Shown here: positions 1-64,000 of the stretch, one piece after another
How positions within the stretch are numbered: position 1 is the first letter of the stretch
Layout of the letters: the number at the start of each line of letters is the position of its first letter
Source: Candidatus Heimdallarchaeota archaeon
GTDB taxonomy: Archaea; Asgardarchaeota; Heimdallarchaeia; Hodarchaeales; Hodarchaeaceae
NCBI GenBank assembly: GCA_011364965.1
Contig: RDOB01000004.1
Location: forward strand, 64,001-128,000
Direction of reading: 5' to 3'
DNA length: 64,000 nt
Program-made: the position numbers and the translations under genes
Notes under the pieces: generated by a model
What the model was told of the DNA's origin: nothing
Database searches by the model: none
What the model saw: the letters and a program-made list of their open reading frames with translations, nothing else

Positions 1-54
1 TACCTTTTTACATGACTCTGGTAATTCTATTTCTTCTAAAATTGTCTCAGTCAT
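1..54 (-). CDS. Partial CDS running off the window edge (MTETILEEIELPESCKKV...), possibly a small HTH protein
   Basis: ATG at 54-52, GGAG upstream, open frame to position 1; LPES-x-K-x-V resembles the start of small archaeal wHTH proteins, but only 18 codons are visible. Confidence 0.4.
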   Translation of the reverse strand, partial: MTETILEEIELPESCKKV

Positions 55-158
55 GCCCTAGTTTCTCCAAGCAAATTTACATTTATTCCTCTTTTTAATA
101 GTCTTGGGTATATGCAAATATTAAAGAAAAAAATTAAGAAAAATGAAATTAATTACAA

Positions 159-2330
159 CTATGTAGGTCTAAGACCTAATCGAGTAATAAATGTTGAATA
201 GAAAGCAAAACAATCAACTGATTCTTTTTCGTCTAATGTTACTGAAGAATGGACAATTCGATTTCTAAGATTTCTGAAATGAGTTATTTTTTTATCACTG
301 GGAAGATCAAAACCTCGTTTACGTAATTCATGCACTTGAAGTTGAAATATAGGTTTTAATTGGCCAGAACTTGAAACAATTTGTTGATAGCGCGTAGAGA
401 GCAAATTTTTGACTGCAGCGTCTGCTTTAATGACAAACAATTCAAAATTATCTTCTTTGAAAGCATGTTTAGCTTGATTCCATAAAACACGAACATAATT
501 GATATTCTTCTCTGCCTGTTCAGGTTCAAGAATTGAACTAGGGACTTCATTGTCTACTTTTTCTTGATAGTCGTGGACAACAAAGTTGATTCGATCTATC
601 ACCTGACTATAACTTAAATAAGAAGAGAGATTTATAAAAATCACTGGAATAAGAAGTAGGATTGTAGGAGCAGCAAGTATAAAAAAAGCTGTTGCCACAT
701 TTGGTAAATAATAAGGAAGTAGGAAATCTGAAAATAATATTAAACTTATTAAATTCACAAAATTAAGTATTAATAATCCTAAAAAGGGGAATAACACCCA
801 TTCTATTCGTCTTAATATTCGTTTTGAGACTATAAGGGTTTCATTTTCAGATGATTCAATAAAATTCAGCAAAGCATAAGTACGGAACGGTACACTAGGG
901 ATTCTTACAAGGATTGATTCACTAGGAACTTCTTTGATGCTAAAGACGCCACGGAAGCTATATTTAATAAATTTAAAAGTTTCTTTCAATGATAATGAAA
1001 ATTCCCATTGGCTTACAGGCCCATGTATTCGATAGAGTTTCCCCTGAGTATCCAGATATACTAAATATAAAGGAAAGGCTATAATGGTAATAAATGTTAT
1101 AATTGAACCTAGAACATTCCAGGCAAAAAGTGGTGGGATATGATAGTCGAAATGAACAAAAAATTGACCTACACTGGAAGATTCAGGAGATATCACCAAA
1201 TAATACAATCCCGAGTCAACTGCGTCTAATAATATCTCAAAATTTTTATCTATTGTTTGTAAAGCCTCGTAGCCAGTATATAATGGATTTGAATTCTGTT
1301 TTCCTTCATCGAAGATTTCTACTGTGGCAAATTCCAGTATTTTTGCATCAGTAGTATTTGGACCAAATACATGAATAAATACATCTGATCTGCTAGTGTT
1401 TACATAAAACCAAAAAAAATACACTCTTCGAGGAGTAAAACCCTGAACTTGTCTAATTGATAGAGTATGATTATAAGGCAATTCAATTGCAGTTTCAAAA
1501 CTATAACCAAATCCTTCAGACGTTATAGAGATATTATATATCCCAATTGGTGATGTGTCTGCTGGTTTATGTCGAATTTTAATAAAATATTGATCAGAAA
1601 CACTTGGATTCCAAGAATAATTAAAAGATCCGCTAATCTCGGTTTCGGTTAGAACTGGATTTTGAGGATAAAGTTCACGGTAAATCGTGATTTTTGCTTC
1701 AAATAGTACCGCAGGGGTTATTTCTCTCAATGAGAGTGTACTATTCTGATTTTCGTCTAAACTTACTTTCCAGTAGTGGGTTTCATGATCAATTGAAAAA
1801 TTTGCTTGAAATTGCGATTCATCGATGGCTAGTGCAGAGACTTCATTGAAACCACTCGAAGGGATCGTTGCTAGAATTGAATAGGAATAATTCTCTGATT
1901 TATCAGGACGAATGTCATCAAGTTGTATTCTCCAATCACCAACAATAGATACTTGCCACATCCCAAGATATTTGCTAGGGTGTATAATTTGTACATCTTC
2001 ATTGTCTAATTTAATATTAGAAGGATTATATAGAGATACATTAATTCCAGATCTTGGAATGATGGAAAAATAAACTAATTGACCTCTATTGAGATCTTGA
2101 AGAATCCAATTGTGAGTGTGGGATTCATTTGTGAACTCATTAGATTGAGAAATTGAATCTGTTAAAAAAAAGGTATTATTATCATCTTGGATCGTTTTAG
2201 GCATTATAAGTAATGAAGAGGGAGGTTCTAGAAAATTCTGACTTGAACTAAAATCATTAGTTTCAAATAAAAAGCTTGAAATTATAAGACAAAGAAAGAG
2301 TGATAATAAGAACGCTTTTAGTGGTTTCAT
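159..2330 (-). CDS. Receptor-like membrane protein: signal peptide, ~380 aa beta-rich ectodomain, 3 TM helices, C-terminal HEPN-like domain
   Basis: Hydrophobic N-terminus; repeated YWKV/YFIKI/YYLVI beta modules with NxS/T sequons; TM segments near aa 403-425, 510-535 and 545-570; C-terminal RNLRNRIVH motif (nt 249-266). Confidence 0.75.
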   Translation of the reverse strand: MKPLKAFLLSLFLCLIISSFLFETNDFSSSQNFLEPPSSLLIMPKTIQDDNNTFFLTDSISQSNEFTNESHTHNWILQDLNRGQLVYFSIIPRSGINVSLYNPSNIKLDNEDVQIIHPSKYLGMWQVSIVGDWRIQLDDIRPDKSENYSYSILATIPSSGFNEVSALAIDESQFQANFSIDHETHYWKVSLDENQNSTLSLREITPAVLFEAKITIYRELYPQNPVLTETEISGSFNYSWNPSVSDQYFIKIRHKPADTSPIGIYNISITSEGFGYSFETAIELPYNHTLSIRQVQGFTPRRVYFFWFYVNTSRSDVFIHVFGPNTTDAKILEFATVEIFDEGKQNSNPLYTGYEALQTIDKNFEILLDAVDSGLYYLVISPESSSVGQFFVHFDYHIPPLFAWNVLGSIITFITIIAFPLYLVYLDTQGKLYRIHGPVSQWEFSLSLKETFKFIKYSFRGVFSIKEVPSESILVRIPSVPFRTYALLNFIESSENETLIVSKRILRRIEWVLFPFLGLLILNFVNLISLILFSDFLLPYYLPNVATAFFILAAPTILLLIPVIFINLSSYLSYSQVIDRINFVVHDYQEKVDNEVPSSILEPEQAEKNINYVRVLWNQAKHAFKEDNFELFVIKADAAVKNLLSTRYQQIVSSSGQLKPIFQLQVHELRKRGFDLPSDKKITHFRNLRNRIVHSSVTLDEKESVDCFAFYSTFITRLGLRPT

Positions 2331-2521
2331 AATTTTTCCTTCGCTTACATGATCCGCTAGAAAAAAACCTTGAACCTTTTTTTAAATCTGAAATTATCTA
2401 TAACCAATTTTATATATTTATATAATAAATTTACCTAATTAATTGATAGCTTTTGGAGGGATTTTCCCGTTTGAATAATTTTATTAGCCCCGTCCAAGGT
2501 TTATATAAGTGAGGAAAAAGG

Positions 2522-3151
2522 TTGAACCAAAATATTCGAGTTTTTAAAAAGAGACTTCAGATTGCAGAAAAGAAATGGAATGCAGTTCAAGCTCAATCAA
2601 TCAAAGCCATAAATACAATACTTGGGACTTTATCTAGATTAAATCTAATCCAACAAAGAGGTGCTTTTTCGGAGGATCTACTCGCAAAATTTCCTGATGT
2701 TCCTGAAAGAATATCCTTTCACCTGGCAGAATTGATAAATAAGAGCATTCATGATTTGAATATATACTTAAGTCAATTAAACGAAATTGTTAATGAAATG
2801 CGCAAAATAGAAGAGCAATTTCGGCAAGACTATTTATTAATAATCAAAACACAATATTCGGAGGGTAATCAATCCTGGTCACATGATCTGGAAACTCTTG
2901 AACAAGCAGAGAGGACTTTTCAAGAAATTGTTGATATGTATGATCGCGAATTATCACTCAGGAAAGAAATACTTAGCACAACTCAAAATAGCTCCTTATT
3001 TCAACCGAATTCACTAATAATCTATCTAACATTGTGGGCAGGAGAGATATATATTGAACATAACCGAATTCATGAATTAATTGAAGAATTCATGCAAGCA
3101 GAAAAGGTTTGTGAGAGAGTTCTCCAGTCTCAAGATTCGATGAGTCCTTAA
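2522..3151 (+). CDS. Helical protein resembling eukaryotic C1orf109/AIRIM
   Basis: 209 aa, helical; LAKFPDVPERI and EIVDMYDRELSLRKEIL plus two Trp match the C1orf109 pattern as I recall it. Confidence 0.55.
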   Translation: MNQNIRVFKKRLQIAEKKWNAVQAQSIKAINTILGTLSRLNLIQQRGAFSEDLLAKFPDVPERISFHLAELINKSIHDLNIYLSQLNEIVNEMRKIEEQFRQDYLLIIKTQYSEGNQSWSHDLETLEQAERTFQEIVDMYDRELSLRKEILSTTQNSSLFQPNSLIIYLTLWAGEIYIEHNRIHELIEEFMQAEKVCERVLQSQDSMSP

Positions 3152-3177
3152 TTATGAAAAGTTCTTCTGGAATTAAA

Positions 3178-4590
3178 TTAGCTTGCATGAAAGTCGGTAG
3201 TATTTAATATAGAGTCTATTGTACCATTTTGTTGAGCTTGAACGAGTAAAGCTTGAATTTTATCATTGATTGAATATTCTGGTTCTCCCTTTTCTAATAA
3301 TCCCTTGACAAGCTTCATTGAAAGGGCTAAATCTGTTTTTGCAAGATTTTCATTTCCAGCTTTACATATTGCTACTCCTCTTACAGAGGTATTTGCAGGA
3401 CCCATGACGGATGTGAAAACACATCTTTTGTCGCCAGCTGTTAGATGGTCAGGAGTGTGTCCGATCAAATCAGAACTCATTGACTGAATTGCGGAAAATA
3501 GTCCAGTATATAGACAAACTTCTTGTCCCGCAGGTCTATGACTTGCAAATAGAGGTAAACCTCCATCATCAAAGATATAAACCTCTGATTCCGAAAAAAT
3601 TTTACCAAGAATACGAAAACGTTCATCTTCTTCAGTAGCATCGAAAAGATCTCTTTTTCTCTCATTTATTGGGGAAATATAGTCGTCTCCATAGTTTGCT
3701 GACTGATTTAAGAAATTTAATGATGCAGATTTTGGGAAAACGTCATCTATAGAGTTAAGGTCTGTTATTATCAACAAAGAGGTGAAACTAGAAATTTGGG
3801 GGTTAACAATATTATTTAGGTATATTTCAAACTCATCTCCAAACGACTTGGCAACTTTTTTGGATATCAAATTTAAATCATGTAGATTAAGAGGAGAAGA
3901 AGAGCTGATAGAAATAAAAATTGCTTCAAGAGATTCAAGTTCCTCTGGCATAGAAGTAACCAATTTTTCTCCAATTTGATTAATTGAAGCCTCTAATGCA
4001 CTCTCAGCGTCTTTAGCGGCAGAAATTCCATAATATAAGCTTTTGGATGCTCCAAACAAACACATCAAATCAGGAAATGAAACACCGGGATTTAAAGAAG
4101 GAGTCAAGCTGGATAACACACAATCTATGAATATTAGATAATTCCATTTACCATTTTCATCAGAAAAGTCAAAATTAAAGTAATTGGGACCAAAAAGCTT
4201 TCGTTTCTGAGGGTTTGGATTTTTGGATACATCAATAAACAGAGGAATCGAACCAGAAAACTTTATAGAGCCAGAAATTCCCCCAAGAGCTCTTAATGTT
4301 CCTTCGTCGGAAGAATTAAAAATAAAGATTAGAAAATAGGAATTTAAAAGACTTTGGATCTGAGATAATGTTGTAACTGAATCAAAAGTCACGACTTGAT
4401 CACATATTGTATCTCCAATTGCTGTTGGAGTTAATAACAAGAGAGGAAGCCGAGATTCATCTCGGGCCGATAGATAATCATGTACGATTTTCATCTCGTT
4501 TGATAGATTATCACCAATAAATACAATTTTACCACGTGGCCTGATGTATTCAAGAAAAGGATTATTTTCAGCGATTAAACTTGTATTCAT
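3178..4590 (-). CDS. Degenerate FtsZ/tubulin-fold protein fused to a C-terminal longin/roadblock-like domain
   Basis: aa ~165-278 follow the FtsZ T7 loop and C-terminal domain pattern; aa ~330-450 contain YIFDDGGLPLF...LYTGLFSAIQSMSSDL, a longin-like pattern. Confidence 0.65.
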   Translation of the reverse strand: MNTSLIAENNPFLEYIRPRGKIVFIGDNLSNEMKIVHDYLSARDESRLPLLLLTPTAIGDTICDQVVTFDSVTTLSQIQSLLNSYFLIFIFNSSDEGTLRALGGISGSIKFSGSIPLFIDVSKNPNPQKRKLFGPNYFNFDFSDENGKWNYLIFIDCVLSSLTPSLNPGVSFPDLMCLFGASKSLYYGISAAKDAESALEASINQIGEKLVTSMPEELESLEAIFISISSSSPLNLHDLNLISKKVAKSFGDEFEIYLNNIVNPQISSFTSLLIITDLNSIDDVFPKSASLNFLNQSANYGDDYISPINERKRDLFDATEEDERFRILGKIFSESEVYIFDDGGLPLFASHRPAGQEVCLYTGLFSAIQSMSSDLIGHTPDHLTAGDKRCVFTSVMGPANTSVRGVAICKAGNENLAKTDLALSMKLVKGLLEKGEPEYSINDKIQALLVQAQQNGTIDSILNTTDFHAS

Positions 4591-4974
4591 CTCTCATTAA
4601 TCCAGCTATATCACTTATAAATCCAGATAAATGGATGGTTGTGTAAACCAAGTATACATAAATAGAATTCCCTTAATGACTCTTCAATTCCCGTATTATT
4701 GTCATGATACTCGTGAAATACTTTCAGAAATCTACGGGGGGTAATAGCTAGAATAATTCCTGAAACCTAGAAGAAACTAAAAATTAACATATTGCTGTAG
4801 TAATAAACAACATGATCATTTTAAGCTAATTCTTTTTTTGAAATTTAATTAGAGATACGAAAATTAATAGAAGTATTTTGAATGCACCTAAATAAAAAGC
4901 GAACCTCATTGAATCTCATGGTTAATCTGAATCAATTGATCATTGAGTAATATTCGCGCTTAGAGAGTTATTTT

Positions 4975-6813
4975 ATGGATTTTGAAGTCATTAAGACGGA
5001 AGGTTGGGGAAAATTAGGTAAATTGAATAATGATGTCGAGATACTTACTCCCAATATTATTGATACATCTTTGTTTAAAGGAAGTAAAAATAAAGGATTA
5101 TCTTTTGAATGTATAAGCTATCCTTCTTTACAAAATCAGGGTAAGGATATTAATTCTATAAAATCCTTTTATGATTTATTTCCTAAAGATTTCAATGAGA
5201 ACCATAAATTCAATTTTGATTTTCACATTATACCTTGGGATTTACCAACTATTTATCTTGGAAATATTAAATCCTATTTAGAGAAAATTAGAGCATTAGA
5301 AATTAAAGAGAATGCAGAAGAACCAAATAAATTTTTCGTTGTGAACATTCCATACAGAAAATCAAAAGAGAATATCTTTGAATTATTAAAGCAATCAAAA
5401 CTTATCAAAGGAGTAATTCTCGGAGATATTTCATCCTTCTTGACAAATCCCATCAATTTACTACATTATATCAAATGGGTTAACCCTTGGGCTCAGAATG
5501 ATAAAATATTTCTAGCTTCGGGTGTACCAAAAAGCTTTATCCCTTTATTATCCTATTTGGGAATAGATATCTTTGATACAATGTATCTAGAAATGCAATC
5601 AATCACAAATTTTCCTAATTTAGAGTTATTACTTGAATTAAAACAATCCAAAGAATCTATTCTTGAAACAATACATCATACTCAAGAAGCATTAAGATTG
5701 GGCAAATTACGGGATTTAGTAAGGATTTATGCTAATTCCTTTCCTCCATTAAAAACAATTCTAAGATTGATTGACAAAGAATTAAACCTAGAGTTAGGGA
5801 ATGCCTTATATACATCTAGTACGCTTTATTGTACAGATGAAACAGATTTTACAAGGCCTGAAGTGACACGATTTCGAAAGAGAATAAAAGAACGATATTT
5901 CCCTCCGGATTATTTAGCTGGAATAATTTTCCTTCCTTGTTCTGCTAAAAAACCCTACTCTCAATCAAGATCTCATCAGATGTTCCAAGCCAGTATTCGA
6001 AAACGGATAAAAAGAAAACGCCATCTTATTCATGAAGTTATAATTACGAGCCCTCTTGGCATTGTTCCTCGTGAATTGGAGTATACATTTCCCGCGGCCC
6101 ACTACGATATTCCTGTAACAGGTGATTGGAGTGAGATTGAAAGAAATTTGTTAAAAGAGGATATAACAAACTTTTTGGGAAAAATCAACCCAAATCTGCC
6201 AATAGTAGGATATGTTGAGGGACCTGAGAAGGAAGTATTGGATTCTATCTCTAAAAAGGTAAATAGACCAATGTATCTTGTTTCAGAAGATTACAAATCA
6301 TTAACTTCGAAAGGTGCTTTATCGGAGTTTTCTACCTTATTAGCTGATGCATTCGAAAATATATCCCTAATAAAAGTCGAAGATCAGACAATACGCTTCC
6401 TTAAGGCGATTGCAGACTTCCAATTTGGTAAAGGAGTAGGAAAACAGCTTTTCTCAGGAAATATCAACATATTTGGAAGAAAGGAATTAGGGTTACGGGT
6501 TAAGAGAAACGAAGAGCATCTGGTTACATTCAACCCAGTTAACGGATTTCTAACACTTTCATTACAAGCAGCGAACTTAATATTAGACAAAACTCCCAAT
6601 ATAGTGGTTTTTGATGGAGAAAAAATAATTGGATCAACAATATTCTCAAAAGGAATTATAGAAGCTAATTCAGAGATACGATCTGGAGATGAAGTCATTG
6701 TATTAAATTCTAATAGACAGATTATTGGTGTGGGGACATCTTACCTTGCTGGAGACTTATTAGTGAGAATGAAGAAAGGAAAGGGAATTTCCATAAGAAA
6801 AAAGGTGAAATGA
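4975..6813 (+). CDS. arcS: Archaeosine synthase alpha subunit (TgtA2/ArcS)
   Basis: TGT-like N-terminus, FLPCSAKKPYSQSRSH, TSPLGIVPRELE, C-terminal PUA domain; abuts the RaSEA gene. Confidence 0.92.
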   Translation: MDFEVIKTEGWGKLGKLNNDVEILTPNIIDTSLFKGSKNKGLSFECISYPSLQNQGKDINSIKSFYDLFPKDFNENHKFNFDFHIIPWDLPTIYLGNIKSYLEKIRALEIKENAEEPNKFFVVNIPYRKSKENIFELLKQSKLIKGVILGDISSFLTNPINLLHYIKWVNPWAQNDKIFLASGVPKSFIPLLSYLGIDIFDTMYLEMQSITNFPNLELLLELKQSKESILETIHHTQEALRLGKLRDLVRIYANSFPPLKTILRLIDKELNLELGNALYTSSTLYCTDETDFTRPEVTRFRKRIKERYFPPDYLAGIIFLPCSAKKPYSQSRSHQMFQASIRKRIKRKRHLIHEVIITSPLGIVPRELEYTFPAAHYDIPVTGDWSEIERNLLKEDITNFLGKINPNLPIVGYVEGPEKEVLDSISKKVNRPMYLVSEDYKSLTSKGALSEFSTLLADAFENISLIKVEDQTIRFLKAIADFQFGKGVGKQLFSGNINIFGRKELGLRVKRNEEHLVTFNPVNGFLTLSLQAANLILDKTPNIVVFDGEKIIGSTIFSKGIIEANSEIRSGDEVIVLNSNRQIIGVGTSYLAGDLLVRMKKGKGISIRKKVK

Positions 6814-7902
6814 TTGGTTAATCTTTTGGTTGCTTCAGAAATAGCTAGAATACGTAGAGAGTATCTTGAACTTTTGGATCCTGATTCAACAGGAAAAATT
6901 TGGCATCGAATTGACGAAATGGAAGACAATATTGTAATTACGATGGTGATCCCATCTAGGGGATGTAGCTGGGCTTTGTCGGAAGCAGGAGGGTGTTCTG
7001 TGTGTGGGTATGTAAATGATTCATCTAGAGACAAAGAAATTCCTAAACAGAAAATATTGAGAGTATTGAATGAAGTTTTACATCAAATTCCGCAAAAAAA
7101 ATATGTAGAACTTAAAATTTTTAACTCAGGAAGTTTTTTTGACAATAAAGATTTACCAAAAGAATTTAGAGAGGAATTATTGAAAGTTATAACCGTTTCG
7201 GAAAAAATTTCTAAATTAACCGTTGAATGCAGACCTGAATTTGTTATACAAAACCTAAATGATATAAAAGCTGCTTGTAAATTAATAAAACAAATCAAAA
7301 TGGAAATTGGACTTGGATTAGAGAGCTCAAATAATTCGATTTTGGTGAATTGTTGGAATAAAGGAACAACTCTTGAAGAGTACACTGAAAGCGTTAAAAT
7401 CCTTCAATCTCTGAACATTAGGATAAAAACATATGTTTTTGTTAAACCTCCCTTTTTAAGCGAAGCAGAAGCAATAGAGGATACATTAACTACGATTCAG
7501 CAGGCAATTGCCTCAGGAACTGATGTGGTTTCGGTAAATCCTTGTGTAGTGCAAAATGGAACTCTAGTGAGTTTTCTCTATAAAAATGATAAATATCAGC
7601 CTCCATGGTTATGGAGTGTTCTAGAAGTTATCAAAAAAACTCGTGAGAATTTTCCGGAATTGGAATTGATTTGCGATCCTACAGCTGGAGGTAAACCTCG
7701 AGGAGCTCACAACTGTGGAAAATGCGATAAAGAAGTACTCAATAGAATAAAAAAAATAGTTCAAGGAGAAAAAATGACGGAATTTGACATAAATATCTGT
7801 TCTTGTTATAAAACATGGAAATTCTTAGTCGAATCACCAGTAGAGATGATTAGGATTAGAAATCTTTCAAAATTGCGTAAACTCAATCCATTAATGGAGT
7901 GA
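6814..7902 (+). CDS. raSEA: Archaeosine biosynthesis radical SAM protein RaSEA
   Basis: RGCSW-x6-GCSVCGY cluster motif, KIFNSGSFF, ECRPEF, YQPPWLWS, RGAHNCGKC. Confidence 0.9.
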   Translation: MVNLLVASEIARIRREYLELLDPDSTGKIWHRIDEMEDNIVITMVIPSRGCSWALSEAGGCSVCGYVNDSSRDKEIPKQKILRVLNEVLHQIPQKKYVELKIFNSGSFFDNKDLPKEFREELLKVITVSEKISKLTVECRPEFVIQNLNDIKAACKLIKQIKMEIGLGLESSNNSILVNCWNKGTTLEEYTESVKILQSLNIRIKTYVFVKPPFLSEAEAIEDTLTTIQQAIASGTDVVSVNPCVVQNGTLVSFLYKNDKYQPPWLWSVLEVIKKTRENFPELELICDPTAGGKPRGAHNCGKCDKEVLNRIKKIVQGEKMTEFDINICSCYKTWKFLVESPVEMIRIRNLSKLRKLNPLME

Positions 7903-7919
7903 ATTATACTTAATTTTTC

Positions 7920-9086
7920 CTATGTTTTACGAATCGCTTGAATTGCTTTATATAATTCTCCATTTTTCCCAAAAATCTCTGATTCCTCATGTTTTTCTTT
8001 TAATTCCTCTAAATATTTCTTTGATAATTTATCAATTTTTTTAGGAAATCGAACATAGAATCCAACATGCATGTCTCCACGCCTATTACTATTTGGGATT
8101 GGAAAACCCTTATTTCGAAGAGTATGTATATACCCAGATTCAGTACCAGGTTTAATGGAAATGGTTTCATTTCCATCAATCGTCGGAACTATTAATTTTG
8201 TCCCCAATATAGCGTCAGTATAACTAATTGGGTATTCTAATAGAATATCTGAACCATTTCTTTGAAAGAATGGATGAGAGGCAACATTAATGGCAAGAAG
8301 TAAATCACCTGATGGACCACCTAGTTCTCCAGGGCGTCCTTCTCCTCGAAGTACTACATGCATACCTGAATCGACTCCTGCGGGAATATCAGCTTCTACA
8401 GTACGAAATTGCTTCACCTTTCCCAATCCATCACACACTTCACATGCTGCTCCCCGGGGTAATGATTTTCCTTCACCATTACAGCGGGGGCAAGTCGTTA
8501 TATTAACAATTTGACCGAAAGCAGACCTTTGCACCTGACGAAGTTCCCCCGTTCCCTGACAGTAACCACATTCGTCTAATGATTTACCGGGTTTTACTCG
8601 TGAACCGTGACAAGTAGGACACTGAGCCCAATTAGGAACTTTTATCTTCTTTTTTAAACCATGAACCGCTTCATCGAAAGAAAGATCAAGATTTAATCTT
8701 ACATCTTGACCTCGCCTTGCTCGTGGACGAGAAGAACGGGAACGAGACCCTCTTCCTCCAAAAGCGCTGAATAAATCTTCAAAAATTCCAAGGCCACTAA
8801 AAAGATCATCAAGCCCCATACCAGAGAAATCATGAAATGAAGCTCCATTCAGACCAGAATGGCCAAACTGATCATATCTAGCACGTTTTTCGCTATCAGA
8901 TAAAACTTCGAATGCTTCTGCTATCTCTTTGAATTTTTCTTCCGCATTTGGATCATCAGGTTTCATATCTGGGTGATATTTCCGTGCTAGGCTACGAAAG
9001 GCCTTTTTTATCTCTTTTAAATCAGCAGATTTTGAGATACCCAGAACTTCATAGTAATCGCGTTTCTTTTGGCTCAGAATAATCAC
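7920..9086 (-). CDS. dnaJ: Chaperone DnaJ (start may be CTG at 9077)
   Basis: J domain with HPD, G/F-rich region, four CxxCxGxG-type repeats, C-terminal domain. Confidence 0.97.
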
Positions 9087-9109
9087 CCAGATTTGGATCG
9101 ATCAGGAAT

Positions 9110-10969
9110 CTAATCATCATCTACAATTTCGTAGTCGACATCCACAACTTCGGACTCCTCAGTTCCAGGTGTTCCTGCTTGAAAACCTGGACCTCCAGGT
9201 GCGCCTTGGAAACCTCCTGTCGGACCAGATTGTTGAGCTTGAGAAGCGTATAGTTTCTGAGCAAGCTCATGAGTGATTTTCTCAAGTTCCTCAGTCTTCT
9301 TATTTATCTCATCAACAGAACCAGTTGATAATATACCCTTTAGGGATTTAATCAAATTCTCTGCTTTTGATTTAGTTCCTGCATCAACTTGATTTCCAAG
9401 ATCTTTGATCATTTTCTCTGTTTGATAAATCAAGGAATCTGCTTTATTACGAGCCTCAGCTTCAGCAAGCCGTTTTGAATCTTCATTTTCGTATTGTTTT
9501 GCTTCATCGACCATTCTCTGGAAATCTTTCGCTGATAACCCACTATCACTTTTAATTGTTATTTTCTGCTCATTTCCTGTACCTAAATCTTTTGCAGAGA
9601 CATTAACTATACCATTTGCATCAATATCAAATGTAACTTCAATCTGAGGAACCCCACGAGGAGCAGGAGGGATTCCCACTAGTTGAAAACGTCCCAAGGT
9701 GATATTACCAGCAGCCATTTTTCTTTCACCTTGTAAAACATGTATTTCGACTGAGGGTTGGTTATCTGCTGCAGTAGAAAATATCTGGCTCTTTTTAGTT
9801 GGAATTGTAGTATTTCTTTCAATTAACCTAGTAAAAACTTGTCCCAATGTTTCAATACCCAAGGAAAGAGGGGTTACATCAAGTAATAGAACATCCTTTA
9901 CTTCCCCCATTAAAATTGCTGCTTGAACTGCAGCTCCAAGAGCAACACATTCATCGGGATTAATTTCCTTTGTCGGTTCTTTTCCGAAGTAGCTTCTAAG
10001 AGCTGATTGTACTGCAGGAATACGAGTTGACCCTCCAACAAGTAATATTTTATCAATATCTGATGGTTGTAGCTTAGCATCGGCCATTGCTTGACGCGTT
10101 GGACCCATAGCTGCCTCAATTAGGTCAGCAATCATTATTTCAAACTTTGATCTTGTCAATGTAAGATTCAAATGCTTCGGACCAGTTTGATCTGCGAAAA
10201 TATAGGGCAAATTAATTTCAGCAGATGTTTTTTGAGAGAGTTCAATTTTTGCTTGTTCAGCTGCATCTTTCAAACGTTGCATAGCACTAGGATCTTTTGA
10301 TAAATCTAACCCTGAACTTTTCTTGAATTCTTCAATCATCCAGTCCATGATTCTTTGATCAATATCATCGCCTCCTAACCGATTATTTCCAGAAGTTGCT
10401 TTCACTTCGAAAACACCCTCAGATAGCTCTAGAATTGAAACATCAAAGGTACCTCCACCGAGATCAAACACTAAAATCGTATCTTCTTCTTCTTTATCCA
10501 ATCCATATGCCAAGGATGCACTAGTGGGTTCATTAATAATTCGTAATACATCCAATCCAGCAATTCGACCTGCATCTTTCGTTGCTTGCCTTTGAGCATC
10601 TGAAAAATAAGCAGGAACTGTCACCACTGCTTGTTTTATTGGTTCACCTAGATACGCCTCAGCATCCCTTTTAAGCTTCTGAAGTATCATTGCGCTGATT
10701 TCAGGGGGTTTGTACACTTTTCCATCGATAGTGACGGTGTAATTTGTACCCATCTCTCTTTTTATTGATCGAATAGTCCTCTCAGGGTTAGAGATAGCTT
10801 GGCGTTTTGCTAAAATCCCAACTACTCTTTCTCCTTCCTTTGTGATAGTAACAACGGAAGGAGTGATTCTTTGTCCTTCTGCATTAGGAATAATTACTGG
10901 TTTTCCACCTTCCATCATTGCGATGGCAGAAAATGTTGTTCCTAGATCTATACCAATTGCTCTAGCCAT
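9110..10969 (-). CDS. dnaK: Chaperone DnaK (Hsp70)
   Basis: [29 protein letters not shown]; ATG at 10969 preceded by AGGTGA. Confidence 0.99.
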
Positions 10970-10979
10970 AATAATCACC

Positions 10980-11624
10980 TTATTCTTTTTTCGCTATAAC
11001 CACTTTTGTTGGTCTTAGTAATTCATCATTTAACATGTATCCAGCCTGAACTTCTTCAATAATTATATCTTCATCTACATTATCGTCTTTTTTTGTATAT
11101 ACAGCTTCATGGTAGTTGGGATCAAATGGTTTCCCCACTGCATTGATTCTTGTAACTCCTTCATTTTTTAATATAGAATCAAAGTGGGTAAAAACCGCTT
11201 TAAATCCATCAACCAATATTTTTTCCTCTGTGGTAGATACAGAGAAAAGAGTAGCATTCGCTCTTTCAAAACTATCTGCCAAATCTATAAGTTTTAGTAA
11301 AAGCTTACGATTCCCTTGTTTCGTTAATCTAGAGAATTCATTTCTATTCCGTTTTTCCAAATTTTCATAATCGGCCAAAGCACGCAAATATCTATCATAT
11401 AATTTAGTATATTCAGTCTCTTTTTCCTCTAGTTTTTCATAAAGCTGTTTTATTTCTTTTAAAGCTTCATTTTCCGAAGATAATGTTGTTTTAGAAGCTA
11501 TTTCATCTTTACCTTTAGATTTGGATGTTTGATCTATTTTCTCAGCTTCTTCGATTTGATAATCGATATCAACGACTTCTGGTTCGCTATTACTTTTTTC
11601 ACGTTTCTGAGCCATTAGAATCAT
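10980..11624 (-). CDS. grpE: Nucleotide exchange factor GrpE (alternative start 11615)
   Basis: [41 protein letters not shown]; directly upstream of dnaK. Confidence 0.96.
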
Positions 11625-11625
11625 C

Positions 11626-12363
11626 TCATTTGGTATTTGCGTTCATCGCTGCCTCAAGTTTAGTCATCAGATTTTTTCCTTGTTCAGGTAATAGATTTCT
11701 ATCTTGGAGTCGTTTTAAGGATTCTAAGAGATCTGTACGTCTGGTTTTAATTTCTTTCTCTATCAAATCGACAGTGATAGGTGAAGAGCTTGAATAAATA
11801 GTATATGCAAGCTCTCGATCCTTTCGATGCGCATCCCCGTCCAATTTCATGGAAATAGTTTCATTCAGTTCTCCAGTAATAGACAATTTCCGACTCAAAA
11901 GCATAGTTTCTATTGATTCTAGATGAGTAAGAACTTCATCAAGTTGTTGTATTTTTTGAGCAAAATCCACATCCTTATCTTCAAGAGCTTTCCCTATACT
12001 TAAGGCAAGATCTTGAATTAACAATTCTACAGGATTTTTAGGATTTTTAACGTTAGTTTCCTGATCATCAAGGTTAATTTCAAAAACATCGAAACTAAAT
12101 GCATGCTGACTTAAGGTTACCCGAACAGAAATATTTTTTGATATACTGTAGAGTTTTCTTGCTGGACCTTTAGGACCTGCTTTCCAGTCGTAAGTGATCC
12201 ATCCTTTCTCTAGTAAACATTGGAGATGCCTCTGAAGAGATTGTTGAGATAACTCGATCTCTTGTGAAAGCTGAAAGAGATATTTTGGCTCTTGAGCAAT
12301 AGATCGTAGCAGTGTACGTCGAGTATCATTACTCATTAGCTCAAAAAACTCATTTTCATTCAC
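11626..12363 (-). CDS. ArsR-type wHTH regulator, probable heat-shock regulator leading the dnaK operon
   Basis: MSNDTRRTLL...SQQSLQRHLQCL...GPARKLYSI wHTH followed by a helical region; 1 bp gap to grpE. Confidence 0.82.
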   Translation of the reverse strand: MNENEFFELMSNDTRRTLLRSIAQEPKYLFQLSQEIELSQQSLQRHLQCLLEKGWITYDWKAGPKGPARKLYSISKNISVRVTLSQHAFSFDVFEINLDDQETNVKNPKNPVELLIQDLALSIGKALEDKDVDFAQKIQQLDEVLTHLESIETMLLSRKLSITGELNETISMKLDGDAHRKDRELAYTIYSSSSPITVDLIEKEIKTRRTDLLESLKRLQDRNLLPEQGKNLMTKLEAAMNANTK

Positions 12364-12445
12364 GAGAAGGCACTTCTCCCTTGTAAATTAGATTAGGTAT
12401 CTATTTGAGGAAAAAAAAGACATCAGTTTTATAGCTTACTAGTAA

Positions 12446-12467
12446 TTAAGCTGAGTACTCAGCTTAA
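12446..12467. promoter_or_regulatory. Perfect 22-bp palindrome TTAAGCTGAGTACTCAGCTTAA, probable operator
   Basis: Exact self-reverse-complement; lies just upstream of a TATA-like CTATAAAA (minus strand, 12434-12427) of the heat-shock operon. Confidence 0.65.
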
Positions 12468-12502
12468 ATGTTAATTAATACATTCATGCTGGAAATTATA
12501 CG

Positions 12503-12511
12503 AAAAAAAAA
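12503..12511 (-). terminator. Oligo-T terminator
   Basis: T9 on the minus strand immediately after the stop of 12512..13468. Confidence 0.5.
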
Positions 12512-13468
12512 CTATTCCTCTTCGTCTAAGATCATCTCAGAACCCAAAAAGTCAGGATTTTGAGTCATCATGATCCGCATTTCTTCGATTGATAATGTTT
12601 TCTTTTTCTTTTGACTTAATTTCTCTTTGATAATTGCGCTCTGTTCTTCTATCATTTCAGCAGTGGCACGGTCTCGCTGAATCTGTACTTTTTCTTTTTG
12701 AATTCGACTCTGTTCCTTAAAAATGCCTGATTTTTCGCGAAGGGATTTGTTAATCCCTCTGAATTCTTCTCTTAATTGGCGAATTTCCTCTGCTTTTTCA
12801 ATGAACTCCTTGTGTCGTCTATCTGCCTCATCCTTGGCATGTTTTCCTGTTTCGTATAATTCAGTCAAATCTTGATGGAACTTTTGAGATTTTTCAACTA
12901 ATTCGGAGAAATCCTTCCAGGAATGATCAAGGAAACCCCGTAAATTATTAATTTCGCGGTTAAGTTCGCGTCGAGATTTCAATTTTTCCTCTGAAACAGA
13001 GATTTCTCCTAATTGATTCATCAAGGAATTCACTTGTTCAGTTATTTGTCTTTCTTCTGCAATTCCCATTGTCGGAGTGGTTTGAAGCTTCCAATCGAGA
13101 TTTTCTATTCGCTTTCGTATTTGGTGGGACTGACGAATTTCCTTTTCATCAATTTCAAGAGATTTAATTTCTTCATTTAAAGATTGGGCTTTTTGAATTG
13201 CTTCTTTCATCTCTTCCAAAACACTACGTCGAACCATTTTTAATTCTTGAATTGCACGGTTATTTTTGTCTCGTGCTTCTTTTAATTCTCTAACCTGCAC
13301 GAAATTTTCTGAAGCAACTTTATTCAATTCATCCCTTTCTGAACGACACTGGTTCCGTTCTTTCTCAAGTCGACGGAGTTGGACAAGCAACTCAGATTTG
13401 CGGTTCCGAAGTTGAACTATTTCATCTTTTAATGTCCTAAGATCATGAACCTCAAAGGCCTTCGCCAT
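12512..13468 (-). CDS. Conserved archaeal long coiled-coil protein (COG1340-like)
   Basis: Continuous heptads, RDELN, IENLDWKLQT and EAD..H..F motifs. Confidence 0.8.
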   Translation of the reverse strand: MAKAFEVHDLRTLKDEIVQLRNRKSELLVQLRRLEKERNQCRSERDELNKVASENFVQVRELKEARDKNNRAIQELKMVRRSVLEEMKEAIQKAQSLNEEIKSLEIDEKEIRQSHQIRKRIENLDWKLQTTPTMGIAEERQITEQVNSLMNQLGEISVSEEKLKSRRELNREINNLRGFLDHSWKDFSELVEKSQKFHQDLTELYETGKHAKDEADRRHKEFIEKAEEIRQLREEFRGINKSLREKSGIFKEQSRIQKEKVQIQRDRATAEMIEEQSAIIKEKLSQKKKKTLSIEEMRIMMTQNPDFLGSEMILDEEE

Positions 13469-13674
13469 ATATTACACCTTTAGGAATTAAACCCTCATCA
13501 CTCTATATAGGTATGAGAGGAGTGTTAAAAAAACCCATCTAATTGCGTACTAAGAAAAAAAGCCTCAATTTATATTTTCTTTGATAATTATTATTCGTAG
13601 GAAGATGCAATATTTCTAGATGCAGTCAAGAAAATTCTTGAAAGCTTAGTCTAGGTGGTATAATTAGGACAAAA

Positions 13675-14394
13675 ATGAAAATAAACAGATCAGCAGTCAT
13701 CTTTGACCTTGATGGGACGTTAATTGACTCCATGAGAAATTTCTATTTAATGGTTCAAGAAGGTTTAGAAAAAAGAGGAATAAATACCAAAGAAAAACTA
13801 ACATCTGACCTCGGTACAGAATTAATTAAAGATTCAGAGGCAAATCAAGCAAAAAGACCAGGTATAACTTTAATTCCAAGGCTATTTTGGAAAGTAGGAC
13901 GTAAAACAGGCCTTTCTTGGATCAAAACCATCTTATTTACTTTTGAATGTGTTCGAAAAGCACGCAAAGTGTACTATGAGGCTCCTCTTTTTCCAGATAC
14001 AATCGAATCATTGAAGAAGTTGAAAGAAGCAGGATATGAGCTAGGGATTTATACTATGGCCTCTCGAAAGCAAACAAATGTGACAATGGAAAAATATAAT
14101 TTATTTGAGTACTTTGATTCTTCAGCGATTATCTCCAGAGACGATGTTTCTTACATAAAACCTCATCCTGAGGGAGTCATTCTTGCACTTAAAGGATGTT
14201 CTGTTGATCCTGAAAATGGAATCTATATAGGGGACCTACCTGCAGACATTGCATCAGGGGAAAGAGCAGGTACAAAAACTATTGCACTAACCACTGGTTT
14301 AGTGGATTATAAAACATTTACCCAAGTAAGTAATCCTTCCATTATTCTCAATTCTCTTCAAGAGGCATCAGAATGGATCCTAAATGAGGGATGA
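13675..14394 (+). CDS. HAD-superfamily phosphatase (Gph-like)
   Basis: FDLDGTLIDS, KPHPEG, YIGD...D. Confidence 0.92.
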   Translation: MKINRSAVIFDLDGTLIDSMRNFYLMVQEGLEKRGINTKEKLTSDLGTELIKDSEANQAKRPGITLIPRLFWKVGRKTGLSWIKTILFTFECVRKARKVYYEAPLFPDTIESLKKLKEAGYELGIYTMASRKQTNVTMEKYNLFEYFDSSAIISRDDVSYIKPHPEGVILALKGCSVDPENGIYIGDLPADIASGERAGTKTIALTTGLVDYKTFTQVSNPSIILNSLQEASEWILNEG

Positions 14395-14534
14395 TTCATT
14401 TTACATTAATAGAATATACTTCAGACCACCGAAGAATAATTATTTCTGTACGGGTTTTTTCAAAAATGATTCATTTGCCTTCAAAAAATGCTCATTTCAT
14501 TTTAGAGGCAGAATATGACTAAGAGGTATGAAAA

Positions 14535-15584
14535 ATGACTAATTCTTCCTTGGAAAAAGTATTTGCTCACATGAGTAAACTAGGAAAGACCGTTGAAGAA
14601 AAAATGATCCAATTTTTACTAAAAGATATTCATCCAAATTTTGCGGAGTTAATTACATGGCAAACAAAAACAGGTGGAAAGAGACTACGACCAGCATTAA
14701 CAATTCTTTTTGCCCAAGCTTGTGGATCAGATGAAAATGATCCAGAAACATTAGCTGCTGCTGCAGGAATAGAACTTATACATACTTACTCCCTCATATT
14801 GGATGATATTATTGACCGAGGAGATATTAGAAGGGGGAAATCAACCACAAGAGCAAAGTATGGAGATGAGTTTGCAATTTTAAGCGCAATTATCCATCGA
14901 GAAGCTGTATATGAGGCAGCTAGAGCAACAGGTAAATATCTGGGGGATACCTTAGGGATTTATACAAATGCAATAAGACGGTTAACTGAAGGAGAACGTC
15001 TTGATATTCTCTTCGAACAGAAAGGAGAAAGAGAGAACGAATACTTTTTAACTCATCGATTTAAAGAAGTGGGTCTTAAAGATTATCGTAGAATGATTGC
15101 AGGTAAAACAGCCTCATTAATTGCAGCAGCATGCAAATTAGGAGCATTAGTGGGCGGTGCATCTTTGGAAGAGCAGGCCTGTGCTGAAAAATATGGTTGG
15201 TCAGCAGGAATCGCGTTTCAACTGGCTGATGATTATCTAGATATTTTTGCTGTCTCGGAGGAGTTTGGTAAAGAAGTTTATAAAGACATCATAGAACGAA
15301 AGTTAGGAAACTTTGTGATAGTAGAAGCTCTTAGACTTTTGGTACCTTCAGAAGCAAAAAAATTATCTGGATATATTACTGATGAAAATTTGAGCGATGA
15401 AGAAAGAATTGAGAAGTGCATTCCGTTAATAGATAAATCCAAAGCGAAAGAAGAGGTTATGAAAGAAGCAGAAAAATGGGCACAAAAAGCTATTATGACA
15501 CTAGAAACAGTAGAATTTAAAAACGAAGATATAAAAGATATGCTAGTAAGCATAGCTCAGTTCTCAGTCAGGCGTGCTTTCTAA
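14535..15584 (+). CDS. idsA: Geranylgeranyl diphosphate synthase
   Basis: GGKRLRP, FARM DDIID preceded by Tyr, GKT, SARM DDYLD. Confidence 0.88.
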   Translation: MTNSSLEKVFAHMSKLGKTVEEKMIQFLLKDIHPNFAELITWQTKTGGKRLRPALTILFAQACGSDENDPETLAAAAGIELIHTYSLILDDIIDRGDIRRGKSTTRAKYGDEFAILSAIIHREAVYEAARATGKYLGDTLGIYTNAIRRLTEGERLDILFEQKGERENEYFLTHRFKEVGLKDYRRMIAGKTASLIAAACKLGALVGGASLEEQACAEKYGWSAGIAFQLADDYLDIFAVSEEFGKEVYKDIIERKLGNFVIVEALRLLVPSEAKKLSGYITDENLSDEERIEKCIPLIDKSKAKEEVMKEAEKWAQKAIMTLETVEFKNEDIKDMLVSIAQFSVRRAF

Positions 15585-15621
15585 TGGGCAACCAAATTCC
15601 TCCCCTTTTCAATTCCTTAAA

Positions 15622-16215
15622 CTATCGCTCGCGCATTTCTTCTAGCGCTTTTAATTCCTCAAGACCTGATGGAAGTACTTCTTCTAATTCTTTAATTTTA
15701 GCTTTTAAAAATTCTATAGTTTGCTGATTCTCTTTTTGAGCTAGTTCTTTTCCGCACGTTGTGCAAATGAAACCCAATTCAAACGCATCTGAAAAAGTTA
15801 CTGGAGTATGACCTTCATCACAGACATACAGCAGATTCCGTTGCTCATAATCAAGTCTCTGACGAAGTTTCTTAAGTGAAAGCTTCCTGCGACTTATAAT
15901 TAGATCCCGAATTCGTTCCCAGATAGGTGACCAATAGTAAACAAAGTACCCAGTTTCTTTATCTCTAACCCGACGATATCTTGCCAAGGATCGTTCATTT
16001 AATTGATATAAAGACTTTCTGACCATTTTTAACGCGATTCTTGAAGATTCTTTTTCTTCAGCTTCATTTTCCTGAGGTTCTCCGAGATCAGCATTAAGAA
16101 TATTGACAATTTCTTCATCAATAATTTCTTTGTGGTCTAGTAGAGTATTGAGTACCCTTACAGTGATTTCATCTGTTAATTTCAAAATTATATCGTCAAT
16201 TTGAGGAAAACTCAT
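15622..16215 (-). CDS. tfe: Transcription factor E (TFIIE-alpha)
   Basis: wHTH VRKSLYQL, RDKETGYFVYYW, zinc ribbon C-x3-H...F-x-C-xx-C-G. Confidence 0.95.
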   Translation of the reverse strand: MSFPQIDDIILKLTDEITVRVLNTLLDHKEIIDEEIVNILNADLGEPQENEAEEKESSRIALKMVRKSLYQLNERSLARYRRVRDKETGYFVYYWSPIWERIRDLIISRRKLSLKKLRQRLDYEQRNLLYVCDEGHTPVTFSDAFELGFICTTCGKELAQKENQQTIEFLKAKIKELEEVLPSGLEELKALEEMRER

Positions 16216-16302
16216 GCTACATACCCAAAACTATCAAAAGTATCAGAATTACACAATTCTACATTAGTTTTTCTATACAAGAGGGTGAATTTGAGGTTAA
16301 AG

Positions 16303-16776
16303 TTAGAAATTTTCGAGCTCTTTTAACGCGGCCATGATCGATTGGGATTCTGGCTTTTTTATTTTTACTGCAGAGGGCTCTGATAGCTTATCCATTAGTG
16401 TAGATAGGGTGCCAGAGGTTTCTTTCATTCTAACTCTGATTAAACCAAGTTGGGCGTCACCTTCTGCAACCACAACTAGTACTCCTCTCTCTCCGCTTTG
16501 AGCTGTTAAAATTTTCCCATCTGTAAACTCAGCAAGCATCAATCCGAGTTCCCCTAATGTTAGCGCACTTCCTTGTTCTGCTGCTCCACAGAAAACGGCG
16601 GATGCTATGGCTCCTATGCTTTCAAGATCAAACGCACCCATAGTTTCAGAAACTAATAACCTAGAAGCTCGGGCGATAGTTAAACCGGTTCGATCTCCTA
16701 ATAAAGTAACTTTGATCGAGGTATCACTCTTCAAAAGTTTTGTCAGTTCTTTGTGAATTGCGTCTCTTTGTTGCAT
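16303..16776 (-). CDS. Roadblock/LC7 (MglB-like) protein
   Basis: DRTGLTIA, IGAIASAVF, AQLGLIRVRM; ATG at 16776 chosen over TTG at 16791. Confidence 0.88.
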   Translation of the reverse strand: MQQRDAIHKELTKLLKSDTSIKVTLLGDRTGLTIARASRLLVSETMGAFDLESIGAIASAVFCGAAEQGSALTLGELGLMLAEFTDGKILTAQSGERGVLVVVAEGDAQLGLIRVRMKETSGTLSTLMDKLSEPSAVKIKKPESQSIMAALKELENF

Positions 16777-17035
16777 CGAATAAACACCCAAATCCGCATT
16801 ACTTAGTATTCGCTCTGCTACTTAAATGATTTTACCTTGTAATAGTTTAAGTAGTTTTTCAAATAGGGTCTCAACCTTATCCTCATTTTGAATTTTTTGT
16901 TTAGAAATTATTCCTCCAAAATTCTACTGTTAATCTATAAGGAATGATGATATAGATGCCAAGGAAGTACTTTAAACTTTCCCTTTTCAGACGGATTAAT
17001 TCTATAAATCGTTTTCCATTATTAATCTTTAATAA

Positions 17036-17752
17036 TTAAAGTACAATAATTACAATTACCAGTGCGATGACTGATCCTGCAAGTAATGCTAGCAATGTCC
17101 GATTTTGTGTTAACTTTCTTGAAATTTTGATTAGAGTTGCTTGAACATTCTTTAATTTATCATCTACTGCCGTGATTTTCGTATCAATTTTATCAATTTT
17201 AACTCCCTGTTCATCTAACCTTTGTGTTAATGTGGCTAGATTCTGGGAAATTTGTTGGATTTGATTATTCATCTGATCCATAGAGGTTAGGAATGAATTT
17301 TCTAGGATTTGTAATCTTTCTTCAAGTGTACCTACATTTTGAGAGGTGATAGCTTCCCCTGGATAAGCAATTTCATAGATCCGATTACCGAGATGAGTTT
17401 CTGGAGGACTAGCTTTTAGATCCATAGTTTCGATTGAACTTCCGATTCCACTCAACGTTTCTCTTAGATGACGCATTTTTTGTTTCGTAGTCAGAATTTC
17501 TTTTATTTTCTCATTTTGACGCTTAATTTGCACAGGTTGTAAGAATTTTGGCAAAGAAGAAGCAATTTTGGTAGAGAGGGATCTCTGTTTAATAACTTGG
17601 TCTGAATATCCAGAATGCATGTCATCAGCCATATCTTCCATTGTTTCCAATATTGTATCCAAATCCCCAATGAAATCCATGATCATTTCCTTTTCAGTTG
17701 GCTCAGATGGCTTTTTTAACCATTTTTCCAAACGCTTAGTTATCACAGACAT
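17036..17752 (-). CDS. Tail-anchored Q-SNARE-like protein
   Basis: Heptad layers M158-I210 around central Q182 (EQG), followed by a C-terminal TM helix with no outer tail. Confidence 0.78.
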   Translation of the reverse strand: MSVITKRLEKWLKKPSEPTEKEMIMDFIGDLDTILETMEDMADDMHSGYSDQVIKQRSLSTKIASSLPKFLQPVQIKRQNEKIKEILTTKQKMRHLRETLSGIGSSIETMDLKASPPETHLGNRIYEIAYPGEAITSQNVGTLEERLQILENSFLTSMDQMNNQIQQISQNLATLTQRLDEQGVKIDKIDTKITAVDDKLKNVQATLIKISRKLTQNRTLLALLAGSVIALVIVIIVL

Positions 17753-17942
17753 ATTTCTTACCCGATCTTATGATTCAGTTTGCTGTATTCTATCTGTCCA
17801 TCTGCATTTTTTAAGATATGCTAAACTGCCCTCTTTTCTATTTTTAGCTGTTATTTCCATTAAATGAATTAATACCAAAATTTTGATATTTAAAGAAAAT
17901 GAAAGATAGGAAAAATATAATTTTTTATAGGAATGACTCTAC

Positions 17943-20900
17943 ATGGCCATATTTCAGTGTAAAAAACCAAAAAAATCACTTTTCATGCTTTTATTGGCAT
18001 TTTTTCTTATCATACCACCAGTATTTGGTATTATAACATTAAACAAGGAAATTCAGATCGAAACTCCATCTCAACAAGATGTTGAAACCCTAGTTCAAGA
18101 GTTTCACCTTACCCAGAAACCTAAGGAGCAACTTTTTCTGATTTATTTTGATGAGGATAAAGATTTCTACAATTTTCTCGATAATCAGAATGTGAATCTT
18201 ATTTTTAGAGGGCTAAAAGGAGTCGTTATAAAAAGTACTCATAATAATGTTAACCAATTAATAGGAAAGTATAAATATCTTTCTGAATCTAATTTTCATT
18301 TAATTGAAGGATCCGATCATAAATATGTAGTTCACGAAACACCTCAAAATAAATATAATCTAGTTGATGACCAACTATCCCTTTCAATTCAAACTTTGGC
18401 CTCAGCAGCGAAAATAGGTGCAAATAAAATGTGGCAGCAAGGGTACAAAGGCCAAGGAGTTAAAATATGTATAATAGACGAAGGAATCAACGCGAGTCAT
18501 TCAGATTTCAGCTTTCCCAACGGAACTAATCGAGTTGTAGCCCGAGAAGGATTTGTTAATACAACATATGGAAATTCTGAAGATCTGAATCCTAGGGAGG
18601 GATCTCATGGAACTAGCGTAGCAGGCACAGCGGGTGGAGGAGGAATTCTGATTCCAAATAATCAAGGTATAGCAAATGAATCACTTTTCCTCGATGCAGA
18701 TGTAGATGAATCTCCTGATACAAATAGTTTAGATTTCACTATCCTTGGCCATATTGCCGCAATTAATTGGGCAATTGAAAATGGAGCTGATATCATAAAT
18801 CGTAGCTATGGTTCAAGTAATGGAGAAGATACCTATTGGATATATCGCTTAGTTCCTGACTATAAAGCATTAATGGCAACAATCAGACAAGGAACAAAAC
18901 AGGGAGTTGTTTTTGTACACTCAGCAGGTAATGAAGGAGGATCAGGATACACCATATCCCCTGACAATATCATTGAAGAGATAACTGTTGCTGCAACTGA
19001 TCCCTCGATGACACATCGAGCGGATTTTAGTAGCACAGGGCCAGTTTGGCGGACAAATGCTATAAGTCCAGATGTAACTGCTCCAGGGGATGATATAGCT
19101 GCCCCAGATGTTAGAGGAGGGTATAGTGTTGTGCAAGGTACATCATTTTCTGCCCCACATGTCGCAGGAGCTAGTGCACTTTTAATAAACGCTGCAAGAA
19201 TGAATAATCTTGAAATTAACCCAGGTTCAGTTAAAAGTATTTTAATAGCTACAGCAGAAGACATAGATGAAAGTATCTTTGCTCAAGGAACAGGACAAAT
19301 AAATGTTTCAGCAGCATTCGATTATTTATTATCAGCTCAAAGAATAGGTGTGCATCCAATTGTAGGTGCAACTAATCCTAGAAACCTAAATGATTTGAAC
19401 TTACCTCAAATTCTATTAGGTACTGAATATTTAACCCATTTTACTTTTACATCTTCAGAAATGAAAAATGCGTCAATTTCATTGACTGGAAACATCTCAT
19501 CACTAATTTCCTTTGAAGAGCAATTATGGATTGATACACTCTATCAAGGAATGAAACTGGAGAAAATTAACCTTGCAGGGGAAAATTTATCTGAACAGTA
19601 TTCTCATGATATTATTTTACGAATTCAAGTACCGGAAAATACCCCTCTTGGTTTTTACTACGGAGATATTATTTTCAAGGTAAATGACACCAATATCTTA
19701 ACTAAACCAATATCTTTTAATGTAAATCCTAGTATAATGAGAGTTTTATTGCATACAGGAGATTCCGCTAGTTTTCGGTACAATTCATTGGGGGATTTTA
19801 GAGAACTTGTTTCTGGATTGAGTTCTGAAGGTATTGTAATTAACGAGAACAATTCAATCATTTCAGATGAACTTCTATCAGACTATGATGTTGTGTGGCT
19901 CGCAGCAGAAAATCGGACTTATTCTGTGTATAATTACAACAATTACTCCGATACAATCACCACTCTTACGCGTGATCAGCTTTTTACAGAAGAAGAAAGA
20001 CTAGCTATAGTCTCTTTTGTGGAAAATGGCGGTGGAGTGATAATGACTCCATACACGACCACTCTCGGAGTTGAAGAGATAATAAACAGCTGGGGAATAA
20101 GCTCGAAATTAGATGCAGATATAAGTGGAAATCCAGGAACTTTAATTCATGCTAATGAGATTGGAAAGGATTTCGGTCATTTTGATATTTCAGGATCATA
20201 TTTTTCAGTTACGGAATTAGCCCTTCCATTAGCTTATCATAATCAACGAAAAAACATAGTTTTAGCTTCCTATGATGCTCCATTTGGAGGAAGAGCTATC
20301 ATCGCCTCAGGTAGCGACTTTATAACTAATTGGGGGTATCAAAATGAGTTAACCGATCAACCTGATTTTGATATTCAGAATGACATGCTAGTAGAAGATA
20401 TTTTAACTTGGCTTTTATCTGAGGATCAACTAACTGGGTTGTTTAAACAGAATGGTGATGTATTATCATTTTCCCTGCACATTTCAAACAATTTTGTTCC
20501 CGATAACAGTGGAGGTTTAACAGGATCAGTTCAGAGAATCGGAAGTGTCAATCAAGAAGACGTAACATCTGAAATGCCATCAACTGGTACTAATGGCTGG
20601 TATAATTTCACCTATACCATTTCTGAGGGATTTTTCTTCTTTAATTTTAGCTGGAATGATGTTTTCATAGCTTTTGAGATAATAAATGATGAAACAGCTC
20701 CAATCATAGGAATCAGTGGTGTGGAAAATAATACCGTATTCAAAGTTCCAACTGATGTAATTTTCTGGTTTGATGACGCAGGATCAGGAATCAATCAATA
20801 TAGTGCTGCAATGACTATTAATGGAAGTAAGGCCAACTTCAATACCCCTAAGAAGAATTCTACTGGAACTGGTTATTACATTGAGAAAACTTTTTATCCC

Positions 20901-21104
20901 GATGATATGGAAAAAGGGATTTATGTTGTTGAACTAAAAATTTCGGATCTGGCAGAGAATACAGCATCAATTATCTTCGTCTTCAGAATAGGCCGTACAG
21001 GAACTCCTGAAGAACCTGCAGATAATGGTACATCTGGTTTTGAGTGGAGTTTGGTTATTAGCTTGTTTATTCTTGGACAGGTTTTCAGAAAAAAATGGAA
21101 ATAA
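17943..21104 (+). CDS. Surface-anchored subtilisin-family (S8) protease
   Basis: Signal peptide, catalytic IIDEG / SHGT / GTSFSAP, further domains, C-terminal SGFE + TM + basic tail sorting signal. Confidence 0.92.
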   Translation: MAIFQCKKPKKSLFMLLLAFFLIIPPVFGIITLNKEIQIETPSQQDVETLVQEFHLTQKPKEQLFLIYFDEDKDFYNFLDNQNVNLIFRGLKGVVIKSTHNNVNQLIGKYKYLSESNFHLIEGSDHKYVVHETPQNKYNLVDDQLSLSIQTLASAAKIGANKMWQQGYKGQGVKICIIDEGINASHSDFSFPNGTNRVVAREGFVNTTYGNSEDLNPREGSHGTSVAGTAGGGGILIPNNQGIANESLFLDADVDESPDTNSLDFTILGHIAAINWAIENGADIINRSYGSSNGEDTYWIYRLVPDYKALMATIRQGTKQGVVFVHSAGNEGGSGYTISPDNIIEEITVAATDPSMTHRADFSSTGPVWRTNAISPDVTAPGDDIAAPDVRGGYSVVQGTSFSAPHVAGASALLINAARMNNLEINPGSVKSILIATAEDIDESIFAQGTGQINVSAAFDYLLSAQRIGVHPIVGATNPRNLNDLNLPQILLGTEYLTHFTFTSSEMKNASISLTGNISSLISFEEQLWIDTLYQGMKLEKINLAGENLSEQYSHDIILRIQVPENTPLGFYYGDIIFKVNDTNILTKPISFNVNPSIMRVLLHTGDSASFRYNSLGDFRELVSGLSSEGIVINENNSIISDELLSDYDVVWLAAENRTYSVYNYNNYSDTITTLTRDQLFTEEERLAIVSFVENGGGVIMTPYTTTLGVEEIINSWGISSKLDADISGNPGTLIHANEIGKDFGHFDISGSYFSVTELALPLAYHNQRKNIVLASYDAPFGGRAIIASGSDFITNWGYQNELTDQPDFDIQNDMLVEDILTWLLSEDQLTGLFKQNGDVLSFSLHISNNFVPDNSGGLTGSVQRIGSVNQEDVTSEMPSTGTNGWYNFTYTISEGFFFFNFSWNDVFIAFEIINDETAPIIGISGVENNTVFKVPTDVIFWFDDAGSGINQYSAAMTINGSKANFNTPKKNSTGTGYYIEKTFYPDDMEKGIYVVELKISDLAENTASIIFVFRIGRTGTPEEPADNGTSGFEWSLVISLFILGQVFRKKWK

Positions 21105-21124
21105 TAAGAGGAAGAATGCATTTT

Positions 21125-22402
21125 TTATATTCTTCTTCCCCTTTCAGCTACTAGTTTTCCTTGTTTGTAAACTTTTTCCGCTAAATTAACTCCATAATTA
21201 TACGCAAAAAACCTATGATTTGGTGCATCAAAAATTACAAAATCGGCCTTTTTACCTACTTCTAATGAACCAATTTCATTTTCTCGGTCAATTGAATGCG
21301 CAGCGTTAATAGTAGCTGCAACTAATGCTTCTGCAGCAGTCATTTTCATTCTTAAAACAGCTAAGGTCATCATCATTTGCATTGATTCACAAAGGTTTGC
21401 TGCACTTACATCTGTAGCCAATGCAACTGGTAAGCCTCTATCTATTATACCTCTTGCATCTGCGTATTTCCCAACATAACAAAAGGGAGATGTTGGAAGA
21501 AATATAATAACTGTACCTTGATCCTTTAGAGCTTCTACCTCTTCAATTGGGGTAAAAATCAAATGATCAGCAGAAACGACACCTCCTAGTTCTGCTACCA
21601 ATTTCGCACCTCCACTATGTACCAACCAATCACAGTGATTCCGAAGCTTCAAGTTATGCTTTCTGCCTGCCTCAAGAATACGTCGTGTTTGCTCAACATT
21701 AAAGTATCCCTTTTCACAAAAGACATCAGCATATTCTGCTAGTTTTCTTTGTGCAATTTCTGGGATCCATCGATCTACAATGTCATCAGTTAATTCATCA
21801 ACCCTAGATTCATGGTCAGGAGGTATCCCTTGAGCACAAAATGTAGAGATTAAATCCATTGGATGATGCTCATTTAAGGCTTTGATAATTTCTAGCTGTC
21901 TTATCTCCCCTTCATATGTCATCTCATAGCCACTTTTGGCTTCGATTGTGGTTGTTCCGTGAATTAGCATTCTATCAAGGATTTTCGTTGTTATTTTCAT
22001 TTGATCTTTGGTAGATGTTTCTGCTGTTTTTTTTAACGTTAATGGCATTCCTCCACCTTGAGATTTGATTTCTAAATAAGCTACTCCTTTGACAGCCATT
22101 TTTTCCAATTCAACTTCACGAGTCCCAGCAAAAATTAAATGTACATGAGGATCAATTAACCCTGGGGTAACAAGTTTATCTTTCGCATCTATTATTTCAT
22201 ATTCACCTTCGAGTCGTTTTAATACCTCCTCAGTAGTTCCGACTGTTGCAATACGTCCATTCGATACTGCAAATGCACCATTTTTTATTACCTCTAAATT
22301 ATCCATATCCTTTCCAGTTTTAGGTTTTGTACTGGATCCTCGAAGAGTAACTAATTCATTAGCATTTATTAAAACTAAATCAACTTTAAGTCCCATTTTC
22401 AT
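21125..22402 (-). CDS. hutI: Imidazolonepropionase
   Basis: PGLIDPHVH, GTTTIEAKSGY, DVFCEKGYF, SADHL; start moved to the ATG downstream of the glnA stop. Confidence 0.92.
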   Translation of the reverse strand: MKMGLKVDLVLINANELVTLRGSSTKPKTGKDMDNLEVIKNGAFAVSNGRIATVGTTEEVLKRLEGEYEIIDAKDKLVTPGLIDPHVHLIFAGTREVELEKMAVKGVAYLEIKSQGGGMPLTLKKTAETSTKDQMKITTKILDRMLIHGTTTIEAKSGYEMTYEGEIRQLEIIKALNEHHPMDLISTFCAQGIPPDHESRVDELTDDIVDRWIPEIAQRKLAEYADVFCEKGYFNVEQTRRILEAGRKHNLKLRNHCDWLVHSGGAKLVAELGGVVSADHLIFTPIEEVEALKDQGTVIIFLPTSPFCYVGKYADARGIIDRGLPVALATDVSAANLCESMQMMMTLAVLRMKMTAAEALVAATINAAHSIDRENEIGSLEVGKKADFVIFDAPNHRFFAYNYGVNLAEKVYKQGKLVAERGRRI

Positions 22403-22410
22403 CACAATTT

Positions 22411-23739
22411 TTACACATCTATATACCGTTTTCGCTCCCAATCATGAACATGAACACTAAATTCATGCCATTCCTTCTGTTTTAATTGCAGGTATTTCTG
22501 TATAAATTCGCTCCCCAGTCCCTCTGTAATGAACTGATCCTTTGAGAGCTCTTTAAGTGCTTCACCCAAATTTTCAGGAAGCACTGCAATTCCCCGTGCT
22601 TTTCTCTCAACTATATTCATATGGTAAATATTATCTTCAACTGGATCAGGTGGGGTAAGTGTATTTTCTATTCCATCACGTCCAGCAGCTAAAAGCGCGG
22701 CGTATGCAATATAGAAATTACATGATCCATCTGTGGGTCTATATTCAAGACGAGCTGCTTTTTTATTTCCTGGAGGAATTCTAATTAGAGTAGATCTATT
22801 ATAATGGGCCCATGAAATGTATACAGGAGCCTCCCAACCAGGAACAAGGCGCTTGTAAGAATTAACAGAGGGATTGGTAATTCCAGCTAAGGCTTTTGCA
22901 TGCGAAAGAACCCCAGCCATAAAATTAAAACCAATTTCACTTAAAATACCTGAATTATCAAGACTAGAGAAAAGATTTTGGCCTTTATTTTCATCTACTA
23001 AATTGATATGAGTATGTAATCCAGCTCCATATTCTCCATGGAAAGGTTTTGGCATGAAAGATGCAATCAAGCCTTTTCTGGCACTCATCAATTTTATGAT
23101 AAATTTAATTAAATAAATCGTATCAGCCATACTAATTACGTCTGAACATGGAATATTGAACTCACTCTTTCCATGAGGTACTTCATGATGATGTTTCTCA
23201 ACAATAACCCCAATTTTTCGAAGTTCTTCAGTAATCTCAAGTCTTAATTCAGCTGCTTTATCTGTTGGAGGAGATGCAAGGTAACCACCCTGATCTATTA
23301 AACGAACCTGATCAGCATTTTCTGGTGTAAATATAAAAAATTCAATTTCACTGGAAGCAATTCCCATAACATCAGCTCCTAAAACATTTTGAATATCTTT
23401 AATAGCCTTTTTCAGCACAAATCTCGGATCCAAGATAAAGGGTTCATTTGAATCAGGTTTGTAAATGTCACATACAATTCTTGCTACCTTTTGAGGAAAT
23501 AATTTTACTGGAAGAGGAGAAAAACTCCTCAGGTCTGGCATAAGCTTTACATCACTCTTACTTACATCTACCACACCAAGTGATGATCCATCGGTATGTA
23601 TTCCTTCTTCTACAGCTTTTTTAAGCTCAGAAACCGGAATCCATAGTGTATGTAACGTTCCAGGTATGCTGGTAAACTGAAGTGCGACTTCTGTGATTTT
23701 TTGCCTGTCAATAATTTCTAATACTGATTTTAGTTCCAT
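22411..23739 (-). CDS. glnA: Glutamine synthetase type I family protein
   Basis: DGSS, EIEFF, HHEV, MPKP, GLHTH, SYKRLVPGWEAP, NRS..IRIP, RLEYR. Confidence 0.85.
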   Translation of the reverse strand: MELKSVLEIIDRQKITEVALQFTSIPGTLHTLWIPVSELKKAVEEGIHTDGSSLGVVDVSKSDVKLMPDLRSFSPLPVKLFPQKVARIVCDIYKPDSNEPFILDPRFVLKKAIKDIQNVLGADVMGIASSEIEFFIFTPENADQVRLIDQGGYLASPPTDKAAELRLEITEELRKIGVIVEKHHHEVPHGKSEFNIPCSDVISMADTIYLIKFIIKLMSARKGLIASFMPKPFHGEYGAGLHTHINLVDENKGQNLFSSLDNSGILSEIGFNFMAGVLSHAKALAGITNPSVNSYKRLVPGWEAPVYISWAHYNRSTLIRIPPGNKKAARLEYRPTDGSCNFYIAYAALLAAGRDGIENTLTPPDPVEDNIYHMNIVERKARGIAVLPENLGEALKELSKDQFITEGLGSEFIQKYLQLKQKEWHEFSVHVHDWERKRYIDV

Positions 23740-23945
23740 CTATCTTGTTTCCTGCTATTTCATTTATTAATTAATATCCATTTTTTCATTCAGCCAAAAA
23801 GATTGAGTTAAAATCTACTATTCAGAACGAAAGGAGTATAAATCGATTTCTAATTTCCGCAATTTTCAAAAAAAAGGATAAAAAGCGGCCTTTAACAATT
23901 TATTTGTTAATATTTATTTTATCAGAGATCGAGAGAAATACCAAC

Positions 23946-25127
23946 ATGGATCCCAAAATACTCAAAAATGCTCTCATAAACGATGGAAAGGCCATTGAGT
24001 CGTATATAGTTGAAATCCGAAGAAATATTCATAGCTATCCAGAAACTGCGTTTGAAGAATACAAAACTGCGGAATATATTGAATTCAAACTTCAAGAAAT
24101 TGGGTATCAGACCGTAAGAATCGCAAAAACTGGAGTTATTGCCATCCTAGAGGGATTGAGTGATGGTTTGACTGTTGCACTTCGCGCAGATATTGATGCT
24201 CTTAATGTGACAGAAGAAACTAATCTTCCTTATTCTAGTCAAATATCTGGTAAAATGCACGCATGTGGTCATGATGCACATGTTGCAATGCTTCTTGGAG
24301 CGGCTAAATTGATTTATGAATATAAAAAGGAATTAAGAGGTACATTAAAATTCATATTTCAACCGGCAGAAGAAGGTGGAGGTGGAGCAAAAAGAATAGT
24401 AGAGGAAGGATGGCTAGATGATGTTGATATCGTTTTTGGATTTCATATATGGAGCAATCTACCTGCAGGAATAATAGGAACTCGTAAAGGTGCAACGTTT
24501 GCATCTTCTGATAGATTTTCAATATTAATTAAAGGAAAAGGAGGATATGTTTCAATATTTGATCAAACTCAGGATCCAACTTTATTAATACCAGAGATCT
24601 ACAATGCACTACAAAAAATAATATCCAGAGAAATAAATCCATTTACTAATTGTGTCCTCTCAGTACCATATATTAAAGGCAGTGATGCTCATAATATCAT
24701 ACCTTCAACTGCTAAATTGCGTGGAACATTAAGAACACACGATGAAAATGTAAGAATATATATCAAACAGAGAATTGAAGAGATTGTAGAAAACTATTGT
24801 AGAGCTTGGCATTGTACTGGTGAAACTGTTTTTGATCCAAATGCATATCCTTCAGTGGTTAATAATGAGGAGGTGGTTGAAAAAGTTATTGATAGCTTGA
24901 AGGAATTGGATGAAGTTAAAGTGATGGAACAAACTATGATAGCAGAGGACTTTTCTTTTTACTTAACTAAAGCGAGAGGGGTATTCCTCACTTTAGGAAC
25001 GTATAATGAGGAAAAAGGAATAATATTTCCTCATCATCACTCTAAATTTCAAGTAGATGAAGCAATTCTATGGAAAGGCGCCGTTGCATATGCCATTCTA
25101 GGGTTTTATTCTATATTATCTCCATAA
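23946..25127 (+). CDS. M20D amidohydrolase
   Basis: RADIDAL, MHACGHDAH, FQPAEEG, AEDFS, HHH; ATG at 23946. Confidence 0.92.
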   Translation: MDPKILKNALINDGKAIESYIVEIRRNIHSYPETAFEEYKTAEYIEFKLQEIGYQTVRIAKTGVIAILEGLSDGLTVALRADIDALNVTEETNLPYSSQISGKMHACGHDAHVAMLLGAAKLIYEYKKELRGTLKFIFQPAEEGGGGAKRIVEEGWLDDVDIVFGFHIWSNLPAGIIGTRKGATFASSDRFSILIKGKGGYVSIFDQTQDPTLLIPEIYNALQKIISREINPFTNCVLSVPYIKGSDAHNIIPSTAKLRGTLRTHDENVRIYIKQRIEEIVENYCRAWHCTGETVFDPNAYPSVVNNEEVVEKVIDSLKELDEVKVMEQTMIAEDFSFYLTKARGVFLTLGTYNEEKGIIFPHHHSKFQVDEAILWKGAVAYAILGFYSILSP

Positions 25128-26623
25128 ATTCCAGCTAGTTCCCTTTTCTGAATCATTTGAACGCATGAAACTATATCAGGTGTCAATTCGCGGTCGTGTA
25201 CCAAGCGTGGTACCTTCTTACGAATTTGTTCATAAATCCCTTTAGATGAAGGTGAAAGAAACTCAACAGCTTCTGATAAATCAATTGCTTGGCAAACACA
25301 AAGTAACTCAATAGCCAAAATATACTCTAAATTTCTAATAATTTTTTCAGTTTGAGTAGCTGCAATTGTTCCCATACTTACATGATCCTCTTGATTTGCT
25401 GATACGGGAATTGAATCAACAGAAGCAGGTACTGCAAGAGTTTTATTTTCAGAGACAAGAGCAGCAGCAGTATATTGAGCAATCATAAATCCCGAGTTCA
25501 ATCCACTATGAGGGGTTAAGAAAGCTGGTAAATTGCTTAGAGTGGGATTTAATAATCTTTCAACTCGTCGTTCTGATATATTTCCCACCTCAGCCATCGC
25601 AATACCAAGAAAATCCATTGCCAAGGCAACAGGTTGCCCATGGAAGTTCCCACCGCTATAAATCTCATCTACTGAAAAAATGAGTGGATTATCGGTAGAA
25701 GCATTCATTTCTATCTGAATAATTCTTTTAACATAATTAATAGTATCTAAACTTGCTCCGTGGACAATGGGACTACAGCGTAAAGAATAGCTATCCTGAC
25801 GACCGATATTTTTTCTAATCCTTTTACTCCCTTCAAGACTAGCGCGCATTTCTTTAGCTACTGCAATTTGGCCCGCATGTGGTCTTGCATCATGAATTAG
25901 AGAATTTAAACAGTCAATATTAGCTTGGTGAACTTCCATACTTAAAATAGCAGCTAGATTGGCAATATGTAACAAGTATCTCGCATCAAAGACAGTTAAC
26001 GCTCCAATAGAGGTCATTGCTTGAGTTCCATTTAGCAAAGCAAGTCCATCCTTAGAACCAAGACTTAAAGGTGATAAATTAGCTAATTTCAGTACTTCAG
26101 AGCCAGAATATTGTAATCCCTTGTACAAGGCATGTCCTCTCCCAATAAGCACTAAAGCGAGATGTGCTAAAGGGGCAAGATCTCCACTTGCACCTAAACT
26201 CCCTTTTGAGGGAACAATGGGTGTAATTCCACAATTTAGCATTTTTATTAATAGCTCAACCACTTGGGGATTAACTCCTGAATTACCTCTCGCAAATTTA
26301 TTAATCTCAAGCAGCATCATCCCTCTAACCACCTCAATAGGGAAATTGTCTCCCACTCCTGAAGCATGACTTTTTACTAGATTTTCCTGTAACTTTTTAG
26401 AATCATCAGGAGATATAATTACATCCTGTAAATATCCAAAGCCAGTAGTTACCCCATATATTCTTCTCTTTTCAGCAAGTATAGTCTTAATGATTTCATA
26501 GGAATGATTGATATTTTGAATGGCTGTTTTACTTAAATCAATTTTATTTTTTGCTCGTACGACAGAAATGAAGTCTTTAATTCCTAAATGTTCCCCATCT
26601 AACTCTATAAACGGACTTAACAT
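25106..26623 (-). CDS. hutH: Histidine ammonia-lyase
   Basis: YGVTTGFG, MIO motif GSLGASGDLAPL, QDSYSLRC, GGNFHG, QEDHVSMG. Confidence 0.97.
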   Translation of the reverse strand: MLSPFIELDGEHLGIKDFISVVRAKNKIDLSKTAIQNINHSYEIIKTILAEKRRIYGVTTGFGYLQDVIISPDDSKKLQENLVKSHASGVGDNFPIEVVRGMMLLEINKFARGNSGVNPQVVELLIKMLNCGITPIVPSKGSLGASGDLAPLAHLALVLIGRGHALYKGLQYSGSEVLKLANLSPLSLGSKDGLALLNGTQAMTSIGALTVFDARYLLHIANLAAILSMEVHQANIDCLNSLIHDARPHAGQIAVAKEMRASLEGSKRIRKNIGRQDSYSLRCSPIVHGASLDTINYVKRIIQIEMNASTDNPLIFSVDEIYSGGNFHGQPVALAMDFLGIAMAEVGNISERRVERLLNPTLSNLPAFLTPHSGLNSGFMIAQYTAAALVSENKTLAVPASVDSIPVSANQEDHVSMGTIAATQTEKIIRNLEYILAIELLCVCQAIDLSEAVEFLSPSSKGIYEQIRKKVPRLVHDRELTPDIVSCVQMIQKRELAGIYGDNIE

Positions 26624-26918
26624 AGCATAACATCTCGAATTTTATTCTTTAGTAGAATTCGAAGTAATTACCTATCTGATCTGAGTTTCTATTAAGCGTA
26701 TTAATCGAATTTTAATAAATTATTCATAAAAAAAGCCATAGAGCTTTATTTTCAAAAACAATTTTTTGTAATAACTCAATTATTTATTCATTATTTAATA
26801 AGATGGGATGTTAAACTTAGATTTCCTTGATGATTAAAAATAGCAGATATAGTAAATCATATTATCTTTAGCTTTTTTTCCCATTTAGCGAATTTAGATG
26901 GTGGTTTAAAATATTTCC

Positions 26919-27941
26919 ATGATCCCTTTTTCATCCTTAATAGGATTAGAAGAATGTAAACTTGCACTAGTATTATCTATCATCGATCCTCGCATAGGAG
27001 GAGTTCTTATTTCAGGGCCCAAAGGAACAGGTAAGAGCTCATTAGTTCGATCACTCTATTCTATCCTTCCTGATGTTAATTATGTGGAAAATTGTCAATT
27101 TCATTGTAATCCCTACAATAGTGCCCTATTATGTTCTGAATGTTTAGAAAAGAGACAAAAAGGAGACTTAAACATAAAATCCAAACAGATATCTGTTATC
27201 ACTCTACCATTAGGTGCAACCGAAGATCGTGTCATTGGATCTCTGGATATCGAAAAGATTATAGGGGCAGGTATAGAGGCTCTTTCGCCAGGTATCCTAG
27301 CATTGGCAAATCAAGAAATTCTTTATATTGACGAAATTAACCTGCTCCCTGATCACCTCGTTGATACTATTTTGGATTGCGCAGCTTCAGGATGGAATAT
27401 AGTAGAACGAGAGAATATCTCGGTTAGACATCCGAGCCAATTTATATTAATTGGGACAATGAATCCGGAGGAAGGAGATCTTAGACCTCAATTACTTGAT
27501 AGATTAAGTTTATTCGCCCAAGCTGGAAATATTCACGACCTTAATGATCGGATTAAGATAATAGAATTAAACCTACAGCAAGAAAATAAGGAATTACTCT
27601 TTTCTCGCTTCAAAGATACAGATGAGAAAATAAAGTCGAGAATTAAGAATGCAAGGCTTATATTGGAGGATGTTATACTGACTAAAAATCACAAAACTGT
27701 TATTGCAAATCTTTGCATGGCATTGAAAGTTGATGGTTTCCGAGGAGATATCGTATTAGCTCGAGCAAGTCGTGCAAAAGCCGCATATGACGCAAGAAAG
27801 GAGGTTTCCTTCAATGATATCCTTGATTGTGCGTTTCTAGCCCTTTTACACAGGACACGAGAAGGAGGAATGAGAGAACCCCCCTCAAGAATAGAAATAA
27901 GTAAGCTATTTTCAGAAATAATAGAAGCTCTGAAGAAATAA
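26919..27941 (+). CDS. ChlI/BchI-family AAA+ ATPase
   Basis: [54 protein letters not shown]. Confidence 0.92.
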
Positions 27942-27949
27942 GATTTAAT

Positions 27950-28435
27950 TCAGGCTGATTTGGTAGATAACTTAATATCTCCTGACAAGATACCACCAGC
28001 TGCTCCTGATGCTATTCCCATAGCTATTCCAGGTATAAGACCGATTACAGCGTAATTAATTAAAAATGAGATTTCTAAGAAAAAAACCTCGGGATTTTCA
28101 CCAAAATACAATATTCTAATCAATGCGCCTATAATCGGAAAAAATGCTGAGCCTATAATTGCTGCAAGAATACCTGATAAGATCCCTACAGCAATTGGAG
28201 ACTTGTAATCAGAACGATTAATCCAAATTCCTGCAACGAGTCCACTAATAAACCCGCTAAAAGCCCCAAAAAAGAAAGCAGATCCTAACGCGCGAGTAAA
28301 AATTTCATCAATTGTAGCTTCTCTTATTAATTCGATGGGATATATAAAATAGACTAAGGAGGCAAAGATCAAAGCAAATAAAAGGCCTAGAAGGGTAAAA
28401 TCAGTGAGAAAGATAAATTTTTGGGGAATTTTCAT
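27950..28435 (-). CDS. Gly-rich 4-TM membrane protein
   Basis: Four hydrophobic segments with GxxxG repeats. Confidence 0.75.
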   Translation of the reverse strand: MKIPQKFIFLTDFTLLGLLFALIFASLVYFIYPIELIREATIDEIFTRALGSAFFFGAFSGFISGLVAGIWINRSDYKSPIAVGILSGILAAIIGSAFFPIIGALIRILYFGENPEVFFLEISFLINYAVIGLIPGIAMGIASGAAGGILSGDIKLSTKSA

Positions 28436-29006
28436 TTTTAAATAATCCTTTGTTTCGTTCTTTGGCTTTCTTACGTTTGAACAACGTTTAAAAGAAAAAA
28501 TTGTCTTTATTTCTTCACTAAATACAAAATTCCTGTCAATTGGCCGTTATAGACTTGAGAGCTTAAAGGTTGTGTTTGAAATCTGTGTTAATTAAAACAA
28601 ATAAATTCCTTGTGTTATCTGCTATTGGTTGTTAGATTTTAACAGGCATTATACGTTCGCCTATATAGAAAATCCTGAAATTAATTTTACAATGCTATTT
28701 CCCAATAAAATTAGTTTTAATTTATTAATTCCATACTACATACTTTTCTGAGACGTCTTATGTATATAAATAAAGTTCAATTGTAATTTTTTACTCAAAT
28801 TCTAATACATAACTCATCTTAAGTTAATTTTTTGAAATAAATAAGTAAAAAGATAACTAGGGCTTCAGACTTAAATTACAGCAAAGCTTTCAATCAACCT
28901 CCATCGGGATTAAATATTTAAAAGCTCCAAAATAAAAAGTGAGATGCACAAGTCGCTAGATGCTCCTTCTCTCAATCTGGCTCTAGTAGCTAATAAATGA
29001 CCCTTC

Positions 29007-29028
29007 TTACCATGATAATTCATGGTAA
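29007..29028. promoter_or_regulatory. Inverted repeat TTACCATGA-N4-TCATGGTAA upstream of the ABC substrate-binding gene
   Basis: Perfect 9-bp arms, 32 nt before the first ATG. Confidence 0.5.
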
Positions 29029-29060
29029 CAACCATTGGAGTATTTAGCTGAGTTTGTGTT

Positions 29061-31007
29061 ATGGAGAAAATACAGATGAACGGAAAATATCGTATAGCAC
29101 TTGTCATTATAGGGATCTTTGCTATTACTCTCCTTAGCGGTTGTGTGGGTACAGAAACTCACGATACCCTTATTCTCCAGATCGAAGAAGAAATCATCGA
29201 TCTAGACAACCGATACTATGGTTCTAGCTCCCTTTACGACTCTGTTGTTGCTTATCAATACCAAGGTTACCTTGGATTGATAGCACCTGGTGAAACTATT
29301 GTTACTATGCCAGGTGTTGCAGAAAGTTGGGAATCCAACGAGGATCAATCCGAATGGACATTCAATCTAAGAGAAGGTTTGACATTCCATGATGGTACTC
29401 CGATTGACGCTAAAGCTGTCCGCTATAGCTTTTATGCTGACTTTATGGTTTATTACGGTCTAAATAATGTCAGTGAAGGAGAATTATACCTCAATACCTA
29501 CTTTGGAATGAATATTACTTTCCCTGACGCTGATCCAAATGGTGATGGATATGTCGTTAACTTCCACGGTGGTTGGTACCCCGACCCAATGTTCTTGTTT
29601 GATGTCTGTGGTCAATGGAATATATTCACTTTGATACCATACAATTCCCACGGCTCTTATACTGATTCTACTGAAGTTTGTCAGGATAAATTAGCAGATT
29701 TCCAAGACAATCCAGTTTCTTGTGGACCATACAAATTCGTTGAATATGCAACTCAGGACTATGTTCTTATGGAGCGATTTGACGATTGGTTTGGCTGGGG
29801 TGAAACATTTACTGGTAGTAATGGAGAAACTTACACCTTCCCAACACTCAGTAAGGCATTCAAATATCTAAAATTCCGAATTATTCCAGAAAAGGCTATG
29901 GCATTGGTTGAGCTTGCTACTAATGGTATTGATGTTACCACAGGTCGGTTCTCAAGCCAAGCATCATTCGAGGAAATCAATGAAACTGAAGGATTCTCTG
30001 CCTATAAACTACCCGTGTTAGGTGGAGCTACCATGGAAGTTAATCTTCAAGGTGATTGGCCAGCTGTTTTTGGTGGACCTGGTAACTATCCATTATCCGA
30101 GAGTTGGTTCCGTCAAGCTGTGTCTCATGCAGTTGACCGAACTAACATTGTTGATAATGTTTACCTTGGAATTGCTGATGAACGAAATACAATCTTTTCT
30201 GATTGGATCTTAGACAAATTCAGCAATATTGATGTTTCTGATTATTACGATTTTGATCAAGGTAGAAATAAATCCCTAGATATTCTTGCTGCAAATGACA
30301 TGACTGCACTTGGATTCAGTGATGAACCAGATAATATCCTTGGTTGGGGTTTATATGCCAACGAAACAGATATCAATGGTGTCCCACAAACCAAAGGCCG
30401 CCACTTAACTCTCACAACCATGGATTGTGACTTTTGTGTAAAACGTGCCCTTGCAGTCCAAAAAGACCTAAGGCAAATCGGTATCTATATTGATCCTGAA
30501 CTACTCGAATGGGGTCAATACCTAACTAAACTTTATGCTGGAACCCCGGGACAAAACTATAACACAACTGGTCCTCAGCCAGACCCAAATTTCATTGGAC
30601 CTGCTTGGGACTTTACTGTTGGTGGTTTTGGCGGTAACTACGAAACTCCTTGGGATTTCATTGCATACCAATCCTTTGCTACCTGGATGCAATATGGTCG
30701 TGGTGGCTACAGCTGGTTAAATATGAATTATGAAAAAGGTTATCGTATGGCTACTGGCTTTGCAATCAGCAGCAGACTCAGTGGATTCCCAGATTACGAC
30801 AGTACTGTCTGGCCTGTTCCTGAATGGTCAAACGATGATGAGCAATTCATCGAAGGTTGTGAGCTAGCTGGGTATGAGATGTCCTACGCCATGAATAAGA
30901 TACCTTTGGTCTGGTATGTAGACACTTATGCATTCAATGATCATTTACACAACTTCCTTGGTGCTCGTAACAGCATGTATCACGCTGCCTATGCATACTG
31001 GGAGTAA
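29061..31007 (+). CDS. Peptide/nickel ABC transporter substrate-binding lipoprotein (family 5)
   Basis: Lipobox LLSGC, WTFNLREGLTFHDGTPIDA, GPYKF, RQAVSHAVDR. Confidence 0.92.
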   Translation: MEKIQMNGKYRIALVIIGIFAITLLSGCVGTETHDTLILQIEEEIIDLDNRYYGSSSLYDSVVAYQYQGYLGLIAPGETIVTMPGVAESWESNEDQSEWTFNLREGLTFHDGTPIDAKAVRYSFYADFMVYYGLNNVSEGELYLNTYFGMNITFPDADPNGDGYVVNFHGGWYPDPMFLFDVCGQWNIFTLIPYNSHGSYTDSTEVCQDKLADFQDNPVSCGPYKFVEYATQDYVLMERFDDWFGWGETFTGSNGETYTFPTLSKAFKYLKFRIIPEKAMALVELATNGIDVTTGRFSSQASFEEINETEGFSAYKLPVLGGATMEVNLQGDWPAVFGGPGNYPLSESWFRQAVSHAVDRTNIVDNVYLGIADERNTIFSDWILDKFSNIDVSDYYDFDQGRNKSLDILAANDMTALGFSDEPDNILGWGLYANETDINGVPQTKGRHLTLTTMDCDFCVKRALAVQKDLRQIGIYIDPELLEWGQYLTKLYAGTPGQNYNTTGPQPDPNFIGPAWDFTVGGFGGNYETPWDFIAYQSFATWMQYGRGGYSWLNMNYEKGYRMATGFAISSRLSGFPDYDSTVWPVPEWSNDDEQFIEGCELAGYEMSYAMNKIPLVWYVDTYAFNDHLHNFLGARNSMYHAAYAYWE

Positions 31008-31023
31008 ACCCCTCATCTCCCTC

Positions 31024-31038
31024 TTTTTCTTTTTTTTT
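31024..31038 (+). terminator. Oligo-T terminator
   Basis: T-rich run 16 nt after the stop of the substrate-binding gene. Confidence 0.55.
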
Positions 31039-31413
31039 AAAACCAACAAAAAATTTCCCGTTTTTATATACCTTATTTAGGACTATAACAAATGTCAGTA
31101 GCAATAACAAGAACGATTAACAATATTTAAGTGAAGTGAATTCCTTTTCAAGAAGCTTAGAGTTTTTTCCCCACTTATGATTATCACTTTTTAGATACGG
31201 ACGCTTTAAAAGAATTAACCCAAAATGAACTTCCTTAGATTATATACATGCTTTATAAGGTTGATGTTATCGGCAATCCAAGCATTTTGATCTACTTACT
31301 TCTAATTCGTAAATTGATAACAAATTATCGTTAGGTACCTTTTAACAGAAGTAAAGCAAAGCAGTGGTAAGTACGAAACCTCGTACCTTATGAACCATGG
31401 TTTGTAAAAGTTT

Positions 31414-32430
31414 ATGGTGTTTAATTTGGCAGGATTAAGAGGATATGTAGTAAAGCGTCTTTTAATCGCACCTGTACTGCTAATTGTTATTACGATTATC
31501 ACATTTTCATCTGCAGCGTTAGCAGTCGGAGACCCCGCAACTTTGATTTTTGGTGGAGCCATCAATCCTGAAATGATGCGTGGAAAAGAAATGACCGAAG
31601 CGGATTATGCACAATTTGAAGCAGAGTACGAAGAATTAAGAGAAGAGCTTGGTCTCAATCATCCAATATGGATTCAATATCTAATCTGGTTGGCGCATTT
31701 AGCAACAGGTGATTTTGGAACAAATTGGGAAACTGATCGACCTATTGTTGAAGAAATGCTAGAACTATTTCCAGCCACGCTCCAGTTAGCAACGACAGCG
31801 TTATTATTTGCCTGCTCGACTGGTATTATTGTTGGTATCATATCAGCTATTAAACATAACCAAGCAACAGATCGGTTTCTCGTTTTTGCTACTCTGACTC
31901 TCTACTCAACTCCTGGATATTGGTTGGCATTTATATTAATCCAATTTCTTGCAATCGATCTCTATCCCTTACACAATGGATTTATAACCCCAGGATGGCG
32001 AGATAACGCTTCACCGATTGGAAGATTGATCATTCCTGGCGTTGCAATGGGTATCGCATCCGCAGGATTTTATGCAAGGATAACACGTTCTAGTATGTTG
32101 GAGGTAATCAGACAAGATTACATTATGACTGCTCGTTCAAAAGGACTTGCAGAAAAAATTGTTATCTATAAACACGCTCTGAAAAATGCCTTAATCCCTG
32201 TTGTTACTATTATTGGTCTCGATCTTGCGGGTCTTTTTGGCGGAGCTGTGATTATGGAGACAATTTTCTCATGGCCTGGAATGGGACGATATGGATATCG
32301 AGCTTTACAAATACGGAACTATCCTGTCATTATGGGAGTTGTACTGTTCAGTTCCACTCTCCTGATCATTATGAATCTGGTTGTAGATATAGCTTATGCT
32401 TATCTTGATCCCAGAATCAGATATGGATAA
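31414..32430 (+). CDS. oppB: Peptide ABC transporter permease (OppB/DppB)
   Basis: ELGLNHP..IQY, RSSMLEVIRQDYIMTARSKGL, ETIFSWPGMG, LDPRI. Confidence 0.94.
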   Translation: MVFNLAGLRGYVVKRLLIAPVLLIVITIITFSSAALAVGDPATLIFGGAINPEMMRGKEMTEADYAQFEAEYEELREELGLNHPIWIQYLIWLAHLATGDFGTNWETDRPIVEEMLELFPATLQLATTALLFACSTGIIVGIISAIKHNQATDRFLVFATLTLYSTPGYWLAFILIQFLAIDLYPLHNGFITPGWRDNASPIGRLIIPGVAMGIASAGFYARITRSSMLEVIRQDYIMTARSKGLAEKIVIYKHALKNALIPVVTIIGLDLAGLFGGAVIMETIFSWPGMGRYGYRALQIRNYPVIMGVVLFSSTLLIIMNLVVDIAYAYLDPRIRYG

Positions 32431-32438
32431 TAAAGTAG

Positions 32439-33410
32439 GTGAATACCATGGGCATGAGTTTAATGTCACAGAGTGAACTTGTTGATCAAGTTAAGAGAGA
32501 ACGAAGATTCCGAAATAGATTAATCGCGTATTTCAAGTCCCTATTAGGTAGCTGGACCGCGACCTTAGGACTTATTATTGTACTGGTATTCTTTGGAACT
32601 GCCCTTTTTGCTGATTTTATTGCTCCTTATCATCCTACACAGGATGATTATACAGTTGGAATGCCATCTTTTCAACCACCTTTTACTATTCCTGAGCAAC
32701 AACCTTTTCCCTTTGTTTTTGGAACAGATTGGTCTGGACAGGACATTTTTTCTAGAGTTATCCACGGAGCGCGTAGTGCAGTACTTGCGGGGACTATTGC
32801 AATATCAGTTGGGCTTACAGGAGGAATACTCCTAGGTGCTATCTCAGGATACGTTGGTGGATCTATAGACAACATTCTAATGCGAGTGGTAGACGCATGG
32901 ATGTCAATTCCTAGCTTTTTCATGCTGCTAATTATTGTAGCAGCTTTATCCGAGCAACCATGGAATCCAGCAGGTAAATATACTTTACTTATAGCAATGT
33001 TCTTTGTTGGTTTTATGGGGATTCCAGGATATGCAAGGATTATTCGCGGATCTGTTCTATCTGTTAGAGAAATGGATTTCATTGATGCTGCGAGAGCTAC
33101 TGGTTCAAGTGAAGCTCGAATTATAGCAAAGCATGTAATTCCTAATGTCTTCCCAATCATACTTGTTTATGCTACAATGGGAATTGGAGGAGCAATTATG
33201 AGTACAGCTGGTTTAAGCTTTATTGGGCTTGGAGCCCGTCCCAATCAACCAGACTGGGGTGGTGATATGAATGGAGCTAGATCTATCTTCTTCCAGTATT
33301 GGTGGCCTATGTTTTTCCCTGGTCTAGCAATATTTGTTGTGGTTCTTGGATTTAATCTCTTAGGAGATTGGCTTCGAGATGTTTTGGACCCAAGAACAAG
33401 GGATGTGTAA
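32439..33410 (+). CDS. oppC: Peptide ABC transporter permease (OppC/DppC)
   Basis: FGTDWSGQDIFSR, EAA loop DFIDAARATG, HVIPN, GDWLRDVLDP. Confidence 0.94.
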   Translation: MNTMGMSLMSQSELVDQVKRERRFRNRLIAYFKSLLGSWTATLGLIIVLVFFGTALFADFIAPYHPTQDDYTVGMPSFQPPFTIPEQQPFPFVFGTDWSGQDIFSRVIHGARSAVLAGTIAISVGLTGGILLGAISGYVGGSIDNILMRVVDAWMSIPSFFMLLIIVAALSEQPWNPAGKYTLLIAMFFVGFMGIPGYARIIRGSVLSVREMDFIDAARATGSSEARIIAKHVIPNVFPIILVYATMGIGGAIMSTAGLSFIGLGARPNQPDWGGDMNGARSIFFQYWWPMFFPGLAIFVVVLGFNLLGDWLRDVLDPRTRDV

Positions 33411-33413
33411 TTA

Positions 33414-34388
33414 ATGGCATCAAATGGTACATTATTAGATATCCGCGACCTCCGTACATATTTCTATACCAAGAAAGGAGTAGTTCGTGCAGTGGATGGG
33501 ATCTCTTATAGCATCAAGCGAGGAGAAAGTCTTGGTCTCGTTGGTGAAAGTGGTTGTGGTAAAAGTGTTTCCGCGTTGACTCTTATGCGATTAATTCCTC
33601 AACCCCCAGGTAAAATTGTAAGCGGAGAAGTCTACTTCGATGGAATCAATTTATTGAAGTTACCTATGCATGAAATGAGAAAAATCCGTGGGAATAAGAT
33701 TTCAATGATTTTTCAAGATCCAATGACTTCACTAAATCCAGTTTTAACTGTAGGAGATCAGGTCGGTGAAACAATAGCACTTCATCAAGAATTAACAAAA
33801 AGAGAAGTTATTGAAAGAGTAATTGAGTATTTTGCGATGGTTGGTCTCCCAAATCCCGAAGATAGAGTAGAAAATTACCCCCATCAACTTTCAGGTGGAA
33901 TGCGTCAACGAGTGGGAATTGCAATGGCATTATCCTGTAATCCTAATCTCTTGATAGCAGATGAACCCACAACTGCACTGGATGTCACTATTCAAGCACA
34001 GATATTAGAAATTATGGCGAATTTAATGCAGGAAATTCAAACTTCTCTTATTTTGATCACACATAATCTTGGGCTTGTTGTTGAACTTAGTCAGAAAGTA
34101 GCAGTTATGTATGCAGGACATATCGCTGAATTTGGACGAGTGGACCATATTTTCGAAGCTCCAATGCATCCTTACACAATAGGTTTGCATGAATCTATCC
34201 CCAAGATTAATATAAAACGGGATAGGCTTATTCCAATACCAGGGGAAGTCCCAGATCTCATCAATCCTCCACCGGGCTGTCCTTTCCACCCAAGATGTTC
34301 TAAAGCCATGCCGGTCTGTCGGGAGAGTTATCCTGATACAGTGGAAATTGAACCTGGTCATAAGGTAGCGTGTCACCTTTATTTATAG
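33414..34388 (+). CDS. oppD: Peptide ABC transporter ATPase (OppD/DppD)
   Basis: GESGCGKS, LSGGMRQR, DEPTTALD, C-terminal Cys motif. Confidence 0.96.
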   Translation: MASNGTLLDIRDLRTYFYTKKGVVRAVDGISYSIKRGESLGLVGESGCGKSVSALTLMRLIPQPPGKIVSGEVYFDGINLLKLPMHEMRKIRGNKISMIFQDPMTSLNPVLTVGDQVGETIALHQELTKREVIERVIEYFAMVGLPNPEDRVENYPHQLSGGMRQRVGIAMALSCNPNLLIADEPTTALDVTIQAQILEIMANLMQEIQTSLILITHNLGLVVELSQKVAVMYAGHIAEFGRVDHIFEAPMHPYTIGLHESIPKINIKRDRLIPIPGEVPDLINPPPGCPFHPRCSKAMPVCRESYPDTVEIEPGHKVACHLYL

Positions 34389-34403
34389 CAAGGAGAAGAT
34401 TAT

Positions 34404-35393
34404 ATGTCAGAGAATATTATTGAAGTAAAAAATCTAAGGATGTACTTTGAAGTATCAAGAGGTCTCTTTTCTAGTGAAACACTTACATTAAGGGCAGTCG
34501 ATGATGTCAGTTTCAATATAAAAAAGGGCGACACACTTGGATTAGTCGGAGAAAGTGGATGCGGAAAAACCACTACCGCTAGATGCATTTTAAAGCTATA
34601 CGAATCAACTGGAGGCAGCATCAAATTCGAAGGATTAGAGGTTACAAAGCTTAAAGGGCGAAAACTTAGACAACTTCGACGAGATATGCAAATCATTTTT
34701 CAGGATCCTTATGCTTCATTAGATCCAAGAATGAAAGTTGGAGATATCATTGGAGAACCATTAATTGTTCATGGGGTTGCAAACGCTTCAGAAAGATCAG
34801 AAATTGTATTTAATTTGATTAAGACTGTTGGACTAGCTCCTGATCATTATTATCGATATCCCCACGAGTTTTCTGGGGGACAGCGACAACGAATTGGAGT
34901 AGCACGTGCTTTAGCGTTAAATCCAAAGTTCATCGTAGCAGATGAACCAGTTTCTGCATTGGATGTTTCGATTCAGGCTCAAATTCTTAATTTATTACAG
35001 GATTTACAAAATGAACTGAATTTAACGTATTTGGTTGTCGCGCACGACTTAGGAGTCGTTAGACATATAACGAGAGAAACAGCAGTGATGTATGTTGGTA
35101 AACTTGTAGAACAATCCCCAACCGAAGATTTATTCCATAATCCATCACATCCATATACTGAAGCTCTTATTTCAGCAGTACCAAGCTTGGATCTTCAACG
35201 GAAAATGAATCGGCTTGTTCTTCGAGGAGATGTTCCTTCTCCGATCTTCCCACCACCAGGATGTCGATTCTCTCCACGATGTATTTATGCAAAATCAATC
35301 TGTTCTCAAGAAGAACCAAATCTAGAGGAAATATCTCCGGGTCATTTTGTAGCATGTCACTTCCCTCTTGAAGAATCTGAGTATGCGTATTAA
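34404..35393 (+). CDS. oppF: Peptide ABC transporter ATPase (OppF/DppF)
   Basis: [24 protein letters not shown]. Confidence 0.96.
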
Positions 35394-35398
35394 TACCC

Positions 35399-35419
35399 TT
35401 TTTTCCTCTTTTTTCTCTT
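35399..35419 (+). terminator. T-rich terminator after oppF
   Basis: Pyrimidine/T tract directly after the stop. Confidence 0.5.
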
Positions 35420-35488
35420 CAAATCATCTATTGAAAATTTGTTGCACTAATCCTAAATTCATATATTGATGTTATTATCGGAGAGACC

Positions 35489-37492
35489 TTGATTTATATG
35501 AACACCATAATTAAACCTGTTACATTAATTTGCGTGTTTTTTTTCACTACTGGACTTCTTATCAAAACATCGCATGTTAATGCGTCATTTTATGATATCC
35601 CTGAAATCTCTTATGGAGATTCGACCATTTATTCTCATATTATTTTTACTGGCTTTAATCAGGAGATCTTAGCTAATATTGTTCCCATTTCTCCTTTCTC
35701 CCAATCTCTTCTTCCAGAATATGTTTCAAACTCTTTTAAACAATCTTTCACTAGCGAAACTTTCTTCATTAGACATTCATATGAAATTTCATCTTCCATT
35801 TTTGAGGGTTTACTCTTTGATCAACTTAATATCTCAGCTCAATTAAACACAGTCAATTTAACTGATGGAACCCAAGTAACTGGAAAATTTATTAATGCCA
35901 ACGATACCTTAAACTGGATAGGGGAAAGATACGAAACTTTCTTTGGTTCAATACCAAAACCAGGGTATAGTTTGATTATTGCTAACTATTCCAATCTTGA
36001 TGATATCACACACCCAAATCATTGGTATAATCAATCTTGGAAGGATCCAGATACAGAAAAACCATTAGAAAGTCAGTTTATGACTGGGTTTGGATCACAA
36101 GACCGAATTTATTATATAGATTTATCCACTGATTCATATATTCTTCAGGATTCGGGAGAGAACGGAACTCTTCAAGAATTGGAATATTTATACAATTTTA
36201 ACACTGAATTTGGGCTAAATAAGCTTGCAGAATATTTAGCTGAATGGATCTATGAAATAGAACGAAATCTCTTCATCCAAGAGTTCCAATATCAACCACT
36301 GATTCCAATGGGAGACCTTTGGAGTGGCACTCAATTCTTGTTTGAAACCCTAGTACTCTGTAATATATCTGATTATAGTGCTAGTGACCTCAATTGGACA
36401 ATCAATGAGGATTATCTTCTTGAGAAAATGAAAGATGTTTATCCGTGGATGAAAATGGAATTCAAGGTCAGATTTGTAAATTTGACTGATGTACCTGTCC
36501 TTGATGAATTAATATATAACTCTATGGTATCGTGGGATACCTATAATGATCAATCGTCTCATAAATACGGCATTGATGTGAGTTTGATATATAGGGAATT
36601 ATATACGAGGTCCGATTTTTATATGGAGGAAGAAATTAGTTCCTCATTTTATACTATTCATTTCAAAACATTTGCTTTTCTGTTTGATAATGCGTTATTT
36701 GGTACCCCCCATAAAGCTAAACTAGAACCTATTAGTAGAGGGCTTGCTTTAAGAGATGCTGCGAATCGTCCATTGAATATCATTGGTAAAAGTTTTCAGG
36801 AGATATTTGGCGAGAATCGTTCGAATCCTTCTCCAAATATAGGATTAAGTCGGGCTATTTTACAAGAATTCGGACACCAACTTGGATTGATCCACACCTT
36901 TCAATCTGGAGCTGTGGGGAATTTTGTAGATGATGTGATGGCATACTATCCCTATTCAACTAGATTTAGTATTTTTTCCATTGATAATGCTAGAAGAGGT
37001 CAAATAGACTTTCTTGTAAGGACAGGGGTTTTAAGATATCAAATAGCAGCGCAAAATGTTGAGAAAAAAGTGTATGATGAGAATTTATTAAATTACTTCT
37101 ATTTTCTTGCAGATTCCTATGAAGAAATCCTTACTTATTACAATCAAATGAATTATAGTAGAGCTTTTTCGTTAGCTAAAACTTTTTATTTAACTCTTCT
37201 AGACTTTGATCCTCAATTAAGAGGATATGCTGACTCTAGAGATAGGACAGAAATGACACCAGTTTTTTTCAGCTTAATGCTTGTCTTCCTGATAATTGCA
37301 GTTTATTATCGAGGAAAATTTCAAGTTTTTAGGAAGATGCACCCAAGGAGGGATCTTCTTACACCTGATATGGTTACTAAATTTGAAGAAAAAGCTCGGG
37401 AGAGGTTTATAGCTTCCCGACAAGCTGCTAAAGAAAAATTCTTAGAGACTCAACAACGGATCCAAGAAGAAAAAAACAATGAAATAGAATAA
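35489..37492 (+). CDS. Single-pass surface protein with a variant metzincin-like motif (QEFGHQLGLIH)
   Basis: Signal peptide, xExxHxxGxxH, downstream DVMAY Met-turn-like motif, TM helix and charged cytoplasmic tail. Confidence 0.7.
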   Translation: MIYMNTIIKPVTLICVFFFTTGLLIKTSHVNASFYDIPEISYGDSTIYSHIIFTGFNQEILANIVPISPFSQSLLPEYVSNSFKQSFTSETFFIRHSYEISSSIFEGLLFDQLNISAQLNTVNLTDGTQVTGKFINANDTLNWIGERYETFFGSIPKPGYSLIIANYSNLDDITHPNHWYNQSWKDPDTEKPLESQFMTGFGSQDRIYYIDLSTDSYILQDSGENGTLQELEYLYNFNTEFGLNKLAEYLAEWIYEIERNLFIQEFQYQPLIPMGDLWSGTQFLFETLVLCNISDYSASDLNWTINEDYLLEKMKDVYPWMKMEFKVRFVNLTDVPVLDELIYNSMVSWDTYNDQSSHKYGIDVSLIYRELYTRSDFYMEEEISSSFYTIHFKTFAFLFDNALFGTPHKAKLEPISRGLALRDAANRPLNIIGKSFQEIFGENRSNPSPNIGLSRAILQEFGHQLGLIHTFQSGAVGNFVDDVMAYYPYSTRFSIFSIDNARRGQIDFLVRTGVLRYQIAAQNVEKKVYDENLLNYFYFLADSYEEILTYYNQMNYSRAFSLAKTFYLTLLDFDPQLRGYADSRDRTEMTPVFFSLMLVFLIIAVYYRGKFQVFRKMHPRRDLLTPDMVTKFEEKARERFIASRQAAKEKFLETQQRIQEEKNNEIE

Positions 37493-37709
37493 AACTAAAT
37501 TTTCATGCTGGATTTATTGTGAAACATTGACTCTTATACCCAAAGTGTCAACAAGATCTAAAAATTAGATTTTTTAAGAATCCAAGTCAGATGAATCAGT
37601 TGCATATATCATGAAGGATATAAAGGAATTTACAATATATCTAAAAGAAGAATCCTCGAATTCAAACCGGGAGGATTTTTTAAGGAAATAATTTCTTATA
37701 TGATCGAAG

Positions 37710-38459
37710 ATGCCCCGTTTAAATATTTCAGATCGTGACTTGATAATAGCAGCAGTAATCACTATAATCTATCTTCTTACAGGTTTCACCCCGAACCCTT
37801 TAGAATGGCCTAATCAAATTGAGAATCGTTTTACATTAATGGAATCCATACAACCAGAAAATCCCGATATTATTGAGTTAAATGCCAAATTTGAGGCTTT
37901 CTATCAATCAGAATACCAAAAACTTGGCACCAAGGACATGCGAGAGGAGCAAATTGAAGCAGAGGCATTAGAGGAATTCCTCTATGCAGAAATTCCGTAT
38001 ATTAATGACTTTGAAAACTATTTTGCTTGGGAGCATTTCCCTGAGATTTCAGAAGTGATTACCCGAGGAGATGATTGCGATGGTATGGCAATCGTTGCAT
38101 GTTCGATACTCACCAGAAGGGGATATGAAAGTTATGTTTTGAATTCCAAATGGCACTCCTGGATAGAAATCTACCTTGATGATGGGGTTGTATTATCAAT
38201 TTTAACTGATCCTGAAAGCATGACGACACCTTGGTATTTAAAATATAACGCAAATAGCATTAATTTTCGATTAATTTCTTATCTTGATGTGGTTTTTCAT
38301 AATTTTATCTTATTGCTCTTTTTAGAACAGATTTTTGTTACTTTTTATCTTTTAATAAAAAGATATGATTCTTTTCAACAAATTTACACAACTTTACTAG
38401 CATTACTTTTATCCCCTCTCCCAGTATTACTGATGTTTGCTAGCTTATTAGGTTATTAA
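37710..38459 (+). CDS. Membrane-bound transglutaminase-like cysteine protein
   Basis: GDDCDGMAI and HSWIEI motifs; N- and C-terminal TM helices. Confidence 0.72.
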   Translation: MPRLNISDRDLIIAAVITIIYLLTGFTPNPLEWPNQIENRFTLMESIQPENPDIIELNAKFEAFYQSEYQKLGTKDMREEQIEAEALEEFLYAEIPYINDFENYFAWEHFPEISEVITRGDDCDGMAIVACSILTRRGYESYVLNSKWHSWIEIYLDDGVVLSILTDPESMTTPWYLKYNANSINFRLISYLDVVFHNFILLLFLEQIFVTFYLLIKRYDSFQQIYTTLLALLLSPLPVLLMFASLLGY

Positions 38460-38497
38460 GAAATCGTAATCTTACAATCGTAAAGGAAATAATATTT

Positions 38498-38947
38498 CTA
38501 CATACCAGAGGTAGTTAATGTCTGATAAAAAAGCCATAAAATCCAAACAACTACCATCGAAGCTAGTACAACAATTCCGCTGTACAGAAATTTTAAATCT
38601 CTTTCAATAAAGAAGGAATTAGATGATGGGGGATTTTTAGCTACATTTTTAGATTCTACTTTCCTATATTCTTTATATTTTGGGGTAAAACCAGTCTTTT
38701 TTTCCTTAGTAACAGTAGCTGGTTTTCGGATAAATGGAGGAATAAGACCAAAAGCAATTAGAATAGTTCCAATGAAGAAAAGAAAATTACTCATGGCTGT
38801 GGATACTAATTGTAAATAAGGAATATTGCTCAGTGTAAGATCAACCGTTAATATTAAGCTGATTACAGAGAAAAAGAAGCTTAAGATAATTGCAGCAGTA
38901 CTCCATCTGATTATGTCAGGTATTAATGGTTCGAAATGTTTAATCAT
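38498..38947 (-). CDS. Small 3-TM membrane protein
   Basis: Three hydrophobic segments with a basic loop; 6 bp after the arrestin-fold gene. Confidence 0.72.
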   Translation of the reverse strand: MIKHFEPLIPDIIRWSTAAIILSFFFSVISLILTVDLTLSNIPYLQLVSTAMSNFLFFIGTILIAFGLIPPFIRKPATVTKEKKTGFTPKYKEYRKVESKNVAKNPPSSNSFFIERDLKFLYSGIVVLASMVVVWILWLFYQTLTTSGM

Positions 38948-38953
38948 TAATTA

Positions 38954-39829
38954 TCACTTAATAGTCTGTTCTCTTATAGGATATTCAATACTAATAGGGA
39001 ACTCCCCTAAGAGCTTCAAGCTCTCTGAAGATGTTAAAAATCTTCTTTTTGTAAGAATTTGATAAATTCTTATTGTATATTCCACCCGTGAGAGAAGTCC
39101 TTTATAATTGTGTTGATAATCGGATGGAATTTGAAATTTAATTGGAATATCGGATAAATTTTGACTAAATTCAATTTGACCTAGGGGGAGTTCTGTTAGA
39201 TCGCTCTCTATGATCACATTTGAAGCTTTTACAACTTCTCTTCGAGCTAGTACAAATCGAACGGGACTAATTTCCATTAAATTATATGTGGATATTGAAA
39301 TCAAGTTCTCAGATCCAATTAACAACGGTTCAAGTGTTTTCAAAGAGAGACCTCCATGATCATACTCAAGTTCCACGATTTTGTCTGATCTTTTATAGGA
39401 TGAATCTATTAAAATTCTTTGCGATTCCTGGTACCGCTTCCCACTTTCTAGCATTATATCGAGCAGAACTCTATATTCTACTTTGCAATTTGCTCCATAA
39501 TACGAAGGAATGGCGTTTTCAGGTACCTCAAGTTTAATTCTGGTTTCTAAAAGGAATTGAGATTTTTCAATGACTTGAGTTTGTGTTAAGAACTCAGTTT
39601 CTTCCTTTAGATGTTTACTTGGCAATAAAAAACTCCATGTTGGATGAAATCCTTTCTTTCCTAATAATGATTGAATTGTGAATTCGACTTTTTCCACTCC
39701 AATAAGTGAAGCTGAAGCTTCAATTACTGCTTCTTTCTCTTGAGGAAAAGAAATCGCCAGATCAATGAAGTCTCCCTGAGAGAATACCTGTTTTAGAAGT
39801 TTTATCATATTTAAATCCAAGCTTTTCAA
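38954..39829 (-). CDS. Arrestin-fold (alpha-arrestin/Vps26/SpoOM-like) two-lobed protein
   Basis: Internal repeat IKLEVPENAIPSYYG..CKVEYRV / IKFQIPSDYQHNYKG..SRVEYTI; LIGVEKV strand. Confidence 0.72.
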   Translation of the reverse strand: MKSLDLNMIKLLKQVFSQGDFIDLAISFPQEKEAVIEASASLIGVEKVEFTIQSLLGKKGFHPTWSFLLPSKHLKEETEFLTQTQVIEKSQFLLETRIKLEVPENAIPSYYGANCKVEYRVLLDIMLESGKRYQESQRILIDSSYKRSDKIVELEYDHGGLSLKTLEPLLIGSENLISISTYNLMEISPVRFVLARREVVKASNVIIESDLTELPLGQIEFSQNLSDIPIKFQIPSDYQHNYKGLLSRVEYTIRIYQILTKRRFLTSSESLKLLGEFPISIEYPIREQTIK

Positions 39830-42753
39830 GTAATTTCAGATAATATGTCAGCTCGCGCGATTCTTAGTGTTTCTAGATTTAATTCAGGATGATATCTACT
39901 CAAAAAGTACAAATATCCTCCTGTTATCTCTTGCATCACCAAAAGCAAAAGGTATGACCACAAATGAATGAAATGTCTTCCCCTATAGACCCCTGAATCA
40001 GAAATGAGATTTTTAAGTAGATCAGTGTACGTTTCTGCTTTGCTCATAGGAATAGAACGAAGTAAAGAAGCTCCTCGCGTATTTGTGCTGAAGATAGTGA
40101 GAGAGATTTTTTCCTTCTTTATCTGATGTGCTAGGGATATACAATCTTCAATAGCGAGTTTTACTGCAAGATCAATACCTAAATTCCGCAATGATTTCTC
40201 TCGAGAAAGATTTGTAGTTGGATCTACAAGTAAGGGTATATTAGTAGCTCCGTCTGTGATGAGTATTATCATAGGTATCGTTTCATGTTTACTACGAATT
40301 CTATCAAGTTTAATTAACTCTAACGCCTTCTGTAAACCTCCAGGCAGTGGGGTTGAACCTGATGCACGAAGATCCATAAGTTTGCGTTTTACTAAGTTCA
40401 AATTGGACGTGGGTGGCTGAATTATTACCCCTTGTGTTCCTTGTAAGACTACAACACCAACACGATCACGATAAAGATAAGCTTGTCTACTTAACCAAGT
40501 CACAGAATCAGAGACTGATTTGATGGTATTAACTATTGATTCAGATAAATCTAAAACGAAAATTATCGTAGCTGATACTCTCGTACAGTAGACGTTTTCT
40601 CGGATATCGTCTTTTTCTATTGAAAATGGAACTCCTTTTTGCAATAATCCTTCCCTATAGTTTCTTAAAATTGCGTTTTTAATCGTGGCGAGGATATGCA
40701 TATTTTTAGGTATTATTTTAAAATCTTGATGGCCAATTACTCGTCCCGAATCGAGACCAGTTATACTTAAAGCGCGTTTACCTATTTTGCTTCGAATTTT
40801 TGAATCAGGTTTGGATTTGATGCTAGGTGAAGAGTCAAAGACAACTTTAACTGGTTTTGTTTCCTTTGATGTTTGTGCAATAGATGCAATCAATGGAATA
40901 CCATCTTTTTCCTCTGAACTTTGACTTTTTACCAAATTTAAATCCTTTAACTTATCCATTAAATTCAATCCATACTCTTCAGTCCGATTTGGAATTTGAG
41001 GGGCAGAATCCTTGGGTGATATATGAGATCCAATTCCACCGCTTTCTAATGGTATACTAGTTTCAGAGGGTGACGCACCAATATCTGCAACTCGTTTAAT
41101 CTGCCATTGCTTTTTCATTAAAGCAGATATAACTCCAATCGTAACCAAACACAAAAAGAAGAAGATTAAACCCAACCAGAATTCAGGAGGTAGTATTAAT
41201 ATTAAGTAGGTATATAGTATTATACTTACTAGGAGTATAATAATTCCATATATAGACAACCAAAACCGCTGGCGCTCTGTAGGAGAAATCATTCCCCTTC
41301 TTTGCCTTAATCCGAAGAATCGGAGAATTCCTCCTTTTTTACTACGGTTTTCTTCAATATCAAGAATAATTTCAGTTTTGGGTTTTGTTTTAGCTTCTTT
41401 TGTTTTCTCAGTTAATTTTAAACTTTTTACGCGGGAAAAAGAGGTTATATTAGGTTTTTTCATGTTCTTGGTCAGGATTCCATGTTCTTCCATAATTTTT
41501 TGTCGTCTTTTAAACCATAAAAAGAGAAGGAAGGAGGAAAATCCCCATAAAACAATGATACTAAAAAATTTTAATAGCATTTCTGGAACAGAGAATATAG
41601 TTACCAGTATAATAGCAATTAAATATGCTCCAACAGTGATTCCTAATATAGAGGCAAACCATTCAATTATCCTCCTCTTTTGCAAATGAGATTCATCACT
41701 ATATGGAAGCTTTCTAGAGAGATTGATTTCGGAAGAAGCTGTAGAATCAGTTTGGCTAGATGGCATTTCCGATTTAATTAACTGCTGGAGAATTTGAATT
41801 TTTTCGTTAGATACTCTATGATTTAAAACGAAGGGAGCAAGTAATATAATATCCTCTTTAATAACTTTGGATCTCCCATCGAGGCTAGCGAGAGCTCGTG
41901 CACCACGAGCCAGTGCTATATCAGCTCTTTGGCCTTGAAGACCTGCGCGAAGACAGAGAGAAGCGATAAAGTTAAGACATTCCTTTGAAATTATAACATT
42001 TTGTAGGAGTATTCGGGAGTTAGTAATAATTTTGTTGAATTTTGATTCTTCTAAGGAAAAATGCAAACCATTGGGAGAAATGTTACGCTCAAGTATATCT
42101 ATCCTTTGATTAATGGTATTATCATATTGTATTCTATATGAAAACGCAAATTTATCAAGGATAGAACTTGAGATATCTGAAAATCCTGTATTTATACTGG
42201 AAATTAAACAAAAATTACTCGGGTGTTGAAAGGAGAGCATATCTCTTTGAATTATATTTGTATGATTCTTCCATATTTCCAAAATGATGTTTAAGATGTT
42301 TGGGGGTAATAAATGTAGATCATCGATCAACAGATATCCGTTGTTAACCCTACCTAGAATTCCAGGACGAAAAGTTAATTTAATATCAAAACTTCCAATA
42401 ATAGCCTCTATTGAAGCATGGGGAGGTAAAAAAATTAGGGGCGAAAACCCCCATACTTTCGTTCTTATTCCTGCTTCAACCCTTTTTAAACAGGAGGAAC
42501 AAAGGTTCTCCTGATCGAAAGAACAATTGTATGGACAGTTCTCGATTTTCTGGAGGGGAATTTTCATTTGAGAAAAACCTCTCAAGAATTGGGACTTACC
42601 AACACCAGTTTCACCTAAGATGACCAAACCATCGATTGAGGGATCGATAGCTAATAACAATAGAATTAACTTGAGATATTCATTGCCTTGAAGCTCAGAA
42701 AGACCTAAAAAATTATAGTATCTTGGTTTAGATTCATTCTGATCTTCAACCAT
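39826..42753 (-). CDS. ChlD-like AAA+/vWA protein with four inserted TM helices
   Basis: GETGVGKS, LLIDDLH, vWA MIDAS DLSES, GSTPL, ITDG; ATG at 42753 avoids the overlap with the upstream gene. Confidence 0.88.
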   Translation of the reverse strand: MVEDQNESKPRYYNFLGLSELQGNEYLKLILLLLAIDPSIDGLVILGETGVGKSQFLRGFSQMKIPLQKIENCPYNCSFDQENLCSSCLKRVEAGIRTKVWGFSPLIFLPPHASIEAIIGSFDIKLTFRPGILGRVNNGYLLIDDLHLLPPNILNIILEIWKNHTNIIQRDMLSFQHPSNFCLISSINTGFSDISSSILDKFAFSYRIQYDNTINQRIDILERNISPNGLHFSLEESKFNKIITNSRILLQNVIISKECLNFIASLCLRAGLQGQRADIALARGARALASLDGRSKVIKEDIILLAPFVLNHRVSNEKIQILQQLIKSEMPSSQTDSTASSEINLSRKLPYSDESHLQKRRIIEWFASILGITVGAYLIAIILVTIFSVPEMLLKFFSIIVLWGFSSFLLFLWFKRRQKIMEEHGILTKNMKKPNITSFSRVKSLKLTEKTKEAKTKPKTEIILDIEENRSKKGGILRFFGLRQRRGMISPTERQRFWLSIYGIIILLVSIILYTYLILILPPEFWLGLIFFFLCLVTIGVISALMKKQWQIKRVADIGASPSETSIPLESGGIGSHISPKDSAPQIPNRTEEYGLNLMDKLKDLNLVKSQSSEEKDGIPLIASIAQTSKETKPVKVVFDSSPSIKSKPDSKIRSKIGKRALSITGLDSGRVIGHQDFKIIPKNMHILATIKNAILRNYREGLLQKGVPFSIEKDDIRENVYCTRVSATIIFVLDLSESIVNTIKSVSDSVTWLSRQAYLYRDRVGVVVLQGTQGVIIQPPTSNLNLVKRKLMDLRASGSTPLPGGLQKALELIKLDRIRSKHETIPMIILITDGATNIPLLVDPTTNLSREKSLRNLGIDLAVKLAIEDCISLAHQIKKEKISLTIFSTNTRGASLLRSIPMSKAETYTDLLKNLISDSGVYRGRHFIHLWSYLLLLVMQEITGGYLYFLSRYHPELNLETLRIARADILSEIT

Positions 42754-42767
42754 AAAATAAAGGGCTC

Positions 42768-43238
42768 CTAAATAGAAGTTCCTTCCGTTAATGGATTCTC
42801 TCCTTTTCTGATAAAGAAAAATAATAAGGTTAAGAGAAAGCAATTTGCAGAAGCCAACGTAAAGATTTCTTCCACGAAAGCTATTAATAACAATACACCA
42901 ACGAACCAAAGAACAGAAATGACAGCTGCACGACGAATAACCCACTTTAATAATATTCTTTCTTCTTCATTCAATCCTTCATCGATTGCAAGCATAATTA
43001 CAACATAACCAAAATTATATACAAAAACCATCATTCCAACAAACAAAATTAGTAAAAGCACAGTTTGCATTAAGATGAGGATAGGAGAACTTGTCTGAGC
43101 ATACCCTGAATATGTAAGTAATGCAACTGATCCGAATATAATTCCAAAGAGGAGAGAAAAAAAGACACCCTTGTGATCTGAGATCCAACCACTAATACCT
43201 TGAGGTGATTTCTTTTGTTGCTGCCACTGCACTTTCAA
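42768..43238 (-). CDS. 4-TM membrane protein
   Basis: Four hydrophobic segments; ends 14 bp before the ChlD-like ATG. Confidence 0.75.
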   Translation of the reverse strand: MKVQWQQQKKSPQGISGWISDHKGVFFSLLFGIIFGSVALLTYSGYAQTSSPILILMQTVLLLILFVGMMVFVYNFGYVVIMLAIDEGLNEEERILLKWVIRRAAVISVLWFVGVLLLIAFVEEIFTLASANCFLLTLLFFFIRKGENPLTEGTSI

Positions 43239-43308
43239 TCAAGCTCCAAATGTATATTTTCGAATGAGTGATTAAATCTACTGAATGATGAAAGTAAAAT
43301 CCTTCCTA

Positions 43309-45195
43309 CTAAAAAAACTTCATGGAGACATGCGTAAGTGGAGAATGAAGTTTGATTCCCGTACGCTCTTCAACCAAAGCAATTAGCTCCTTATATAACT
43401 CTAAATAATCCACCTCTGAGTTATTTGTTAATCCAGGGATGTTAATCTTATTAGCCTTGGCAATCTCTATAGCTTCTTCATATCCAGCTGCAGCATGACG
43501 TAAAACTGCAGACATAGGATCCCACGTGAGAACACGGAAAAGTCGCTCCTGAGAAAGTTGAGTCCCATCAGCTACACATACTTGCCCAGCATGCAAGGAA
43601 TATCCAACACCAACCCCTCCTCCCCCGTGATAACTCGTCCAAGTTGCTCCACATAAGGAATTCCCAAGGAGATTTAAAACAGCATAATCACCAATTGCAT
43701 CTGATCCATCTTTCATTCCTTCAGTTTCGCGATAAGGACTAGCAACAGATCCACCATCAAGATGATCCCTTCCAATAATGACGGGAGCTTGGATTAATCC
43801 GTCAAAATACAACTTATTTAGAAGCATTCCAAAAGCTGCCCTTCCTTTGTAACCTGCCCAGAACACACGAGCGGGAAGTCCATTTTCAAAGGGAATGAAT
43901 CGGGAAGCCAGATCTAACCAATTTAAAAGCATAGGATCGTCTTTGAACAACATCTTTGCATACTCATCCGTCACATAAATATCTGCAGGATTATTAGATA
44001 AAGCTGCCCATCTGAAAGGCCCCTTTCCTTGACAAAATAGGGGTCTGATGTAATTGGGGACAAAGCCTGAAAAATTGAACGCGTTTTTTGCTCCTGCTGA
44101 ATGAGCTTGAGCTCGAATATTATTCCCATAATCAAATGTTTCCGCGCCTCGCTCTTGTAACTTCAACATGGCTTCTACATGTTTTTTCACTGTTTCATAA
44201 GCCAATTGTTTATATTTAGTGGGATCACTTTTTCTAAGAGATTCTGCTTGAGAATAGGTCATACTAGCAGGTACATATCCATTTAACATATCATGAGCGG
44301 AAGTTTGATCAGTTAAAACGTGGGGAGTAATGTTATTTTCAAGTAAATATTCTAAGAGATCAACTGCATTACATAAAACGCCAATAGAAGTTGCTTCTCC
44401 TCTTTCAACATATTCTTTTGCAAGAAACACACCTTCCTGTATATCATTCACTTTATTATCTAAATAAGGAGTCCCTTTACTCCTACCCTCATTGAACATA
44501 CGATCCAAATTTGAGGGATCTATCTCGGCGATTAATCCGATTTTCCCAGCCATTTTGATAGCTAACGCTTGAGCACCTCCCATTAATCCTAAACCTGCGG
44601 TAACTGCCAGATTTTGTTCAAAATGGGAGAGTTTGGGATAATTAGAGTTATTTTCTGCAGATTTAATCGCGGCAACAAAAGTTTCGTATGTACCCTGTAT
44701 GATTCCCTGAAGACCAATAAATATCCAACTACCTGCAGTCATTTGTCCATAAACAGTCAAACCAGCATTAACCATTTCCTGAAATGACTGGGTCCAATTG
44801 GGTACGATTACTGAATTGGTAATAACACAACGTGGGGCAAAGGGATGCGTAATCATCTTACCATAAGGAACTCCTGATTGCATGAATAGCGTTTCATTAG
44901 GTTTCAGGGTTTTTAGATATTCAATAGTGTCAAAAAAAGCTTTCCAATTCCTCAGGGCTTTCCCACTGCCTCCATAAATGAAAAACTTTTCCCAATCCTT
45001 CCCATTATGGAGATTCGATATTAAAGCACGAATAATACCTTCGGTTTGCCATCCTGCTTCAGTCTTTGGCACGAGAGCGTCGTTTCCTCGGGGAAGTGGA
45101 GGAATTGTATCTGGTTTTATATCCAATCTTAGACGAGTTGATTCGTCTAGCTGGTACTTTCCCTCAATAATCTCCTGCAGACGTGACTTTTTCAT
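43309..45195 (-). CDS. hutU: Urocanate hydratase
   Basis: YGQMTAGSW, QGTYETF, TDQTSAHD, FDYGNNIR, GRDHLD, RETE.MKDGSDA. Confidence 0.97.
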   Translation of the reverse strand: MKKSRLQEIIEGKYQLDESTRLRLDIKPDTIPPLPRGNDALVPKTEAGWQTEGIIRALISNLHNGKDWEKFFIYGGSGKALRNWKAFFDTIEYLKTLKPNETLFMQSGVPYGKMITHPFAPRCVITNSVIVPNWTQSFQEMVNAGLTVYGQMTAGSWIFIGLQGIIQGTYETFVAAIKSAENNSNYPKLSHFEQNLAVTAGLGLMGGAQALAIKMAGKIGLIAEIDPSNLDRMFNEGRSKGTPYLDNKVNDIQEGVFLAKEYVERGEATSIGVLCNAVDLLEYLLENNITPHVLTDQTSAHDMLNGYVPASMTYSQAESLRKSDPTKYKQLAYETVKKHVEAMLKLQERGAETFDYGNNIRAQAHSAGAKNAFNFSGFVPNYIRPLFCQGKGPFRWAALSNNPADIYVTDEYAKMLFKDDPMLLNWLDLASRFIPFENGLPARVFWAGYKGRAAFGMLLNKLYFDGLIQAPVIIGRDHLDGGSVASPYRETEGMKDGSDAIGDYAVLNLLGNSLCGATWTSYHGGGGVGVGYSLHAGQVCVADGTQLSQERLFRVLTWDPMSAVLRHAAAGYEEAIEIAKANKINIPGLTNNSEVDYLELYKELIALVEERTGIKLHSPLTHVSMKFF

Positions 45196-45348
45196 TTTTG
45201 GGCCTCATATAAAGAAATATTATAAACTCCAATTGAATAGTTAAAGATGAAAATACAGAAGATATACTTCATTTAAAAATCTAAGTTCTGAATAATTAAG
45301 AAAAATCTATAGTAATTAAAAATTGAAGAAAAACGGATAAAAAGCTGA

Positions 45349-46053
45349 TTATGACTTTTGGAGCTGAGAAATGATAATATCTCGGATTACCATCTGGATA
45401 GGTTGAATAATCCGCTGAACTGCCTGTGGACGCTGTTTTGGATTCCATTCACCACGAGTCCACGCATCTTTCAAAGCACTGAGGGCTTCTAGGCAACTCA
45501 CCTCAAATGTACTGGCAAACGTGTCTCGTAACTTGTCAGAAATGCCTGCTTCAATCATAAGACGTCCAACATCAGCAGCAGAGATCCGGGTTTCAGCAGG
45601 TAAATCCATTTTATTTAACATAATTGCCATTTTTACCTCTCTACTATACAATTTATCACCTAATATAGTAAATAATTCTATTAAACTCTCTCTATTCTCC
45701 TCCCAGCGAGCTTTCTCGGAATCAATGACAACAATTAAGCCATGCAGTCCATTAATGACAATTTTTCGCATTGATTTAAACCGATCTTGTCCTGGGGTGG
45801 TGAAAAGATGGTACTTAAATGCCTTTCCAGCACCAGTGCCAAGACCAAAGGTAGCTTGGTCAAATCCGATTGTACGTTCTGTTGCTTTGTCTTCAAGTTT
45901 TAAAAAATTGTAAACACTCTCAGGGTCTTCTTTCTTCTTAATTGCGTGAAATAAGCTTAGGGCAGTGGTCTTCCCAGCCAAAGTTGGGCCCCAAAAAACA
46001 ATTTTTACCCCTTGTTGAGACTCTTCAAAAACCAGCTCTTCTTCTTGGCTCAA
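45349..46053 (-). CDS. Small GTPase, MglA/Arf-like
   Basis: G1 GPTLAGKT, G2 ERTIGFD, G3 TTPGQ, G4 NKMD, G5 SCL. Confidence 0.9.
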   Translation of the reverse strand: MSQEEELVFEESQQGVKIVFWGPTLAGKTTALSLFHAIKKKEDPESVYNFLKLEDKATERTIGFDQATFGLGTGAGKAFKYHLFTTPGQDRFKSMRKIVINGLHGLIVVIDSEKARWEENRESLIELFTILGDKLYSREVKMAIMLNKMDLPAETRISAADVGRLMIEAGISDKLRDTFASTFEVSCLEALSALKDAWTRGEWNPKQRPQAVQRIIQPIQMVIRDIIISQLQKS

Positions 46054-46365
46054 TGATGCTTCCTCGGGTAATTTGACAGTCTATCTGATGAATAATTCGA
46101 TTGTAACTGTATGAAAATTCAAAGAGTAGAGAAATACTTTCATTCTACGTTCTTGAACAAATCTAATTTAAGATTAGTATTCCTAATATATAATATTTGG
46201 CAAATTCATTCTAGACTTGCTTCTTCTGAAAGTTGATAGAAAGAGGAAAACCCTAGTATTTTTAAAAAAACCATTATTATAATATTATTATCTTCTCAAC
46301 CAAAAAAAATTCCGTGAATATAATAAGAAAGATAAAGAAATGTCTATTTCGGAGGATCTAATTAA

Positions 46366-47091
46366 ATGGAAATTACTTTTGATGTATTAGCTGTCTCTCC
46401 CCATCCTGATGACGCAGAAATTGGGTGTGGAGGCACTTTAGCGAAATTAGCACAGGCAGGGCACAAGGTAGGAATAGTTGATTTAACTAACGGTGAACCT
46501 ACCCCGTTTAATGATGATCCTGATATTCGGATAAAGGAAGCGAAAAATTCAGCAAAGATTCTGGGAATCAGGAGGATAACTCTTGATTTACCAAATAGGC
46601 AGTTGATGGATACAATTGAGGCAAGAATAGAACTAGCTAGAATATTTCGTCAGACAACACCAAAAATAGTAATTGGTATGCAAGGGATGACACCTGGTGC
46701 ATCACCAGATCATTATCAAAGTCAACTTATCTTTGATGCTGCAATTTTTTATAGTAGATTAACAAAATGGGAACATCTATTTAATGGATTAAAACCTTGG
46801 AGAATCGAACATGCATATTATTACTATACTGCGAGAGAACTAACTCAGATCAATCATCCAACGCAATTCATTTCTGATATAAGCTCATTCTTTGAAACAA
46901 AAAAGAAATCCCTTTTATGTTATCAATCCCAGTTCAAGGCTCACTCCTCGTATAATCCTCCAATTGTGGATTGGATTGAGGGAATGGGACAATATTTTGG
47001 GTCGCTAGCTGGATTTAAGTATGGAGAAATCTTTTTCGGTATGAAAATTCTAAATATTGATATATTTGAACATTTTCTTCAGCAAGACTAG
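46366..47091 (+). CDS. PIG-L/BshB1-family N-deacetylase
   Basis: SPHPDDAEIGCGG, DLTNGE, SPDH, YQSQF. Confidence 0.9.
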   Translation: MEITFDVLAVSPHPDDAEIGCGGTLAKLAQAGHKVGIVDLTNGEPTPFNDDPDIRIKEAKNSAKILGIRRITLDLPNRQLMDTIEARIELARIFRQTTPKIVIGMQGMTPGASPDHYQSQLIFDAAIFYSRLTKWEHLFNGLKPWRIEHAYYYYTARELTQINHPTQFISDISSFFETKKKSLLCYQSQFKAHSSYNPPIVDWIEGMGQYFGSLAGFKYGEIFFGMKILNIDIFEHFLQQD

Positions 47092-47765
47092 CAGAAAGTA
47101 ATAGAATTAAGCTTCCCGATCTTATTCTCTTCAATTATCCTTTGAGCTAGTTCAAAAGCATAATTCAAATCGATTTTAGAGATCCCCGGGACACCAAAAG
47201 CTATTAAATATGCAGCTTGTGTATTGAGAGTTATTTTTGTTCTCTCTGCATCACGATGGGGAAATATGCATATAATTCCTTCTTGATCAGAGAGTACCAA
47301 TTCAGAGTGAGAGAGGGGTTTGGGTTCATTCATTCCAATACCCCAAAATGCTTCACCAGATTCAGCAAATCTAACATTTAAGGGATGTTTAATAGAGAGT
47401 TTATCATAAGCTCCGAGTGAGATTCCTGAAGCTGCAGAAGCTAGATTATAGGCATTTACAAACGTATTAATTTTCCAAATATTGTTTTTTATCAAAATTC
47501 TTCGAATAAGTGCCTCGGAAGCTGGTCTTACCTTTGTTGGGTCTGCAATGCCCCACTTCCAATAAAAATCACGATAAGCCCTTATAAGAGGGGAATCTTT
47601 CAGTGTTTCCGTAGTATATTTTTTCCTAATCTCTTGGAATATCTTATTTTGTGAATCAGCTAGAATTGCGAGATCTTTCGAAACTGAAACATCAATAAAT
47701 TCAGCTATACCTAACCTTAATCCTTCCTTCTTTTGCGAGGAAGGAATCAACCAATTAATTTCCAT
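47088..47765 (-). CDS. Stand-alone B3/B4 (PheT-like) domain protein
   Basis: AYRDFYW, DPTKVRPASEALIRR, VNAYNLAS, RDAERTKIT. Confidence 0.9.
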   Translation of the reverse strand: MEINWLIPSSQKKEGLRLGIAEFIDVSVSKDLAILADSQNKIFQEIRKKYTTETLKDSPLIRAYRDFYWKWGIADPTKVRPASEALIRRILIKNNIWKINTFVNAYNLASAASGISLGAYDKLSIKHPLNVRFAESGEAFWGIGMNEPKPLSHSELVLSDQEGIICIFPHRDAERTKITLNTQAAYLIAFGVPGISKIDLNYAFELAQRIIEENKIGKLNSITFC

Positions 47766-47801
47766 CAGCTATTCAACCAAGATTCACCCTTCGGGAAATT
47801 C

Positions 47802-48725
47802 TTAATCATCATATGACCGAACAATTTTCGCAGCAAATAATGCATATTCCAAGAATTCATTAGGCTCCAATTGATCAATGGAATCTTTCAATGCTGTAAG
47901 AATTCGAGTTTGTTCATCCTCATTGCGTGATACAGGTTGCGAAAGACATTTAGAATAAAAAATCGCAGAATCTTGAAACTCCCCAAGGTGATATAATCCA
48001 TCTGCTAAAGATTGATACTCTTGTATATGATCAATTCGAGTCTCAGCAGTTAGATCATCGAGTAAAGATGCATAGTGTTTTAATGCGATTATAGCACATC
48101 GAAGGCCTTCAATAATAGCATGTTTTGCTAGCCGATCACAGATCCTCCCCCTAAGATCAATGATTCTTTCTTCCTCTTCAGGTTTGTTTACCCTTAGTTT
48201 CACGAGACTTGTATTAACTCGCCAAAATTGAGGAATTTCATAGCCTTGAATAGGATCAGGAAACTGCTGTAATATTCTGGATTTGATACCATGAGCTGCC
48301 AAGTCTTTAACTTCGCTCTCAACCCCAAGTATTTCAGATATTCCAAATTCACGGAATTTATGTTGATAGAAAGAACGAAGATAACTATAATAATCGAAAT
48401 TTTCGGGATAGATCTCCTTAATATAGTGTAAGACAGTTCTTCGGAACTGCTCGTATTTAGATGGTTCTAATAACTGAAATAATTGGATCTCAGATCCATG
48501 CACAATTGAAACGGAAATGATTTGTCCTTCAGGACCATCAGATTCGATTTTAAAAATAGCAGTCCCCTGTGGAAGGGAGATAGGAATACTCACTCGCTTT
48601 TCAAATACTGCTTTACCTAAATCGGTACTTTCTATCCAATCTTCCATTAAAAGATTGCTGAATATCCAGAGCTCTGGTTGATTGGAGATTTCCAGCAGAG
48701 TTCTTCGAGATCGTTTTCTAGGCAA
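47802..48725 (-). CDS. Hypothetical protein with a possible C-terminal TPR-like repeat
   Basis: 307-aa ORF; YQSLADGLYHLGEFQDSAIFYSKCL resembles a TPR. Confidence 0.65.
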   Translation of the reverse strand: MPRKRSRRTLLEISNQPELWIFSNLLMEDWIESTDLGKAVFEKRVSIPISLPQGTAIFKIESDGPEGQIISVSIVHGSEIQLFQLLEPSKYEQFRRTVLHYIKEIYPENFDYYSYLRSFYQHKFREFGISEILGVESEVKDLAAHGIKSRILQQFPDPIQGYEIPQFWRVNTSLVKLRVNKPEEEERIIDLRGRICDRLAKHAIIEGLRCAIIALKHYASLLDDLTAETRIDHIQEYQSLADGLYHLGEFQDSAIFYSKCLSQPVSRNEDEQTRILTALKDSIDQLEPNEFLEYALFAAKIVRSYDD

Positions 48726-48830
48726 AAGAATATCCTTCTTCTTTTAGAGATGAATAACTCCTCACATAGTTTCTCAAAAGGATTTCGATAATTTTTGGTA
48801 AATTTCTACACTTTGCTTATAATTATTAGG

Positions 48831-50777
48831 TCAACGGCGAATTTGTACAGCGATTCCGCGATCAAATGATAACATCTCTTTTGCTGCAAGAATTGCACGA
48901 CCAAAATTAAGAAAATTATCAGAATTATCTACTACGAATACCTCTTCACCACAGCGAATCTCAGGGTCAACATCCAAGACAAATTTAGCCATAAGATCTC
49001 GATTTTGAGTAACAAACGGAATTGCATCTGGAGCTGCAATGACTCGTTGGTGAGGAGGAGAAAGATATTCATGTAAAAGAGTAGCTAATCGAGGTGTAGG
49101 GATGATACTGAAATCAGATGGCCGAATAGTTCCCAGGTTATCTTCAGAATCAGAAAATCGACGAATAATAGTTGTTTTCCTAGAACGATCAATAATTAAA
49201 TCACGATTCTGAAGACACAGGTGTGCATTTTTTCCAAACTGAAAATCTAGTAAAGCATTGATAATATGTCTTTCATCGAGCTTGGTTTCATCCTTATTCC
49301 GAATAAATTTTCCATCAGGAATGTCTGAGGTCGAAAATTGATCGAGAAATGAGAAGATGTTACAGACAGAAGGATGTACAATAACCTGTTTGAATTCATT
49401 GCAGAAGCTAGTGAAAAAAGAACGAATATAGTTCAGTATTTCCTCTTTAAACTGCATGGAAGGACGCTCATTCTGAACTAGAGGATATTGTCCTCGTAAT
49501 TCATCAGGAATTATACCAAATAAGGGAGAAAGCTGAATAACTTGGTATTTGCTAGTAGAATGGATTTTTTGGAAATCCTGTGTGACCAATAATTGATTAT
49601 TCCAGCGATAAAATCGATCTAATAATCGAGAACGATAGCGTTGTAGAAGAGGTTGGTGAACAAGTAAATCATCAACTATAAGTATGGCCCGAGGATGAGA
49701 AATTGGAGTAAAAGGTTCAATTTCTTGAGATGTCATTCTTCCAAATATTGTTTCTCGGATTTGAACAAGAGAGGGGTGATTCCGGAGTCTAGTAGCTACT
49801 AATTCCGATAAGCGCCCCATAATGATTGCTTGTTTAATACGCTTAATCTCTTCTAGACTAACCAATAAATTATGCTTTGCAAGCATAAGTATCCGAGTTT
49901 GAATATCAAGTTTCTGAAGCTCAGATGCTGAAAATTCCTGACATACAGAGCAGGAACAGGGTAGATATTGGAGCTGCTCTAGATATTCGGTACCAAACAC
50001 CGTGATATAACGATTTTTCTTAGCATAAAGGATATAAGCGGCGGAATCAAACATATCGACACCTAAATAAACCGCAATTGCGAAATACATGGGGTGACCA
50101 GCGCCAAACAAATGAATTGGACGGTCAATCGGAAGAAACCTCTTGGAGGTGAGGATCATCTTGCTGACTTTATCAAACTCATATCTTTCAAGGAGGGGAA
50201 CCACAGATCCGATAGGGTGGATATCGAAAGGCAATTTCGCCATGGATGTTGCGGATGATTCGACAAGGTCAAGAAATTCCCCACCTTGGATGGGTCCCGC
50301 CCATAAAATAGGTACATTGGTACTTCGACATTGGATATGATCCGCAGCCCGATTTAAAGTCTCAGTCAAGGCAGTAGAAAAATCTTGATATCTACCCCCT
50401 TTAGTGGGTAAATCTAGAAAGACCCCAATATCACTGCCTATGCGCTCCTGAAACTGAGTTATCTCCTGATTTGAAACAGAAACCTGACCATATTCCATTA
50501 ATTGAAAAGCACCAGAATCAGTCATTAAAGGGCCATCAAATCCAATAAAAGAATGTAAACCCTTCTCTAATGCTATAATGTGATTTTCAGGATTCCGAAA
50601 TAATAAATAAGCATTGGTAATAAAAGCTTCTGCACCACAACGAGTCATATCAGTGGGAGAGATTAATTGGCGATTGGGATTGATGACAGGAAGGAGAATA
50701 GGAGTATTAATCTTACCATGTTTAGTTTCAATGATACCAATTCTTGCTAAGCCATCCTTTTTACGAATAGAAAACAT
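48831..50777 (-). CDS. tgtA: Archaeosine tRNA-guanine(15) transglycosylase
   Basis: MTDSGAFQ, HLFGAGHP, DMFDSAAY, CSCSVC zinc site, C-terminal PUA. Confidence 0.96.
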   Translation of the reverse strand: MFSIRKKDGLARIGIIETKHGKINTPILLPVINPNRQLISPTDMTRCGAEAFITNAYLLFRNPENHIIALEKGLHSFIGFDGPLMTDSGAFQLMEYGQVSVSNQEITQFQERIGSDIGVFLDLPTKGGRYQDFSTALTETLNRAADHIQCRSTNVPILWAGPIQGGEFLDLVESSATSMAKLPFDIHPIGSVVPLLERYEFDKVSKMILTSKRFLPIDRPIHLFGAGHPMYFAIAVYLGVDMFDSAAYILYAKKNRYITVFGTEYLEQLQYLPCSCSVCQEFSASELQKLDIQTRILMLAKHNLLVSLEEIKRIKQAIIMGRLSELVATRLRNHPSLVQIRETIFGRMTSQEIEPFTPISHPRAILIVDDLLVHQPLLQRYRSRLLDRFYRWNNQLLVTQDFQKIHSTSKYQVIQLSPLFGIIPDELRGQYPLVQNERPSMQFKEEILNYIRSFFTSFCNEFKQVIVHPSVCNIFSFLDQFSTSDIPDGKFIRNKDETKLDERHIINALLDFQFGKNAHLCLQNRDLIIDRSRKTTIIRRFSDSEDNLGTIRPSDFSIIPTPRLATLLHEYLSPPHQRVIAAPDAIPFVTQNRDLMAKFVLDVDPEIRCGEEVFVVDNSDNFLNFGRAILAAKEMLSFDRGIAVQIRR

Positions 50778-50912
50778 AGAAACGCGTTGACTCCATTATA
50801 AAGGGCATAATGGTCGAATCGAATATATTTCAACCAAGTCCTGCCAACAAAATACTCCTCATATAATTTATTGTTAAAACAGACATACATGAAAAAAAAA
50901 GAATAATGGATT

Positions 50913-51815
50913 TTATTTTGGGGATTGAACTTTTTGTTTCAATTCAGAGAGTTCTATCGAAGTATCAGCAGTTGAACCATCAGCAGAAGCTTCGGTTGTA
51001 GGAGAAGTCTCACATACATCCAAAACTGTTTGAAAAATCCGATGGACCTCTTTTACCTTAATTTCCTCTTCGTTCTGAGTAAATTCAGATGGGAGTGGAA
51101 TTTCAGTCCAGATTTCCGATTGGGAGAACCCAGTGAATACTGAACTCTTCTGGAGCTCATTTTGAACCACAGAGGCATCTTTGAGTTTTAAATTGAGGAA
51201 ATTCAATTCAATAAAACTCTCTTCGACATTTAAAGAAATTTCTAGACCAAAACTCTCAGTTATACACTCAACAATCGAACGAAACATTTTAAGACTATGG
51301 ACTGTTGTATCCTGTGCGTTTACAAGGCATAAATCTAATTTCGGCCAAAGAAGAAAGATCTGTCCACGAATATAGTTAGTTTCAATTAATTGATCCATAG
51401 CCCCCATTGGAAGAACTTCTTTGCTCTTGATAATGGTTCTACGTATTAAATCAGAGGCAGATCGAAGACTAGTGGATTGCTTGTCATGGATAATTTTCCA
51501 AAAGTCATCCAGATAAATATACACATCAGGCTGTAGGGGTTCACCTTCTTGAAAAGCTCGAGACAAACCTTTCAACCGTTGAGAATAGCAGAACATAGGC
51601 ATGTTTTTCTTATTTTCACGCTTTAATAAGAGAATATCTAAGTATCGACGATCAGTACACTTCGGACGAAGCATATTGACCACTTTATTGTTCTGACACT
51701 TGGTTAGGCAAAACTCACGGCGATCGCGGACCATTTCTTCCCATAAGGTAATGCCAGATACTAAATTGAGAGTTGTTATCCCAACTTTGGGGGCCTCCTT
51801 TTCGGTCCACTTCAT
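50913..51815 (-). CDS. Hypothetical protein with a four-Cys N-terminal region
   Basis: 300-aa ORF with AAGGAG upstream; CxxxC...C...C. Confidence 0.7.
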   Translation of the reverse strand: MKWTEKEAPKVGITTLNLVSGITLWEEMVRDRREFCLTKCQNNKVVNMLRPKCTDRRYLDILLLKRENKKNMPMFCYSQRLKGLSRAFQEGEPLQPDVYIYLDDFWKIIHDKQSTSLRSASDLIRRTIIKSKEVLPMGAMDQLIETNYIRGQIFLLWPKLDLCLVNAQDTTVHSLKMFRSIVECITESFGLEISLNVEESFIELNFLNLKLKDASVVQNELQKSSVFTGFSQSEIWTEIPLPSEFTQNEEEIKVKEVHRIFQTVLDVCETSPTTEASADGSTADTSIELSELKQKVQSPK

Positions 51816-52296
51816 TTGGTGTGATGCTCCTTATATCGGCTGAGTGATGAAAAAATACAAGAATAAGCAACGTTTTTTCAGAGAAATATCGCTAGATGCA
51901 ACTACTAGGATACACGATGGTGCTACGTTCTATAAACAAAAAATGCACCGCATCATAAAAATCTTGCCGTATTAGAACCGCACCCTAAACCAACTGAGTT
52001 GAAAAACTACAAACACCGACAAAAACTCCTCAAAATAATCTTTAAGGGGAAAAGCGAGAGAAGACTGATTTTGGTCAAAGAAGCTGAATTCTAATTTAAA
52101 ACATAAAATTTTAGATGTAGAATTTGATTACTGAATTTTATACTAATGAGGTGGGAATAAATTATAATAAGACGAGTAAGAGGTAAATAAGAAAAGAAAA
52201 TCTTGGAAGAAATTAGTTCTTTCATAAATTTGCCTAAGAGGAAAATTAAAATAGCTAAAAAAAAATTAAATAAGAAATACTGAAATAAGAGTCTGG

Positions 52297-53043
52297 ATGG
52301 TAATTAAATTGGATATTGATAGACAAAGAATATCTGCGGTCAATATAGAGAAAGTCATTAACTATAGGAAAACCAAACCGACGAAAGAACAGGATATTTT
52401 AATAAAGAATCGATCTCTTGTCGAAAAGCTGTTAAATACTCTCAAGGGGAAAGAATCAAGCCCAGAGGAGATAACCGCTCATATTAAGTGGTTAGAAAAA
52501 GTTTCTAAATACATTCCAATTTCTTCAGAAAAAGAGCTCGAAGAAATAATAAGGTATATGATCCTTTTAAGCAAAGAACGAGCAAAATATAATGAATTGT
52601 ACGACTATCCAGGGCTAGACCTAATGAAACGCGTTCGGGAGACAATGATTCGCTATATGGTTGTTTTGAGCGAATTACGTGCGCGAAGAAAGGAGTACTT
52701 GGAATATTGGTTTACTGACGAATATTGGATAACTGAATTAAGTCGAATATTATTTGATACGGAACCAACAAAGCCATTGAAGAAATATGGATTTGAAAAA
52801 GTCCCAGCAGGGGACTTCCTGCTCTTGTTGCTACTAGAATTGGCCACTGCAGATGATACCTCAAAATTAGATAAGCCTATGGTTCGATTACAAGCAATAA
52901 AAGGTAAAGAAGCAACGTTCATTGTCATTCCGACTGAAGCAGCAGCTTTAGAATATCAACCTCAGATTGATCAAATCCTTAACAACCAAATTACATTTAC
53001 TATCTGGGTAAAAGATACCTTAAGAGCATTCAAGTTACCATGA
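52297..53043 (+). CDS. Hypothetical protein
   Basis: 248-aa ORF; no family recognised. Confidence 0.7.
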   Translation: MVIKLDIDRQRISAVNIEKVINYRKTKPTKEQDILIKNRSLVEKLLNTLKGKESSPEEITAHIKWLEKVSKYIPISSEKELEEIIRYMILLSKERAKYNELYDYPGLDLMKRVRETMIRYMVVLSELRARRKEYLEYWFTDEYWITELSRILFDTEPTKPLKKYGFEKVPAGDFLLLLLLELATADDTSKLDKPMVRLQAIKGKEATFIVIPTEAAALEYQPQIDQILNNQITFTIWVKDTLRAFKLP

Positions 53044-53406
53044 AAACTGATCAAATTAAACTGGAGTGAACTCGAAAATGTAGCTGACAAGCTGCATCAA
53101 ACCGAGTTCCATACTAATTTTTTATGAATTTATTTCCTTGCAAAAACAAGATTTGTATAAAAATAACAGGAGATAATTTTGTCCATTATTTGGCATGTTT
53201 TTTTCCTATTCATTAATTCTATATTAGTTAAAAACAATATACCACGAAGTTTAAAATTATACTTAAAGGTATATTCTTCTAAATGATATTTCCTAGTCAG
53301 CATTGGTAATATTCAAAGCTTATATTCAAATACCGCAAGGTTTAATAAGTCATATTAGAAAATATTATCCTACGTTCGTTCAAAATCGTGATGAGGTCGA
53401 GTAGAC

Positions 53407-54018
53407 ATGGCTCGGGGTAACAAGTATGAAACAGATCCAAAGCTACTAGATGTTCTACTTGAGACCCATAGACCTCTTTCTGTATCTGAGTTAGGACGGA
53501 TCAGTGGATTAGGACGAGACAAAGCTCGTAGTTTCACAGATCGAATTATTCTAGGCAAAGCTGGAGTCCCTCCCCCTCCTGGGGTCAGAATTGTTGATAT
53601 ACTCATGTCTCGTGTTAATTCAAACCATCACTTCCGTTTTGTAGGAATAAAAGACGAGTCTTACTGGAAAGATTGGTTAAATCAAGTCACTAAGGAAGGA
53701 TATCGAATTGCAAGAGATCATTTTGATATTTTTCCTAATTATGAACTTGATCCTGCCCTTCTCGATACCATTCGGAAGAATGTATCAGCAATTAAAGAAG
53801 CAGCAGGTCGGAATAATCGTTCTCCAGAACGCTTCCTTGATGAAATGCTTGCTTATGTTTTACATCCTAATTTCGAGAAAGGAAGGTCTTTACTAAATAT
53901 TATTGCTGCAGCAGCTCAATCTAATGAGGATCAAACAGAGAAATTAGTAGCTTTGAGATTTTTATCTCGTTCAGGCTTCATTAGAAGCCAATCTAACCCC
54001 AAAAAGGAGGATAGCTAG
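53407..54018 (+). CDS. wHTH-like protein
   Basis: LLDVLLETHRPLSVSELGRISGLGRDKA fits an HTH pattern; GAGGT upstream. Confidence 0.65.
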   Translation: MARGNKYETDPKLLDVLLETHRPLSVSELGRISGLGRDKARSFTDRIILGKAGVPPPPGVRIVDILMSRVNSNHHFRFVGIKDESYWKDWLNQVTKEGYRIARDHFDIFPNYELDPALLDTIRKNVSAIKEAAGRNNRSPERFLDEMLAYVLHPNFEKGRSLLNIIAAAAQSNEDQTEKLVALRFLSRSGFIRSQSNPKKEDS

Positions 54019-55043
54019 TGGTTAAGAAGGTTCAAAAAATAAAACCGATTTCACGAACGCTCAATCCTCCTAATACCGATTTTGATAACATTCTTGATCG
54101 CTTAGCCAGCTTTGATACTCCTGAGGAGGAAATTATTGTAATCACCGATGTTTTCGGCGTAGCTGATAACATTCTAGATGACTTGGGTCAAATTGAAGCA
54201 GATATTTCTCGGATTCAAGAGCAGCGACCTGATTTTCAACCTCCCCGTAGAAAAGCTCTTATTTTTTCTGATTCCACTGATGTTCTTTCTGAGCTTGGCT
54301 CATTATTCCTAAATTGCCGTATATGTAACAATGGGATCCTTAAACACGAACTCATTAATGGACTCTGTTTTGAGTGTCATAATAAGTCCGAACTCGTTCA
54401 GGAAAAGGAACATCTTATTGTAGAGGATGAATTTAAATTTGAACCTCTCTTAAATCGGATTCGAGAATTAGAATCCCAAGTTCGGGAATTACGATCTAAA
54501 TTAGACGCCAATCTGCAATCAAATACTTTATTTTCATCCCCTACTGTTCATTCTACACCTCCTCCACCTCCTCCAGCTCCTTCTGCATTTAATGTTACAC
54601 CTGTTGTGGAATCCCAAGATATCAATTTTTCTGAAATGACCTTAGAGGAATTGAAAGCCCTCAATCCTATTCTTTTGGGCAGTTTATCACTTCATCAAAA
54701 AAACCTCTTCAATACTCGTTTAAAGGAGTTAGAAGAGCTGCAAAATTTGACTCCTTCTCAGAAAGCTGAATACCTCAAACGAAAGGAACACGAATCTCTT
54801 CAGGCTCTTCATCTAAATGAATTTAAAAATGCCTTAAAGAACTTGGAAGAACTAGGTAATCCATTATTTGCTAAGATGCGAGAGCAAGCCGAGCAATCGG
54901 CCATTACTGGATATGGTACTTTTGGAAGTTTCAGCAAAAAGACACTTTACATTCCCTGTTACAGTTGTGGAGATACCAATGAGCTGGAAGAAGATGATGA
55001 ATTTAGGTGTAAATTCTGTCAAGCTCCACTAAGTGAAAGATAA
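54018..55043 (+). CDS. Zinc finger / coiled coil / polyproline / zinc ribbon protein
   Basis: CRIC..CFEC, heptad region, TPPPPPPAPS, C-terminal CYSC..CKFC; 1-nt overlap with the upstream gene and AGGAGG upstream. Confidence 0.72.
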   Translation: MVKKVQKIKPISRTLNPPNTDFDNILDRLASFDTPEEEIIVITDVFGVADNILDDLGQIEADISRIQEQRPDFQPPRRKALIFSDSTDVLSELGSLFLNCRICNNGILKHELINGLCFECHNKSELVQEKEHLIVEDEFKFEPLLNRIRELESQVRELRSKLDANLQSNTLFSSPTVHSTPPPPPPAPSAFNVTPVVESQDINFSEMTLEELKALNPILLGSLSLHQKNLFNTRLKELEELQNLTPSQKAEYLKRKEHESLQALHLNEFKNALKNLEELGNPLFAKMREQAEQSAITGYGTFGSFSKKTLYIPCYSCGDTNELEEDDEFRCKFCQAPLSER

Positions 55044-55073
55044 GATTAGCTTTTAAATGAAGACTGATTCACC

Positions 55074-56942
55074 TCACCCATTTGGCTCCTCTCTCTTCTT
55101 TGTTTCAGTTATTTCTGATTTTTTCGTTTTTAGGCCTCTTAGGTTTGTTGAAGTACGCAATTTATCGATTCTATGATAGGCTTGCTTCCACAGTTTTTGG
55201 ATCTGCTGAAGTTCAGGCATTTTTGAGATAATCTGAGGATCTTTCGTGAGTGCATCCACCGTATCTGTTACAAGCAATAATTCAACATCTTTCACTTCCT
55301 CAGTCACCTTCTTTTTCTCAGGTTCGTCTGCAAGTAATACTAGTTGTCGCTTTTTCAAATTGAGATCAATCAGCTCTTCTGTATACCTATTTTTGGTCCG
55401 TTTATAAGCTGCTTCTGATATTTCCCCTTTTTCGCGGGCATTCAAGAGAATGTTCAATGTTTCTTCGACAAGGGAGATCTGATATTCTATGTATTCCCCT
55501 CTTGACTCCTCTTGTGCAAGTAAGGTCTGATATCTTTCCTCTAAGAGGAATAGTTCCTCTTTTAAGGGATAACTTAAGCGACGAAAATCACTGGATCTTA
55601 TCATTTTCTCAGTCCGATCTTTCACTAACTTTTCTAGCTCAGCCTCAATAGCAAGTTTTTGGGCCTTTATTTCCTCTAATTCACTTAGCTCCTCCACGAC
55701 TTCAGTTTTTCTTGAAACTGGCCTAATAATTAATCCTTGCAGGGTTCCAGTTAGTAACACCACAATAAGTGAGGAATAAAGAAGGAGTTCTGCAAGTGGA
55801 GGATTTAATGGTTCCAAATTAACATAAGCGTATAATGCCAGAATAGCTGTTGTCAGACCTTTAAATCCAGCGATTCCTACAAACAAGCGTTCTTTATTTG
55901 TGAAAAATCTAGCTGTTTTGATTTGTAATTCTAGTGGTAAGGTCACAGCAAATACCGCAATAATCCGACTGCCGATTACAATTAGACTAATAAGGGCAGC
56001 GATAAAAATATAATTAGGTAATATCTTAATGCTTAAAAGAACCCCAATGAATATAAAAGCCACGATTTCAAATAGAAACGTAACATCTTCCCAGAAATCA
56101 TAAAGGTGAGTACGTGAGAAGAACGCTTCCAAGCCGATATACCGAGGATTACGAATTATTACCCCACTAACAATGGCTGCAATCGCAGAGGATATCTGGA
56201 GGGGACCAGAAATTACAAATATCAAAAAAACTGCGCTTAAGGAAATAAATGAGATTTCACTTTTTTTCTCCACGATGACCATGAATCGAAGTGCTCCCCA
56301 GCCAATGATACCCCCAATAATGATTCCTCCAATGATTGCCCATCCACCAAGGATAATGAGGTTGAAGGAAAATTGAAGTTGTCCCTCCCCCTCAATTAGT
56401 TGAGGAACAAAGATAATTACCACTAATAGAATTGCTATTACATCATTAAAAGCGCTCTCTCCTCCTAAGATTGTCTCAATCTGTTCTTTGACCCGTGTCC
56501 CTCCTCCCCGAAGAATGGAAAACGTAGCTGCAGGATCTGTTGGAGCGATAGTTGCTCCTACTAATAATGCAGCTAATAAACCAATAGAAGTGAAATGAAA
56601 TAATTCAATAGATATACCAACTAAAAATGCCGTTAAAAAAGTCCCAAAGAAGGCTAAGAGGAGGATGGGGAGAAAATATCTCCTTAAGGCTGTGATATTG
56701 GTATGCATGCCCTCTTTGAAAAGCACAATAATCAACGCCATTTCTGCAATCAGTAAAGTAGTATCTCTTATTACATTCAATTCAAGGGTAAAATCGGTAT
56801 AAGCAACTAAAAAAGTAAGAACTAATCCTGTGAGTATTAAAGGAATTGTTTTAGGGAATTTATATATTTCCGCAGCTCTTCCAACTAATACACCGGCAAA
56901 AATCACAACAATGAGAGTATATACAGCTGTTAATTCGCTCAA
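55074..56942 (-). CDS. CPA1 (NhaP-type) cation/H+ antiporter with a long cytoplasmic tail
   Basis: APTDPAA, GESAFND, ~12 TM helices, FKG in the late TM motif. Confidence 0.92.
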   Translation of the reverse strand: MSELTAVYTLIVVIFAGVLVGRAAEIYKFPKTIPLILTGLVLTFLVAYTDFTLELNVIRDTTLLIAEMALIIVLFKEGMHTNITALRRYFLPILLLAFFGTFLTAFLVGISIELFHFTSIGLLAALLVGATIAPTDPAATFSILRGGGTRVKEQIETILGGESAFNDVIAILLVVIIFVPQLIEGEGQLQFSFNLIILGGWAIIGGIIIGGIIGWGALRFMVIVEKKSEISFISLSAVFLIFVISGPLQISSAIAAIVSGVIIRNPRYIGLEAFFSRTHLYDFWEDVTFLFEIVAFIFIGVLLSIKILPNYIFIAALISLIVIGSRIIAVFAVTLPLELQIKTARFFTNKERLFVGIAGFKGLTTAILALYAYVNLEPLNPPLAELLLYSSLIVVLLTGTLQGLIIRPVSRKTEVVEELSELEEIKAQKLAIEAELEKLVKDRTEKMIRSSDFRRLSYPLKEELFLLEERYQTLLAQEESRGEYIEYQISLVEETLNILLNAREKGEISEAAYKRTKNRYTEELIDLNLKKRQLVLLADEPEKKKVTEEVKDVELLLVTDTVDALTKDPQIISKMPELQQIQKLWKQAYHRIDKLRTSTNLRGLKTKKSEITETKKREEPNG

Positions 56943-57239
56943 GATATCACACTCACAACCTAGGTTTGTGTATTCATTTAATAATAGTAATCTTTGAGGT
57001 GATTAAGTAATTTTGAGATGGTTTTAGTTAAAATTCCTCAAATAAGAACCAGTAGTCTTAATATGAAAATCATTATGACAATAATAAAATCGTCTTAAGG
57101 CTTTTTGAAGAAATGAAGGGTTATATAGGTTTGAAATCTTGAAGATATTAATTCTCTTTAAAGATATCTTTCGACATTTATTGATTCGGGGTTAGAAATG
57201 TTCTCCTTATTAGTAATTAAAGTATAACAGTGAGGTTAG

Positions 57240-59765
57240 ATGGCTCAACTTATTAATCCTTGGGCAAAAGACAGTAGTGATCTGATTGATCTCTTAGAAT
57301 CAGATTTATATGGTTTAACACAAGAAGAATCCAATAAACGATTAACTCAATATGGTTTGAATTTATTAAGCCCAAAGAAAAAATTAAATACAGTTTCTGC
57401 TCTTTTAAGTCAATTTAAAAGTCCCATTATATTTCTATTGTTATCTGCTGCTTTTCTGGCCTTTATAACTGGAGACCAAATTGATGGAATAATAATAAGT
57501 GCAATAATCCTCTTTAGCAGTCTGTTAGGATTTTGGCAGGAAAGAATGGCGACTAATGCAATTGAAAAATTAATGTCTAGAATCCACACCCATGCTAAAG
57601 TTTTAAGAAAGGGAAATCCAGTCTTAATCCCGCTAGAACAGATTGTTCCAGGAGATATCATTCTATTATCTGCTGGGAACATTGTTCCAGCTGATTTACG
57701 TTTATTGGAAACAAATCAATTGTTTACCAACGAAGCTACGTTAACTGGGGAAACTTTTCCAATAGAAAAATCCCCGAGTATTTTGAATGAAGATTCATCT
57801 CTTTCTAAAAGAACTAATATGGTATATATGGGAACTTATATAGTAAGTGGCACTGGGAAGGGATTAGTTATTAAAACAGGTCAAGAAACTGAGTTGGGAA
57901 TGATTTCAGCAAGATTAGGGACCAAAACTCCCACTCCTGAATTTGAACGAGGAATTAAACAATTTGGATTGGTACTGATGGAAATTGTCCTTCTCATTAC
58001 CATTACAATATTTGGCATTAATGTGTATCTTAATAGGCCTGTTCTTGATTCATTTCTTTTTGCTCTTGCTTTAGCTGTAGGTCTGACTCCACAGCTATTG
58101 CCAGCTATAATCATGGTAAATCTCTCCCGAGGAGCAAAAAAAATGGCTGATAAGAAAGTGATAGTTAAAAAATTGACCTCAATCGAAAATTTTGGGAGTA
58201 TGAATGTGCTATGTTCAGATAAAACGGGGACATTAACCCAGGGGATTATGACAATTCATTCTACTGTTGATATTGAGATGCACACACAAGTAAAAATTTT
58301 GGATTATGCCTATCTAAATGCTTATTATCAAACAGGTTTTCAGAATCCTATAGATGACACAATTTGTGCCTCTCATACAGTTAATGCACCAGAATTTCGG
58401 AAATTAGATGAACTTCCATATGATTTTATACGCAAAAGAATTAGTGTTCTATTTTCCACTCCTGGAATGAATATTATAATCGCAAAGGGAGCTGTCACTA
58501 ATTTATTAGAGATATGTAATTATATCGAAAAATCTGATGGAGCGGTCCTTGAAATTGACATTTATACAGAAAAAATTCATTCACTCCTTTCCGAATTCAG
58601 TACTCAAGGATTAAGATGTATTGGAATTGCTTATAAAAATGTTGATACTTTAACGAAGATGAGTAGAGCTGATGAAGCTGAATTTGTATTTTTAGGCTTT
58701 CTTCTTTTAATGGATCCGTCTAAACCAGAAGTTCCAGCAGTCATCCAAGAATTAAAATCTTTGGGTATTACATTACGAATCATTACAGGAGACAATCAAC
58801 ATATTGCAAAAACAGTTGCAGAGAATGTTGGAATCATCCATCCCCAGATCATAACAGGCAATCAAATACGTAAACTCAGTGATGAGGCATTAATTATTCA
58901 AGCAAATCAAACTGATGTTTTTGCAGAAATTGAACCAAATCAGAAGGAGCAAATCATCCTAGCTTTAAGAAAAAGTGGAAATGTCGTTGGTTACATGGGA
59001 GATGGGATTAATGATGCTTCAGCCTTACATGCAGCAGATGTGGGGATCTCTGTTGATTCAGCTGTAGATGTAGCTAAAGAAGCTTCAGAAATTATTCTTC
59101 TCGAGAAAAACCTCGAAGTTCTTTTGAATGGTATCAATGAAGGGAGGAAAACTTTTGCAAATTCCTTAAAGTATGTTTTAATAACCATTAGTGCTAATTT
59201 TGGAAATATGTTTTCTATGGCAATAGCTTCTCTCTTTCTCCCATTCCTTCCCTTGCTACCAACACAAATACTTCTAATAAATTTTATGACCGATTTCCCC
59301 TCAATGACAATAGCTACTGACGATGTTGATCTGGAAATGATAAAAACTCCCAAAAGATGGAATATTAGAGATATTACGGAATTCATGATTACGTTTGGAT
59401 TAATGAGTACAATTTTTGATGTTTTAACTTTTATTGTGTTGATTTCCGTACTCCATGCCCAAGAAGCAGAATTTCAAACAGGATGGTTCTTAGTCTCGGT
59501 TGTATCGGAATTGTTGATACTTTTAGTGATTAGAACACGAAAGATATTCTATAAAAGCAAACCGAGTAATAATTTATTAATATCGACCATCATTGTGATT
59601 TTAGCAACATTAATCGTTCCCTTTACTCCTTTAATTTCCTTGTTTGGATTTTCACCCATTCCCCCAATGTTTTTAGTAATCCTTGCAGTTATTATCAGTC
59701 TGTATATACTTACAACTGAATTAGGAAAACGAATCATTTATTCTCACATTAAATTCTTTTCCTAA
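57240..59765 (+). CDS. mgtA: Mg2+-importing P-type ATPase (P3B)
   Basis: LTGE, AVGLTPQLLP, DKTGTLT, MGDGIND, SANFGNMFS. Confidence 0.93.
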   Translation: MAQLINPWAKDSSDLIDLLESDLYGLTQEESNKRLTQYGLNLLSPKKKLNTVSALLSQFKSPIIFLLLSAAFLAFITGDQIDGIIISAIILFSSLLGFWQERMATNAIEKLMSRIHTHAKVLRKGNPVLIPLEQIVPGDIILLSAGNIVPADLRLLETNQLFTNEATLTGETFPIEKSPSILNEDSSLSKRTNMVYMGTYIVSGTGKGLVIKTGQETELGMISARLGTKTPTPEFERGIKQFGLVLMEIVLLITITIFGINVYLNRPVLDSFLFALALAVGLTPQLLPAIIMVNLSRGAKKMADKKVIVKKLTSIENFGSMNVLCSDKTGTLTQGIMTIHSTVDIEMHTQVKILDYAYLNAYYQTGFQNPIDDTICASHTVNAPEFRKLDELPYDFIRKRISVLFSTPGMNIIIAKGAVTNLLEICNYIEKSDGAVLEIDIYTEKIHSLLSEFSTQGLRCIGIAYKNVDTLTKMSRADEAEFVFLGFLLLMDPSKPEVPAVIQELKSLGITLRIITGDNQHIAKTVAENVGIIHPQIITGNQIRKLSDEALIIQANQTDVFAEIEPNQKEQIILALRKSGNVVGYMGDGINDASALHAADVGISVDSAVDVAKEASEIILLEKNLEVLLNGINEGRKTFANSLKYVLITISANFGNMFSMAIASLFLPFLPLLPTQILLINFMTDFPSMTIATDDVDLEMIKTPKRWNIRDITEFMITFGLMSTIFDVLTFIVLISVLHAQEAEFQTGWFLVSVVSELLILLVIRTRKIFYKSKPSNNLLISTIIVILATLIVPFTPLISLFGFSPIPPMFLVILAVIISLYILTTELGKRIIYSHIKFFS

Positions 59766-59824
59766 CCTCCATTCAATGGAAATTCCAATTGAATATTAGT
59801 ATGAAATTTCATATAGCTTGGAAT

Positions 59825-60505
59825 CTACCATATTTTAGGTATTAAACGATATGGTACCTTTTTTATATAGTCAATATAGCCTATAAGCTCTTTTTTCAAC
59901 ATTTTTTCTTCATTCTGTATCCGAAATACTAGGAAAAAGGGGATAAATGGAGCTAATACAAGTGATACCAAAGAACCAAGCGCAATTGGTGTGCTAAATG
60001 CCAGAAGTATAAAACTTACATACATTGGATGACGTACGTGTTTATACGGTCCAGTCATTATCACAACCTGATCTTCATGAGTCATTAATCCTTTTGACGC
60101 GAATGAATTCATTTTCATTACCCAAAAATTAAGGAGATAGGTAATCACGAGACCTGAAAAGCCAAATATTTTAATAATATTCGGTAATTGCGTCCATTGA
60201 AATTGATAATCAAATCCGGGAAGTATCATCACTAACAAGAAGAAAAATCCAAATATAATCAGGGCTGTATTTTCCATTTTACTCGATGAGAGTTTTCTCC
60301 GTTTTTTAAGTGTTGCAGGATCTTTGATAATGAAATAAAAAGTCATGAGGATATAGTACACAACTAATATTAAGATATAAATCCATCCCTCCATCCAATT
60401 CACTGTTCCTGCTGGAATAAATAGCAGAGCTCCCATAAATAAGATCAAAAATGGAATAGCAAGACTATATCTAATCATTTGAATTATAATGGTAAATTTT
60501 GACAT
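59825..60505 (-). CDS. ICMT/PEMT-family membrane methyltransferase
   Basis: TM helices, GPYKHVRHPMY, RIQNEEKML, YRLIPKIW. Confidence 0.88.
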   Translation of the reverse strand: MSKFTIIIQMIRYSLAIPFLILFMGALLFIPAGTVNWMEGWIYILILVVYYILMTFYFIIKDPATLKKRRKLSSSKMENTALIIFGFFFLLVMILPGFDYQFQWTQLPNIIKIFGFSGLVITYLLNFWVMKMNSFASKGLMTHEDQVVIMTGPYKHVRHPMYVSFILLAFSTPIALGSLVSLVLAPFIPFFLVFRIQNEEKMLKKELIGYIDYIKKVPYRLIPKIW

Positions 60506-60620
60506 TTTTATCCTAATATTTATCTTGCTTATTTTAAGTTATAAGCCCTTACTAGAATTATTAAAGGTCAATTAGAATTTTGTGAACACCTCATCTTCCC
60601 CGAAAGCCCTTAAGAGTGCT

Positions 60621-62981
60621 TTATCCACACTTTGAATAGCCGCAAACCCGACAGAGACTACAACCTTCGCTATACTCTAGAATATTCCCACACTCAGGAC
60701 ATTCGGGTCGTTGGCCGGTTTCTATCCCTTTTGAGATATTGGTGATATGGAGGGAATCATCTTCAGTGGAAAGTTCTTTTTTAGTGACTTGGGAGGTTTC
60801 AGAGAATTTGAATTCTGATCCATTGTCACTATATTCTTTAAGAAAATGATCAATTGTTTTGGCTACGGCATCCGCGCACGATAGAATTGGGCCCTCGGAA
60901 CTGAAGGTTGGAGATGGACACCGAATGGATCTTAATTGAATGATAATTTCTTCAGGATCGATTCGACTTCGTAACGCGAGTGAGATTAATCGACCGAGTG
61001 ATTCTACATGAGATGCGACACATCCTCCTGATTTCCCAAGGGAAAGGAAGACTTCGGTTAAGCCTTCGTCATCTTCATTTATCGTGACAAATAAATTAGT
61101 TCCACACCCAACGCGGATTCGTTGAGTAATTCCCCGGGTAACATCAGGACGATAGCGAGGTTTTTTCGTAACCTGCTTCTCTTCGATTGTCTCGACCTTC
61201 GTCCCTTTGGAGTCTTTTGTACCAGTTTTGGACAATACATCATAGGATCGGGAGCCTGATCGATAGACCGTAATGCCTTTACACCCTAGTTCATATGCTA
61301 ATAGATAAGCTTGTTTGATATCTTCCTGAGTAGCAGTTTCTGGAAAATTTATTGTTTTGGAGACTGCATTGTCGACTCCTGAGGTTTGGAATGCTGCTTG
61401 CATTTTTACATGAGCTGCAGGGGTGATATCATGAGCGGTCGCAAATATACGCTTGATTTCTGCAGGTATTGTGTCAATCTTTTTCAAAGACCCCTGTTTG
61501 GCAACTTCCGCCATTAATTCAGATGAATAAAAGCCCTCATGTTTCGCTATCTCAACGAAATACGGATTTCCTTCAACAAGGATATCGTCATCTAATACAC
61601 GTCGCTCATAGGTCAGCATAAATAATGGTTCGATCCCACTCGAACAACTCGCGATAATTGAGAGACTTCCTGTAGGTGCGATAGTGGTGAGGGTCGCATT
61701 TCGCAACATTGAGTATTTTTCGCGAAAGATACTTCGGTTGAAATTTGGAAATGAACCCCGCTCCTCTGCTAATGTTTGAGACGCCTGTAGCGCAGAAGTA
61801 TGAATGAATCTCATAACTCGTCTAGCTACCTCCAAACCTTCCTCGGAATCATAGGGAACTCTCAGTTTGATCAGCATATCAGCAAATCCCATGACTCCAA
61901 GACCAATTTTACGATTCTCACGAGTAGTTTCAGCGATCTCGGGTAACGGAAAGGAAGAAACATCAATGACATTATCAAGAAATCTAACGGCTAATTTCAC
62001 CGTTTTTTCGAGTTTTCCATAATCGATGTGATATTTCAAAGGATTCGTAGAATCTTGATTAAGCATTCGGGTTAAATTGATAGACCCAAGATTACACGAG
62101 CCATAGGGGAGTAAAGGTTGCTCTCCGCAAGGGTTAGTTGCCTCAATGGCTCCTATTTCTGGAATAGGGTTTGTAGCATTAATCCGATCGAGAAAGATGA
62201 TGCCAGGTTCTCCATTTTTATGTGCCATAGCTACAATTTCTTCAAAAACCTCTTTAGCTTTGAGTTGCCCGACTTCCTCCTGATTTCGAGGATTGATCAA
62301 AGGATAATTATGATCATTAATGACAGCTTTCATAAAATCCTCCGTTAAACCCACAGAAATATTGAAATTGTTAAGAACGGTCAAATCTTCTTTACAATGG
62401 ATAAATTTCATGATATCGGGGTGATCAACCTTCAAAATCCCCATATTCGCTCCCCTGCGCCGTCCTCCTTGCTTAATTATTTCTGTAGCACTATTAAAGA
62501 CTGTCATGAATGAAATAGGCCCACTTGCTACCCCTCCAGTGGTTTGAACCTTATCATTAATAGGACGCAAGCGTGAAAAAGAAAATCCTGTCCCTCCACC
62601 AGTTTTGTGAATAATGGCAGCGTTTTTAACTGCTCTGAAGATGGAATCCATATCATCTTCCACTGGTAAGACAAAGCAAGCTGAAAGCTGGTTGATTGGA
62701 GTACCTGCATTCATTAAAGTGGGGGAATTAGGTAGAAATTCGAGATTAGCCATTATATTATAGAAGAGAGTCTCATATTTTCTAGGATCTCCGCCATATC
62801 GTGATTCATTTTCTGCAATTGAGCGCGCCACACGTTTGAAAAGCTGTATAGATGTTTCAATCAACTCCCCTCGTTCATTCCGCAATAAATAACGCTTTTC
62901 AAGCACAATTTTGGCATTTGGAGTTAATTGTGGAGTAACGAGTGCTATCGCAGATTCTTGCTTATCGAGCATAGATTTCAC
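60621..62981 (-). CDS. nrdJ: Adenosylcobalamin-dependent ribonucleotide reductase (class II)
   Basis: PNSPTLMNAG, LSACFV, GGRRRGANM, NPCGEQ, IAPTG, TSCPD-like domain and terminal zinc ribbon. Confidence 0.96.
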   Translation of the reverse strand: MKSMLDKQESAIALVTPQLTPNAKIVLEKRYLLRNERGELIETSIQLFKRVARSIAENESRYGGDPRKYETLFYNIMANLEFLPNSPTLMNAGTPINQLSACFVLPVEDDMDSIFRAVKNAAIIHKTGGGTGFSFSRLRPINDKVQTTGGVASGPISFMTVFNSATEIIKQGGRRRGANMGILKVDHPDIMKFIHCKEDLTVLNNFNISVGLTEDFMKAVINDHNYPLINPRNQEEVGQLKAKEVFEEIVAMAHKNGEPGIIFLDRINATNPIPEIGAIEATNPCGEQPLLPYGSCNLGSINLTRMLNQDSTNPLKYHIDYGKLEKTVKLAVRFLDNVIDVSSFPLPEIAETTRENRKIGLGVMGFADMLIKLRVPYDSEEGLEVARRVMRFIHTSALQASQTLAEERGSFPNFNRSIFREKYSMLRNATLTTIAPTGSLSIIASCSSGIEPLFMLTYERRVLDDDILVEGNPYFVEIAKHEGFYSSELMAEVAKQGSLKKIDTIPAEIKRIFATAHDITPAAHVKMQAAFQTSGVDNAVSKTINFPETATQEDIKQAYLLAYELGCKGITVYRSGSRSYDVLSKTGTKDSKGTKVETIEEKQVTKKPRYRPDVTRGITQRIRVGCGTNLFVTINEDDEGLTEVFLSLGKSGGCVASHVESLGRLISLALRSRIDPEEIIIQLRSIRCPSPTFSSEGPILSCADAVAKTIDHFLKEYSDNGSEFKFSETSQVTKKELSTEDDSLHITNISKGIETGQRPECPECGNILEYSEGCSLCRVCGYSKCG

Positions 62982-63726
62982 TGATTTTCCTTACTGTCAG
63001 CTCAATGGGATTGCTGATTCAATTCTATGTAAATGAGTCTGTTTTGTTATTCAATTGGAGATTTTCATATAAGGACACGAATTAGAAATTGAATCCTGAC
63101 AATTTTCATCCCGCTTGGCATCACAATATAGATTCAAATGATAATTTATTAAATTAGTTCTTTCATTCAATTTGTCGGTTCATCATTTTAAATAAAGGAT
63201 TTTCTGTAGATTTTTCAAGTCATCATCTGAGGAGGAATTCTGGAATTCACTCGAAATTTAGGGGAAAATCAAAGAATCGTAAGAGGAATGACCGAGTGTT
63301 CTTCTAGACATTGATTTTTAGATTATTAGAGAAAGAATCAATCGATGATGATAAATTCTATTCGAATATATCAGAGCATTTGTGTTTTCGAGAAGTTTAT
63401 TAAGGGTACCAAGCACAGAATACCCATCCTCCTAGCTTTGTCTTTTTCATATTAAATGAATTAATAAATTGTATAGCCCTTAAATTTTCTATTGGTAGTC
63501 TAGTTTTCATCAGATTATTGATCTCATCAGAACACAGATTGAAAAAAAGCTTCTTATATCTATTGTAGTAATTCCCAGCAGTGAGGTTGTCCCTTTCCTG
63601 TCTTGATTGATGAGATTTTTGTATATTACCGTTGTATCACGAGCGTAATATCCCAGAATTACTGTAGATTATAACCCCCCATAATATTGAGTATCCTAAT
63701 CACCTAAAAATTGAGGTTCATTCCCT

Positions 63727-63921
63727 ATGATGAAGTTAATAACCGTGCATCTCCCAAATGATCAAGTTTCTGGTTTAGATGAGCTCGTTCGAACTGGTAG
63801 ATATCCTAACCGAAGTGAAGCTATTCGTTTTGCTATCCGTGACATGCTCAAAGATGAACTTTGGAATTTAAGAGGTACCTCCTATCTTCCTCAAGCATCT
63901 GCAGCACGAGATAGCTACTAA
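63727..63921 (+). CDS. Ribbon-helix-helix regulator, CdrS-like
   Basis: ITVHLP...LDELV..G.YPNRSEAIRFAIRDML; GAGGT upstream. Confidence 0.85.
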   Translation: MMKLITVHLPNDQVSGLDELVRTGRYPNRSEAIRFAIRDMLKDELWNLRGTSYLPQASAARDSY

Positions 63922-63923
63922 TC

Positions 63924-63942
63924 TTTTTTTTTACCTTTTTTT
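63924..63942 (+). terminator. Oligo-T terminator
   Basis: T9-ACC-T7 directly after the stop. Confidence 0.55.
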
Positions 63943-64000
63943 CCTTTCTATTCCTTATTAAGACCCCAAATTTTTACAGAACACCAGAATTTCTTGTCTT

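Follow-up and report, generated by a model that had tools for sequence, protein, structure and literature searches.

Can a receptor at the surface of an archaeal cell control the cleavage of RNA inside it? The question is raised by a gene (P0001, 159..2330, minus strand) in a 64,000-nucleotide stretch of DNA from Hodarchaeales, hereafter the window. Its product was read in the initial annotation as a receptor-like membrane protein with a cytoplasmic HEPN domain and a logic like that of IRE1. IRE1 has a sensor domain across the membrane from a cytoplasmic HEPN-class RNase, the KEN domain being a HEPN derivative, and the activity of both IRE1 and RNase L depends on self-association. To our knowledge, eukaryotic IRE1 is the only experimentally known case in which a surface receptor signals directly to RNA cleavage; for prokaryotes this has so far been only a computational proposal made in 2013. 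The Asgard receptor may form such a link between the cell surface and the cutting of RNA. The reading that we favour, though only tentatively and with a confidence that falls a little short of even, is that of a receptor-shaped membrane glycoprotein whose ectodomain, by its state, sets the activity of a HEPN endoribonuclease tail, in a housekeeping or regulatory role.

The ORF list and its translation give 723 aa plus a stop codon. This frame is real and not a chance one, since 61 other proteins match it at E <= 1e-40; contig-end fragments aside, these align over nearly their full length, and most are about 700-730 aa long. The gene is present in a single copy in the window's own genome and was found in 21 of the 22 sampled genomes of the order (19/20 in the same genus and 2/2 elsewhere in the order), and no intact receptor was found in any other Asgard family sampled. 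It is a real and previously undescribed core gene of one Asgard order, the Hodarchaeales. Conservation was assessed on an alignment of 34 homologues of the receptor and, separately, on a set of 28 wider relatives. The HEPN subfamily is isolated, since an exhaustive HMMER search with it against 1.84 billion proteins returned only 33 hits at E <= 0.001; a profile of the wider domain alignment retrieved only fragments of the same family from a set of 5.8 billion proteins. The hits of family f20 to the HEPN profile come from a protein other than the receptor, one that combines a Zn-ribbon with 4 TM helices and a domain lacking the motif. A look for a receptor of the Regnase-type NYN kind gave no PF11977 match in the window's own genome, which is 87% complete.

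The protein begins with a predicted signal peptide or signal anchor (aa 1-23; 2262..2330, minus strand), in which K2 and K5 are followed by a hydrophobic core with a Kyte-Doolittle maximum of 2.36; most full-length relatives have such a hydrophobic N-terminal segment. Behind it lie the beta-sandwiches D1 (aa 50-157; 1860..2183), D2 (aa 158-272; 1515..1859; PPC / collagen-binding-domain-like) and D3 (aa 273-398; 1137..1514; PPC-like), all on the minus strand. That the ectodomain consists of three PPC/collagen-binding-like beta-sandwiches outside the cell is strongly supported. It has the beta-sandwich fold that defines PPC domains, and its likeness to the PPC / collagen-binding domains of clostridial collagenases (PF04151) is one of fold; Pfam scans of the whole protein and its parts gave no PF04151 hit in the query, and the relative P0068 reached 25.0 bits against a threshold of 25.9. 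The PPC-type fold is common among binding modules outside the cell and names no ligand.

The ectodomain of about 380 aa had been described as rich in sequons, which the counts bear out: 11 of the 13 N-x-S/T sequons fall within aa 24-402, where shuffling gives 4.6 +/- 1.9 and reaches 11 in 0.3% of the shuffles. The 34 homologues have 3.1 sequons per 100 aa outside vs 0.5 per 100 aa in the cytoplasmic parts, and seven ectodomain sequons are retained in at least 26 of the 34 sequences, all of which is consistent with a glycosylated surface protein. The mean identity across homologues is 81% in the HEPN core vs 45% in the ectodomain, and the neighbouring ArcS-like and radical-SAM enzymes have 47-54% identity in the same genome pairs. 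By this measure the pace of ectodomain evolution is about that of ordinary enzymes and not unusually fast, and relative to the ectodomain the HEPN core appears very strongly constrained. The ectodomains of eight distant full-length relatives are homologous to that of the receptor (hhalign probability 98.9-100% over 287-348 columns against the ectodomain profile), and a swap of ectodomains between lineages is rejected for the receptor family itself. Where the N-terminal module does differ, the protein is a short one whose HEPN domain is only distantly related; among the distant HEPN relatives, P0090 is fused to LRR and P0088 has a single TM segment.

According to hydropathy the chain crosses the membrane three times. 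TM1 (aa 403-425; 1056..1124, minus strand; maximum 2.33) runs from outside to inside and leads into a cytoplasmic juxtamembrane domain of 85 aa (aa 426-510; 801..1055, minus strand). With 59% mean identity this domain is conserved above the ectodomain; it is net positive (13 K/R vs 9 D/E) and gave no Pfam match and no usable ESM Atlas match. The TM2-TM3 hairpin follows (aa 511-567; 630..800, minus strand), with TM2 at about 511-535, TM3 at about 543-567 and an uncharged outer loop of 7 aa (K+R 0.0); its conserved polar and proline positions are D/N523, N526 (34/34), P539, P555 and T556. A poorly conserved tether (aa 568-602; 525..629, minus strand; 38% identity), a helix and then a disordered stretch, connects the hairpin to the tail, and the first three blocks of the domain model have pLDDT values of 74, 64 and 54. 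In the 15-aa flanks of TM1 the mean number of K+R over 34 sequences is 0.9 before vs 2.7 after the helix; for all segments the inner flanks average 2.7, 4.5 and 1.2 and the outer ones 0.9 and 0.0. The HEPN domain is therefore placed in the cytoplasm, on the grounds of the sequon distribution and the positive-inside rule together with hydropathy. All full-length relatives share this layout, and the proposed architecture of a receptor-like protein with one TM, a soluble segment, a TM hairpin and a cytoplasmic C-terminal domain has stood up.

The tail (aa 603-723; 162..524, minus strand) is a helical domain of about 120 aa. Its AF2 model (pLDDT 83.7) has four core helices and an insert helix, that is, the four-helix up-and-down bundle with an insert between helices 2 and 3 that marks the HEPN superfamily. 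HEPN domains are defined by Rx4-6H at the end of helix 3 (PMC3710099), and the Rx4H motif RNRIVH (aa 689-694; 249..266, minus strand; domain residues 118-123), which the initial annotation had located, lies there, at the end of model helix 108-124. The polar residue expected right after the conserved R, which may be N, D or H, is N690. The acidic residue of helix 2, typically within Ex3[KR] (PMC3710099), is here D in place of E: DAAVK, a D-x3-K element (aa 637-641; 408..422, minus strand), is in helix 2 (domain residues 58-80), with D637 and K641 invariant. The string AKHAFKEDNFELFVIKADAAVKNLL quoted in the initial annotation is present in the ORF translation at aa 620-644. R689, N690 and H694 are invariant in the 34 sequences; in the 28 wider relatives R is invariant and N and H are retained in at least 90%. 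On the model and the conservation taken together, it is strongly supported that the receptor tail adopts a HEPN fold with the complete catalytic set R689, N690, H694 and D637-x3-K641. None of the three outcomes that the initial annotation had named as speaking against it (no HEPN fold, R and H not conserved among homologues, the domain outside the cell) was observed.

The fold is seen more readily by structure than by sequence profiles. None of the curated HEPN-clan models of Pfam and NCBIfam reaches its cut-off on the query. PF18735 (HEPN_RiboL-PSP) stays below threshold (17.8 bits, cut-off 28.4, E 0.0033), and the Pfam scans gave no hit to DUF4145, Abi_2 or Swt1. The HepT_toxin family of NCBIfam scores E 0.04 on the query, and no NCBIfam family reaches E <= 0.01 on it or its neighbours. 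Weak matches occur in the 28 relatives, to PF18735 in 20 (best E 3.6e-4) and to DUF4145 (PF13643) in two (best E 5.8e-5), and the distant relative P0088 reaches 21.8 bits against the DUF4145 cut-off of 23.1. PF18735 and PF13643 are the nearest sequence profiles to the Asgard tail and have the form phi-R-x2-R-N-x3-H in common with it; a profile-profile comparison with five Asgard RiboL-PSP-HEPN sequences aligned the RN..H motifs in a weak match (E 0.018, probability 2.6%). PDB searches with the single sequence and with the profile gave nothing relevant.

Foldseek and ESM Atlas agree on the families, including Abi_C and Hypoth_Ymh, and back the fold assignment. The closest structures listed are prokaryotic HEPN domains, with AF_0298 (2hsb) as the top single match; Csm6 (8jh1, 5fsh), AbiA (AbiA-C, 8oz7), AbiV (9bj5), sacsin and the HepT toxins of HEPN-MNT pairs (5yep, 7ae8, 8xdj) are also found. 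The solved prokaryotic domains share only 7-20% sequence identity with the receptor tail, and their proteins are soluble members of CRISPR, toxin-antitoxin or Abi systems, whereas the Asgard tail is membrane-tethered.

A homodimer model of the HEPN domain, one of the checks suggested in the initial annotation, scored 0.45 vs 0.00 for the best of three controls; among proteins of solved structure, 20 of 30 same-chain pairs and 1 of 23 single chains attained this mark. At least 78% of the contacts agree between runs, and the partner pLDDT is at least 81. Solved structures of HEPN dimers exist, and likeness to these known pairs may account for part of the pass. The confident contacts (I600-I610, Q650-I651, K671-D675 and T716-R721) sit at the N/C-terminal pole of the bundle and involve RLGLR (aa 717-721; 168..182, minus strand), whose residues R717, L718, G719 and R721 never vary and whose L720 hardly does, together with KRGFD (aa 671-675; RGFDLP is at nt 300-317). 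R689 and H694 are not included. Because the contacts are at the opposite pole, the composite active site that HEPN dimers typically form is absent from the model, whose interface is unlike the motif-bearing face used in solved HEPN domains. The dimer thus passes its controls, but its confident contacts leave out the catalytic pair.

These parts can be joined into the following mechanism. The three PPC/collagen-binding-like sandwiches face outside, and TM1, the juxtamembrane domain, the hairpin and the flexible tether hold the HEPN domain on the cytoplasmic face. The tail would act as a metal-independent endoribonuclease that cleaves RNA on the membrane's inner face, producing 2',3'-cyclic phosphate ends, and would self-associate through the invariant RLGLR and RGFDLP elements. 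We infer that the state of the ectodomain, be it ligand binding, surface or glycan stress, or clustering, would set the activity of the HEPN domain, and that the role would be housekeeping or regulatory rather than immune. The low conservation and predicted flexibility of the tether make rigid coupling between ectodomain and HEPN domain unlikely; the likeliest route of gating would be altered proximity or higher-order assembly of the tethered HEPN domains.

How far does the comparison with IRE1 carry? The predicted topology shares with IRE1 the placing of a sensor on the far side of the membrane from a cytoplasmic HEPN-class RNase. The receptor has three TM helices vs one in IRE1, and its HEPN domain follows TM3 after only about 35 aa; no kinase or pseudokinase domain turned up when the whole protein and its parts were scanned with Pfam, and this sets it apart from both IRE1 and RNase L. 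A specific affinity to the KEN domain of IRE1/RNase L did not emerge. No sequence relation to IRE1 or RNase L was detected, and KEN, IRE1 and RNase L structures are absent among the structural matches listed by Foldseek/VIA, an absence that does not exclude the family. The likeness is one of analogy, not membership. A fuller version, in which a one-component TM receptor of the Hodarchaeales would turn a surface event into HEPN clustering and RNA cleavage, maybe coupled to the C1orf109-like protein described below, as a convergent counterpart of IRE1, seems doubtful to us.

Nor is the logic itself new. Anantharaman, Makarova, Burroughs, Koonin and Aravind (2013; PMC3710099, section 15) predicted bacterial membrane-associated HEPN proteins and proposed, with an explicit comparison to Ire1, that surface stimuli alter the HEPN conformation and hence RNA stability. 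Those bacterial groups have, like the Asgard receptor, TM segment(s) and a cytoplasmic HEPN domain with an intact Rx4-6H. Their architectures are a WP-signature single TM with DUF4145, an alpha-helical outer domain followed by a TM and an Abi2/Swt1-type HEPN, and HEPN-2TM-Zn-ribbon; the receptor fits none of the three. It differs from them in its signal peptide, three PPC-like sandwiches with sequons, 1+2 TM arrangement and juxtamembrane domain, and in being archaeal and a near-universal core gene of one order. We found no experimental work on these TM-HEPN proteins, bacterial or archaeal, in the literature.

The receptor gene lies in conserved housekeeping synteny and not in a defence island. 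Its neighbours encode DnaJ, a radical-SAM enzyme, an ArcS-like protein and a C1orf109-like protein, and this synteny is fixed in 17/17 informative genomes. PADLOC detected no family at E <= 0.01 in the receptor or its neighbours; up to E 0.1 it gave one row, a weak CARF_HEPN match (E 0.011, 12.8 bits). The C1orf109-like protein (209 aa; 2522..3151, plus strand; PF15011, E 9.8e-10, 39 bits, cut-off 27), which we take to be of the ribosome-biogenesis type, is transcribed divergently from the receptor, and its gene adjoins the receptor gene in 17/17 same-genus genomes where both share a contig. At P0068 it is adjacent and co-directional, at P0061 it is 1.5 kb away, and at P0079, P0081 and P0082 none was found within 6 kb. 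It is a possible functional associate of the receptor.

Other readings of the same data have to be weighed against gating by the ectodomain. The RNase may be tethered to the membrane without such gating, being either constitutive or under a control confined to the cytoplasmic side, where the juxtamembrane domain or a partner would exert it; such an RNase would process or degrade RNAs at the membrane, e.g. mRNAs on membrane-bound ribosomes, with the ectodomain used for anchoring, for adhesion or in the structure of the envelope. We regard this as rather unlikely. In its favour, a predicted dimer formed through invariant elements far from the active site would suit a stable resting assembly, the flexible and little conserved tether argues against conformational coupling through TM3, the ectodomain changes at the pace of ordinary enzymes and not like a specialised sensor under unusual pressure, and linkage to the C1orf109-like neighbour recurs in three different gene arrangements. 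Against it, HEPN RNases left unregulated are usually toxic, as established for HepT, RnlA, Csm6 and Cas13, and no antitoxin-like partner was found; the invariant polar and proline residues of TM2/TM3 and the conserved juxtamembrane domain suggest more than an anchor.

Less probable again is a sensor of antiviral or abortive-infection type, which the initial annotation had offered as an equal alternative and in which detection of an attaching virus or a damaged envelope by the ectodomain would lead the HEPN RNase to stop translation. Many HEPN families are defence effectors, such as Abi, Csm6, Cas13 and HepT (PMC3710099); AbiA, AbiV and Csm6 are among the structural matches, and the subfamily is elsewhere fused to sensor-like modules (LRR in P0090, the single TM of P0088). 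Defence genes, however, are patchy and island-borne, whereas this gene is single-copy, nearly universal in its order and fixed in housekeeping synteny; the PADLOC result and an ectodomain that is homologous across full-length relatives and not fast-evolving also disfavour a defence role. We give slightly less credence still to a non-catalytic HEPN domain, a module for binding or scaffolding a nucleotide, a protein or the ribosome, with the receptor as a surface adhesin or docking receptor. This would liken the tail to sacsin and the nucleotidyltransferase-associated HEPN domains: the HEPN groups of AF_0298 and sacsin are not known to act as RNases, another Asgard family has a related protein family that is conserved despite loss of R and H, and the extreme conservation of the HEPN domain could equally mean a protein-protein interface. 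But R689, N690, H694, D637 and K641 are all invariant, and this R/N/H plus acidic set is lost in non-catalytic groups and marks RNases (PMC3710099).

The receptor family offers a clean test case for signalling from the surface to RNA cleavage, as it combines a single polypeptide, an intact motif, a constrained RNase-type domain and a clear topology. If active and gated, it would represent a new archaeal signalling class and a new route for RNA regulation at membranes; if ungated, it would still define a membrane-localised RNase. The order of the host archaeon features in the debate on the origin of eukaryotes (PMC10307638; contested by PMC12222021), and the receptor is present in almost every sampled member of it. 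If the IRE1-like version is true, an archaeal functional counterpart of IRE1 signalling, convergent and not ancestral, would exist in a lineage close to the eukaryotic stem.

Two neighbours gave minor observations. The 470-aa neighbour had no usable ESM Atlas hit. The C1orf109-like protein was considered as a hidden HEPN partner on account of weak Pfam HEPN hits (E 0.015-0.054); when four of its orthologues were compared with the HEPN alignment by hhalign, the probability was 0.3%, so that homology is rejected and the genomic linkage stands.

The minus-strand ORF at 159-2330 encodes a 723-aa receptor-like protein (hereafter the receptor), a real and conserved archaeal variation on the theme of membrane-associated HEPN proteins that has not been described before; there is good support for its architecture, its HEPN fold, its topology and the conservation of its motifs. 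We found four hydrophobic blocks in a Kyte-Doolittle scan with a 19-residue span (aa 1-23, ~403-425, ~511-535 and ~543-567), and RNRIVH at aa 689-694 (nt 249-266, minus strand) within the C-terminal HEPN domain, the tail (aa 603-723). What the initial annotation had read from this stretch of sequence is borne out in all details, including both strings that it quoted.

The tail is predicted to lie inside the cell. Eleven of the 13 N-x-S/T sequons of the receptor are within aa 24-402, compared with 4.6 +/- 1.9 expected when this segment is shuffled. Across 34 homologues, sequons occur at 3.1 per 100 aa in the ectodomain vs 0.5 per 100 aa in the parts predicted to be cytoplasmic, and seven ectodomain sequons are conserved in at least 26 of the 34. 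Because of this distribution we placed aa 24-402 outside. The mean number of K+R per 15-aa flank is 0.9 before TM1, 2.7 after TM1 and 4.5 before TM2; the TM2-TM3 loop has 0.0 and the flank after TM3 has 1.2. By the positive-inside rule these values put both the 85-aa juxtamembrane segment and the HEPN domain on the cytoplasmic side. Sequons and charges thus agree with the cytoplasmic HEPN domain proposed initially, and the tail is inside whether TM2-TM3 is fully membrane-spanning or re-entrant. This hairpin (aa 511-567, window 630-800, minus strand) carries conserved polar and helix-breaking residues, i.e. D or N at 523, N526 (34/34 sequences), P539, P555 and T556, which suggest that the membrane part may be more than an anchor. 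N567-x-S, where TM3 ends on the inner side, is retained in 26/34 sequences, though glycosylation is not expected there.

Sequence profiles alone are insufficient for assigning the tail to HEPN, and the structure is clearer. The best Pfam match is HEPN_RiboL-PSP, with 17.8 bits vs a cut-off of 28.4 bits, repeated in 20 of 28 relatives; the distant relative P0088 scores just short of the DUF4145 threshold, and sequence searches of PDB gave no match. We predicted the structure with AlphaFold2 from 34 sequences (pLDDT 83.7), and the model has helices at domain residues 32-54, 58-80, 91-100, 108-124 and 130-146. Its best Foldseek matches are HEPN structures with weak E-values (0.2-1), and a shape search of ESM Atlas also matched Abi_C and Hypoth_Ymh clusters. 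The superfamily is defined by Rx4-6H at the end of helix 3 with a polar residue after R, and by an acidic residue of helix 2 within Ex3[KR] (PMC3710099). R689-x4-H694 at the end of the 108-124 helix, N690 next to R689, and D637-x3-K641 in helix 2 fit these positions. Model, shape searches and motif positions hence support the HEPN fold suggested by the initial annotation, and the R and H that it singled out are, like N690, D637 and K641, invariant in the 34 sequences, a 27%-identical outlier included. Among 28 wider relatives R is invariant, and N and H are retained in at least 90%. RNase activity of the tail is strongly predicted.

For three bacterial groups it was proposed in 2013 that transmembrane-linked HEPN domains respond to stimuli at the surface and, in the manner of Ire1, change the stability of RNA (PMC3710099); the receptor family has their logic but none of their architectures. 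Membership of the IRE1/RNase L family was rejected, as the receptor lacks a kinase domain and none of the matches listed is specific to KEN. We found no literature linking HEPN with Hodarchaeales or Heimdall-group archaea.

The tail could self-associate, as the initial annotation had supposed. The two-copy model scored 0.45, a mark attained by 20 of the 30 proteins whose solved structure is a pair of one chain and by 1 of the 23 with a single-chain structure, vs 0.00 for the best of three controls; the runs have at least 78% contact agreement and partner pLDDT of at least 81. HEPN dimers have already been solved, so this result may partly reflect likeness to them. Judged from the helix boundaries, the invariant tail residues would group at two poles of the bundle, namely a motif pole (W617, N618, Q619, R686, R689, N690, H694, S695, S696, E701 and K702) and an N/C-terminal pole (K608, R647, Q650, R670, D675, P677, R717, L718, G719 and R721). 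The confident contacts (I600-I610, Q650-I651, K671-D675 and T716-R721) are at the latter, and residues 689-694 are absent from them; therefore the dimer is supported but the composite active site of Csm6 and HepT is not built. We speculate that the tail might rest as a dimer, and that clustering would be needed to bring the active poles together. Regulation by proximity fits the tether, disordered in the model and poorly conserved, better than rigid coupling, and gating of the tail from outside the cell is plausible.

Constraint on the tail is unusually strong. The mean identity to the receptor is 81% for the HEPN core, 59% for the juxtamembrane domain, 45% for the ectodomain, 39% for the TM hairpin and 38% for the tether, while the neighbouring ArcS-like and radical-SAM enzymes show 47-54% in the same genome pairs; the pace of ectodomain evolution is thus an ordinary one. 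The ectodomain model (pLDDT 89.3) has three beta-sandwiches, a common extracellular binding fold that names no ligand. All eight distant full-length relatives compared have an ectodomain homologous to that of the receptor (hhalign 98.9-100%), and therefore the receptor has been inherited as one unit.

We searched 5.8 billion proteins with a word index and obtained 61 other family members at E <= 1e-40. Apart from contig-end fragments they are mostly ~700-730 aa and align over almost the entire length, and those named are entered as hypothetical proteins in MAGs of Hodarchaeales, Hodarchaeota, Heimdallarchaeota or 'Promethearchaeota'. The host genome (2.97 Mb, 87% complete), in which the window occupies bases 64001-128000 of contig 12, has one copy. 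In a phylum-wide sample of 301 genomes the tail profile matched 19 of 20 same-genus genomes and both further same-order genomes; of the other families it matched f20 alone. The f20 proteins were rejected as receptors, having a Zn-ribbon, four TM helices and a tail-homologous domain from which R and H are lost (~340 aa; L012:4251-5288 and L013:3352-4377, both minus strand). The gene adjoins those of a Hef-like helicase-nuclease and a methyltransferase. An exhaustive HMMER search of 1.84 billion representatives gave only 33 matches at E <= 0.001, ~20 of them with the same 680-775-aa layout. Two metagenomic proteins join this HEPN subfamily, RNxxxH intact, to leucine-rich repeats (P0090, 419 aa) or one N-terminal TM helix (P0088, 209 aa), so that the tail acts like an output module that can be moved between proteins.

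The genomic context is more in keeping with a housekeeping or regulatory role than with immunity. The same-genus loci read have the order DnaJ, radical SAM, ArcS-like, a 470-aa gene, a divergent C1orf109-like gene and the receptor gene, and no defence family is near the receptor gene; conserved neighbours of this kind speak against the antiviral sensor that the initial annotation had offered as an alternative. The C1orf109-like gene (2522-3151, plus strand, 209 aa) matches the Pfam family CA109-like (PF15011) over its full length (E 9.8e-10, 39 bits, cut-off 27). It adjoins the receptor gene in all 17 same-genus genomes with both on one contig, and in two diverged lineages it is still near while the other neighbours have changed, being adjacent and co-directional at P0068 and 1.5 kb away at P0061. 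At P0079, P0081 and P0082 it is not seen within 6 kb. The two proteins are not homologous by comparison. The C1orf109 family comprises eukaryotic ribosome-biogenesis factors, and the archaeal protein might by itself qualify as a eukaryotic signature protein. In the 301 Asgard genomes its matches above cut-off are concentrated in f1, f2 and f20, the tail-domain families, and f15, with weak matches in f11 and f17.

The ArcS-like gene (4975-6813, plus strand; DUF5591, TGT_C2, PUA) is directly followed by the radical-SAM gene (6814-7902, plus strand), and the two resemble the ArcS-RaSEA pair of archaeosine synthesis in tRNA; the DnaJ gene is at 7920-9086 (minus strand). The syntenic 470-aa protein (3178-4590, minus strand) has 49-61% identity in two other genomes and could be assigned to no family with Pfam, NCBIfam, PADLOC or ESM Atlas, its sole matches being weak ones to FtsZ_C / FtsZ (E ~0.01-0.08). 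Just beyond the window edge, 104 bp downstream of the receptor gene on the same strand, an 89-aa MarR/TrmB-type winged-helix protein is encoded (L002:11785-12054, minus strand), with a counterpart at L004:8309-8593 and none in L003. The T-rich stretch past the receptor stop codon suggests that this gene may be transcribed separately.

Follow-up and report, generated by a model that had tools for sequence, protein, structure and literature searches.

A single-copy Asgard archaeal gene related to both CINP and C1orf109/AIRIM

The window analysed here (the whole 64,000-nucleotide stretch of DNA, C12:64001-128000) carries a gene for a small helical protein that is an Asgard member of the CINP/C1orf109 superfamily (AIRIM; plant OPNR/OAP1) and that descends, with a probability of about 0.8, from a single gene predating the duplication that produced the two eukaryotic paralogues. 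This estimate covers the identity of the protein together with its evolutionary history, and excludes its inferred function. Late 60S maturation and replisome proteostasis depend on an AAA+ unfoldase for which CINP and C1orf109/AIRIM are indispensable cofactors, both of them linked to human neurodevelopmental disease. That the archaea most closely related to eukaryotes possess one such gene dates the adaptor to before eukaryogenesis, and with its single subunit the Asgard protein may be a simpler system in which to study how lids direct Cdc48-type motors. The archaeal family itself is already known, and the gene described here is a further member of that published Asgard family; what is added is the family's equal closeness to C1orf109/OPNR and to CINP, and the failure to find a dedicated ATPase or an Rlp24 alongside it.

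The original prediction, made from the sequence of the window, had described the protein as possibly unreported. This part of it did not stand, as Asgard homologues of CINP had been described by Köstlbacher et al., who recorded them from five major clades of Asgard archaea and from no prokaryotes outside that group, and who placed eukaryotes next to the Hodarchaeales CINP sequences (bioRxiv 10.1101/2024.07.03.601958; Nat Microbiol 2026, PMC12962969). The family studied here is almost certainly the same Asgard CINP/CINPL family, as judged from the occurrence of one homologue per genome; it is likewise an Asgard family found in several clades including Hodarchaeales, and both the distribution and the tree obtained here fit that description. 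The published text, in which C1orf109 occurs in a reference title only (PMC12962969), ties the family to CINP alone, whereas in the present analysis it is equally related to C1orf109/AIRIM/OPNR. The relatedness of CINP and C1ORF109 to each other has been noted elsewhere (PMC9004343).

The positions of the gene, its motifs, its candidate expression signals and its neighbours are collected in Table 1. The TTG codon is the sole start that retains helix 1, owing to an in-frame stop three codons upstream. Homologues within the genus share the aligned position of the start, where most have TTG or GTG and one subgroup alone has ATG, and it may be that this conserved weak start codon keeps expression low. 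The 209-residue helical open reading frame was found as predicted, with every quoted motif in place: the early Trp is W19, LAKFPDVPERI corresponds to residues 54-64, FQEIVDMYDRELSLRKEIL corresponds to residues 133-151, and the late Trp is W172.

Table 1. Coordinates of the CINP/C1orf109-family gene, its motifs and candidate signals, and neighbouring genes in the window
Feature	Position	Strand	Remarks
TATA-like AT-rich stretch, possible promoter	2408..2432	+	in the 191-bp intergenic region
GAGG, possible Shine-Dalgarno sequence	2511..2514	+	7 nt 5' of the TTG; read from the sequence
CINP/C1orf109-family gene	2522..3151	+	209 aa; TTG start; TAA stop included
W19 codon, helix 1	2576..2578	+	kept in 96-100% of Asgard, C1orf109-type and CINP-type sequences
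L54-F57, loop/short helix between helix 1 and helix 2	2681..2692	+	
M139-Y-D-R-E143-L-S-L-R147, helix 4	2936..2962	+	family motif M-x3-E-x3-K/R, in all three groups
Y168-L-T-L-W172-A-G-E175-I-Y177, helix 5	3023..3052	+	motif Y-L-x2-W-x2-E/Q-P-Y, best kept in CINP
Predicted 723-aa membrane protein	159..2330	-	no Pfam match; divergent to the CINP-like gene
470-aa open reading frame	3178..4590	-	convergent with the CINP-like gene; no Pfam family at E<=0.001
612-aa archaeosine-synthase-like protein	4975..6813	+	DUF5591 + TGT_C2 + PUA (Pfam)
362-aa radical-SAM protein	6814..7902	+	Pfam; no gap after the preceding gene
dnaJ, dnaK, grpE and ArsR-type HTH gene, in a row	7920..12363	-	bacterial-type Hsp70 operon

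CA109-like (PF15011) was the sole Pfam family to score above its cut-off for the window protein (E 9.8e-10; 39 bits against a cut-off of 27; profile positions 7-155 of 161), and a scan of the genome with PF15011 gave 37.7 bits for the same gene. Matches to HEPN families, at E 0.015-0.05 and below their cut-offs, were dismissed as helical noise. When a profile built from an alignment of 25 Asgard sequences (A1) was searched against all PDB sequences, human CINP was matched in four PDB entries (E 4.4e-10, 42.6 bits, chain residues 13-180), whereas human AIRIM/C1orf109 was reached only at E 0.065. The corresponding search with a profile restricted to Hodarchaeales (A2) gave CINP at E 2.5e-9 and left human AIRIM unmatched at E<=1. 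Profiles were needed to see these relationships, as a single-sequence phmmer search of the PDB with the window protein retrieved neither CINP nor AIRIM.

Comparison with HMMs of the two eukaryotic clades, both of which are biased towards Asgard-like members because the eukaryotic sequences were chosen by similarity to the Asgard profile, gave 72 bits (CINP) and 54 bits (C1orf109/OPNR) for the window protein and 31-87 bits to both HMMs for the Asgard sequences as a whole, while the median between the two eukaryotic clans themselves was only 33-37 bits. Some relatives from Hodarchaeales scored higher with the C1orf109-clade HMM than with the CINP-clade HMM. The Asgard protein is therefore related to both CINP and C1orf109/AIRIM, and not specifically to C1orf109. 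The homology to C1orf109 that had originally been proposed is borne out by the Pfam match, by the fold and by the reciprocal HMM scores; its specificity is not, since human CINP is closer than human AIRIM and the Asgard sequences branch outside the C1orf109 clade (see below).

An exhaustive search with an Asgard profile, covering 1.84 billion representative proteins, yielded 168 hits, made up of Asgard sequences and two eukaryotic groups. The CINP-type group contained animal CINP, the fungi Piromyces and Spizellomyces, and an Acrasis protein annotated as CINP; one of its members (P0116) matches PDB CINP at 1e-8. The C1orf109-type group contained a lettuce protein annotated 'At5g43822' (P0083, plant OPNR; 155 bits to PF15011), together with proteins from a green alga, Pilobolus, Synchytrium, Paratrimastix and Pharyngomonas. 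Animals, chytrid fungi, plants and Heterolobosea have both paralogues, as judged from the database hits and the literature (PMC12332008). Two eukaryotic database proteins with apparent CA109-like fusions, P0073 (1636 aa, with MutS_III) and P0091 (341 aa, with a V_ATPase_I fragment), were set aside as probably merged gene models.

Column-by-column conservation showed a core common to the Asgard, C1orf109-type and CINP-type proteins, comprising W19, M139, E143, K/R147, W172 and E/Q175-P-Y. The window protein carries the superfamily signature as W19, M139, E143, R147, W172, E175 and Y177, with I176 where most sequences have P. Some features of the N-terminal part are held in common with C1orf109, and some of the C-terminal part with CINP. 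Towards the N-terminus, Q23 and L54 are common to the Asgard and C1orf109/OPNR proteins and not to CINP, with L54 kept in 88% of the C1orf109/OPNR clade and in 33% of CINP sequences, while at the C-terminal end CINP preserves Y168, W172 and Y177 better than the C1orf109 side does. Human CINP, which is about 17% identical to the Asgard protein, shares with it W19 and the M-x3-E-x3-K and Y-L-x2-W-x2-E/Q-P-Y motifs; the conserved L54/F57 loop motif is present in the Asgard protein and missing from CINP. The Asgard protein, unlike CINP, is the product of a single-copy gene and has no heterodimer partner in its genome.

An AlphaFold2 model generated from the A1 alignment (pLDDT 88.3, pTM 0.82) was all-helical, with six helices. 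In a Foldseek search of the PDB with this model the top matches were exclusively the CINP and C1orf109 chains of 8CIH, 9GWJ, 8RHN and 9LGO, headed by 8cih_A (E 5.9e-4, TM 0.62/0.68) and with the C1orf109 chain 9gwj_A about equal (TM 0.66/0.68, rmsd 3.8). Structural alignment with VIA-align gave Z-scores of 16.6, 16.3, 15.8 and 15.5 for the four CINP entries, the highest being 9gwj_B, which has the same five/six-helix fold and superimposes with an rmsd of 3.0 over 187 residues; the best unrelated designed bundle reached Z 13.7.

The distribution of the family across Asgard genomes, which the original prediction had named as a check, was surveyed with profile A1, and 128 of the 400 genomes were found to contain the gene, in one copy each. 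It was present in 20 of the 21 species of the window genome's own genus and in both genomes of a further family of the same order (f2), in 80 of 89 genomes of the Thorarchaeota group (f31 and two further families), in 17/19 genomes of f12, in all five of f28, and in the single genomes representing f8, f29 and f30. With the same profile, and in genomes that are mostly 80-95% complete, so that an absence is to be read as 'not found', none was detected in f4, which belongs to the same class as the window genome (0/31), or in f20 (0/135), f19 (0/14), f6 and f7 (0/12 each). Nearly all Hodarchaeales and Thorarchaeota genomes surveyed have the gene, while the other Heimdallarchaeia and the largest Asgard family gave no match. 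The f28 members (L012, L015, L018 and L020) are extended by about 40 inserted residues following helix 3, a feature absent from most other clades, although individual f2 and Thorarchaeota rows of A1 contain separate insertions there.

In the human complex, cryo-EM has shown that two C1orf109-CINP heterodimers form a lid together with the N-domains of a 4:2 SPATA5:SPATA5L1 hexamer (PMC12019325, PMC11055677). In Arabidopsis, OPNR (At5g43822, the C1orf109 equivalent), OAP1 (the CINP equivalent) and OAP2 bind CIP111-CDC48D and are needed for the extraction of RPL24C from pre-60S particles (PMC12332008). By analogy with these human 55LCC and plant OPENER complexes, it is tentatively suggested that the window protein could associate with itself and sit as a small adaptor or lid on the ring of N-domains of a Cdc48/VAT-type AAA+ unfoldase. 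Like 55LCC (SPATA5-SPATA5L1-C1orf109-CINP) and OPENER (CIP111-CDC48D-OPNR-OAP1-OAP2), the present genome has both an adaptor-family protein and Cdc48-type ATPases; in contrast to them, only one adaptor gene was found, and no AFG2A/B-type pair or Rlp24.

Genes for four double-ring ATPases of the Cdc48 type, which have N-domains, are present in the genome. Three of the proteins, encoded at C13:154301-156493, C12:19238-21538 and C13:125388-127568, are 48-57% identical to one another, while the fourth, encoded on contig C15, is divergent at about 37%. The N-domain of this divergent paralogue (C15:75183-77429; L052) matches CDC48_2 and not CDC48_N; within the genus it was detected in only 6 of 21 genomes, and it is without close relatives elsewhere. 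A search for an AFG2-type ATPase, in which two of the four paralogues were compared with the PDB, gave better matches to archaeal VAT and p97 than to AFG2A/B. Across genomes, the number of Cdc48 copies does not track the gene, there being two in a Thorarchaeote that has it and three in an f20 genome that is without it, and a mostly unresolved tree of 16 Cdc48 proteins (one row of which, G200 b, was probably mis-extracted) contained no clade restricted to gene-bearing genomes. Likewise, a search of the 87% complete genome for a second, Rlp24-like eL24 gave none, the one Ribosomal_L24e match being a 74-aa open frame. Rlp24 cannot therefore be the substrate of the adaptor proposed here, given a genome without it. 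Comparison of gene neighbourhoods in six family-level clades, with flanks of 1.5-4 kb, showed only the CINP-like gene itself in common.

These results bear on a different account of the function, one that concerns only this part of the interpretation and that may well be correct, although, with a weight comparable to that of the adaptor reading, at somewhat less than even odds: the protein would be a true homologue with no AAA+ partner in archaea, working by itself or with different partners, perhaps in replication or checkpoint-like scaffolding, and the link to the ATPase would have arisen only in eukaryotes. Such an account is favoured by the failure to find an AFG2-type ATPase, a co-distributed Cdc48 paralogue, Rlp24 or conserved neighbours, by the many Asgard families that are without the gene and yet all have Cdc48, and by the first description of CINP as a replication and checkpoint factor (PMC12962969). 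Against it, the only structurally defined role of the pair in humans and plants is on the N-domain ring of the ATPase, and a conserved interaction surface is suggested by the residues that the three groups have in common. If the protein does serve as a lid on a Cdc48/VAT-type unfoldase, a wider proposal, itself less likely than not, is that a machine resembling 55LCC and OPENER predates eukaryotes. In Hodarchaeales and Thorarchaeota a single, self-associating protein would then steer an ordinary unfoldase to a ribosome-assembly or replisome substrate, with the CINP-AIRIM heterodimer and the AFG2A/B pair being products of later duplications in an adaptor-ATPase system already present in archaea.

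The relationship of the Asgard proteins to the two eukaryotic paralogues was addressed with a maximum-likelihood tree (LG+C20+F+G4, 79 rows, unrooted), which resolved into three clans: Asgard (100/97), C1orf109/OPNR (99/92), and CINP together with protist CINPs (83/60). All of the Asgard rows fall outside both the eukaryotic CINP clan and the C1orf109/OPNR clan, and the eukaryotic stem joins between the Hodarchaeales-side and the Thorarchaeota-side Asgard subclans. An AU test of an 'Asgard + CINP' grouping was uninformative, as among three clans any two lie trivially on one side of a branch. The position outside both eukaryotic paralogue clades, together with the single copy in each Asgard genome, argues for descent of the Asgard proteins from the pre-duplication gene. 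A single ancestral gene would, on this evidence, have been duplicated before the last eukaryotic common ancestor to give the two subunits of the CINP-AIRIM heterodimer.

Since the tree is unrooted and the eukaryotes were sampled by similarity to the Asgard profile, it also permits a duplication older than the split between Asgard archaea and eukaryotes, followed by loss on the Asgard side. The Asgard protein would in that case be an orthologue of CINP only, the C1orf109-type copy having been lost in Asgard archaea. This history is in keeping with the best matches among solved structures, which are to CINP both by sequence and by Z-score, with the treatment of the family as CINP in the published analysis (PMC12962969), and with a rooting that the three-clan topology allows. 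It is nevertheless unlikely, as it requires an extra early duplication plus a loss in every Asgard lineage, and the Asgard proteins retain the C1orf109-type residues L54 and Q23, pass the CA109-like model, and give about equal bit scores with the HMMs of both eukaryotic clades.

The converse reading, in which the Asgard protein is the archaeal orthologue of C1orf109/AIRIM specifically, alongside a separate CINP orthologue, extant or lost, is very unlikely. CA109-like was indeed the one Pfam family above its cut-off, Q23 and L54 are held in common with the C1orf109/OPNR clade and not with CINP, and the preference of some Hodarchaeales relatives for the C1orf109-clade HMM points the same way. 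In the PDB searches, however, AIRIM was reached at E 0.065 (A1) or not at all (A2, E<=1) against about 1e-9 for CINP, the window protein itself scored higher with the CINP HMM than with the C1orf109 HMM, the Asgard clan lies outside a C1orf109/OPNR clade with support of 99/92, and the genome contains no second copy. Descent from the single gene that preceded the duplication is the simplest reading of the resemblance to both paralogues.

A generic resemblance between helical bundles or coiled coils, or a eukaryotic contaminant or recent transfer, is scarcely credible: although unrelated designed bundles also reach Z 13-14 and the single-sequence phmmer search found no CINP or AIRIM match, profiles are significant in both directions, the motifs are conserved, the CINP chains score above all other bundles, and the homologues, present in 128 of 400 Asgard genomes, make up a separate clan that is deeply structured internally. 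The window genome (2.97 Mb in 16 contigs; 87% complete, 3% contaminated) has a single gene of the CINP/C1orf109 family. Contamination or recent transfer is excluded by the setting of this gene, which lies on a 525-kb contig of even GC content (0.31-0.40) among ordinary archaeal genes (an ArcS-like gene with DUF5591, TGT_C2 and PUA domains, a radical-SAM gene, dnaJ-dnaK-grpE, glnA and others), and this is reinforced by the occurrence of the gene in nearly every species of the genus. The archaeal origin assumed in the original prediction was in this way confirmed, and its coiled-coil alternative contradicted. The sources of the close homologues are recorded as Hodarchaeales, Heimdallarchaeota or Promethearchaeota.

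Several further features of the window were observed around the gene. Scans for Rfam families and tRNAs gave no matches in the window. The predicted membrane protein on the other side of the intergenic region contains, in its C-terminal tail, the sequence RNRIVH, which fits the Rx4H motif of HEPN domains. Further downstream, the adjoining archaeosine-synthase-like and radical-SAM genes form a pair that presumably corresponds to ArcS-RaSEA for archaeosine synthesis, and they are followed on the opposite strand by the Hsp70 operon.

Follow-up and report, generated by a model that had tools for sequence, protein, structure and literature searches.

A degenerate FtsZ-fold protein joined to a longin-like domain in Hodarchaeales archaea

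What can an FtsZ-like protein do once its nucleotide-binding loops are gone and a longin-type domain sits where FtsZ usually has its C-terminal anchor peptide? This question is raised by a gene at 3178..4590 (-) of the window, the whole 64,000-nucleotide stretch of DNA that was analysed. Its host is a Hodarchaeales (Asgard) archaeon, a member of the archaea placed closest to eukaryotes. The gene is a single unbroken ORF that starts with ATG and, according to the ORF list and its translation, encodes 470 amino acids plus the stop. A first-pass annotation had read it as a non-catalytic FtsZ/tubulin paralogue fused to a longin-like domain. All the peptides on which that reading was built are found in the translated ORF: KIVFIGD (aa 21-27), QIQSLLNSYFLIFIF (aa 77-91), PGVSFPDLMCLF (aa 168-179), YYGIS (aa 186-190), AIFISISSSSPLNLHDLNLISKKV (aa 223-246), IYLNNIVNPQISSFTSLLIITDL (aa 255-277), EVYIFDDGGLPLF (aa 336-348) and LYTGLFSAIQSMSSDL (aa 360-375). 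We refer to the protein as pseudo-FtsZ-longin.

An FtsZ fold and its lost nucleotide-binding motifs

The degenerate FtsZ/tubulin fold proposed for the N-terminal part was borne out. A fold other than FtsZ had been named beforehand as the outcome that would count against it, and the N-terminal part came out FtsZ-shaped: VIA aligned aa 17-278 with FtsZ 8-312 at Z 20.8 (rmsd 3.1 Å, 249-252 residues), and a Foldseek search returned FtsZ across both domains (E 1.5e-11). The assignment is based on the AF2 model of the whole protein (pLDDT 74.7), in which aa 17-278 form a complete two-domain FtsZ fold. It comprises a shrunken N-terminal domain of the GTPase, Rossmann-like type at 4159..4542 (-) (aa 17-144, pLDDT mostly 75-90), devoid of nucleotide-binding loops according to AF2, VIA and MAFFT; the core helix H7, the T7-like loop (G-V-S171-F-P-D174-L) and H8 at 4045..4158 (-) (aa 145-182, from hhalign and the translation); and the FtsZ C-terminal domain at 3751..4044 (-) (aa 183-280, pLDDT 86-96), delimited by PDB profile matches, hhalign and Pfam FtsZ_C.

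At the sequence level, the family profile was searched against all PDB sequences and its 27 matches, the best with an E value of 0.0026, were all FtsZ chains, colinear from the T7 loop to the end of the C-terminal domain. Pfam FtsZ_C (PF12327) matched aa 188-275 below its cut-off (E 0.081, 13.7 bits versus 27), and neither PF00091 (Pfam Tubulin) nor other NTPase families matched the protein in the Pfam search. The N-terminal domain is colinear with canonical FtsZ in the MAFFT alignment and is not matched by sequence in hhalign, which begins at residue 163 in local mode and misaligns residues 1-160 with zero confidence in global mode. In the ESM Atlas, the search by shape gave FtsZ-like clusters only, spanning residues 15-278 and none of them including the longin part, and the search by features gave no match. 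The resemblance to FtsZ is well beyond chance.

The loops that contact the nucleotide in FtsZ, T1 to T6, are all replaced or deleted. At the T1 position (aa 26-32, G-D-N-L-S-N-E; 4495..4515 (-)) a single Gly is left against GGGGNN, as given by alignment column counts. The tubulin signature GGGTGTG of T4 is replaced by an N-S-S triplet (aa 92-94; 4309..4317 (-)), with FLIFIFNSS aligned opposite GLGGGTGTG of canonical FtsZ. Across the family, GGGTG(T/S)G has become a near-invariant N-S-S-(E/D)-x-G, the triplet residues being conserved in 36, 39 and 38 of 39 members, respectively. The NTD of T2 is replaced, and T3 GAGxxP and T5 PFxxEG of canonical FtsZ fall in alignment gaps. In addition, hhalign sets GVSFPDL against NLDYSDV of canonical FtsZ. 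T7, the loop that triggers hydrolysis by the adjacent subunit, has the consensus N-x-D-x-x-D; its first Asp is Ser171 in pseudo-FtsZ-longin and S across the family, and position 174 is occupied by D in 23 members and by N in 13, out of 39. The catalytic Asp pair of T7 is unconserved. The absence of GGG and GGGTGTG and the loss of one T7 Asp, both pointed out in the first-pass annotation, hold in the family alignment and the translation, and the loss of the T1-T7 motifs supports its view of a non-catalytic FtsZ paralogue. Judged from these alignments, the protein is almost certainly non-catalytic and is predicted not to run the canonical GTP cycle.

The longin-like domain and the conservation of the fusion

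The FtsZ fold is followed by an acidic linker at 3631..3750 (-) (aa 281-320), little conserved and probably disordered (pLDDT below 50 at 287-318), and by the domain at 3181..3630 (-) (aa 321-470), which ends in a conserved ..AS terminus. The AF2 model of this domain (pLDDT 77) has a helix followed by the order beta-beta-alpha-beta-beta-beta-alpha-alpha, and DSSP assigns E24-29, E35-38, H46-61, E71-74, E77-85, E91-99, H103-122 and H127-144 in domain-model numbering, a pattern that contains the five-strand sheet order of longins. The best VIA neighbours were the longin of Fuzzy (Z 8.0), AP2 sigma (7.8) and the longin of VAMP7 (7.7), values in a range (7-8) that unrelated models also reach, with Z below 8 being the stated background of the tool; nearly all of the top 50 neighbours are longin or roadblock proteins. 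The top Foldseek matches were Mon1-Ccz1, TRAPP, MglB and Sec22, with E values of about 1e-3. Pfam longin and roadblock families gave no match to aa 315-470 at E values up to 10, and the family member P0067 matched Fuz_longin_1 below its cut-off (E 0.0019, 18.9 bits versus 26.1). The longin-like assignment of the modelled aa 321-470 has the support of the topology and of structural neighbours whose Z is modest (about 8), in line with what had been proposed for the C-terminal part.

The longin subunits of eukaryotic coats and GTPase regulators (Fuzzy/CPLANE, Mon1-Ccz1, TRAPP sedlin/Bet5, AP sigma and VAMP7/Sec22) share this topology and are the best structural neighbours of the domain (Z 7.2-8.0, 105-128 residues aligned), with a sequence identity of only 4-19%. 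They differ from it in that the archaeal domain carries an extra N-terminal helix that gives it a roadblock-like flavour, and they are devoid of the FtsZ fold to which the archaeal domain is attached.

The fusion is a conserved one. Homologue searches yielded full-length proteins of about 460-477 aa, which form 67 clusters. The gene is single-copy, intact and without stop codons in 22 of the 22 genomes of the genus, the fusion was also detected in sequencing runs from 6 studies, and diverged relatives are present in other Hodarchaeales MAGs. The confinement of the fusion to one assembly, which had been set as evidence against it, was not observed, and an assembly artefact is excluded. The family is restricted to Hodarchaeales-type genomes. 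Within the family alignment, conservation is highest in the longin domain, with a mean pairwise identity of 0.71, compared with 0.49-0.54 for the FtsZ part and 0.20 for the linker. These values, together with the intact copies in all 22 genomes, indicate that pseudo-FtsZ-longin is under purifying selection. Three states of the family can be distinguished: an active one, an intermediate clade in which T1 and T4 are gone and the T7 motif still resembles that of FtsZ, and, encoded at 3178-4590, a fully degenerate one. In G070, a syntenic protein of a sister family, only the longin part matches (hhalign E 1e-8). A nearby gene considered as a MinD-longin fusion showed weak MinD/CbiA similarity, and its later part gave no sign of kinship with the longin domain of pseudo-FtsZ-longin. 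Family members are annotated only as 'hypothetical protein' or 'FtsZ'. No published description of the fusion was found in the literature on FtsZ, longin, tubulin, Hodarchaeales/Heimdallarchaeia and archaeal C1orf109, which is consistent with the first-pass annotation, whose author knew of no such described family, and none was found there of a nucleotide-dead FtsZ under strong selection.

Canonical relatives and neighbouring genes

The active state is represented by P0072 and P0079-P0083, proteins of Hodarchaeales MAGs that join a motif-intact canonical FtsZ to the same C-terminal domain and whose database annotation is only 'cell division protein FtsZ'. These canonical FtsZ-longin proteins are known only from MAGs outside the GTDB species set that was scanned, with 0 found in 400 Asgard GTDB species genomes and 0 in the scan of genome contigs. 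Assemblies GCA_048887005.1 and GCA_016839955.1 carry the canonical fusion. Both forms run in the same order from the T7 loop through the C-terminal domain and the linker to a longin-like domain with an ..AS terminus, and hhalign aligns them colinearly over 280 columns (probability 99.1, E 1.7e-18). In contrast to the pseudo-form, the canonical one keeps GGGGNN, GGGTGTG and N-L-D-x-x-D, scores above the Pfam Tubulin and FtsZ_C cut-offs where the pseudo-form is below them or unmatched, and has an N-terminal domain that is about 45 residues longer. The gene context is also different, being TFIIB, Arf-like GTPase, fusion and EamA for the canonical form, and ArcS, fusion and C1orf109-like for the pseudo-form.

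In a phylogeny of the T7 and C-domain region, the branch of the pseudo-FtsZ domain measures about 5.6 substitutions per site, and a clade uniting the pseudo-family with the canonical fusions was neither recovered nor rejected (p-AU 0.4). Because long branches leave the pseudo-family unplaced in this phylogeny, the case for descent from the canonical fusion is the C-terminal architecture that the two forms share. Given the colinear T7, C-domain, linker and longin common to both, the pseudo-form is most likely a degenerated paralogue of an FtsZ-longin fusion.

Which partners could such a protein have? The convergent neighbour at 2522..3151 (+) encodes a C1orf109/CINP-like helical protein of 209 aa (Pfam CA109-like E 9.8e-10, above cut-off). 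It is kept beside the pseudo-forms in 18 of the 19 loci that are complete on the downstream side; its convergent position is found in 12/12 congeneric loci and in L051, L053 and L054, and also, within clade B, at L048, L049 and L050, with 25% identity of the protein between clades. By association, it is a candidate partner of pseudo-FtsZ-longin. C1orf109/CINP-like proteins have recently been highlighted as a link between Asgard archaea and eukaryotes (PMC12962969).

The first-pass annotation had looked instead to small-GTPase signalling, naming a roadblock gene (16303-16791) and a GTPase gene (45349-46053) of the window. Both genes are real and lie 12-41 kb from the pseudo-FtsZ-longin gene, and no link between either of them and this gene was found. 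The canonical FtsZ-longin gene directly follows an Arf/Ras-type GTPase gene in 3/3 loci, which is an indirect hint of a putative small-GTPase link. Predicted complexes of the longin domain with the own-genome orthologue of this GTPase gave ipSAE values of 0.02 and 0.01, which, coming without controls, are neutral. Besides this orthologue, the genome encodes roughly 33 small GTPases. Overall, the dead FtsZ fold, the longin-like domain, the conservation of the fusion and its lack of a published description all stood, and the GTPase connection was left with this hint. Regarding filament proteins, the host genome has one gene for a canonical FtsZ and one for a tubulin-like protein. The host FtsZ ends in a hydrophobic tail peptide, which pseudo-FtsZ-longin lacks.

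Possible roles and comparison with known systems

The reading that we favour, at a probability of roughly 0.55, is that pseudo-FtsZ-longin has abandoned the GTP-driven polymerisation cycle and would serve as a scaffold or adaptor that needs no nucleotide. As the most constrained part, the longin domain would be its working end, which may form a dimer or else take a small GTPase or the C1orf109/CINP-like neighbour as its partner. A second surface for protein binding would be offered by the body with the FtsZ shape.

There is a smaller chance that the protein still acts on filaments, docking through a retained longitudinal face on the end of a protofilament of the host FtsZ or tubulin-like protein and tethering it to a longin partner; as the docked protein would be unable to propagate or hydrolyse, filaments would be capped or poisoned. 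The host has both possible targets, the canonical relatives show that the longin-type domain was once joined to a working filament former, and the full FtsZ fold is kept, including the bottom face with H7, the region of T7 and H8, and the C-terminal domain. However, the T7 residues that touch the nucleotide of the neighbour are unconserved (S171; D/N174), the loops of the top face are missing, evolution is faster in the FtsZ part than in the longin part, and neither ftsZ nor sepF is linked to the gene.

It is quite improbable that a pocket has been re-invented, making the protein a ligand-binding or catalytic one, either a divergent NTPase or a protein that binds some other small molecule. The glycine-rich loop is gone, as are T3 and T5, PF00091 and NTPase families are unmatched, and the pseudo-form is without the T4 signature that, as far as we know, all nucleotide-binding members of the tubulin superfamily keep. 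Against this stand polar residues that are near-invariant and lie at the ends of strands (D64-Q65, N92-S93-S94 behind strand 4 and D120 behind strand 5). They occupy ligand-binding places of Rossmann-type folds and may point to a pocket that remains in use. A functionless, decaying relic of an FtsZ paralogue would account for the loss of every catalytic motif, the very long branch of the FtsZ domain and the frameshift in one metagenome copy from a related clade. This is highly unlikely, since an intact version of that copy exists (P0084), the gene is intact in all the genomes of the genus, synteny is conserved, and identity between species is still 71% in the longin domain where it is down to 20% in the linker.

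The three states form a natural series in which to study the passage from a cytomotive GTPase to a pseudo-enzyme scaffold, with candidate partners open to test (the host FtsZ, the Arf-like GTPase and the C1orf109/CINP-like protein). A broader proposal, which we hold to be doubtful, is that of a Hodarchaeales module in which an active FtsZ-longin beside an Arf-like GTPase gave way to a nucleotide-dead scaffold partnered with the C1orf109/CINP-like protein. FtsZ/tubulin and the longin/roadblock regulators of GTPases are two toolkits whose elaboration marks eukaryogenesis; if true, the module would be a prokaryotic precedent in which cytoskeletal polymers, or pseudo-enzymes descended from them, are coupled to the machinery of small GTPases or of AAA+ adaptors.

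FtsZl-1/FtsZl-2, CetZ and eukaryotic Misato are FtsZ/tubulin paralogues recruited to roles beyond the division ring, and we know of no longin domain in any of them. In the PDB-wide structural search with pseudo-FtsZ-longin, all top matches were FtsZ. FtsZl-1/FtsZl-2 are those of Makarova & Koonin 2010, as cited in PMC10936438. Asgard fusion proteins of small GTPases with longin or roadblock domains have been described (Tran et al. 2024; PMC10933270), in a work where FtsZ is unmentioned. In these, a longin/roadblock domain is likewise covalently joined to a GTPase module, but the GTPase belongs to the Ras superfamily (Rag/Arf-like) and is active, whereas the pseudo-form carries a tubulin-superfamily module whose nucleotide site is lost. 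Two structures of such proteins, 8yl2 and 8yqg, are both among the structural neighbours of the longin-like domain.

Anatomy of the pseudo-FtsZ-longin protein

The pseudo-FtsZ-longin protein is encoded by a single open reading frame of 470 aa with an ATG start (window 3178-4590, minus strand), in DNA of about 35% G+C whose neighbouring genes, like every homologue of the protein, indicate a Heimdallarchaeia/Hodarchaeales (Asgard) genome. The peptides that the first-pass annotation had quoted from this gene were all located where expected in the translation, by which the domain coordinates were also verified. From N- to C-terminus it comprises a dead FtsZ fold, a flexible linker and a longin-like domain under strong constraint.

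The Pfam FtsZ_C match is sub-threshold (E 0.081, residues 188-275). When a profile of 39 family members was searched against all PDB sequences, 27 matches were obtained, every one of them to FtsZ (best E 0.0026), and these pair family residues ~160-315 with the T7 loop and C-terminal domain of FtsZ. An AF2 model built from the 39-member alignment (pLDDT 74.7 overall, 75-96 across residues 20-280) matches FtsZ structures in Foldseek with E ~1e-11. In VIA-align it superposes on FtsZ with a Z of 20.8 and an rmsd of 3.1 Å over ~250 residues, model residues 17-278 being paired with FtsZ 8-312, that is, with both domains and helix H7. The order of secondary-structure elements in the model is that of FtsZ (S1-H1-S2-S3-H3-S4-H4-S5-H5-S6-H7-T7-H8-S7-H9-S8-H10-S9-S10), with an N-domain ~45 residues shorter. 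The Z of 20.8 over both domains thus bears out, at the level of a predicted structure, the FtsZ fold initially proposed for the N-terminal part.

The nucleotide-binding and catalytic loops were compared by multiple alignment with canonical FtsZ and by column counts of the family. At T1, the canonical GVGGGGNN corresponds to (C/F)-I-G-D-x-L, with one Gly left, and at T4 GLGGGTGTG corresponds to F-N-S-S-(E/D)-x-G, in which N92, S93 and S94 are near-invariant. The NTD of T2 is replaced, while GAGxxP of T3 and PFxxEG of T5 fall in alignment gaps. The T7 loop, canonically N-L-D-x-x-D, reads G-V-S171-F-x-D174 in the family, and hhalign places G-V-S171-F-P-D174 of the protein opposite N-L-D-Y-S-D; of the 39 members, 23 have D and 13 have N at position 174. 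The alignment and the column counts therefore agree with the earlier reading that the GGG and GGGTGTG loops are missing and that one T7 Asp is lost (S171). Judged by its motifs, the protein meets no sequence criterion of a working tubulin-superfamily GTPase, yet keeps the fold, which would make it by definition a pseudo-GTPase.

The C-terminal residues 321-470, modelled separately (pLDDT 77), begin with a helix, after which the order is beta-beta-alpha-beta-beta-beta-alpha-alpha. In a scan of 48,161 PDB chains that did not depend on Foldseek, the longin of Fuzzy (CPLANE) ranked first (Z 8.0), ahead of AP2 sigma (Z 7.8) and the VAMP7 longin (Z 7.7), with Mon1/Ccz1, sedlin, SRX, LAMTOR, MglB and Asgard roadblock/longin structures further down. 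Foldseek returned the same families at E ~1e-3, and Pfam Fuz_longin_1 was matched by one divergent family member (E 0.0019). Because these Z-scores are modest, the domain is described as longin-like, within the longin/roadblock superfamily, and is not assigned to any named family; the modelled topology and the structural neighbours are consistent with the original designation at that strength. No other part of the protein is conserved to this extent, mean pairwise identity being 0.71 here, against 0.54 in the N-domain, 0.49 in the T7 loop and C-domain, and 0.20 in the linker.

Distribution and origin of the family

A word-indexed search recovered 67 clusters (90% identity) of full-length homologues of ~460-477 aa, all from Hodarchaeales or Heimdall MAGs and throughout either unannotated or 'hypothetical'. 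An exhaustive HMMER search of 1.84 billion representatives yielded only two full-length 50% clusters, together with fragments and a few proteins that have the C-terminal domain alone in common. Among species-representative genomes, the gene is single-copy and stop-free in 22/22 of the window's genus; two sister-family genomes encode a protein sharing only the C-terminal domain, and nothing comparable was found in the remaining 59 genomes of the class. When the C-terminal domain alone was used to scan 400 Asgard genomes, the distribution was the same, with just distant longin-like relatives elsewhere. In addition, DNA of the gene was found in sequencing runs of six studies covering marine, estuarine, mangrove and soil samples, and the fusion is therefore no assembly artefact; nor, given these runs and the congeneric genomes, is it confined to one assembly, a concern raised at the outset. 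No Pfam family covers the protein, no cluster with its architecture was retrieved in ESM Atlas searches, and a literature search found no account of an FtsZ-longin fusion or a comparable pseudo-FtsZ. Both its domain architecture and the pseudo-enzyme branch that it represents are new within a well-known superfamily.

The exhaustive HMMER search also revealed P0072, a protein of 572 aa whose last 150 residues resemble the longin-like domain. P0072 and the five proteins related to it (P0079-P0083; complete ones 571-577 aa) are true FtsZ proteins (Pfam Tubulin 3.9e-40, FtsZ_C 1.5e-19) with intact GGGGNN, GGGTGTG and NLDxSD motifs, labelled by NCBI just 'cell division protein FtsZ'. Profile-profile comparison of the pseudo and canonical fusions gave a probability of 99.1 (E 1.7e-18), with a colinear match that covers the T7 loop, the C-domain, the linker and the longin domain up to its end. 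Both forms share an ..AS terminus, in place of which ordinary FtsZ of the same order carries a C-terminal basic-hydrophobic tail peptide. In a tree of FtsZ cores, with midpoint rooting only, canonical-fusion FtsZ groups with ordinary FtsZ of the window's order (support 96/92), which suggests that it arose by duplication within or near Hodarchaeales. Once added, the pseudo-family forms a branch of ~5.6 substitutions per site and obtains no placement, and the data do not reject a tree constrained to group it with the canonical fusions (p-AU 0.4). Since the tree cannot place it, the common descent proposed for the two forms rests on their colinear C-terminal architecture.

Motif loss is intermediate in clade B, comprising P0084 (509 aa), P0085 (515 aa) and the partial P0078. 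Here both T1 and T4 have degenerated (T4 to Y-N-S-T-D-S-S, for example), T7 reads I-N-I-D-F-N-D in P0084, where it is retained, and I-N-L-S-F-G-D in P0085, and FtsZ_C is matched at E 0.006-0.11. One clade-B gene on a metagenome contig (L049 4103-5552) is broken by a frameshift at about 4850-4900; as P0084 is its intact version, this reflects either misassembly or a pseudogene at the level of the strain.

A proposed scaffold and its alternatives

We infer that the protein would not cycle GTP and would act as a scaffold, its key contact being made through the longin domain and a second surface being supplied by the FtsZ body. This body may still dock on FtsZ filaments, as in the capping idea of the first-pass annotation: in the model the shape of the bottom face is retained, but its catalytic residues are not, and the top-face loops are gone. 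It may also hold a residual ligand pocket, a reading kept because the strand-end polar residues are near-invariant. Pure decay is very unlikely to account for a protein of which 22/22 copies are intact and whose conservation follows the pattern described.

Genomic setting

The setting of the pseudo-form is well conserved. The gene is divergent from an archaeosine-synthase-like gene (window 4975-6813, plus strand; DUF5591, TGT_C2 and PUA) and convergent with a C1orf109-like gene (window 2522-3151, plus strand). The former is directly followed by a radical-SAM gene (window 6814-7902, plus strand), and the two, which keep their divergent position, look like an ArcS/RaSEA-type tRNA-modification pair. 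The helical 209-aa product of the C1orf109-like gene matches Pfam CA109-like above the gathering score (E 9.8e-10) and is a candidate relative of the 55LCC adaptor family in archaea; weak HEPN-type matches are seen too (E 0.015-0.054). In the 55LCC complex, C1orf109 partners with CINP (PMC11055677), Asgard homologues of which have recently been reported in a paper that mentions neither FtsZ nor longin (PMC12962969). The convergent neighbour is present in 12/12 congeneric loci, in two out of three additional assemblies (at this position the other one carries a 170-aa ORF that matches nothing in Pfam), at the locus of the diverged family member P0067 (35% identical) and at 3/3 clade-B loci. Identity of the neighbour proteins between clades is just 25%, and in most loci 0-30 nt separate the stop codon of the neighbour gene from that of the pseudo-form. 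The sister-family genome G070 lacks this neighbour but keeps the ArcS and membrane-protein genes of the flanks; a 246-aa protein with a double zinc ribbon and a RING finger (L017 1559-2299) lies there between the ArcS and longin-bearing genes. The membrane protein of the window (159-2330, minus strand) is a multi-pass protein of 723 aa with a C-terminal helical domain containing R-N-R-I-V-H, for which no HEPN match was found in Pfam at E up to 1. A homologue flanks the fusion gene across the genus and probably also at loci L051-L054, and in G070 one with 29% identity over 716 aa flanks the longin-bearing gene.

The canonical fusions are set in the order TFIIB, GTPase, FtsZ-longin, EamA, an Arf/Ras-type small GTPase of 184-190 aa being encoded immediately before the fusion on the same strand in 3/3 contigs (L021 6620-9522, L022 7029-9640 and L027 1969-4517). 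These contigs, from Hodarchaeales-labelled MAGs outside the GTDB species genomes scanned, are related and count as one observation, not three. The host genome encodes ~34 small GTPases, the closest match to the fusion-adjacent one (67% identity) lying elsewhere in the genome beside a roadblock-like ORF. The two window genes singled out earlier as possible partners are real, namely a roadblock gene (16303-16791, minus strand; Robl_LC7 E 1.4e-7) and a Ras/Arf-like GTPase gene (45349-46053, minus strand; E ~5e-8); both are 12-41 kb distant from the fusion gene, and no link to it was found. At another host locus (L047, contig 12, 37000-43400), a tandem pair of Roadblock/LC7 genes (E 7.7e-17 and 1.5e-13) is accompanied by genes for a small GTPase and for a 563-aa protein whose N-terminus weakly matches MinD/CbiA (E 5.4e-6); the later part of this protein showed no relation to the longin-like domain (hhalign probability 0.3).

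In the majority of genomes of the class, FtsZ is encoded by one gene. The host genome (87% complete) encodes a single canonical FtsZ (423 aa) along with a single tubulin-like protein (454 aa). The latter (L003 649-2013, contig 12; GGGTGCG, PF00091 68 bits) is encoded ~50 kb before the window, and a spacing of ~50 kb between the tubulin-like and fusion genes is kept in at least 8 genomes of the genus.

Follow-up and report, generated by a model that had tools for sequence, protein, structure and literature searches.

The window analyzed here, the whole stretch of 64,000 nucleotides from Candidatus Heimdallarchaeota archaeon (NCBI GenBank assembly GCA_011364965.1, contig RDOB01000004.1, positions 64,001–128,000 of the forward strand), carries on its reverse strand, at positions 17036–17752, the coding sequence of a Heimdall prototypic SNARE, which was recognized from the list of open reading frames (ORFs), its translation and BLASTP, and which on sequence comparison is a clear ortholog of HPS1. 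As a Heimdall SNARE the protein is already known, and the gene represents one more ortholog rather than a new kind of protein; its identity, the register of its layers, its tail-anchored layout and its presence as a single copy were established in this analysis. The best overall explanation, to which a probability of roughly 0.8 is assigned, is that this Hodarchaeales ortholog of HPS1 is held in the membrane by its C-terminal tail, would pair with itself as a parallel tetramer and, if copies assemble in trans, could bring about membrane fusion or tight membrane apposition.

Structure of the Gene and Its Product

The SNARE-like ORF (17036–17752, reverse strand) begins with an ATG codon, ends with a TAA codon at 17036–17038 and encodes a protein of 238 amino acids, as read from the ORF list and the translation; the position of its start is supported because relatives share the same MSVITK-type N-terminus. 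The parts of the protein described in this section are all encoded on that strand. A helical hairpin is predicted at residues 20–109 (17426–17695) by AlphaFold2, both in a model of the N-terminal domain alone and in a model of the full-length protein. This is followed by the coiled-coil or SNARE-motif region at residues 141–216 (17105–17332), which was delimited by its layers, its conservation, the interface of a four-copy model and a profile, and which contains layers -7 to +8 at residues 158–210 (17123–17281) and, at its center, the zero-layer glutamine Q182, encoded by CAG at 17207–17209; these positions were checked by script.

The original prediction had described a basic linker of about 10 residues followed by a terminal transmembrane helix, and both elements were recovered from the sequence and a hydropathy scan. 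The juxtamembrane linker, read directly as SRKLTQNRT, consists of nine residues, S211–T219 (17096–17122), including the basic residues R212, K213 and R218, and the stretch KLTQNRTLL, which runs from the linker into the anchor, is invariant in 20 closer relatives. Residues 220–238 (17039–17095) constitute the sole strongly hydrophobic 19-residue segment of the protein, with a mean Kyte-Doolittle value of 3.25, and end at the stop codon, forming a tail anchor without a luminal tail; a C-terminal transmembrane helix was found in all of the aligned relatives.

Orthology to HPS1

Tail-anchored SNARE-like proteins were reported in Heimdallarchaeota by Neveu et al. (bioRxiv 10.1101/810531; Curr Biol 2020;30:2468), and HPS1 is the protein PWI47941.1 of archaeon B3-JM-08, taxid 2012493 (bioRxiv 10.1101/810531). 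This taxid belongs to Candidatus Heimdallarchaeota archaeon B3_Heim, and a scan of reference genomes revealed a single SNARE-like gene in B3_Heim (L014:5001-5720), which encodes 239 amino acids including F155 and Q183. The gene is identified as HPS1 because the taxid and these two residues match the published descriptions, in which an F155W mutant of HPS1 served for detection and four Q183 residues occupy layer 0 of the crystal structure (Bentahar et al., bioRxiv 10.64898/2026.10.19.760048). The window protein aligned with the product of the B3_Heim gene along its full length in BLASTP, with 64% identity over 228 residues and an E-value of 5e-105, and the order of the surrounding genes is common to the two loci. 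The original prediction, which saw in the sequence a Q-SNARE-like protein with a tail anchor and assigned it to a class already known from Heimdallarchaeota, is thereby upheld, the protein being an ortholog of HPS1. Its remark that the Leu at layer -3 matches neither Qa nor Qb/Qc agrees with the published view that Heimdall SNARE-like proteins lack type-specific features and branch outside all four of the types Qa, Qb, Qc and R.

The motif of HPS1 forms a homotetramer, as determined by SEC-MALS, which unfolds only above 90°C, and the crystal structure of this motif at 2.4 Å resolution is a parallel four-helix bundle of 16 layers (Bentahar et al., bioRxiv 10.64898/2026.10.19.760048). HPS1 can also join mixed complexes with neuronal SNAREs, in which it takes several helix positions (bioRxiv 10.1101/810531). 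The HPS1 complex is not disassembled by murine NSF. Since Q182 of the window protein aligns with Q183 of HPS1, the layer-0 register that had been read from the sequence matches that of the crystal.

The two orthologs share the same N-terminal helices, the 16 layers, the glutamine at layer 0, the KLTQNRTLL linker, the tail anchor and the flanking genes, are nearly equal in length (239 amino acids in HPS1 and 238 in the window protein) and occur as one copy per genome. They differ in that they come from different species of the same order and that the window protein has a one-residue deletion in the loop preceding the motif; moreover, the oligomeric state of HPS1 has been measured, whereas that of the window protein, a homotetramer, is predicted on the basis of published HPS1 together with the model described below.

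A word-indexed search yielded 67 relatives with 56–84% identity, nearly all of 239 amino acids, in Hodarchaeales and Heimdall-group metagenome-assembled genomes (MAGs), and further full-length relatives, with identities down to approximately 25%, came from cluster representatives, which were searched exhaustively. The same architecture and register are found in HPS2 (OLS22354.1, Heimdallarchaeota LC_2) and in other SNARE-like proteins of Heimdall and the Kari clade. These proteins are much more divergent than HPS1 and differ from the window protein in often carrying a Lys-rich N-terminal extension and in having no adjoining Roadblock gene, and some of them occur as tandem paralogs.

Layer Register and Conservation

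The original prediction had placed 16 layers in register around Q182 (codon 17209-17207), and each residue that it named was matched by script: layers -7 to 0 are M158, M161, I165, I168, L172, L175, L179 and Q182, and layers +1 to +8 are I186, I189, I193, V196, L200, V203, L207 and I210. The spacing between layers alternates between three and four residues, corresponding to the a/d positions of a heptad, and the 15 layers that flank the central glutamine are all Leu, Ile, Val or Met.

In an alignment of 36 sequences with identities down to 25%, the 15 non-central layers are hydrophobic in every relative (36/36), and layer 0 is Gln in 34 sequences and His in two; the relatives with 25–43% identity retain all of the hydrophobic layers together with a QG sequence at layer 0. 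The two exceptional sequences, P0068 and P0079, have His in place of the zero-layer Gln within EEHG and GDHG. The pattern was also sought in the genome from which the window derives, where 5160 ORFs were called and 90 were kept as having a single C-terminal transmembrane helix; among these 90 tail-anchor-like ORFs, the window ORF alone shows Leu, Ile, Val, Met or Phe in 15 of 15 layers around a Q or R. Because the layers are kept in all 36 relatives and are unique among the 90 tail-anchor-like ORFs, the pattern is beyond what chance would give.

Within residues 141–162 (17266–17332), four additional conserved a/d positions, L143, L147, L150 and F154, precede layer -7 and contribute to the interface when four copies are modeled; the coiled coil would therefore be approximately four layers longer than the canonical 16.

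Model of the Four-Copy Assembly

Modeling of a homotetramer had been suggested as a check in the original prediction, and in silico the motif passes it. Four copies of residues 141–216, modeled with the family alignment, reached an ipSAE of 0.84 in three runs, compared with 0.01 for the best of three controls; the partner pLDDT was 89, and contacts agreed between runs to at least 98%. The lowest-error contacts join equivalent residues of adjacent chains (189:189, 196:196, 200:200 and 203:203), and because equivalent residues touch, the modeled bundle is parallel and in register, with Q182 within its interface. In a calibration carried out with two copies, not four, 20 of 30 solved homo-pairs and one of 23 single chains attained the mark applied to ipSAE. 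Because SNARE bundles have already been solved, the four-copy pass may reflect structures that the modeling program had learned. The model speaks for a likeness to SNARE bundles, not for binding, and cannot separate four chains from three or five.

Likeness to Eukaryotic SNAREs and to Other Coiled Coils

When the whole window protein was compared with Pfam, no SNARE family appeared among the listed matches; when the genome was searched with single models, the protein scored 14.2 bits for PF05739 (cut-off 26.8) and 16.3 bits for PF00957 (cut-off 26.4). Over the 36 family members, at E ≤0.01, PF05739 matched 22 (best E-value 2.7e-5), V-SNARE_C (PF12352) 17 and Synaptobrevin seven, and coiled-coil families other than SNAREs matched about equally, with DUF1664 found in 22 of the 36 members and COG6_N in 17. 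The SNARE signal in Pfam is thus recurrent across the family but sub-threshold, and both Q-type and R-type models are weak on the family, with neither clearly preferred. Sequence searches of Pfam and the PDB with the whole protein gave sub-threshold coiled-coil noise and were set aside; it was the restriction to the motif that made such searches informative.

A profile of the motif alone, searched against the PDB, retrieved SNAP-25 (E-value 1.7e-4), syntaxin-6 (2.7e-4) and syntaxin-7 (5e-4), and SNAREs made up 26 of the best 60 distinct sequences. The same profile ranked designed coiled coils (3e-9) and reovirus sigma-1 (1e-5), a trimer, above the SNAREs. In a designed single-chain t-SNARE, the EQG sequence aligns with the EQG of the family. 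Among language-model neighbors, every one of the closest clusters that bear a name consists of eukaryotic SNAREs, with a score of 0.92 and 190 shared features. Taken alone, these tests of SNARE likeness are suggestive, not decisive; what decides the matter is orthology to HPS1, for which a structure has been reported.

The eukaryotic Q-SNAREs to which the protein shows likeness (syntaxin-6 and SNAP-25 of the Qc/Qbc types, and syntaxin-7 and -13 of the Qa type) are likewise tail-anchored, with a 16-layer motif of approximately 55 residues, and share with it the central Gln and the short basic linker; the parallel bundle has been reported for its ortholog HPS1. In eukaryotic SNAREs the central layer is composed of three Q and one R, whereas in a homotetramer of the HPS type it is composed of four Gln. 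The window protein also differs from eukaryotic Q-SNAREs in lacking a signature of any of the types Qa, Qb, Qc and R and in that its Pfam match is below the cut-off, and its N-terminal domain is modeled as a hairpin, in contrast to the Habc domain of eukaryotic syntaxins, an autonomous antiparallel bundle of three helices that each span about 30–35 residues.

The N-Terminal Domain

The N-terminal region had been proposed to be Habc-like, a reading that is not supported by the present models. In the AlphaFold2 model of residues 1–136 alone (mean pLDDT 81), two long antiparallel helices, at residues 20–54 and 74–109, have pLDDT values above 90 and form a two-helix hairpin, and the further helices, at residues 2–12, 59–65 (within the connection of the hairpin) and 119–129, are short. 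The long helices recur in the AlphaFold2 model of the full-length protein. The N-terminal extension of HPS proteins has been described in the papers as likely to be a three-helix bundle.

A Foldseek search with the N-domain model gave no match at E ≤0.001. A wide structural search produced tied matches to generic hairpins, namely CHMP4B (Z 10.2), designed hairpins and the arms of SMC proteins and seryl-tRNA synthetase, at Z values of about 10, which lie below the meaningful level for helical folds. No syntaxin N-domain occurs among the best 50 rows of VIA-align; one may still be present further down.

The full-length model, when compared by Foldseek, matched only designed four-helix bundles, with E-values of 0.03 or worse and TM-scores of about 0.3. 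In this monomer model the SNARE helix is broken at residues 182–188, directly at layer 0. The matches to four-helix bundles suggest that the helix is folded back onto the N-terminal hairpin; this is more likely to be an artefact of modeling one chain by itself than a closed form of the protein.

Partners and Helpers in the Genome

The genome comprises 2.97 Mb in 16 contigs and is 87% complete. A family profile run on this genome found one gene only. The search for an R-SNARE partner that had been proposed from the sequence was carried out with the family profile, PF05739, PF00957 and the layer scan, and revealed no credible second SNARE or R-type partner in the 87%-complete genome. The runners-up of the layer scan among the 90 tail-anchor-like ORFs are spurious hydrophobic ORFs. 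A search for Sec1/Munc18 gave no match in the genome, a result that says little, as the same search matched no control genome.

The genome encodes a homolog of Get3/ArsA (281 bits) and three genes of the Cdc48 type. Matches to the alpha-SNAP model (PF14938) were found in long TPR-type frames; they were not counted because PF14938 also matches bacterial control genomes. One of these, outside the window (G000:C12:419567-420163, forward strand; L040), lies in a frame of 528 amino acids, covers positions 27–226 of the model and, at 50.2 bits, exceeds the cut-off; it is probably a generic TPR protein.

Genomic Neighborhood

A Roadblock/LC7 gene (16303–16791, reverse strand; Pfam PF03259, 31.6 bits, cut-off 23) lies directly downstream of the SNARE gene on the same strand, with a gap of about 245–260 bases; by homology, its start is probably the ATG at 16776. 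On the other side, upstream of the SNARE gene and on the opposite strand, an S8 subtilase of 1053 amino acids with a C-terminal transmembrane segment is encoded at 17943–21104 (forward strand), the starts of the two genes being 190 bases apart. The arrangement of subtilase and SNARE genes is found in five related loci, including that of B3_Heim. The shared gene order consists of the subtilase on the opposite strand; the SNARE, Roadblock/LC7 and TFE-alpha genes on one strand; and then the genes for GGPP synthase and a HAD hydrolase.

The Roadblock gene adjoins the SNARE gene in 17 of 18 related loci (L002–L019), these 17 being all of the loci with enough flanking sequence, and across them the Roadblock protein is 84–91% identical, compared with 61–72% for the SNARE. 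The pair was also found in one genome of a sister family. As a deep link across the whole family, the adjacency was rejected, being absent from 15 loci of three other families and from three metagenomic contigs. It thus represents synteny at the level of the order and is therefore weak evidence for a shared function. The Roadblock neighbor is not mentioned in Neveu et al. or Bentahar et al. It is conceivable, though quite unlikely, that the Hodarchaeales Roadblock protein, which is MglB-like, could act as a dedicated regulator of the SNARE, e.g., as a binding partner of the N-terminal hairpin or as a link between SNARE assembly and a small GTPase. If so, the association of Roadblock and SNARE would be a forerunner of the control that longin and Roadblock domains exert on eukaryotic SNAREs and Rab/Rag GTPases.

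Distribution and Paralogs

Among 301 genomes sampled across the phylum, with a match threshold of E ≤1e-5, the SNARE-like gene was found in 37, and all but one of the matches fall in five families of the class to which the window belongs: 18 of 20 genomes of its own family, both genomes of the sister family (2/2), and 11/11, 1/1 and 3/3 genomes of three further families. Two other families of the same class, f3 and f7, yielded no SNARE-like gene in 29 and 11 sampled genomes, respectively, several of them more than 90% complete, and all of the other families sampled gave no match except a marginal one at 3e-6. The distribution within Heimdallarchaeia is thus patchy.

Each matching genome of the 301-genome sample contains a single copy, except for one in which two copies stand in tandem. 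In other Heimdall lineages, such pairs of SNARE-like genes are located at L053:2978-4470 (reverse strand), L020:88-1132 (forward strand) and L050:3267-4717 (forward strand); in these paralogs both copies have QG at layer 0, and Arg is found in none. In the pair at L050, one copy has a shortened N-terminal domain. This locus derives from GCA_048938655.1, which is outside the two assemblies with a duplication that are named in the 2026 preprint.

Proposed Mechanism and Alternative Explanations

In the proposed mechanism, the last 19 residues would serve as a tail anchor, presumably inserted after translation, for which the Get3/ArsA homolog could be responsible, and the remainder of the protein would face the cytoplasm. 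The heptad region of about 55–75 residues would zipper with three further copies into a parallel, in-register four-helix bundle, in which 16 hydrophobic layers would be arranged around a central ring of four Q182 residues and the four anchors would emerge at the same end. If copies residing in two membranes assemble in trans, zippering from the N- to the C-terminus would pull the membranes together, resulting in fusion or tight apposition. The N-terminal hairpin probably regulates this process or recruits other factors, and recycling of the bundle, which is very stable, may fall to an AAA ATPase of the Cdc48 type. Of these steps, we infer membrane fusion, insertion by Get3, recycling by Cdc48 and the regulatory role of the hairpin.

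The main live rival is a non-fusogenic tether or scaffold, in which the protein and its homotetrameric bundle are the same and the role is different: the bundle would tether membranes, act as a scaffold, bend membranes, or be a stable oligomer within one membrane that organizes other factors via the N-terminal hairpins. Fusion has been reported in the literature for no member of the family, and the authors of the published work allow for a role of Heimdall SNARE-like proteins in tethering or membrane bending. A lone SNARE that pairs with itself could form its bundle just as easily inside one membrane as across two, and assembly inside one would be unproductive; the genome, as described above, revealed neither a second SNARE nor a match to Sec1/Munc18; and the thermal stability of the HPS1 bundle and its resistance to NSF fit a structural role. 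Against this, a parallel bundle joined through a nine-residue linker to a C-terminal anchor is a layout that couples zippering to membrane apposition, and, according to the preprint, the geometry and core volume of the HPS1 bundle are within the range of eukaryotic fusion complexes; the preprint also cites vesicle-like structures in cultivated Heimdall archaea. A role other than fusion is judged unlikely, if clearly more probable than the other alternatives.

The two remaining explanations concern the complex and the nature of the protein itself. The protein might normally pair with so far unrecognized helices in a heteromeric SNARE-like complex, the homotetramer being a default of the test tube; the entry of HPS1 into mixed complexes with neuronal SNAREs and the tandem paralogs of some other Heimdall lineages are in keeping with such pairing. 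It is nevertheless rated very improbable, given the one family gene in an 87%-complete genome where PF05739 and PF00957 find nothing credible elsewhere, the layer scan of the 90 tail-anchor-like ORFs, which gave no second candidate, and the tandem paralogs themselves, all of which keep Gln, and none Arg, at layer 0. The chance is negligible that the protein is a generic tail-anchored coiled coil, such as XhlA, DUF1664 or FlaC, or a trimer, and that it resembles SNAREs only as any heptad repeat would. Such a reading could draw on automatic annotations of some relatives as “archaellum component FlaC” or “chromosome segregation ATPase,” on sub-threshold Pfam matches that spread over many coiled-coil families, and on the trimeric sigma-1 and viral fusion proteins among the PDB sequence matches. 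A better match to coiled coils of the XhlA/DUF1640 type, which the original prediction had held out as the result that would speak against a SNARE, was not obtained: XhlA (PF10779) reaches 16.2 of the 34.7 bits that its cut-off requires, DUF1664 (PF07889) 17.5 of 34.6 and FlaC 14.3 of 27.8. Furthermore, the tetramer reported for HPS1, at 64% identity, is parallel and has the geometry of a SNARE bundle, one conserved polar residue, a Gln, stands amid 15 conserved hydrophobic layers in the 36 relatives, and SNAREs lead both the natural matches of the motif profile and the language-model neighbors.

Implications for the Heimdall SNARE Family

The window gene adds one ortholog to about 50 already collected and leaves the overall picture unchanged; it confirms, in a further genome, the single copy and the absence of an R-type partner. 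The HPS family to which it belongs is the only known prokaryotic SNARE and occurs solely in those archaea that are most closely related to eukaryotes. The family suggests a four-helix bundle that paired with itself as the starting point of the fusion machinery.

Follow-up and report, generated by a model that had tools for sequence, protein, structure and literature searches.

A Hodarchaeales gene cluster that looks like two joined modules: a membrane-anchored ChlD-like motor and an arrestin-fold protein with two small membrane proteins

The window analysed here (the whole stretch of DNA, 64,000 nucleotides) belongs to a 2.97-Mb MAG, 87% complete, of the Hodarchaeales, which are Asgard archaea and close to eukaryotes. 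On its minus strand, four genes follow one another from 5' to 3' in the order 4-TM protein, membrane-anchored ChlD-like protein (ChlDm), arrestin-fold protein and 3-TM protein (Table 1). A sequence-only reading had described four tightly packed genes of these types, and the open reading frames bear this out, including gaps of 14 bp between the 4-TM and ChlDm genes and 6 bp between the arrestin-fold and 3-TM genes. The 4-nt overlap that it gave for the remaining junction holds only if the arrestin-fold gene starts at a TTG at 39829. An ATG at 39808, with which the start codon of the two closest arrestin-like orthologues aligns, would instead leave a gap of 17 nt. The four genes are tightly packed under either start codon. 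The segment between them and a gene for a ChlI-type AAA+ ATPase encodes a DUF5518 membrane protein, an Opp-type peptide ABC transporter (SBP5, OppBCDF) and proteins of 667 and 249 aa, for which Pfam and NCBIfam gave nothing over noise.

Table 1. Features of the four-gene operon and its surroundings, in positions of the window (aa, residues of the encoded protein).
Feature	Coordinates	Strand	Basis or remark
4-TM protein, 156 aa	42768-43238	-	ORF and hydropathy
ChlDm, ChlD/BchD-like, membrane-anchored, 975 aa, ATG start	39826-42753	-	Pfam and PDB sequence matches
AAA+ module of ChlDm, aa 20-330	41764-42696	-	Alignment with ChlI, AF2
Two transmembrane hairpins of ChlDm, aa 355-557	41083-41691	-	Hydropathy, AF2 helices, alignment of 14 orthologues
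vWA domain of ChlDm with complete MIDAS and C-terminal helical extension, aa 727-975	39829-40575	-	Alignment, Pfam VWA_2
Divergent arrestin-fold protein, 291 aa (284 aa from ATG at 39808)	38954-39829	-	AF2 model, fold searches
3-TM protein, 149 aa	38498-38947	-	ORF and hydropathy
ChlI-type AAA+ ATPase, 340 aa	26919-27941	+	Pfam, NCBIfam
Segment between operon and ChlI: DUF5518, Opp genes, 667-aa and 249-aa proteins	27950-38459		
hutU	43309-45195	-	Upstream of the four genes
Small Arf/Ras-type GTPase	45349-46053	-	Upstream of the four genes

The domains identified by Pfam in ChlDm are Mg_chelatase, AAA_lid_2 and VWA_2, and its nearest solved relatives by sequence in the PDB are BchI (1g8p, E 6e-40) and the vWA domain of BchD (2x31_A, E 2e-11). 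Its scores fall far under the NCBIfam equivalog cut-offs for BchD-ChlD (TIGR02031, 242 bits vs 499.6) and for 'putative cobaltochelatase' (TIGR02442, 320 vs 779.5). The Walker A motif is intact (GETGVGKS) and invariant across 14 orthologues. The Walker B motif reads DD instead of DE, with D144 and D145 both invariant in the same alignment, and a pairwise alignment shows SSSILDK where ChlI has its arginine-finger motif, RPQLLDR. Because of these last two changes, the AAA+ module of ChlDm is probably ATPase-dead.

Membrane insertion of the ChlD-like protein, as proposed from the sequence, agrees with both methods applied here. Hydropathy gave four TM helices in two hairpins, joined by a basic, conserved cytoplasmic loop, and the AF2 model (pLDDT 64, about 80 for the AAA+ module) has helices at residues 355-387, 390-423, 493-520 and 523-557. 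The outer loops of the hairpins are very short by hydropathy and in the model, so that all soluble parts of the protein face the cytoplasm. The best-conserved part of ChlDm is the vWA/MIDAS region, where residues 725-840 are nearly invariant among the 14 orthologues and the MIDAS is complete (DLSES ... T ... D, with D735, S737 and S739 invariant). In a search of 400 Asgard genomes, the membrane/linker part found matches in seven genomes of one genus only, and in the other genomes the ChlDm query matched the vWA core only.

The ChlI-type ATPase retains intact Walker A, Walker B and arginine-finger motifs and is 34% identical to the N-terminus of ChlDm. The two proteins have an identical distribution among 24 Hodarchaeales species genomes, both being found in seven (the six arrestin carriers and G003), so that all seven genomes with ChlDm also have the 340-aa ChlI. 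The ChlI gene directly adjoins that for ChlDm in G003, L054 and L055, and in L056 it stands at the 3' end of the operon, beside the 3-TM gene. Judged by this co-occurrence, the adjacency and the usual paralogy of ChlI and ChlD-type subunits, the ChlI at 26919 is probably the motor partner of ChlDm, the part in which the sequence-only reading had cast it.

The arrestin-fold protein is cytosolic, having no TM helix. Its AF2 model, based on 13 homologues, consists of two consecutive beta-sandwich lobes (pLDDT 76.8). The best Foldseek matches were VPS26C, ARRD-6, TXNIP, Vps26 and beta-arrestin (E ~1e-10, probability 1.00), and VIA-align gave Z 13.3 for Vps26 over 243 residues in both lobes, 12.8 for arrestin-1 and 11.8 for the N-lobe of Spo0M. 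Only arrestin-clan structures matched over both lobes. These matches confirm the fold that had been assigned to the 291-aa protein; since Vps26 and the arrestins tie in Z, its subfamily is not assignable, and the geometry between the lobes is uncertain in the model (pTM 0.56, rmsd 8-12 A).

At the level of profiles, the family lies at the edge of detection. No Pfam arrestin model reached its threshold with the window protein (the best, Rgp1 with 19 bits, stayed under the cut-off), and a search of the genome with PF02752 gave no match. Orthologues have faint or precomputed Pfam Arrestin_N/C matches, and the A1 profile weakly matches ORFs of 280-310 aa in other Asgard genomes (E 2e-6 to 1e-2), of which the examined ones are positive for Pfam Arrestin_N/C. 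The family is also tiny, with 1.8 billion proteins yielding 8 representatives. It is marked by a highly conserved, family-specific insert at residues 53-81 and by an N-lobe motif, P-x-N-A-I-P-S-Y-Y-G, which we take to resemble the arrestin-N hallmark. PF03635 (Vps35) was blank in the genome and in the control genomes too, so this search was uninformative. Viral origin was considered and set aside, the arrestin-like protein having no relative in IMG/VR. Arrestin-domain/Vps26-like proteins as such are known in Asgard archaea (Zaremba-Niedzwiedzka 2017, as cited in 10.1101/2021.04.02.438162) and have been reported there again (Eme 2023, PMC10307638).

The two small membrane proteins each carry conserved cytoplasmic motifs. 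The 4-TM protein has four TM helices by hydropathy and both termini predicted in the cytoplasm; its cytoplasmic loop is conserved (DEGL..EE), and the tail at its C-terminus, ENPxxE, is invariant (E147, N148, P149 and E152 in alignment A3). All 35 clusters of its family come from Hodarchaeales-type MAGs; no Pfam family matched it, and a look-up of the protein in the ESM Atlas was uninformative (best score 0.81). The 3-TM protein has three TM helices and a basic cytoplasmic loop of 47 residues with a conserved F-x-P-K-Y. In G010, G015, G017, G001 and the window genome (G000), a second Opp-type operon is closely followed by a 4-TM paralogue of the same length, likewise with the ENPxxE tail, which hints at a link between the 4-TM family and peptide transporters, all cases being within one genus. 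A 118-aa 3-TM protein of that second Opp locus was rejected as a paralogue of the operon's 3-TM protein (no BLASTP match; hhalign probability 3%).

The gene order is not peculiar to this genome. At least nine MAG species of the Hodarchaeales have the same four genes in this order; their gaps range from -26 to 35 bp and their arrestin-like proteins are 38-65% identical, and this recurrence makes the order more than chance. All carriers belong to one GTDB genus or lie just outside it (L006), and one event in the past may thus account for the linkage. Each of the 4-TM, arrestin-like and 3-TM genes was found in six of 24 Hodarchaeales species genomes, and these six are the same for all three; the arrestin gene is missing from 15 of the 21 species of the carrier genus. 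Loss of the cluster across most of the genus is what one expects of dispensable cargo. A defence system was also considered as a candidate and rejected: PADLOC had no match for the four proteins, and for ChlI only a generic AAA match.

The cluster occupies a variable slot between hutU and hutH, which sits within a histidine-utilisation cluster and for which we saw six states. The slot is empty, with hutU beside hutH, in G010, G015 and G018, and it holds other cargo in G014. Only ChlDm and a convergent ChlI are present in G003, L054 and L055, and only the 4-TM, arrestin and 3-TM genes, without that for ChlDm, in L006, the most divergent relative. A compact form, in which hutU, 4-TM, ChlDm, arrestin and 3-TM genes are followed by a convergent ChlI and hutH with nothing else, is found in L056 (its 3-TM gene was overlooked by the gene caller). 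The form of the window, with the Opp, DUF5518, 667-aa and 249-aa genes between the 3-TM gene and ChlI, recurs in G001, G002, G005, G006, G016, L005 and L051/L052. The sequence-only reading had counted hutU and the small GTPase as part of the context; both do lie upstream on the same strand, but they hold the same positions in genomes that lack the cluster and in which hutU abuts hutH. Because they keep their places in every slot state, we regard them as bystanders.

The slot states also show how the cluster comes apart. The genome of G003 (83% complete) has none of the trio genes (4-TM, arrestin-like and 3-TM) anywhere, and L054 and L055 lack the trio at the locus. Their ChlDm proteins form one clade (support 0.92) in which every invariant column is kept, including the MIDAS, so the motor has persisted over several speciations in the absence of the arrestin trio. 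In L006, conversely, the arrestin-like protein keeps the family motifs with no ChlDm in the locus. The 4-TM, arrestin-like and 3-TM genes thus form a unit of their own, and the motor unit and the trio unit are separable in both directions. In a tree of three flanking genes, the island-bearing genomes are paraphyletic (supports 0.83-0.93), which suggests, for these three genes, an old presence of the cluster followed by repeated decay.

The cluster therefore has the look of two modules joined together, not of a proven sorting machine. Our preferred explanation, to which we give a probability of about one half, is that two separable modules have been joined in one operon and that the ChlI/ChlDm motor probably acts on the complex of arrestin-fold and membrane proteins or on a client shared with it. 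In setting it out, we take gene content, folds, motifs, topology, distribution and separability as observed, and we infer every physical contact and the direction of action among the five proteins. The four genes and ChlI would be a lineage-restricted accessory set of one Hodarchaeales genus, housed in the hutU-hutH slot. The first module would be an orphan chelatase-type motor, with ChlI as the active AAA+ ATPase and ChlDm as a probably ATPase-dead subunit that its two helical hairpins hold at the cytoplasmic side of the membrane; the near-invariant MIDAS vWA domain of ChlDm should grip an acidic residue of a client. The second would consist of the cytosolic arrestin-fold protein and the two small polytopic membrane proteins, on whose conserved cytoplasmic motifs the arrestin-fold protein probably docks as a membrane-bound adaptor, by analogy with arrestin and Vps26. 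In an ancestor of the genus, chlDm would have come to lie inside the operon of the second module, and where both modules are present the motor would most likely act on the arrestin/membrane-protein complex or on a shared membrane client. Since each module survives without the other, their cooperation is optional at best. On the opposite side of the ledger, the nesting of chlDm may reflect a single event, inherited since, the distribution has the pattern of dispensable cargo, and the arrestin-fold protein of the window stays under every Pfam arrestin threshold.

A serious rival, less probable than the two-module reading, is pure historical neighbourhood: two unrelated accessory modules and the Opp segment would have piled up in a recombination-prone slot and been inherited within the genus since, with no functional link. 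The contents of the slot fit this picture, from its emptiness in G010, G015 and G018 and the other cargo in G014 to the different subsets elsewhere, as do the origin of all carriers from one genus and the extent of collinearity, which in six species covers the whole 17-kb stretch and thus reaches past the four genes. What speaks for a link is that chlDm lies inside the trio operon, not beside it, that the tight spacing is kept despite divergence of the proteins to 38-50% identity, and that the five genes remain together in L056 without the Opp segment. A more specific version of cooperation, in which the arrestin-fold adaptor docks on the cytoplasmic tails of the small membrane proteins and hands them to the ChlI and ChlDm motor as an ATP-driven machine for selecting or remodelling, seems to us unlikely on present evidence.

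The sequence-only reading had gone further and inferred a candidate machine for membrane-protein sorting or remodelling, with an adaptor, a membrane-tethered ring and the ChlI motor. Spelled out as one five-protein unit, the arrestin adaptor would select membrane proteins, the ChlDm ring would hold them through its MIDAS, and ChlI would power their remodelling or sorting with ATP. The folds, the membrane anchor, the gene order and ChlI as the probable motor all stand, and the nesting of chlDm between the 4-TM and arrestin genes with gaps under 35 bp in at least nine species, as well as the compact L056 locus of exactly five genes, would suit such a machine. As a single obligate unit, however, it is improbable, because each half persists alone: a clade has ChlDm and ChlI but no trio (the G003 genome, the L054 and L055 loci), L006 has the trio but no ChlDm, and the membrane-anchored ChlD-like genes of other Asgard genomes lie far from arrestin genes.

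Equally doubtful is a role in peptide uptake, with the arrestin-like and small membrane proteins tuning the Opp-type ABC transporter. Alpha-arrestins control nutrient permeases in yeast, a loose parallel; against the idea, there is to our knowledge no ubiquitin-ligase-type link. The Opp operon does lie between the four genes and ChlI in most carriers, the 4-TM paralogue follows a second Opp-type operon in five genomes, and the slot is surrounded by histidine-utilisation genes; yet L056 has the five genes with no Opp genes, L054, L055 and G003 have no Opp genes at the slot, and all of these associations are confined to one genus. A role as a genuine metal chelatase in tetrapyrrole synthesis, for Mg, Co or Ni, is suggested by the best sequence relatives of the pair (BchI, BchD and the 'putative cobaltochelatase' family), but it is highly improbable and the classical form of it is rejected, given that PF02514 (CobN/ChlH) had no match over cut-off in the 87% complete genome while control genomes gave matches, that the scores fall far under the equivalog cut-offs, and that membrane helices stand in place of the ChlD linker.

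Arrestin/Vps26-like proteins are listed among the Asgard eukaryotic signature proteins, and the cluster gives them a concrete and testable context. It offers candidate membrane partners with conserved cytoplasmic motifs and a putative ATP-driven vWA motor anchored in the same membrane, and natural variants separate its parts into motor only, arrestin trio only, all five genes and nothing. An adaptor-to-motor machine of the kind outlined above, if true, would be a prokaryotic system with no described counterpart and would provide the first functional context for an Asgard arrestin. A distribution this narrow and patchy speaks against a core part in eukaryogenesis. New in this work are a map of the slot states, the compact locus that holds just the five genes, the clade with the motor alone, the contig with the trio alone and a second 4-TM paralogue beside an Opp operon. 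In a literature search of incomplete coverage, we found no paper that combines arrestin, archaea, von Willebrand and AAA+, and none that describes a ChlD inserted in the membrane or the pairing of such a ChlD with an arrestin-fold protein; the description of Hodarchaeum makes no mention of arrestin, vWA or chelatase.

Orphan ChlI/ChlD motors have been described before, and the cluster adds a membrane-anchored branch to them. Orphan frameshifted chlD genes (fs-chlD; Antonov et al., PMC3711429, PMC9227772) occur in organisms without ChlH/CobN, their role being stated as unclear, and orphan chlD genes have already been published for Asgard archaea. In the Thorarchaeia-type genomes G392 and G328, we found a ChlI-like ORF, 47% identical to the ChlI of the window, with an A9 run at its end and, after it, a vWA ORF starting with two TM helices. 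Housekeeping enzymes are encoded around this locus, and the contigs with arrestin genes are different ones. Membrane-anchored ChlD-like motors are thus a wider Asgard theme, independent of arrestins. The window genome also has a soluble ChlI-vWA pair, in which an A10 run marks the split, similar to fs-chlD. The ChlDm system resembles fs-chlD in being a ChlI/ChlD-type pair without ChlH/CobN and, in the Thorarchaeia-type case, in the membrane-inserted vWA ORF, which has two helices there vs four in ChlDm. It differs in that ChlI and ChlDm are encoded by individual genes that lack a slippery run, in the arrestin neighbourhood, which is specific to the ChlDm-bearing genus, and in a TM/linker sequence without a match outside that genus among 400 Asgard genomes.

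A further comparison is with the class I chelatases (ChlD/BchD with ChlI/BchI, and CobT/CobS). Like ChlD/BchD, ChlDm has a ChlI-like AAA+ module at the N-terminus, its catalytic motifs degenerate, and a MIDAS vWA domain at the C-terminus, and the separate, active-type ChlI paralogue with its intact motifs corresponds to ChlI/BchI. In contrast, four membrane helices and basic loops take the place of the soluble, acidic, proline-rich linker of ChlD, the large subunit (ChlH/BchH/CobN) of those enzymes is without a match over cut-off in the window genome, and the ChlDm gene lies within an operon that also encodes an arrestin-fold protein. RavA-ViaA, CbbQ-CbbO and NorQ-NorD are MoxR-type AAA+/vWA pairs, whose AAA+ ring grips and remodels a client by means of a MIDAS vWA adaptor. 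Compared by domain content, these pairs share with ours the logic of an AAA+ ring and a MIDAS vWA adaptor, but our ATPase belongs to the ChlI and not to the MoxR type. The arrestin-fold protein, for its part, shares two beta-sandwich lobes with the arrestin clan of Asgard arrestin-domain proteins, Vps26, alpha- and beta-arrestins and Spo0M (Z about 12-13 to Vps26 and arrestins, 11.8 to the Spo0M N-lobe). It stands apart from the clan in staying under the Pfam thresholds and in its family-specific insert, and from the other Asgard arrestins, to which a weak profile link ties it, in having different gene partners.

The junction between hutU and hutH is a variable slot in the window's genus. Three genomes have an empty slot, that of G014 is filled by a 1011-aa kinase-like/aminotransferase fusion and a 144-aa protein, and the remaining loci carry differing subsets of the cluster genes. 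The small Arf/Ras-type GTPase that adjoins hutU is found with or without the cluster alike and shares 78-91% identity within the genus.

Most carriers also have genes for a 249-aa membrane protein and a 667-aa protein, both oriented facing the operon; these two are missing from the compact five-gene form (L056). Searches of Pfam and NCBIfam returned zero matches for the 249-aa protein. The Cys...His...Glu/Asp arrangement in its sequence (GDDCDGMA ... WHSWIE) is reminiscent of transglutaminase-like proteases. The sole match for the 667-aa protein was weak and M43 peptidase-like.

Features discussed in this section and their coordinates
Feature	Location	Strand
hutU-hutH slot	window 25106-45195; loci L021-L024, L013, L054-L056	
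Arf/Ras-type GTPase	window 45349-46053	-
249-aa membrane protein	window 37710-38459	+
667-aa protein	window 35489-37492	+
Four-cysteine insert	window 42480-42540 = ChlDm aa 73-90; ChlI aa 57-75	
4-TM paralogue	G000:C11:53397-53849 = L048 about 9401-9790; L020:6063-6533; also L044, L045, L046	
Two-piece OppF-like ATPase	L048 11389-12906; L045 4302-5843; L046 2691-4199	
Pfam-positive Asgard arrestin genes	L030 4798-9050; L031 6687-10754; L029 4141-7564; L032 5398-7407	
Soluble ChlI-vWA pair, window genome	G000:C2:28669-31025 = L057 2669-5025	

The window genome and four further loci carry a second Opp-type ABC operon with a gene for a 4-TM paralogue downstream of it. This paralogue shares 18-30% identity and the ENPxxE tail with the 4-TM protein of the cluster. 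The paralogue is followed by genes for a 113-aa wHTH-like protein and a 118-aa 3-TM protein, and a 711-aa solute-binding protein gene faces it. At this second locus, the OppF-like ATPase match is broken into two pieces about 500 bp apart in three genomes; an inserted domain, an intein or a split gene could account for this break.

Pfam-positive arrestin genes in other Asgard genomes occur in three types of setting: tandem arrays (three consecutive genes ahead of a EutA gene), alternation with small TM/zinc-ribbon proteins, and a position after an EamA transporter (two genera). Membrane-protein neighbours may be a recurring theme for these genes.

The AAA+ modules of ChlI and ChlDm each contain a four-cysteine insert (C-x3-C ... 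C-x2-C), which may bind zinc; it is missing by deletion in 4 of the 14 ChlDm orthologues. The window genome also encodes a second, soluble ChlI-vWA pair, in which an A10 run separates two reading frames, while its G010 counterpart is a single 797-aa frame. This second pair resembles published frameshifted chlD genes.
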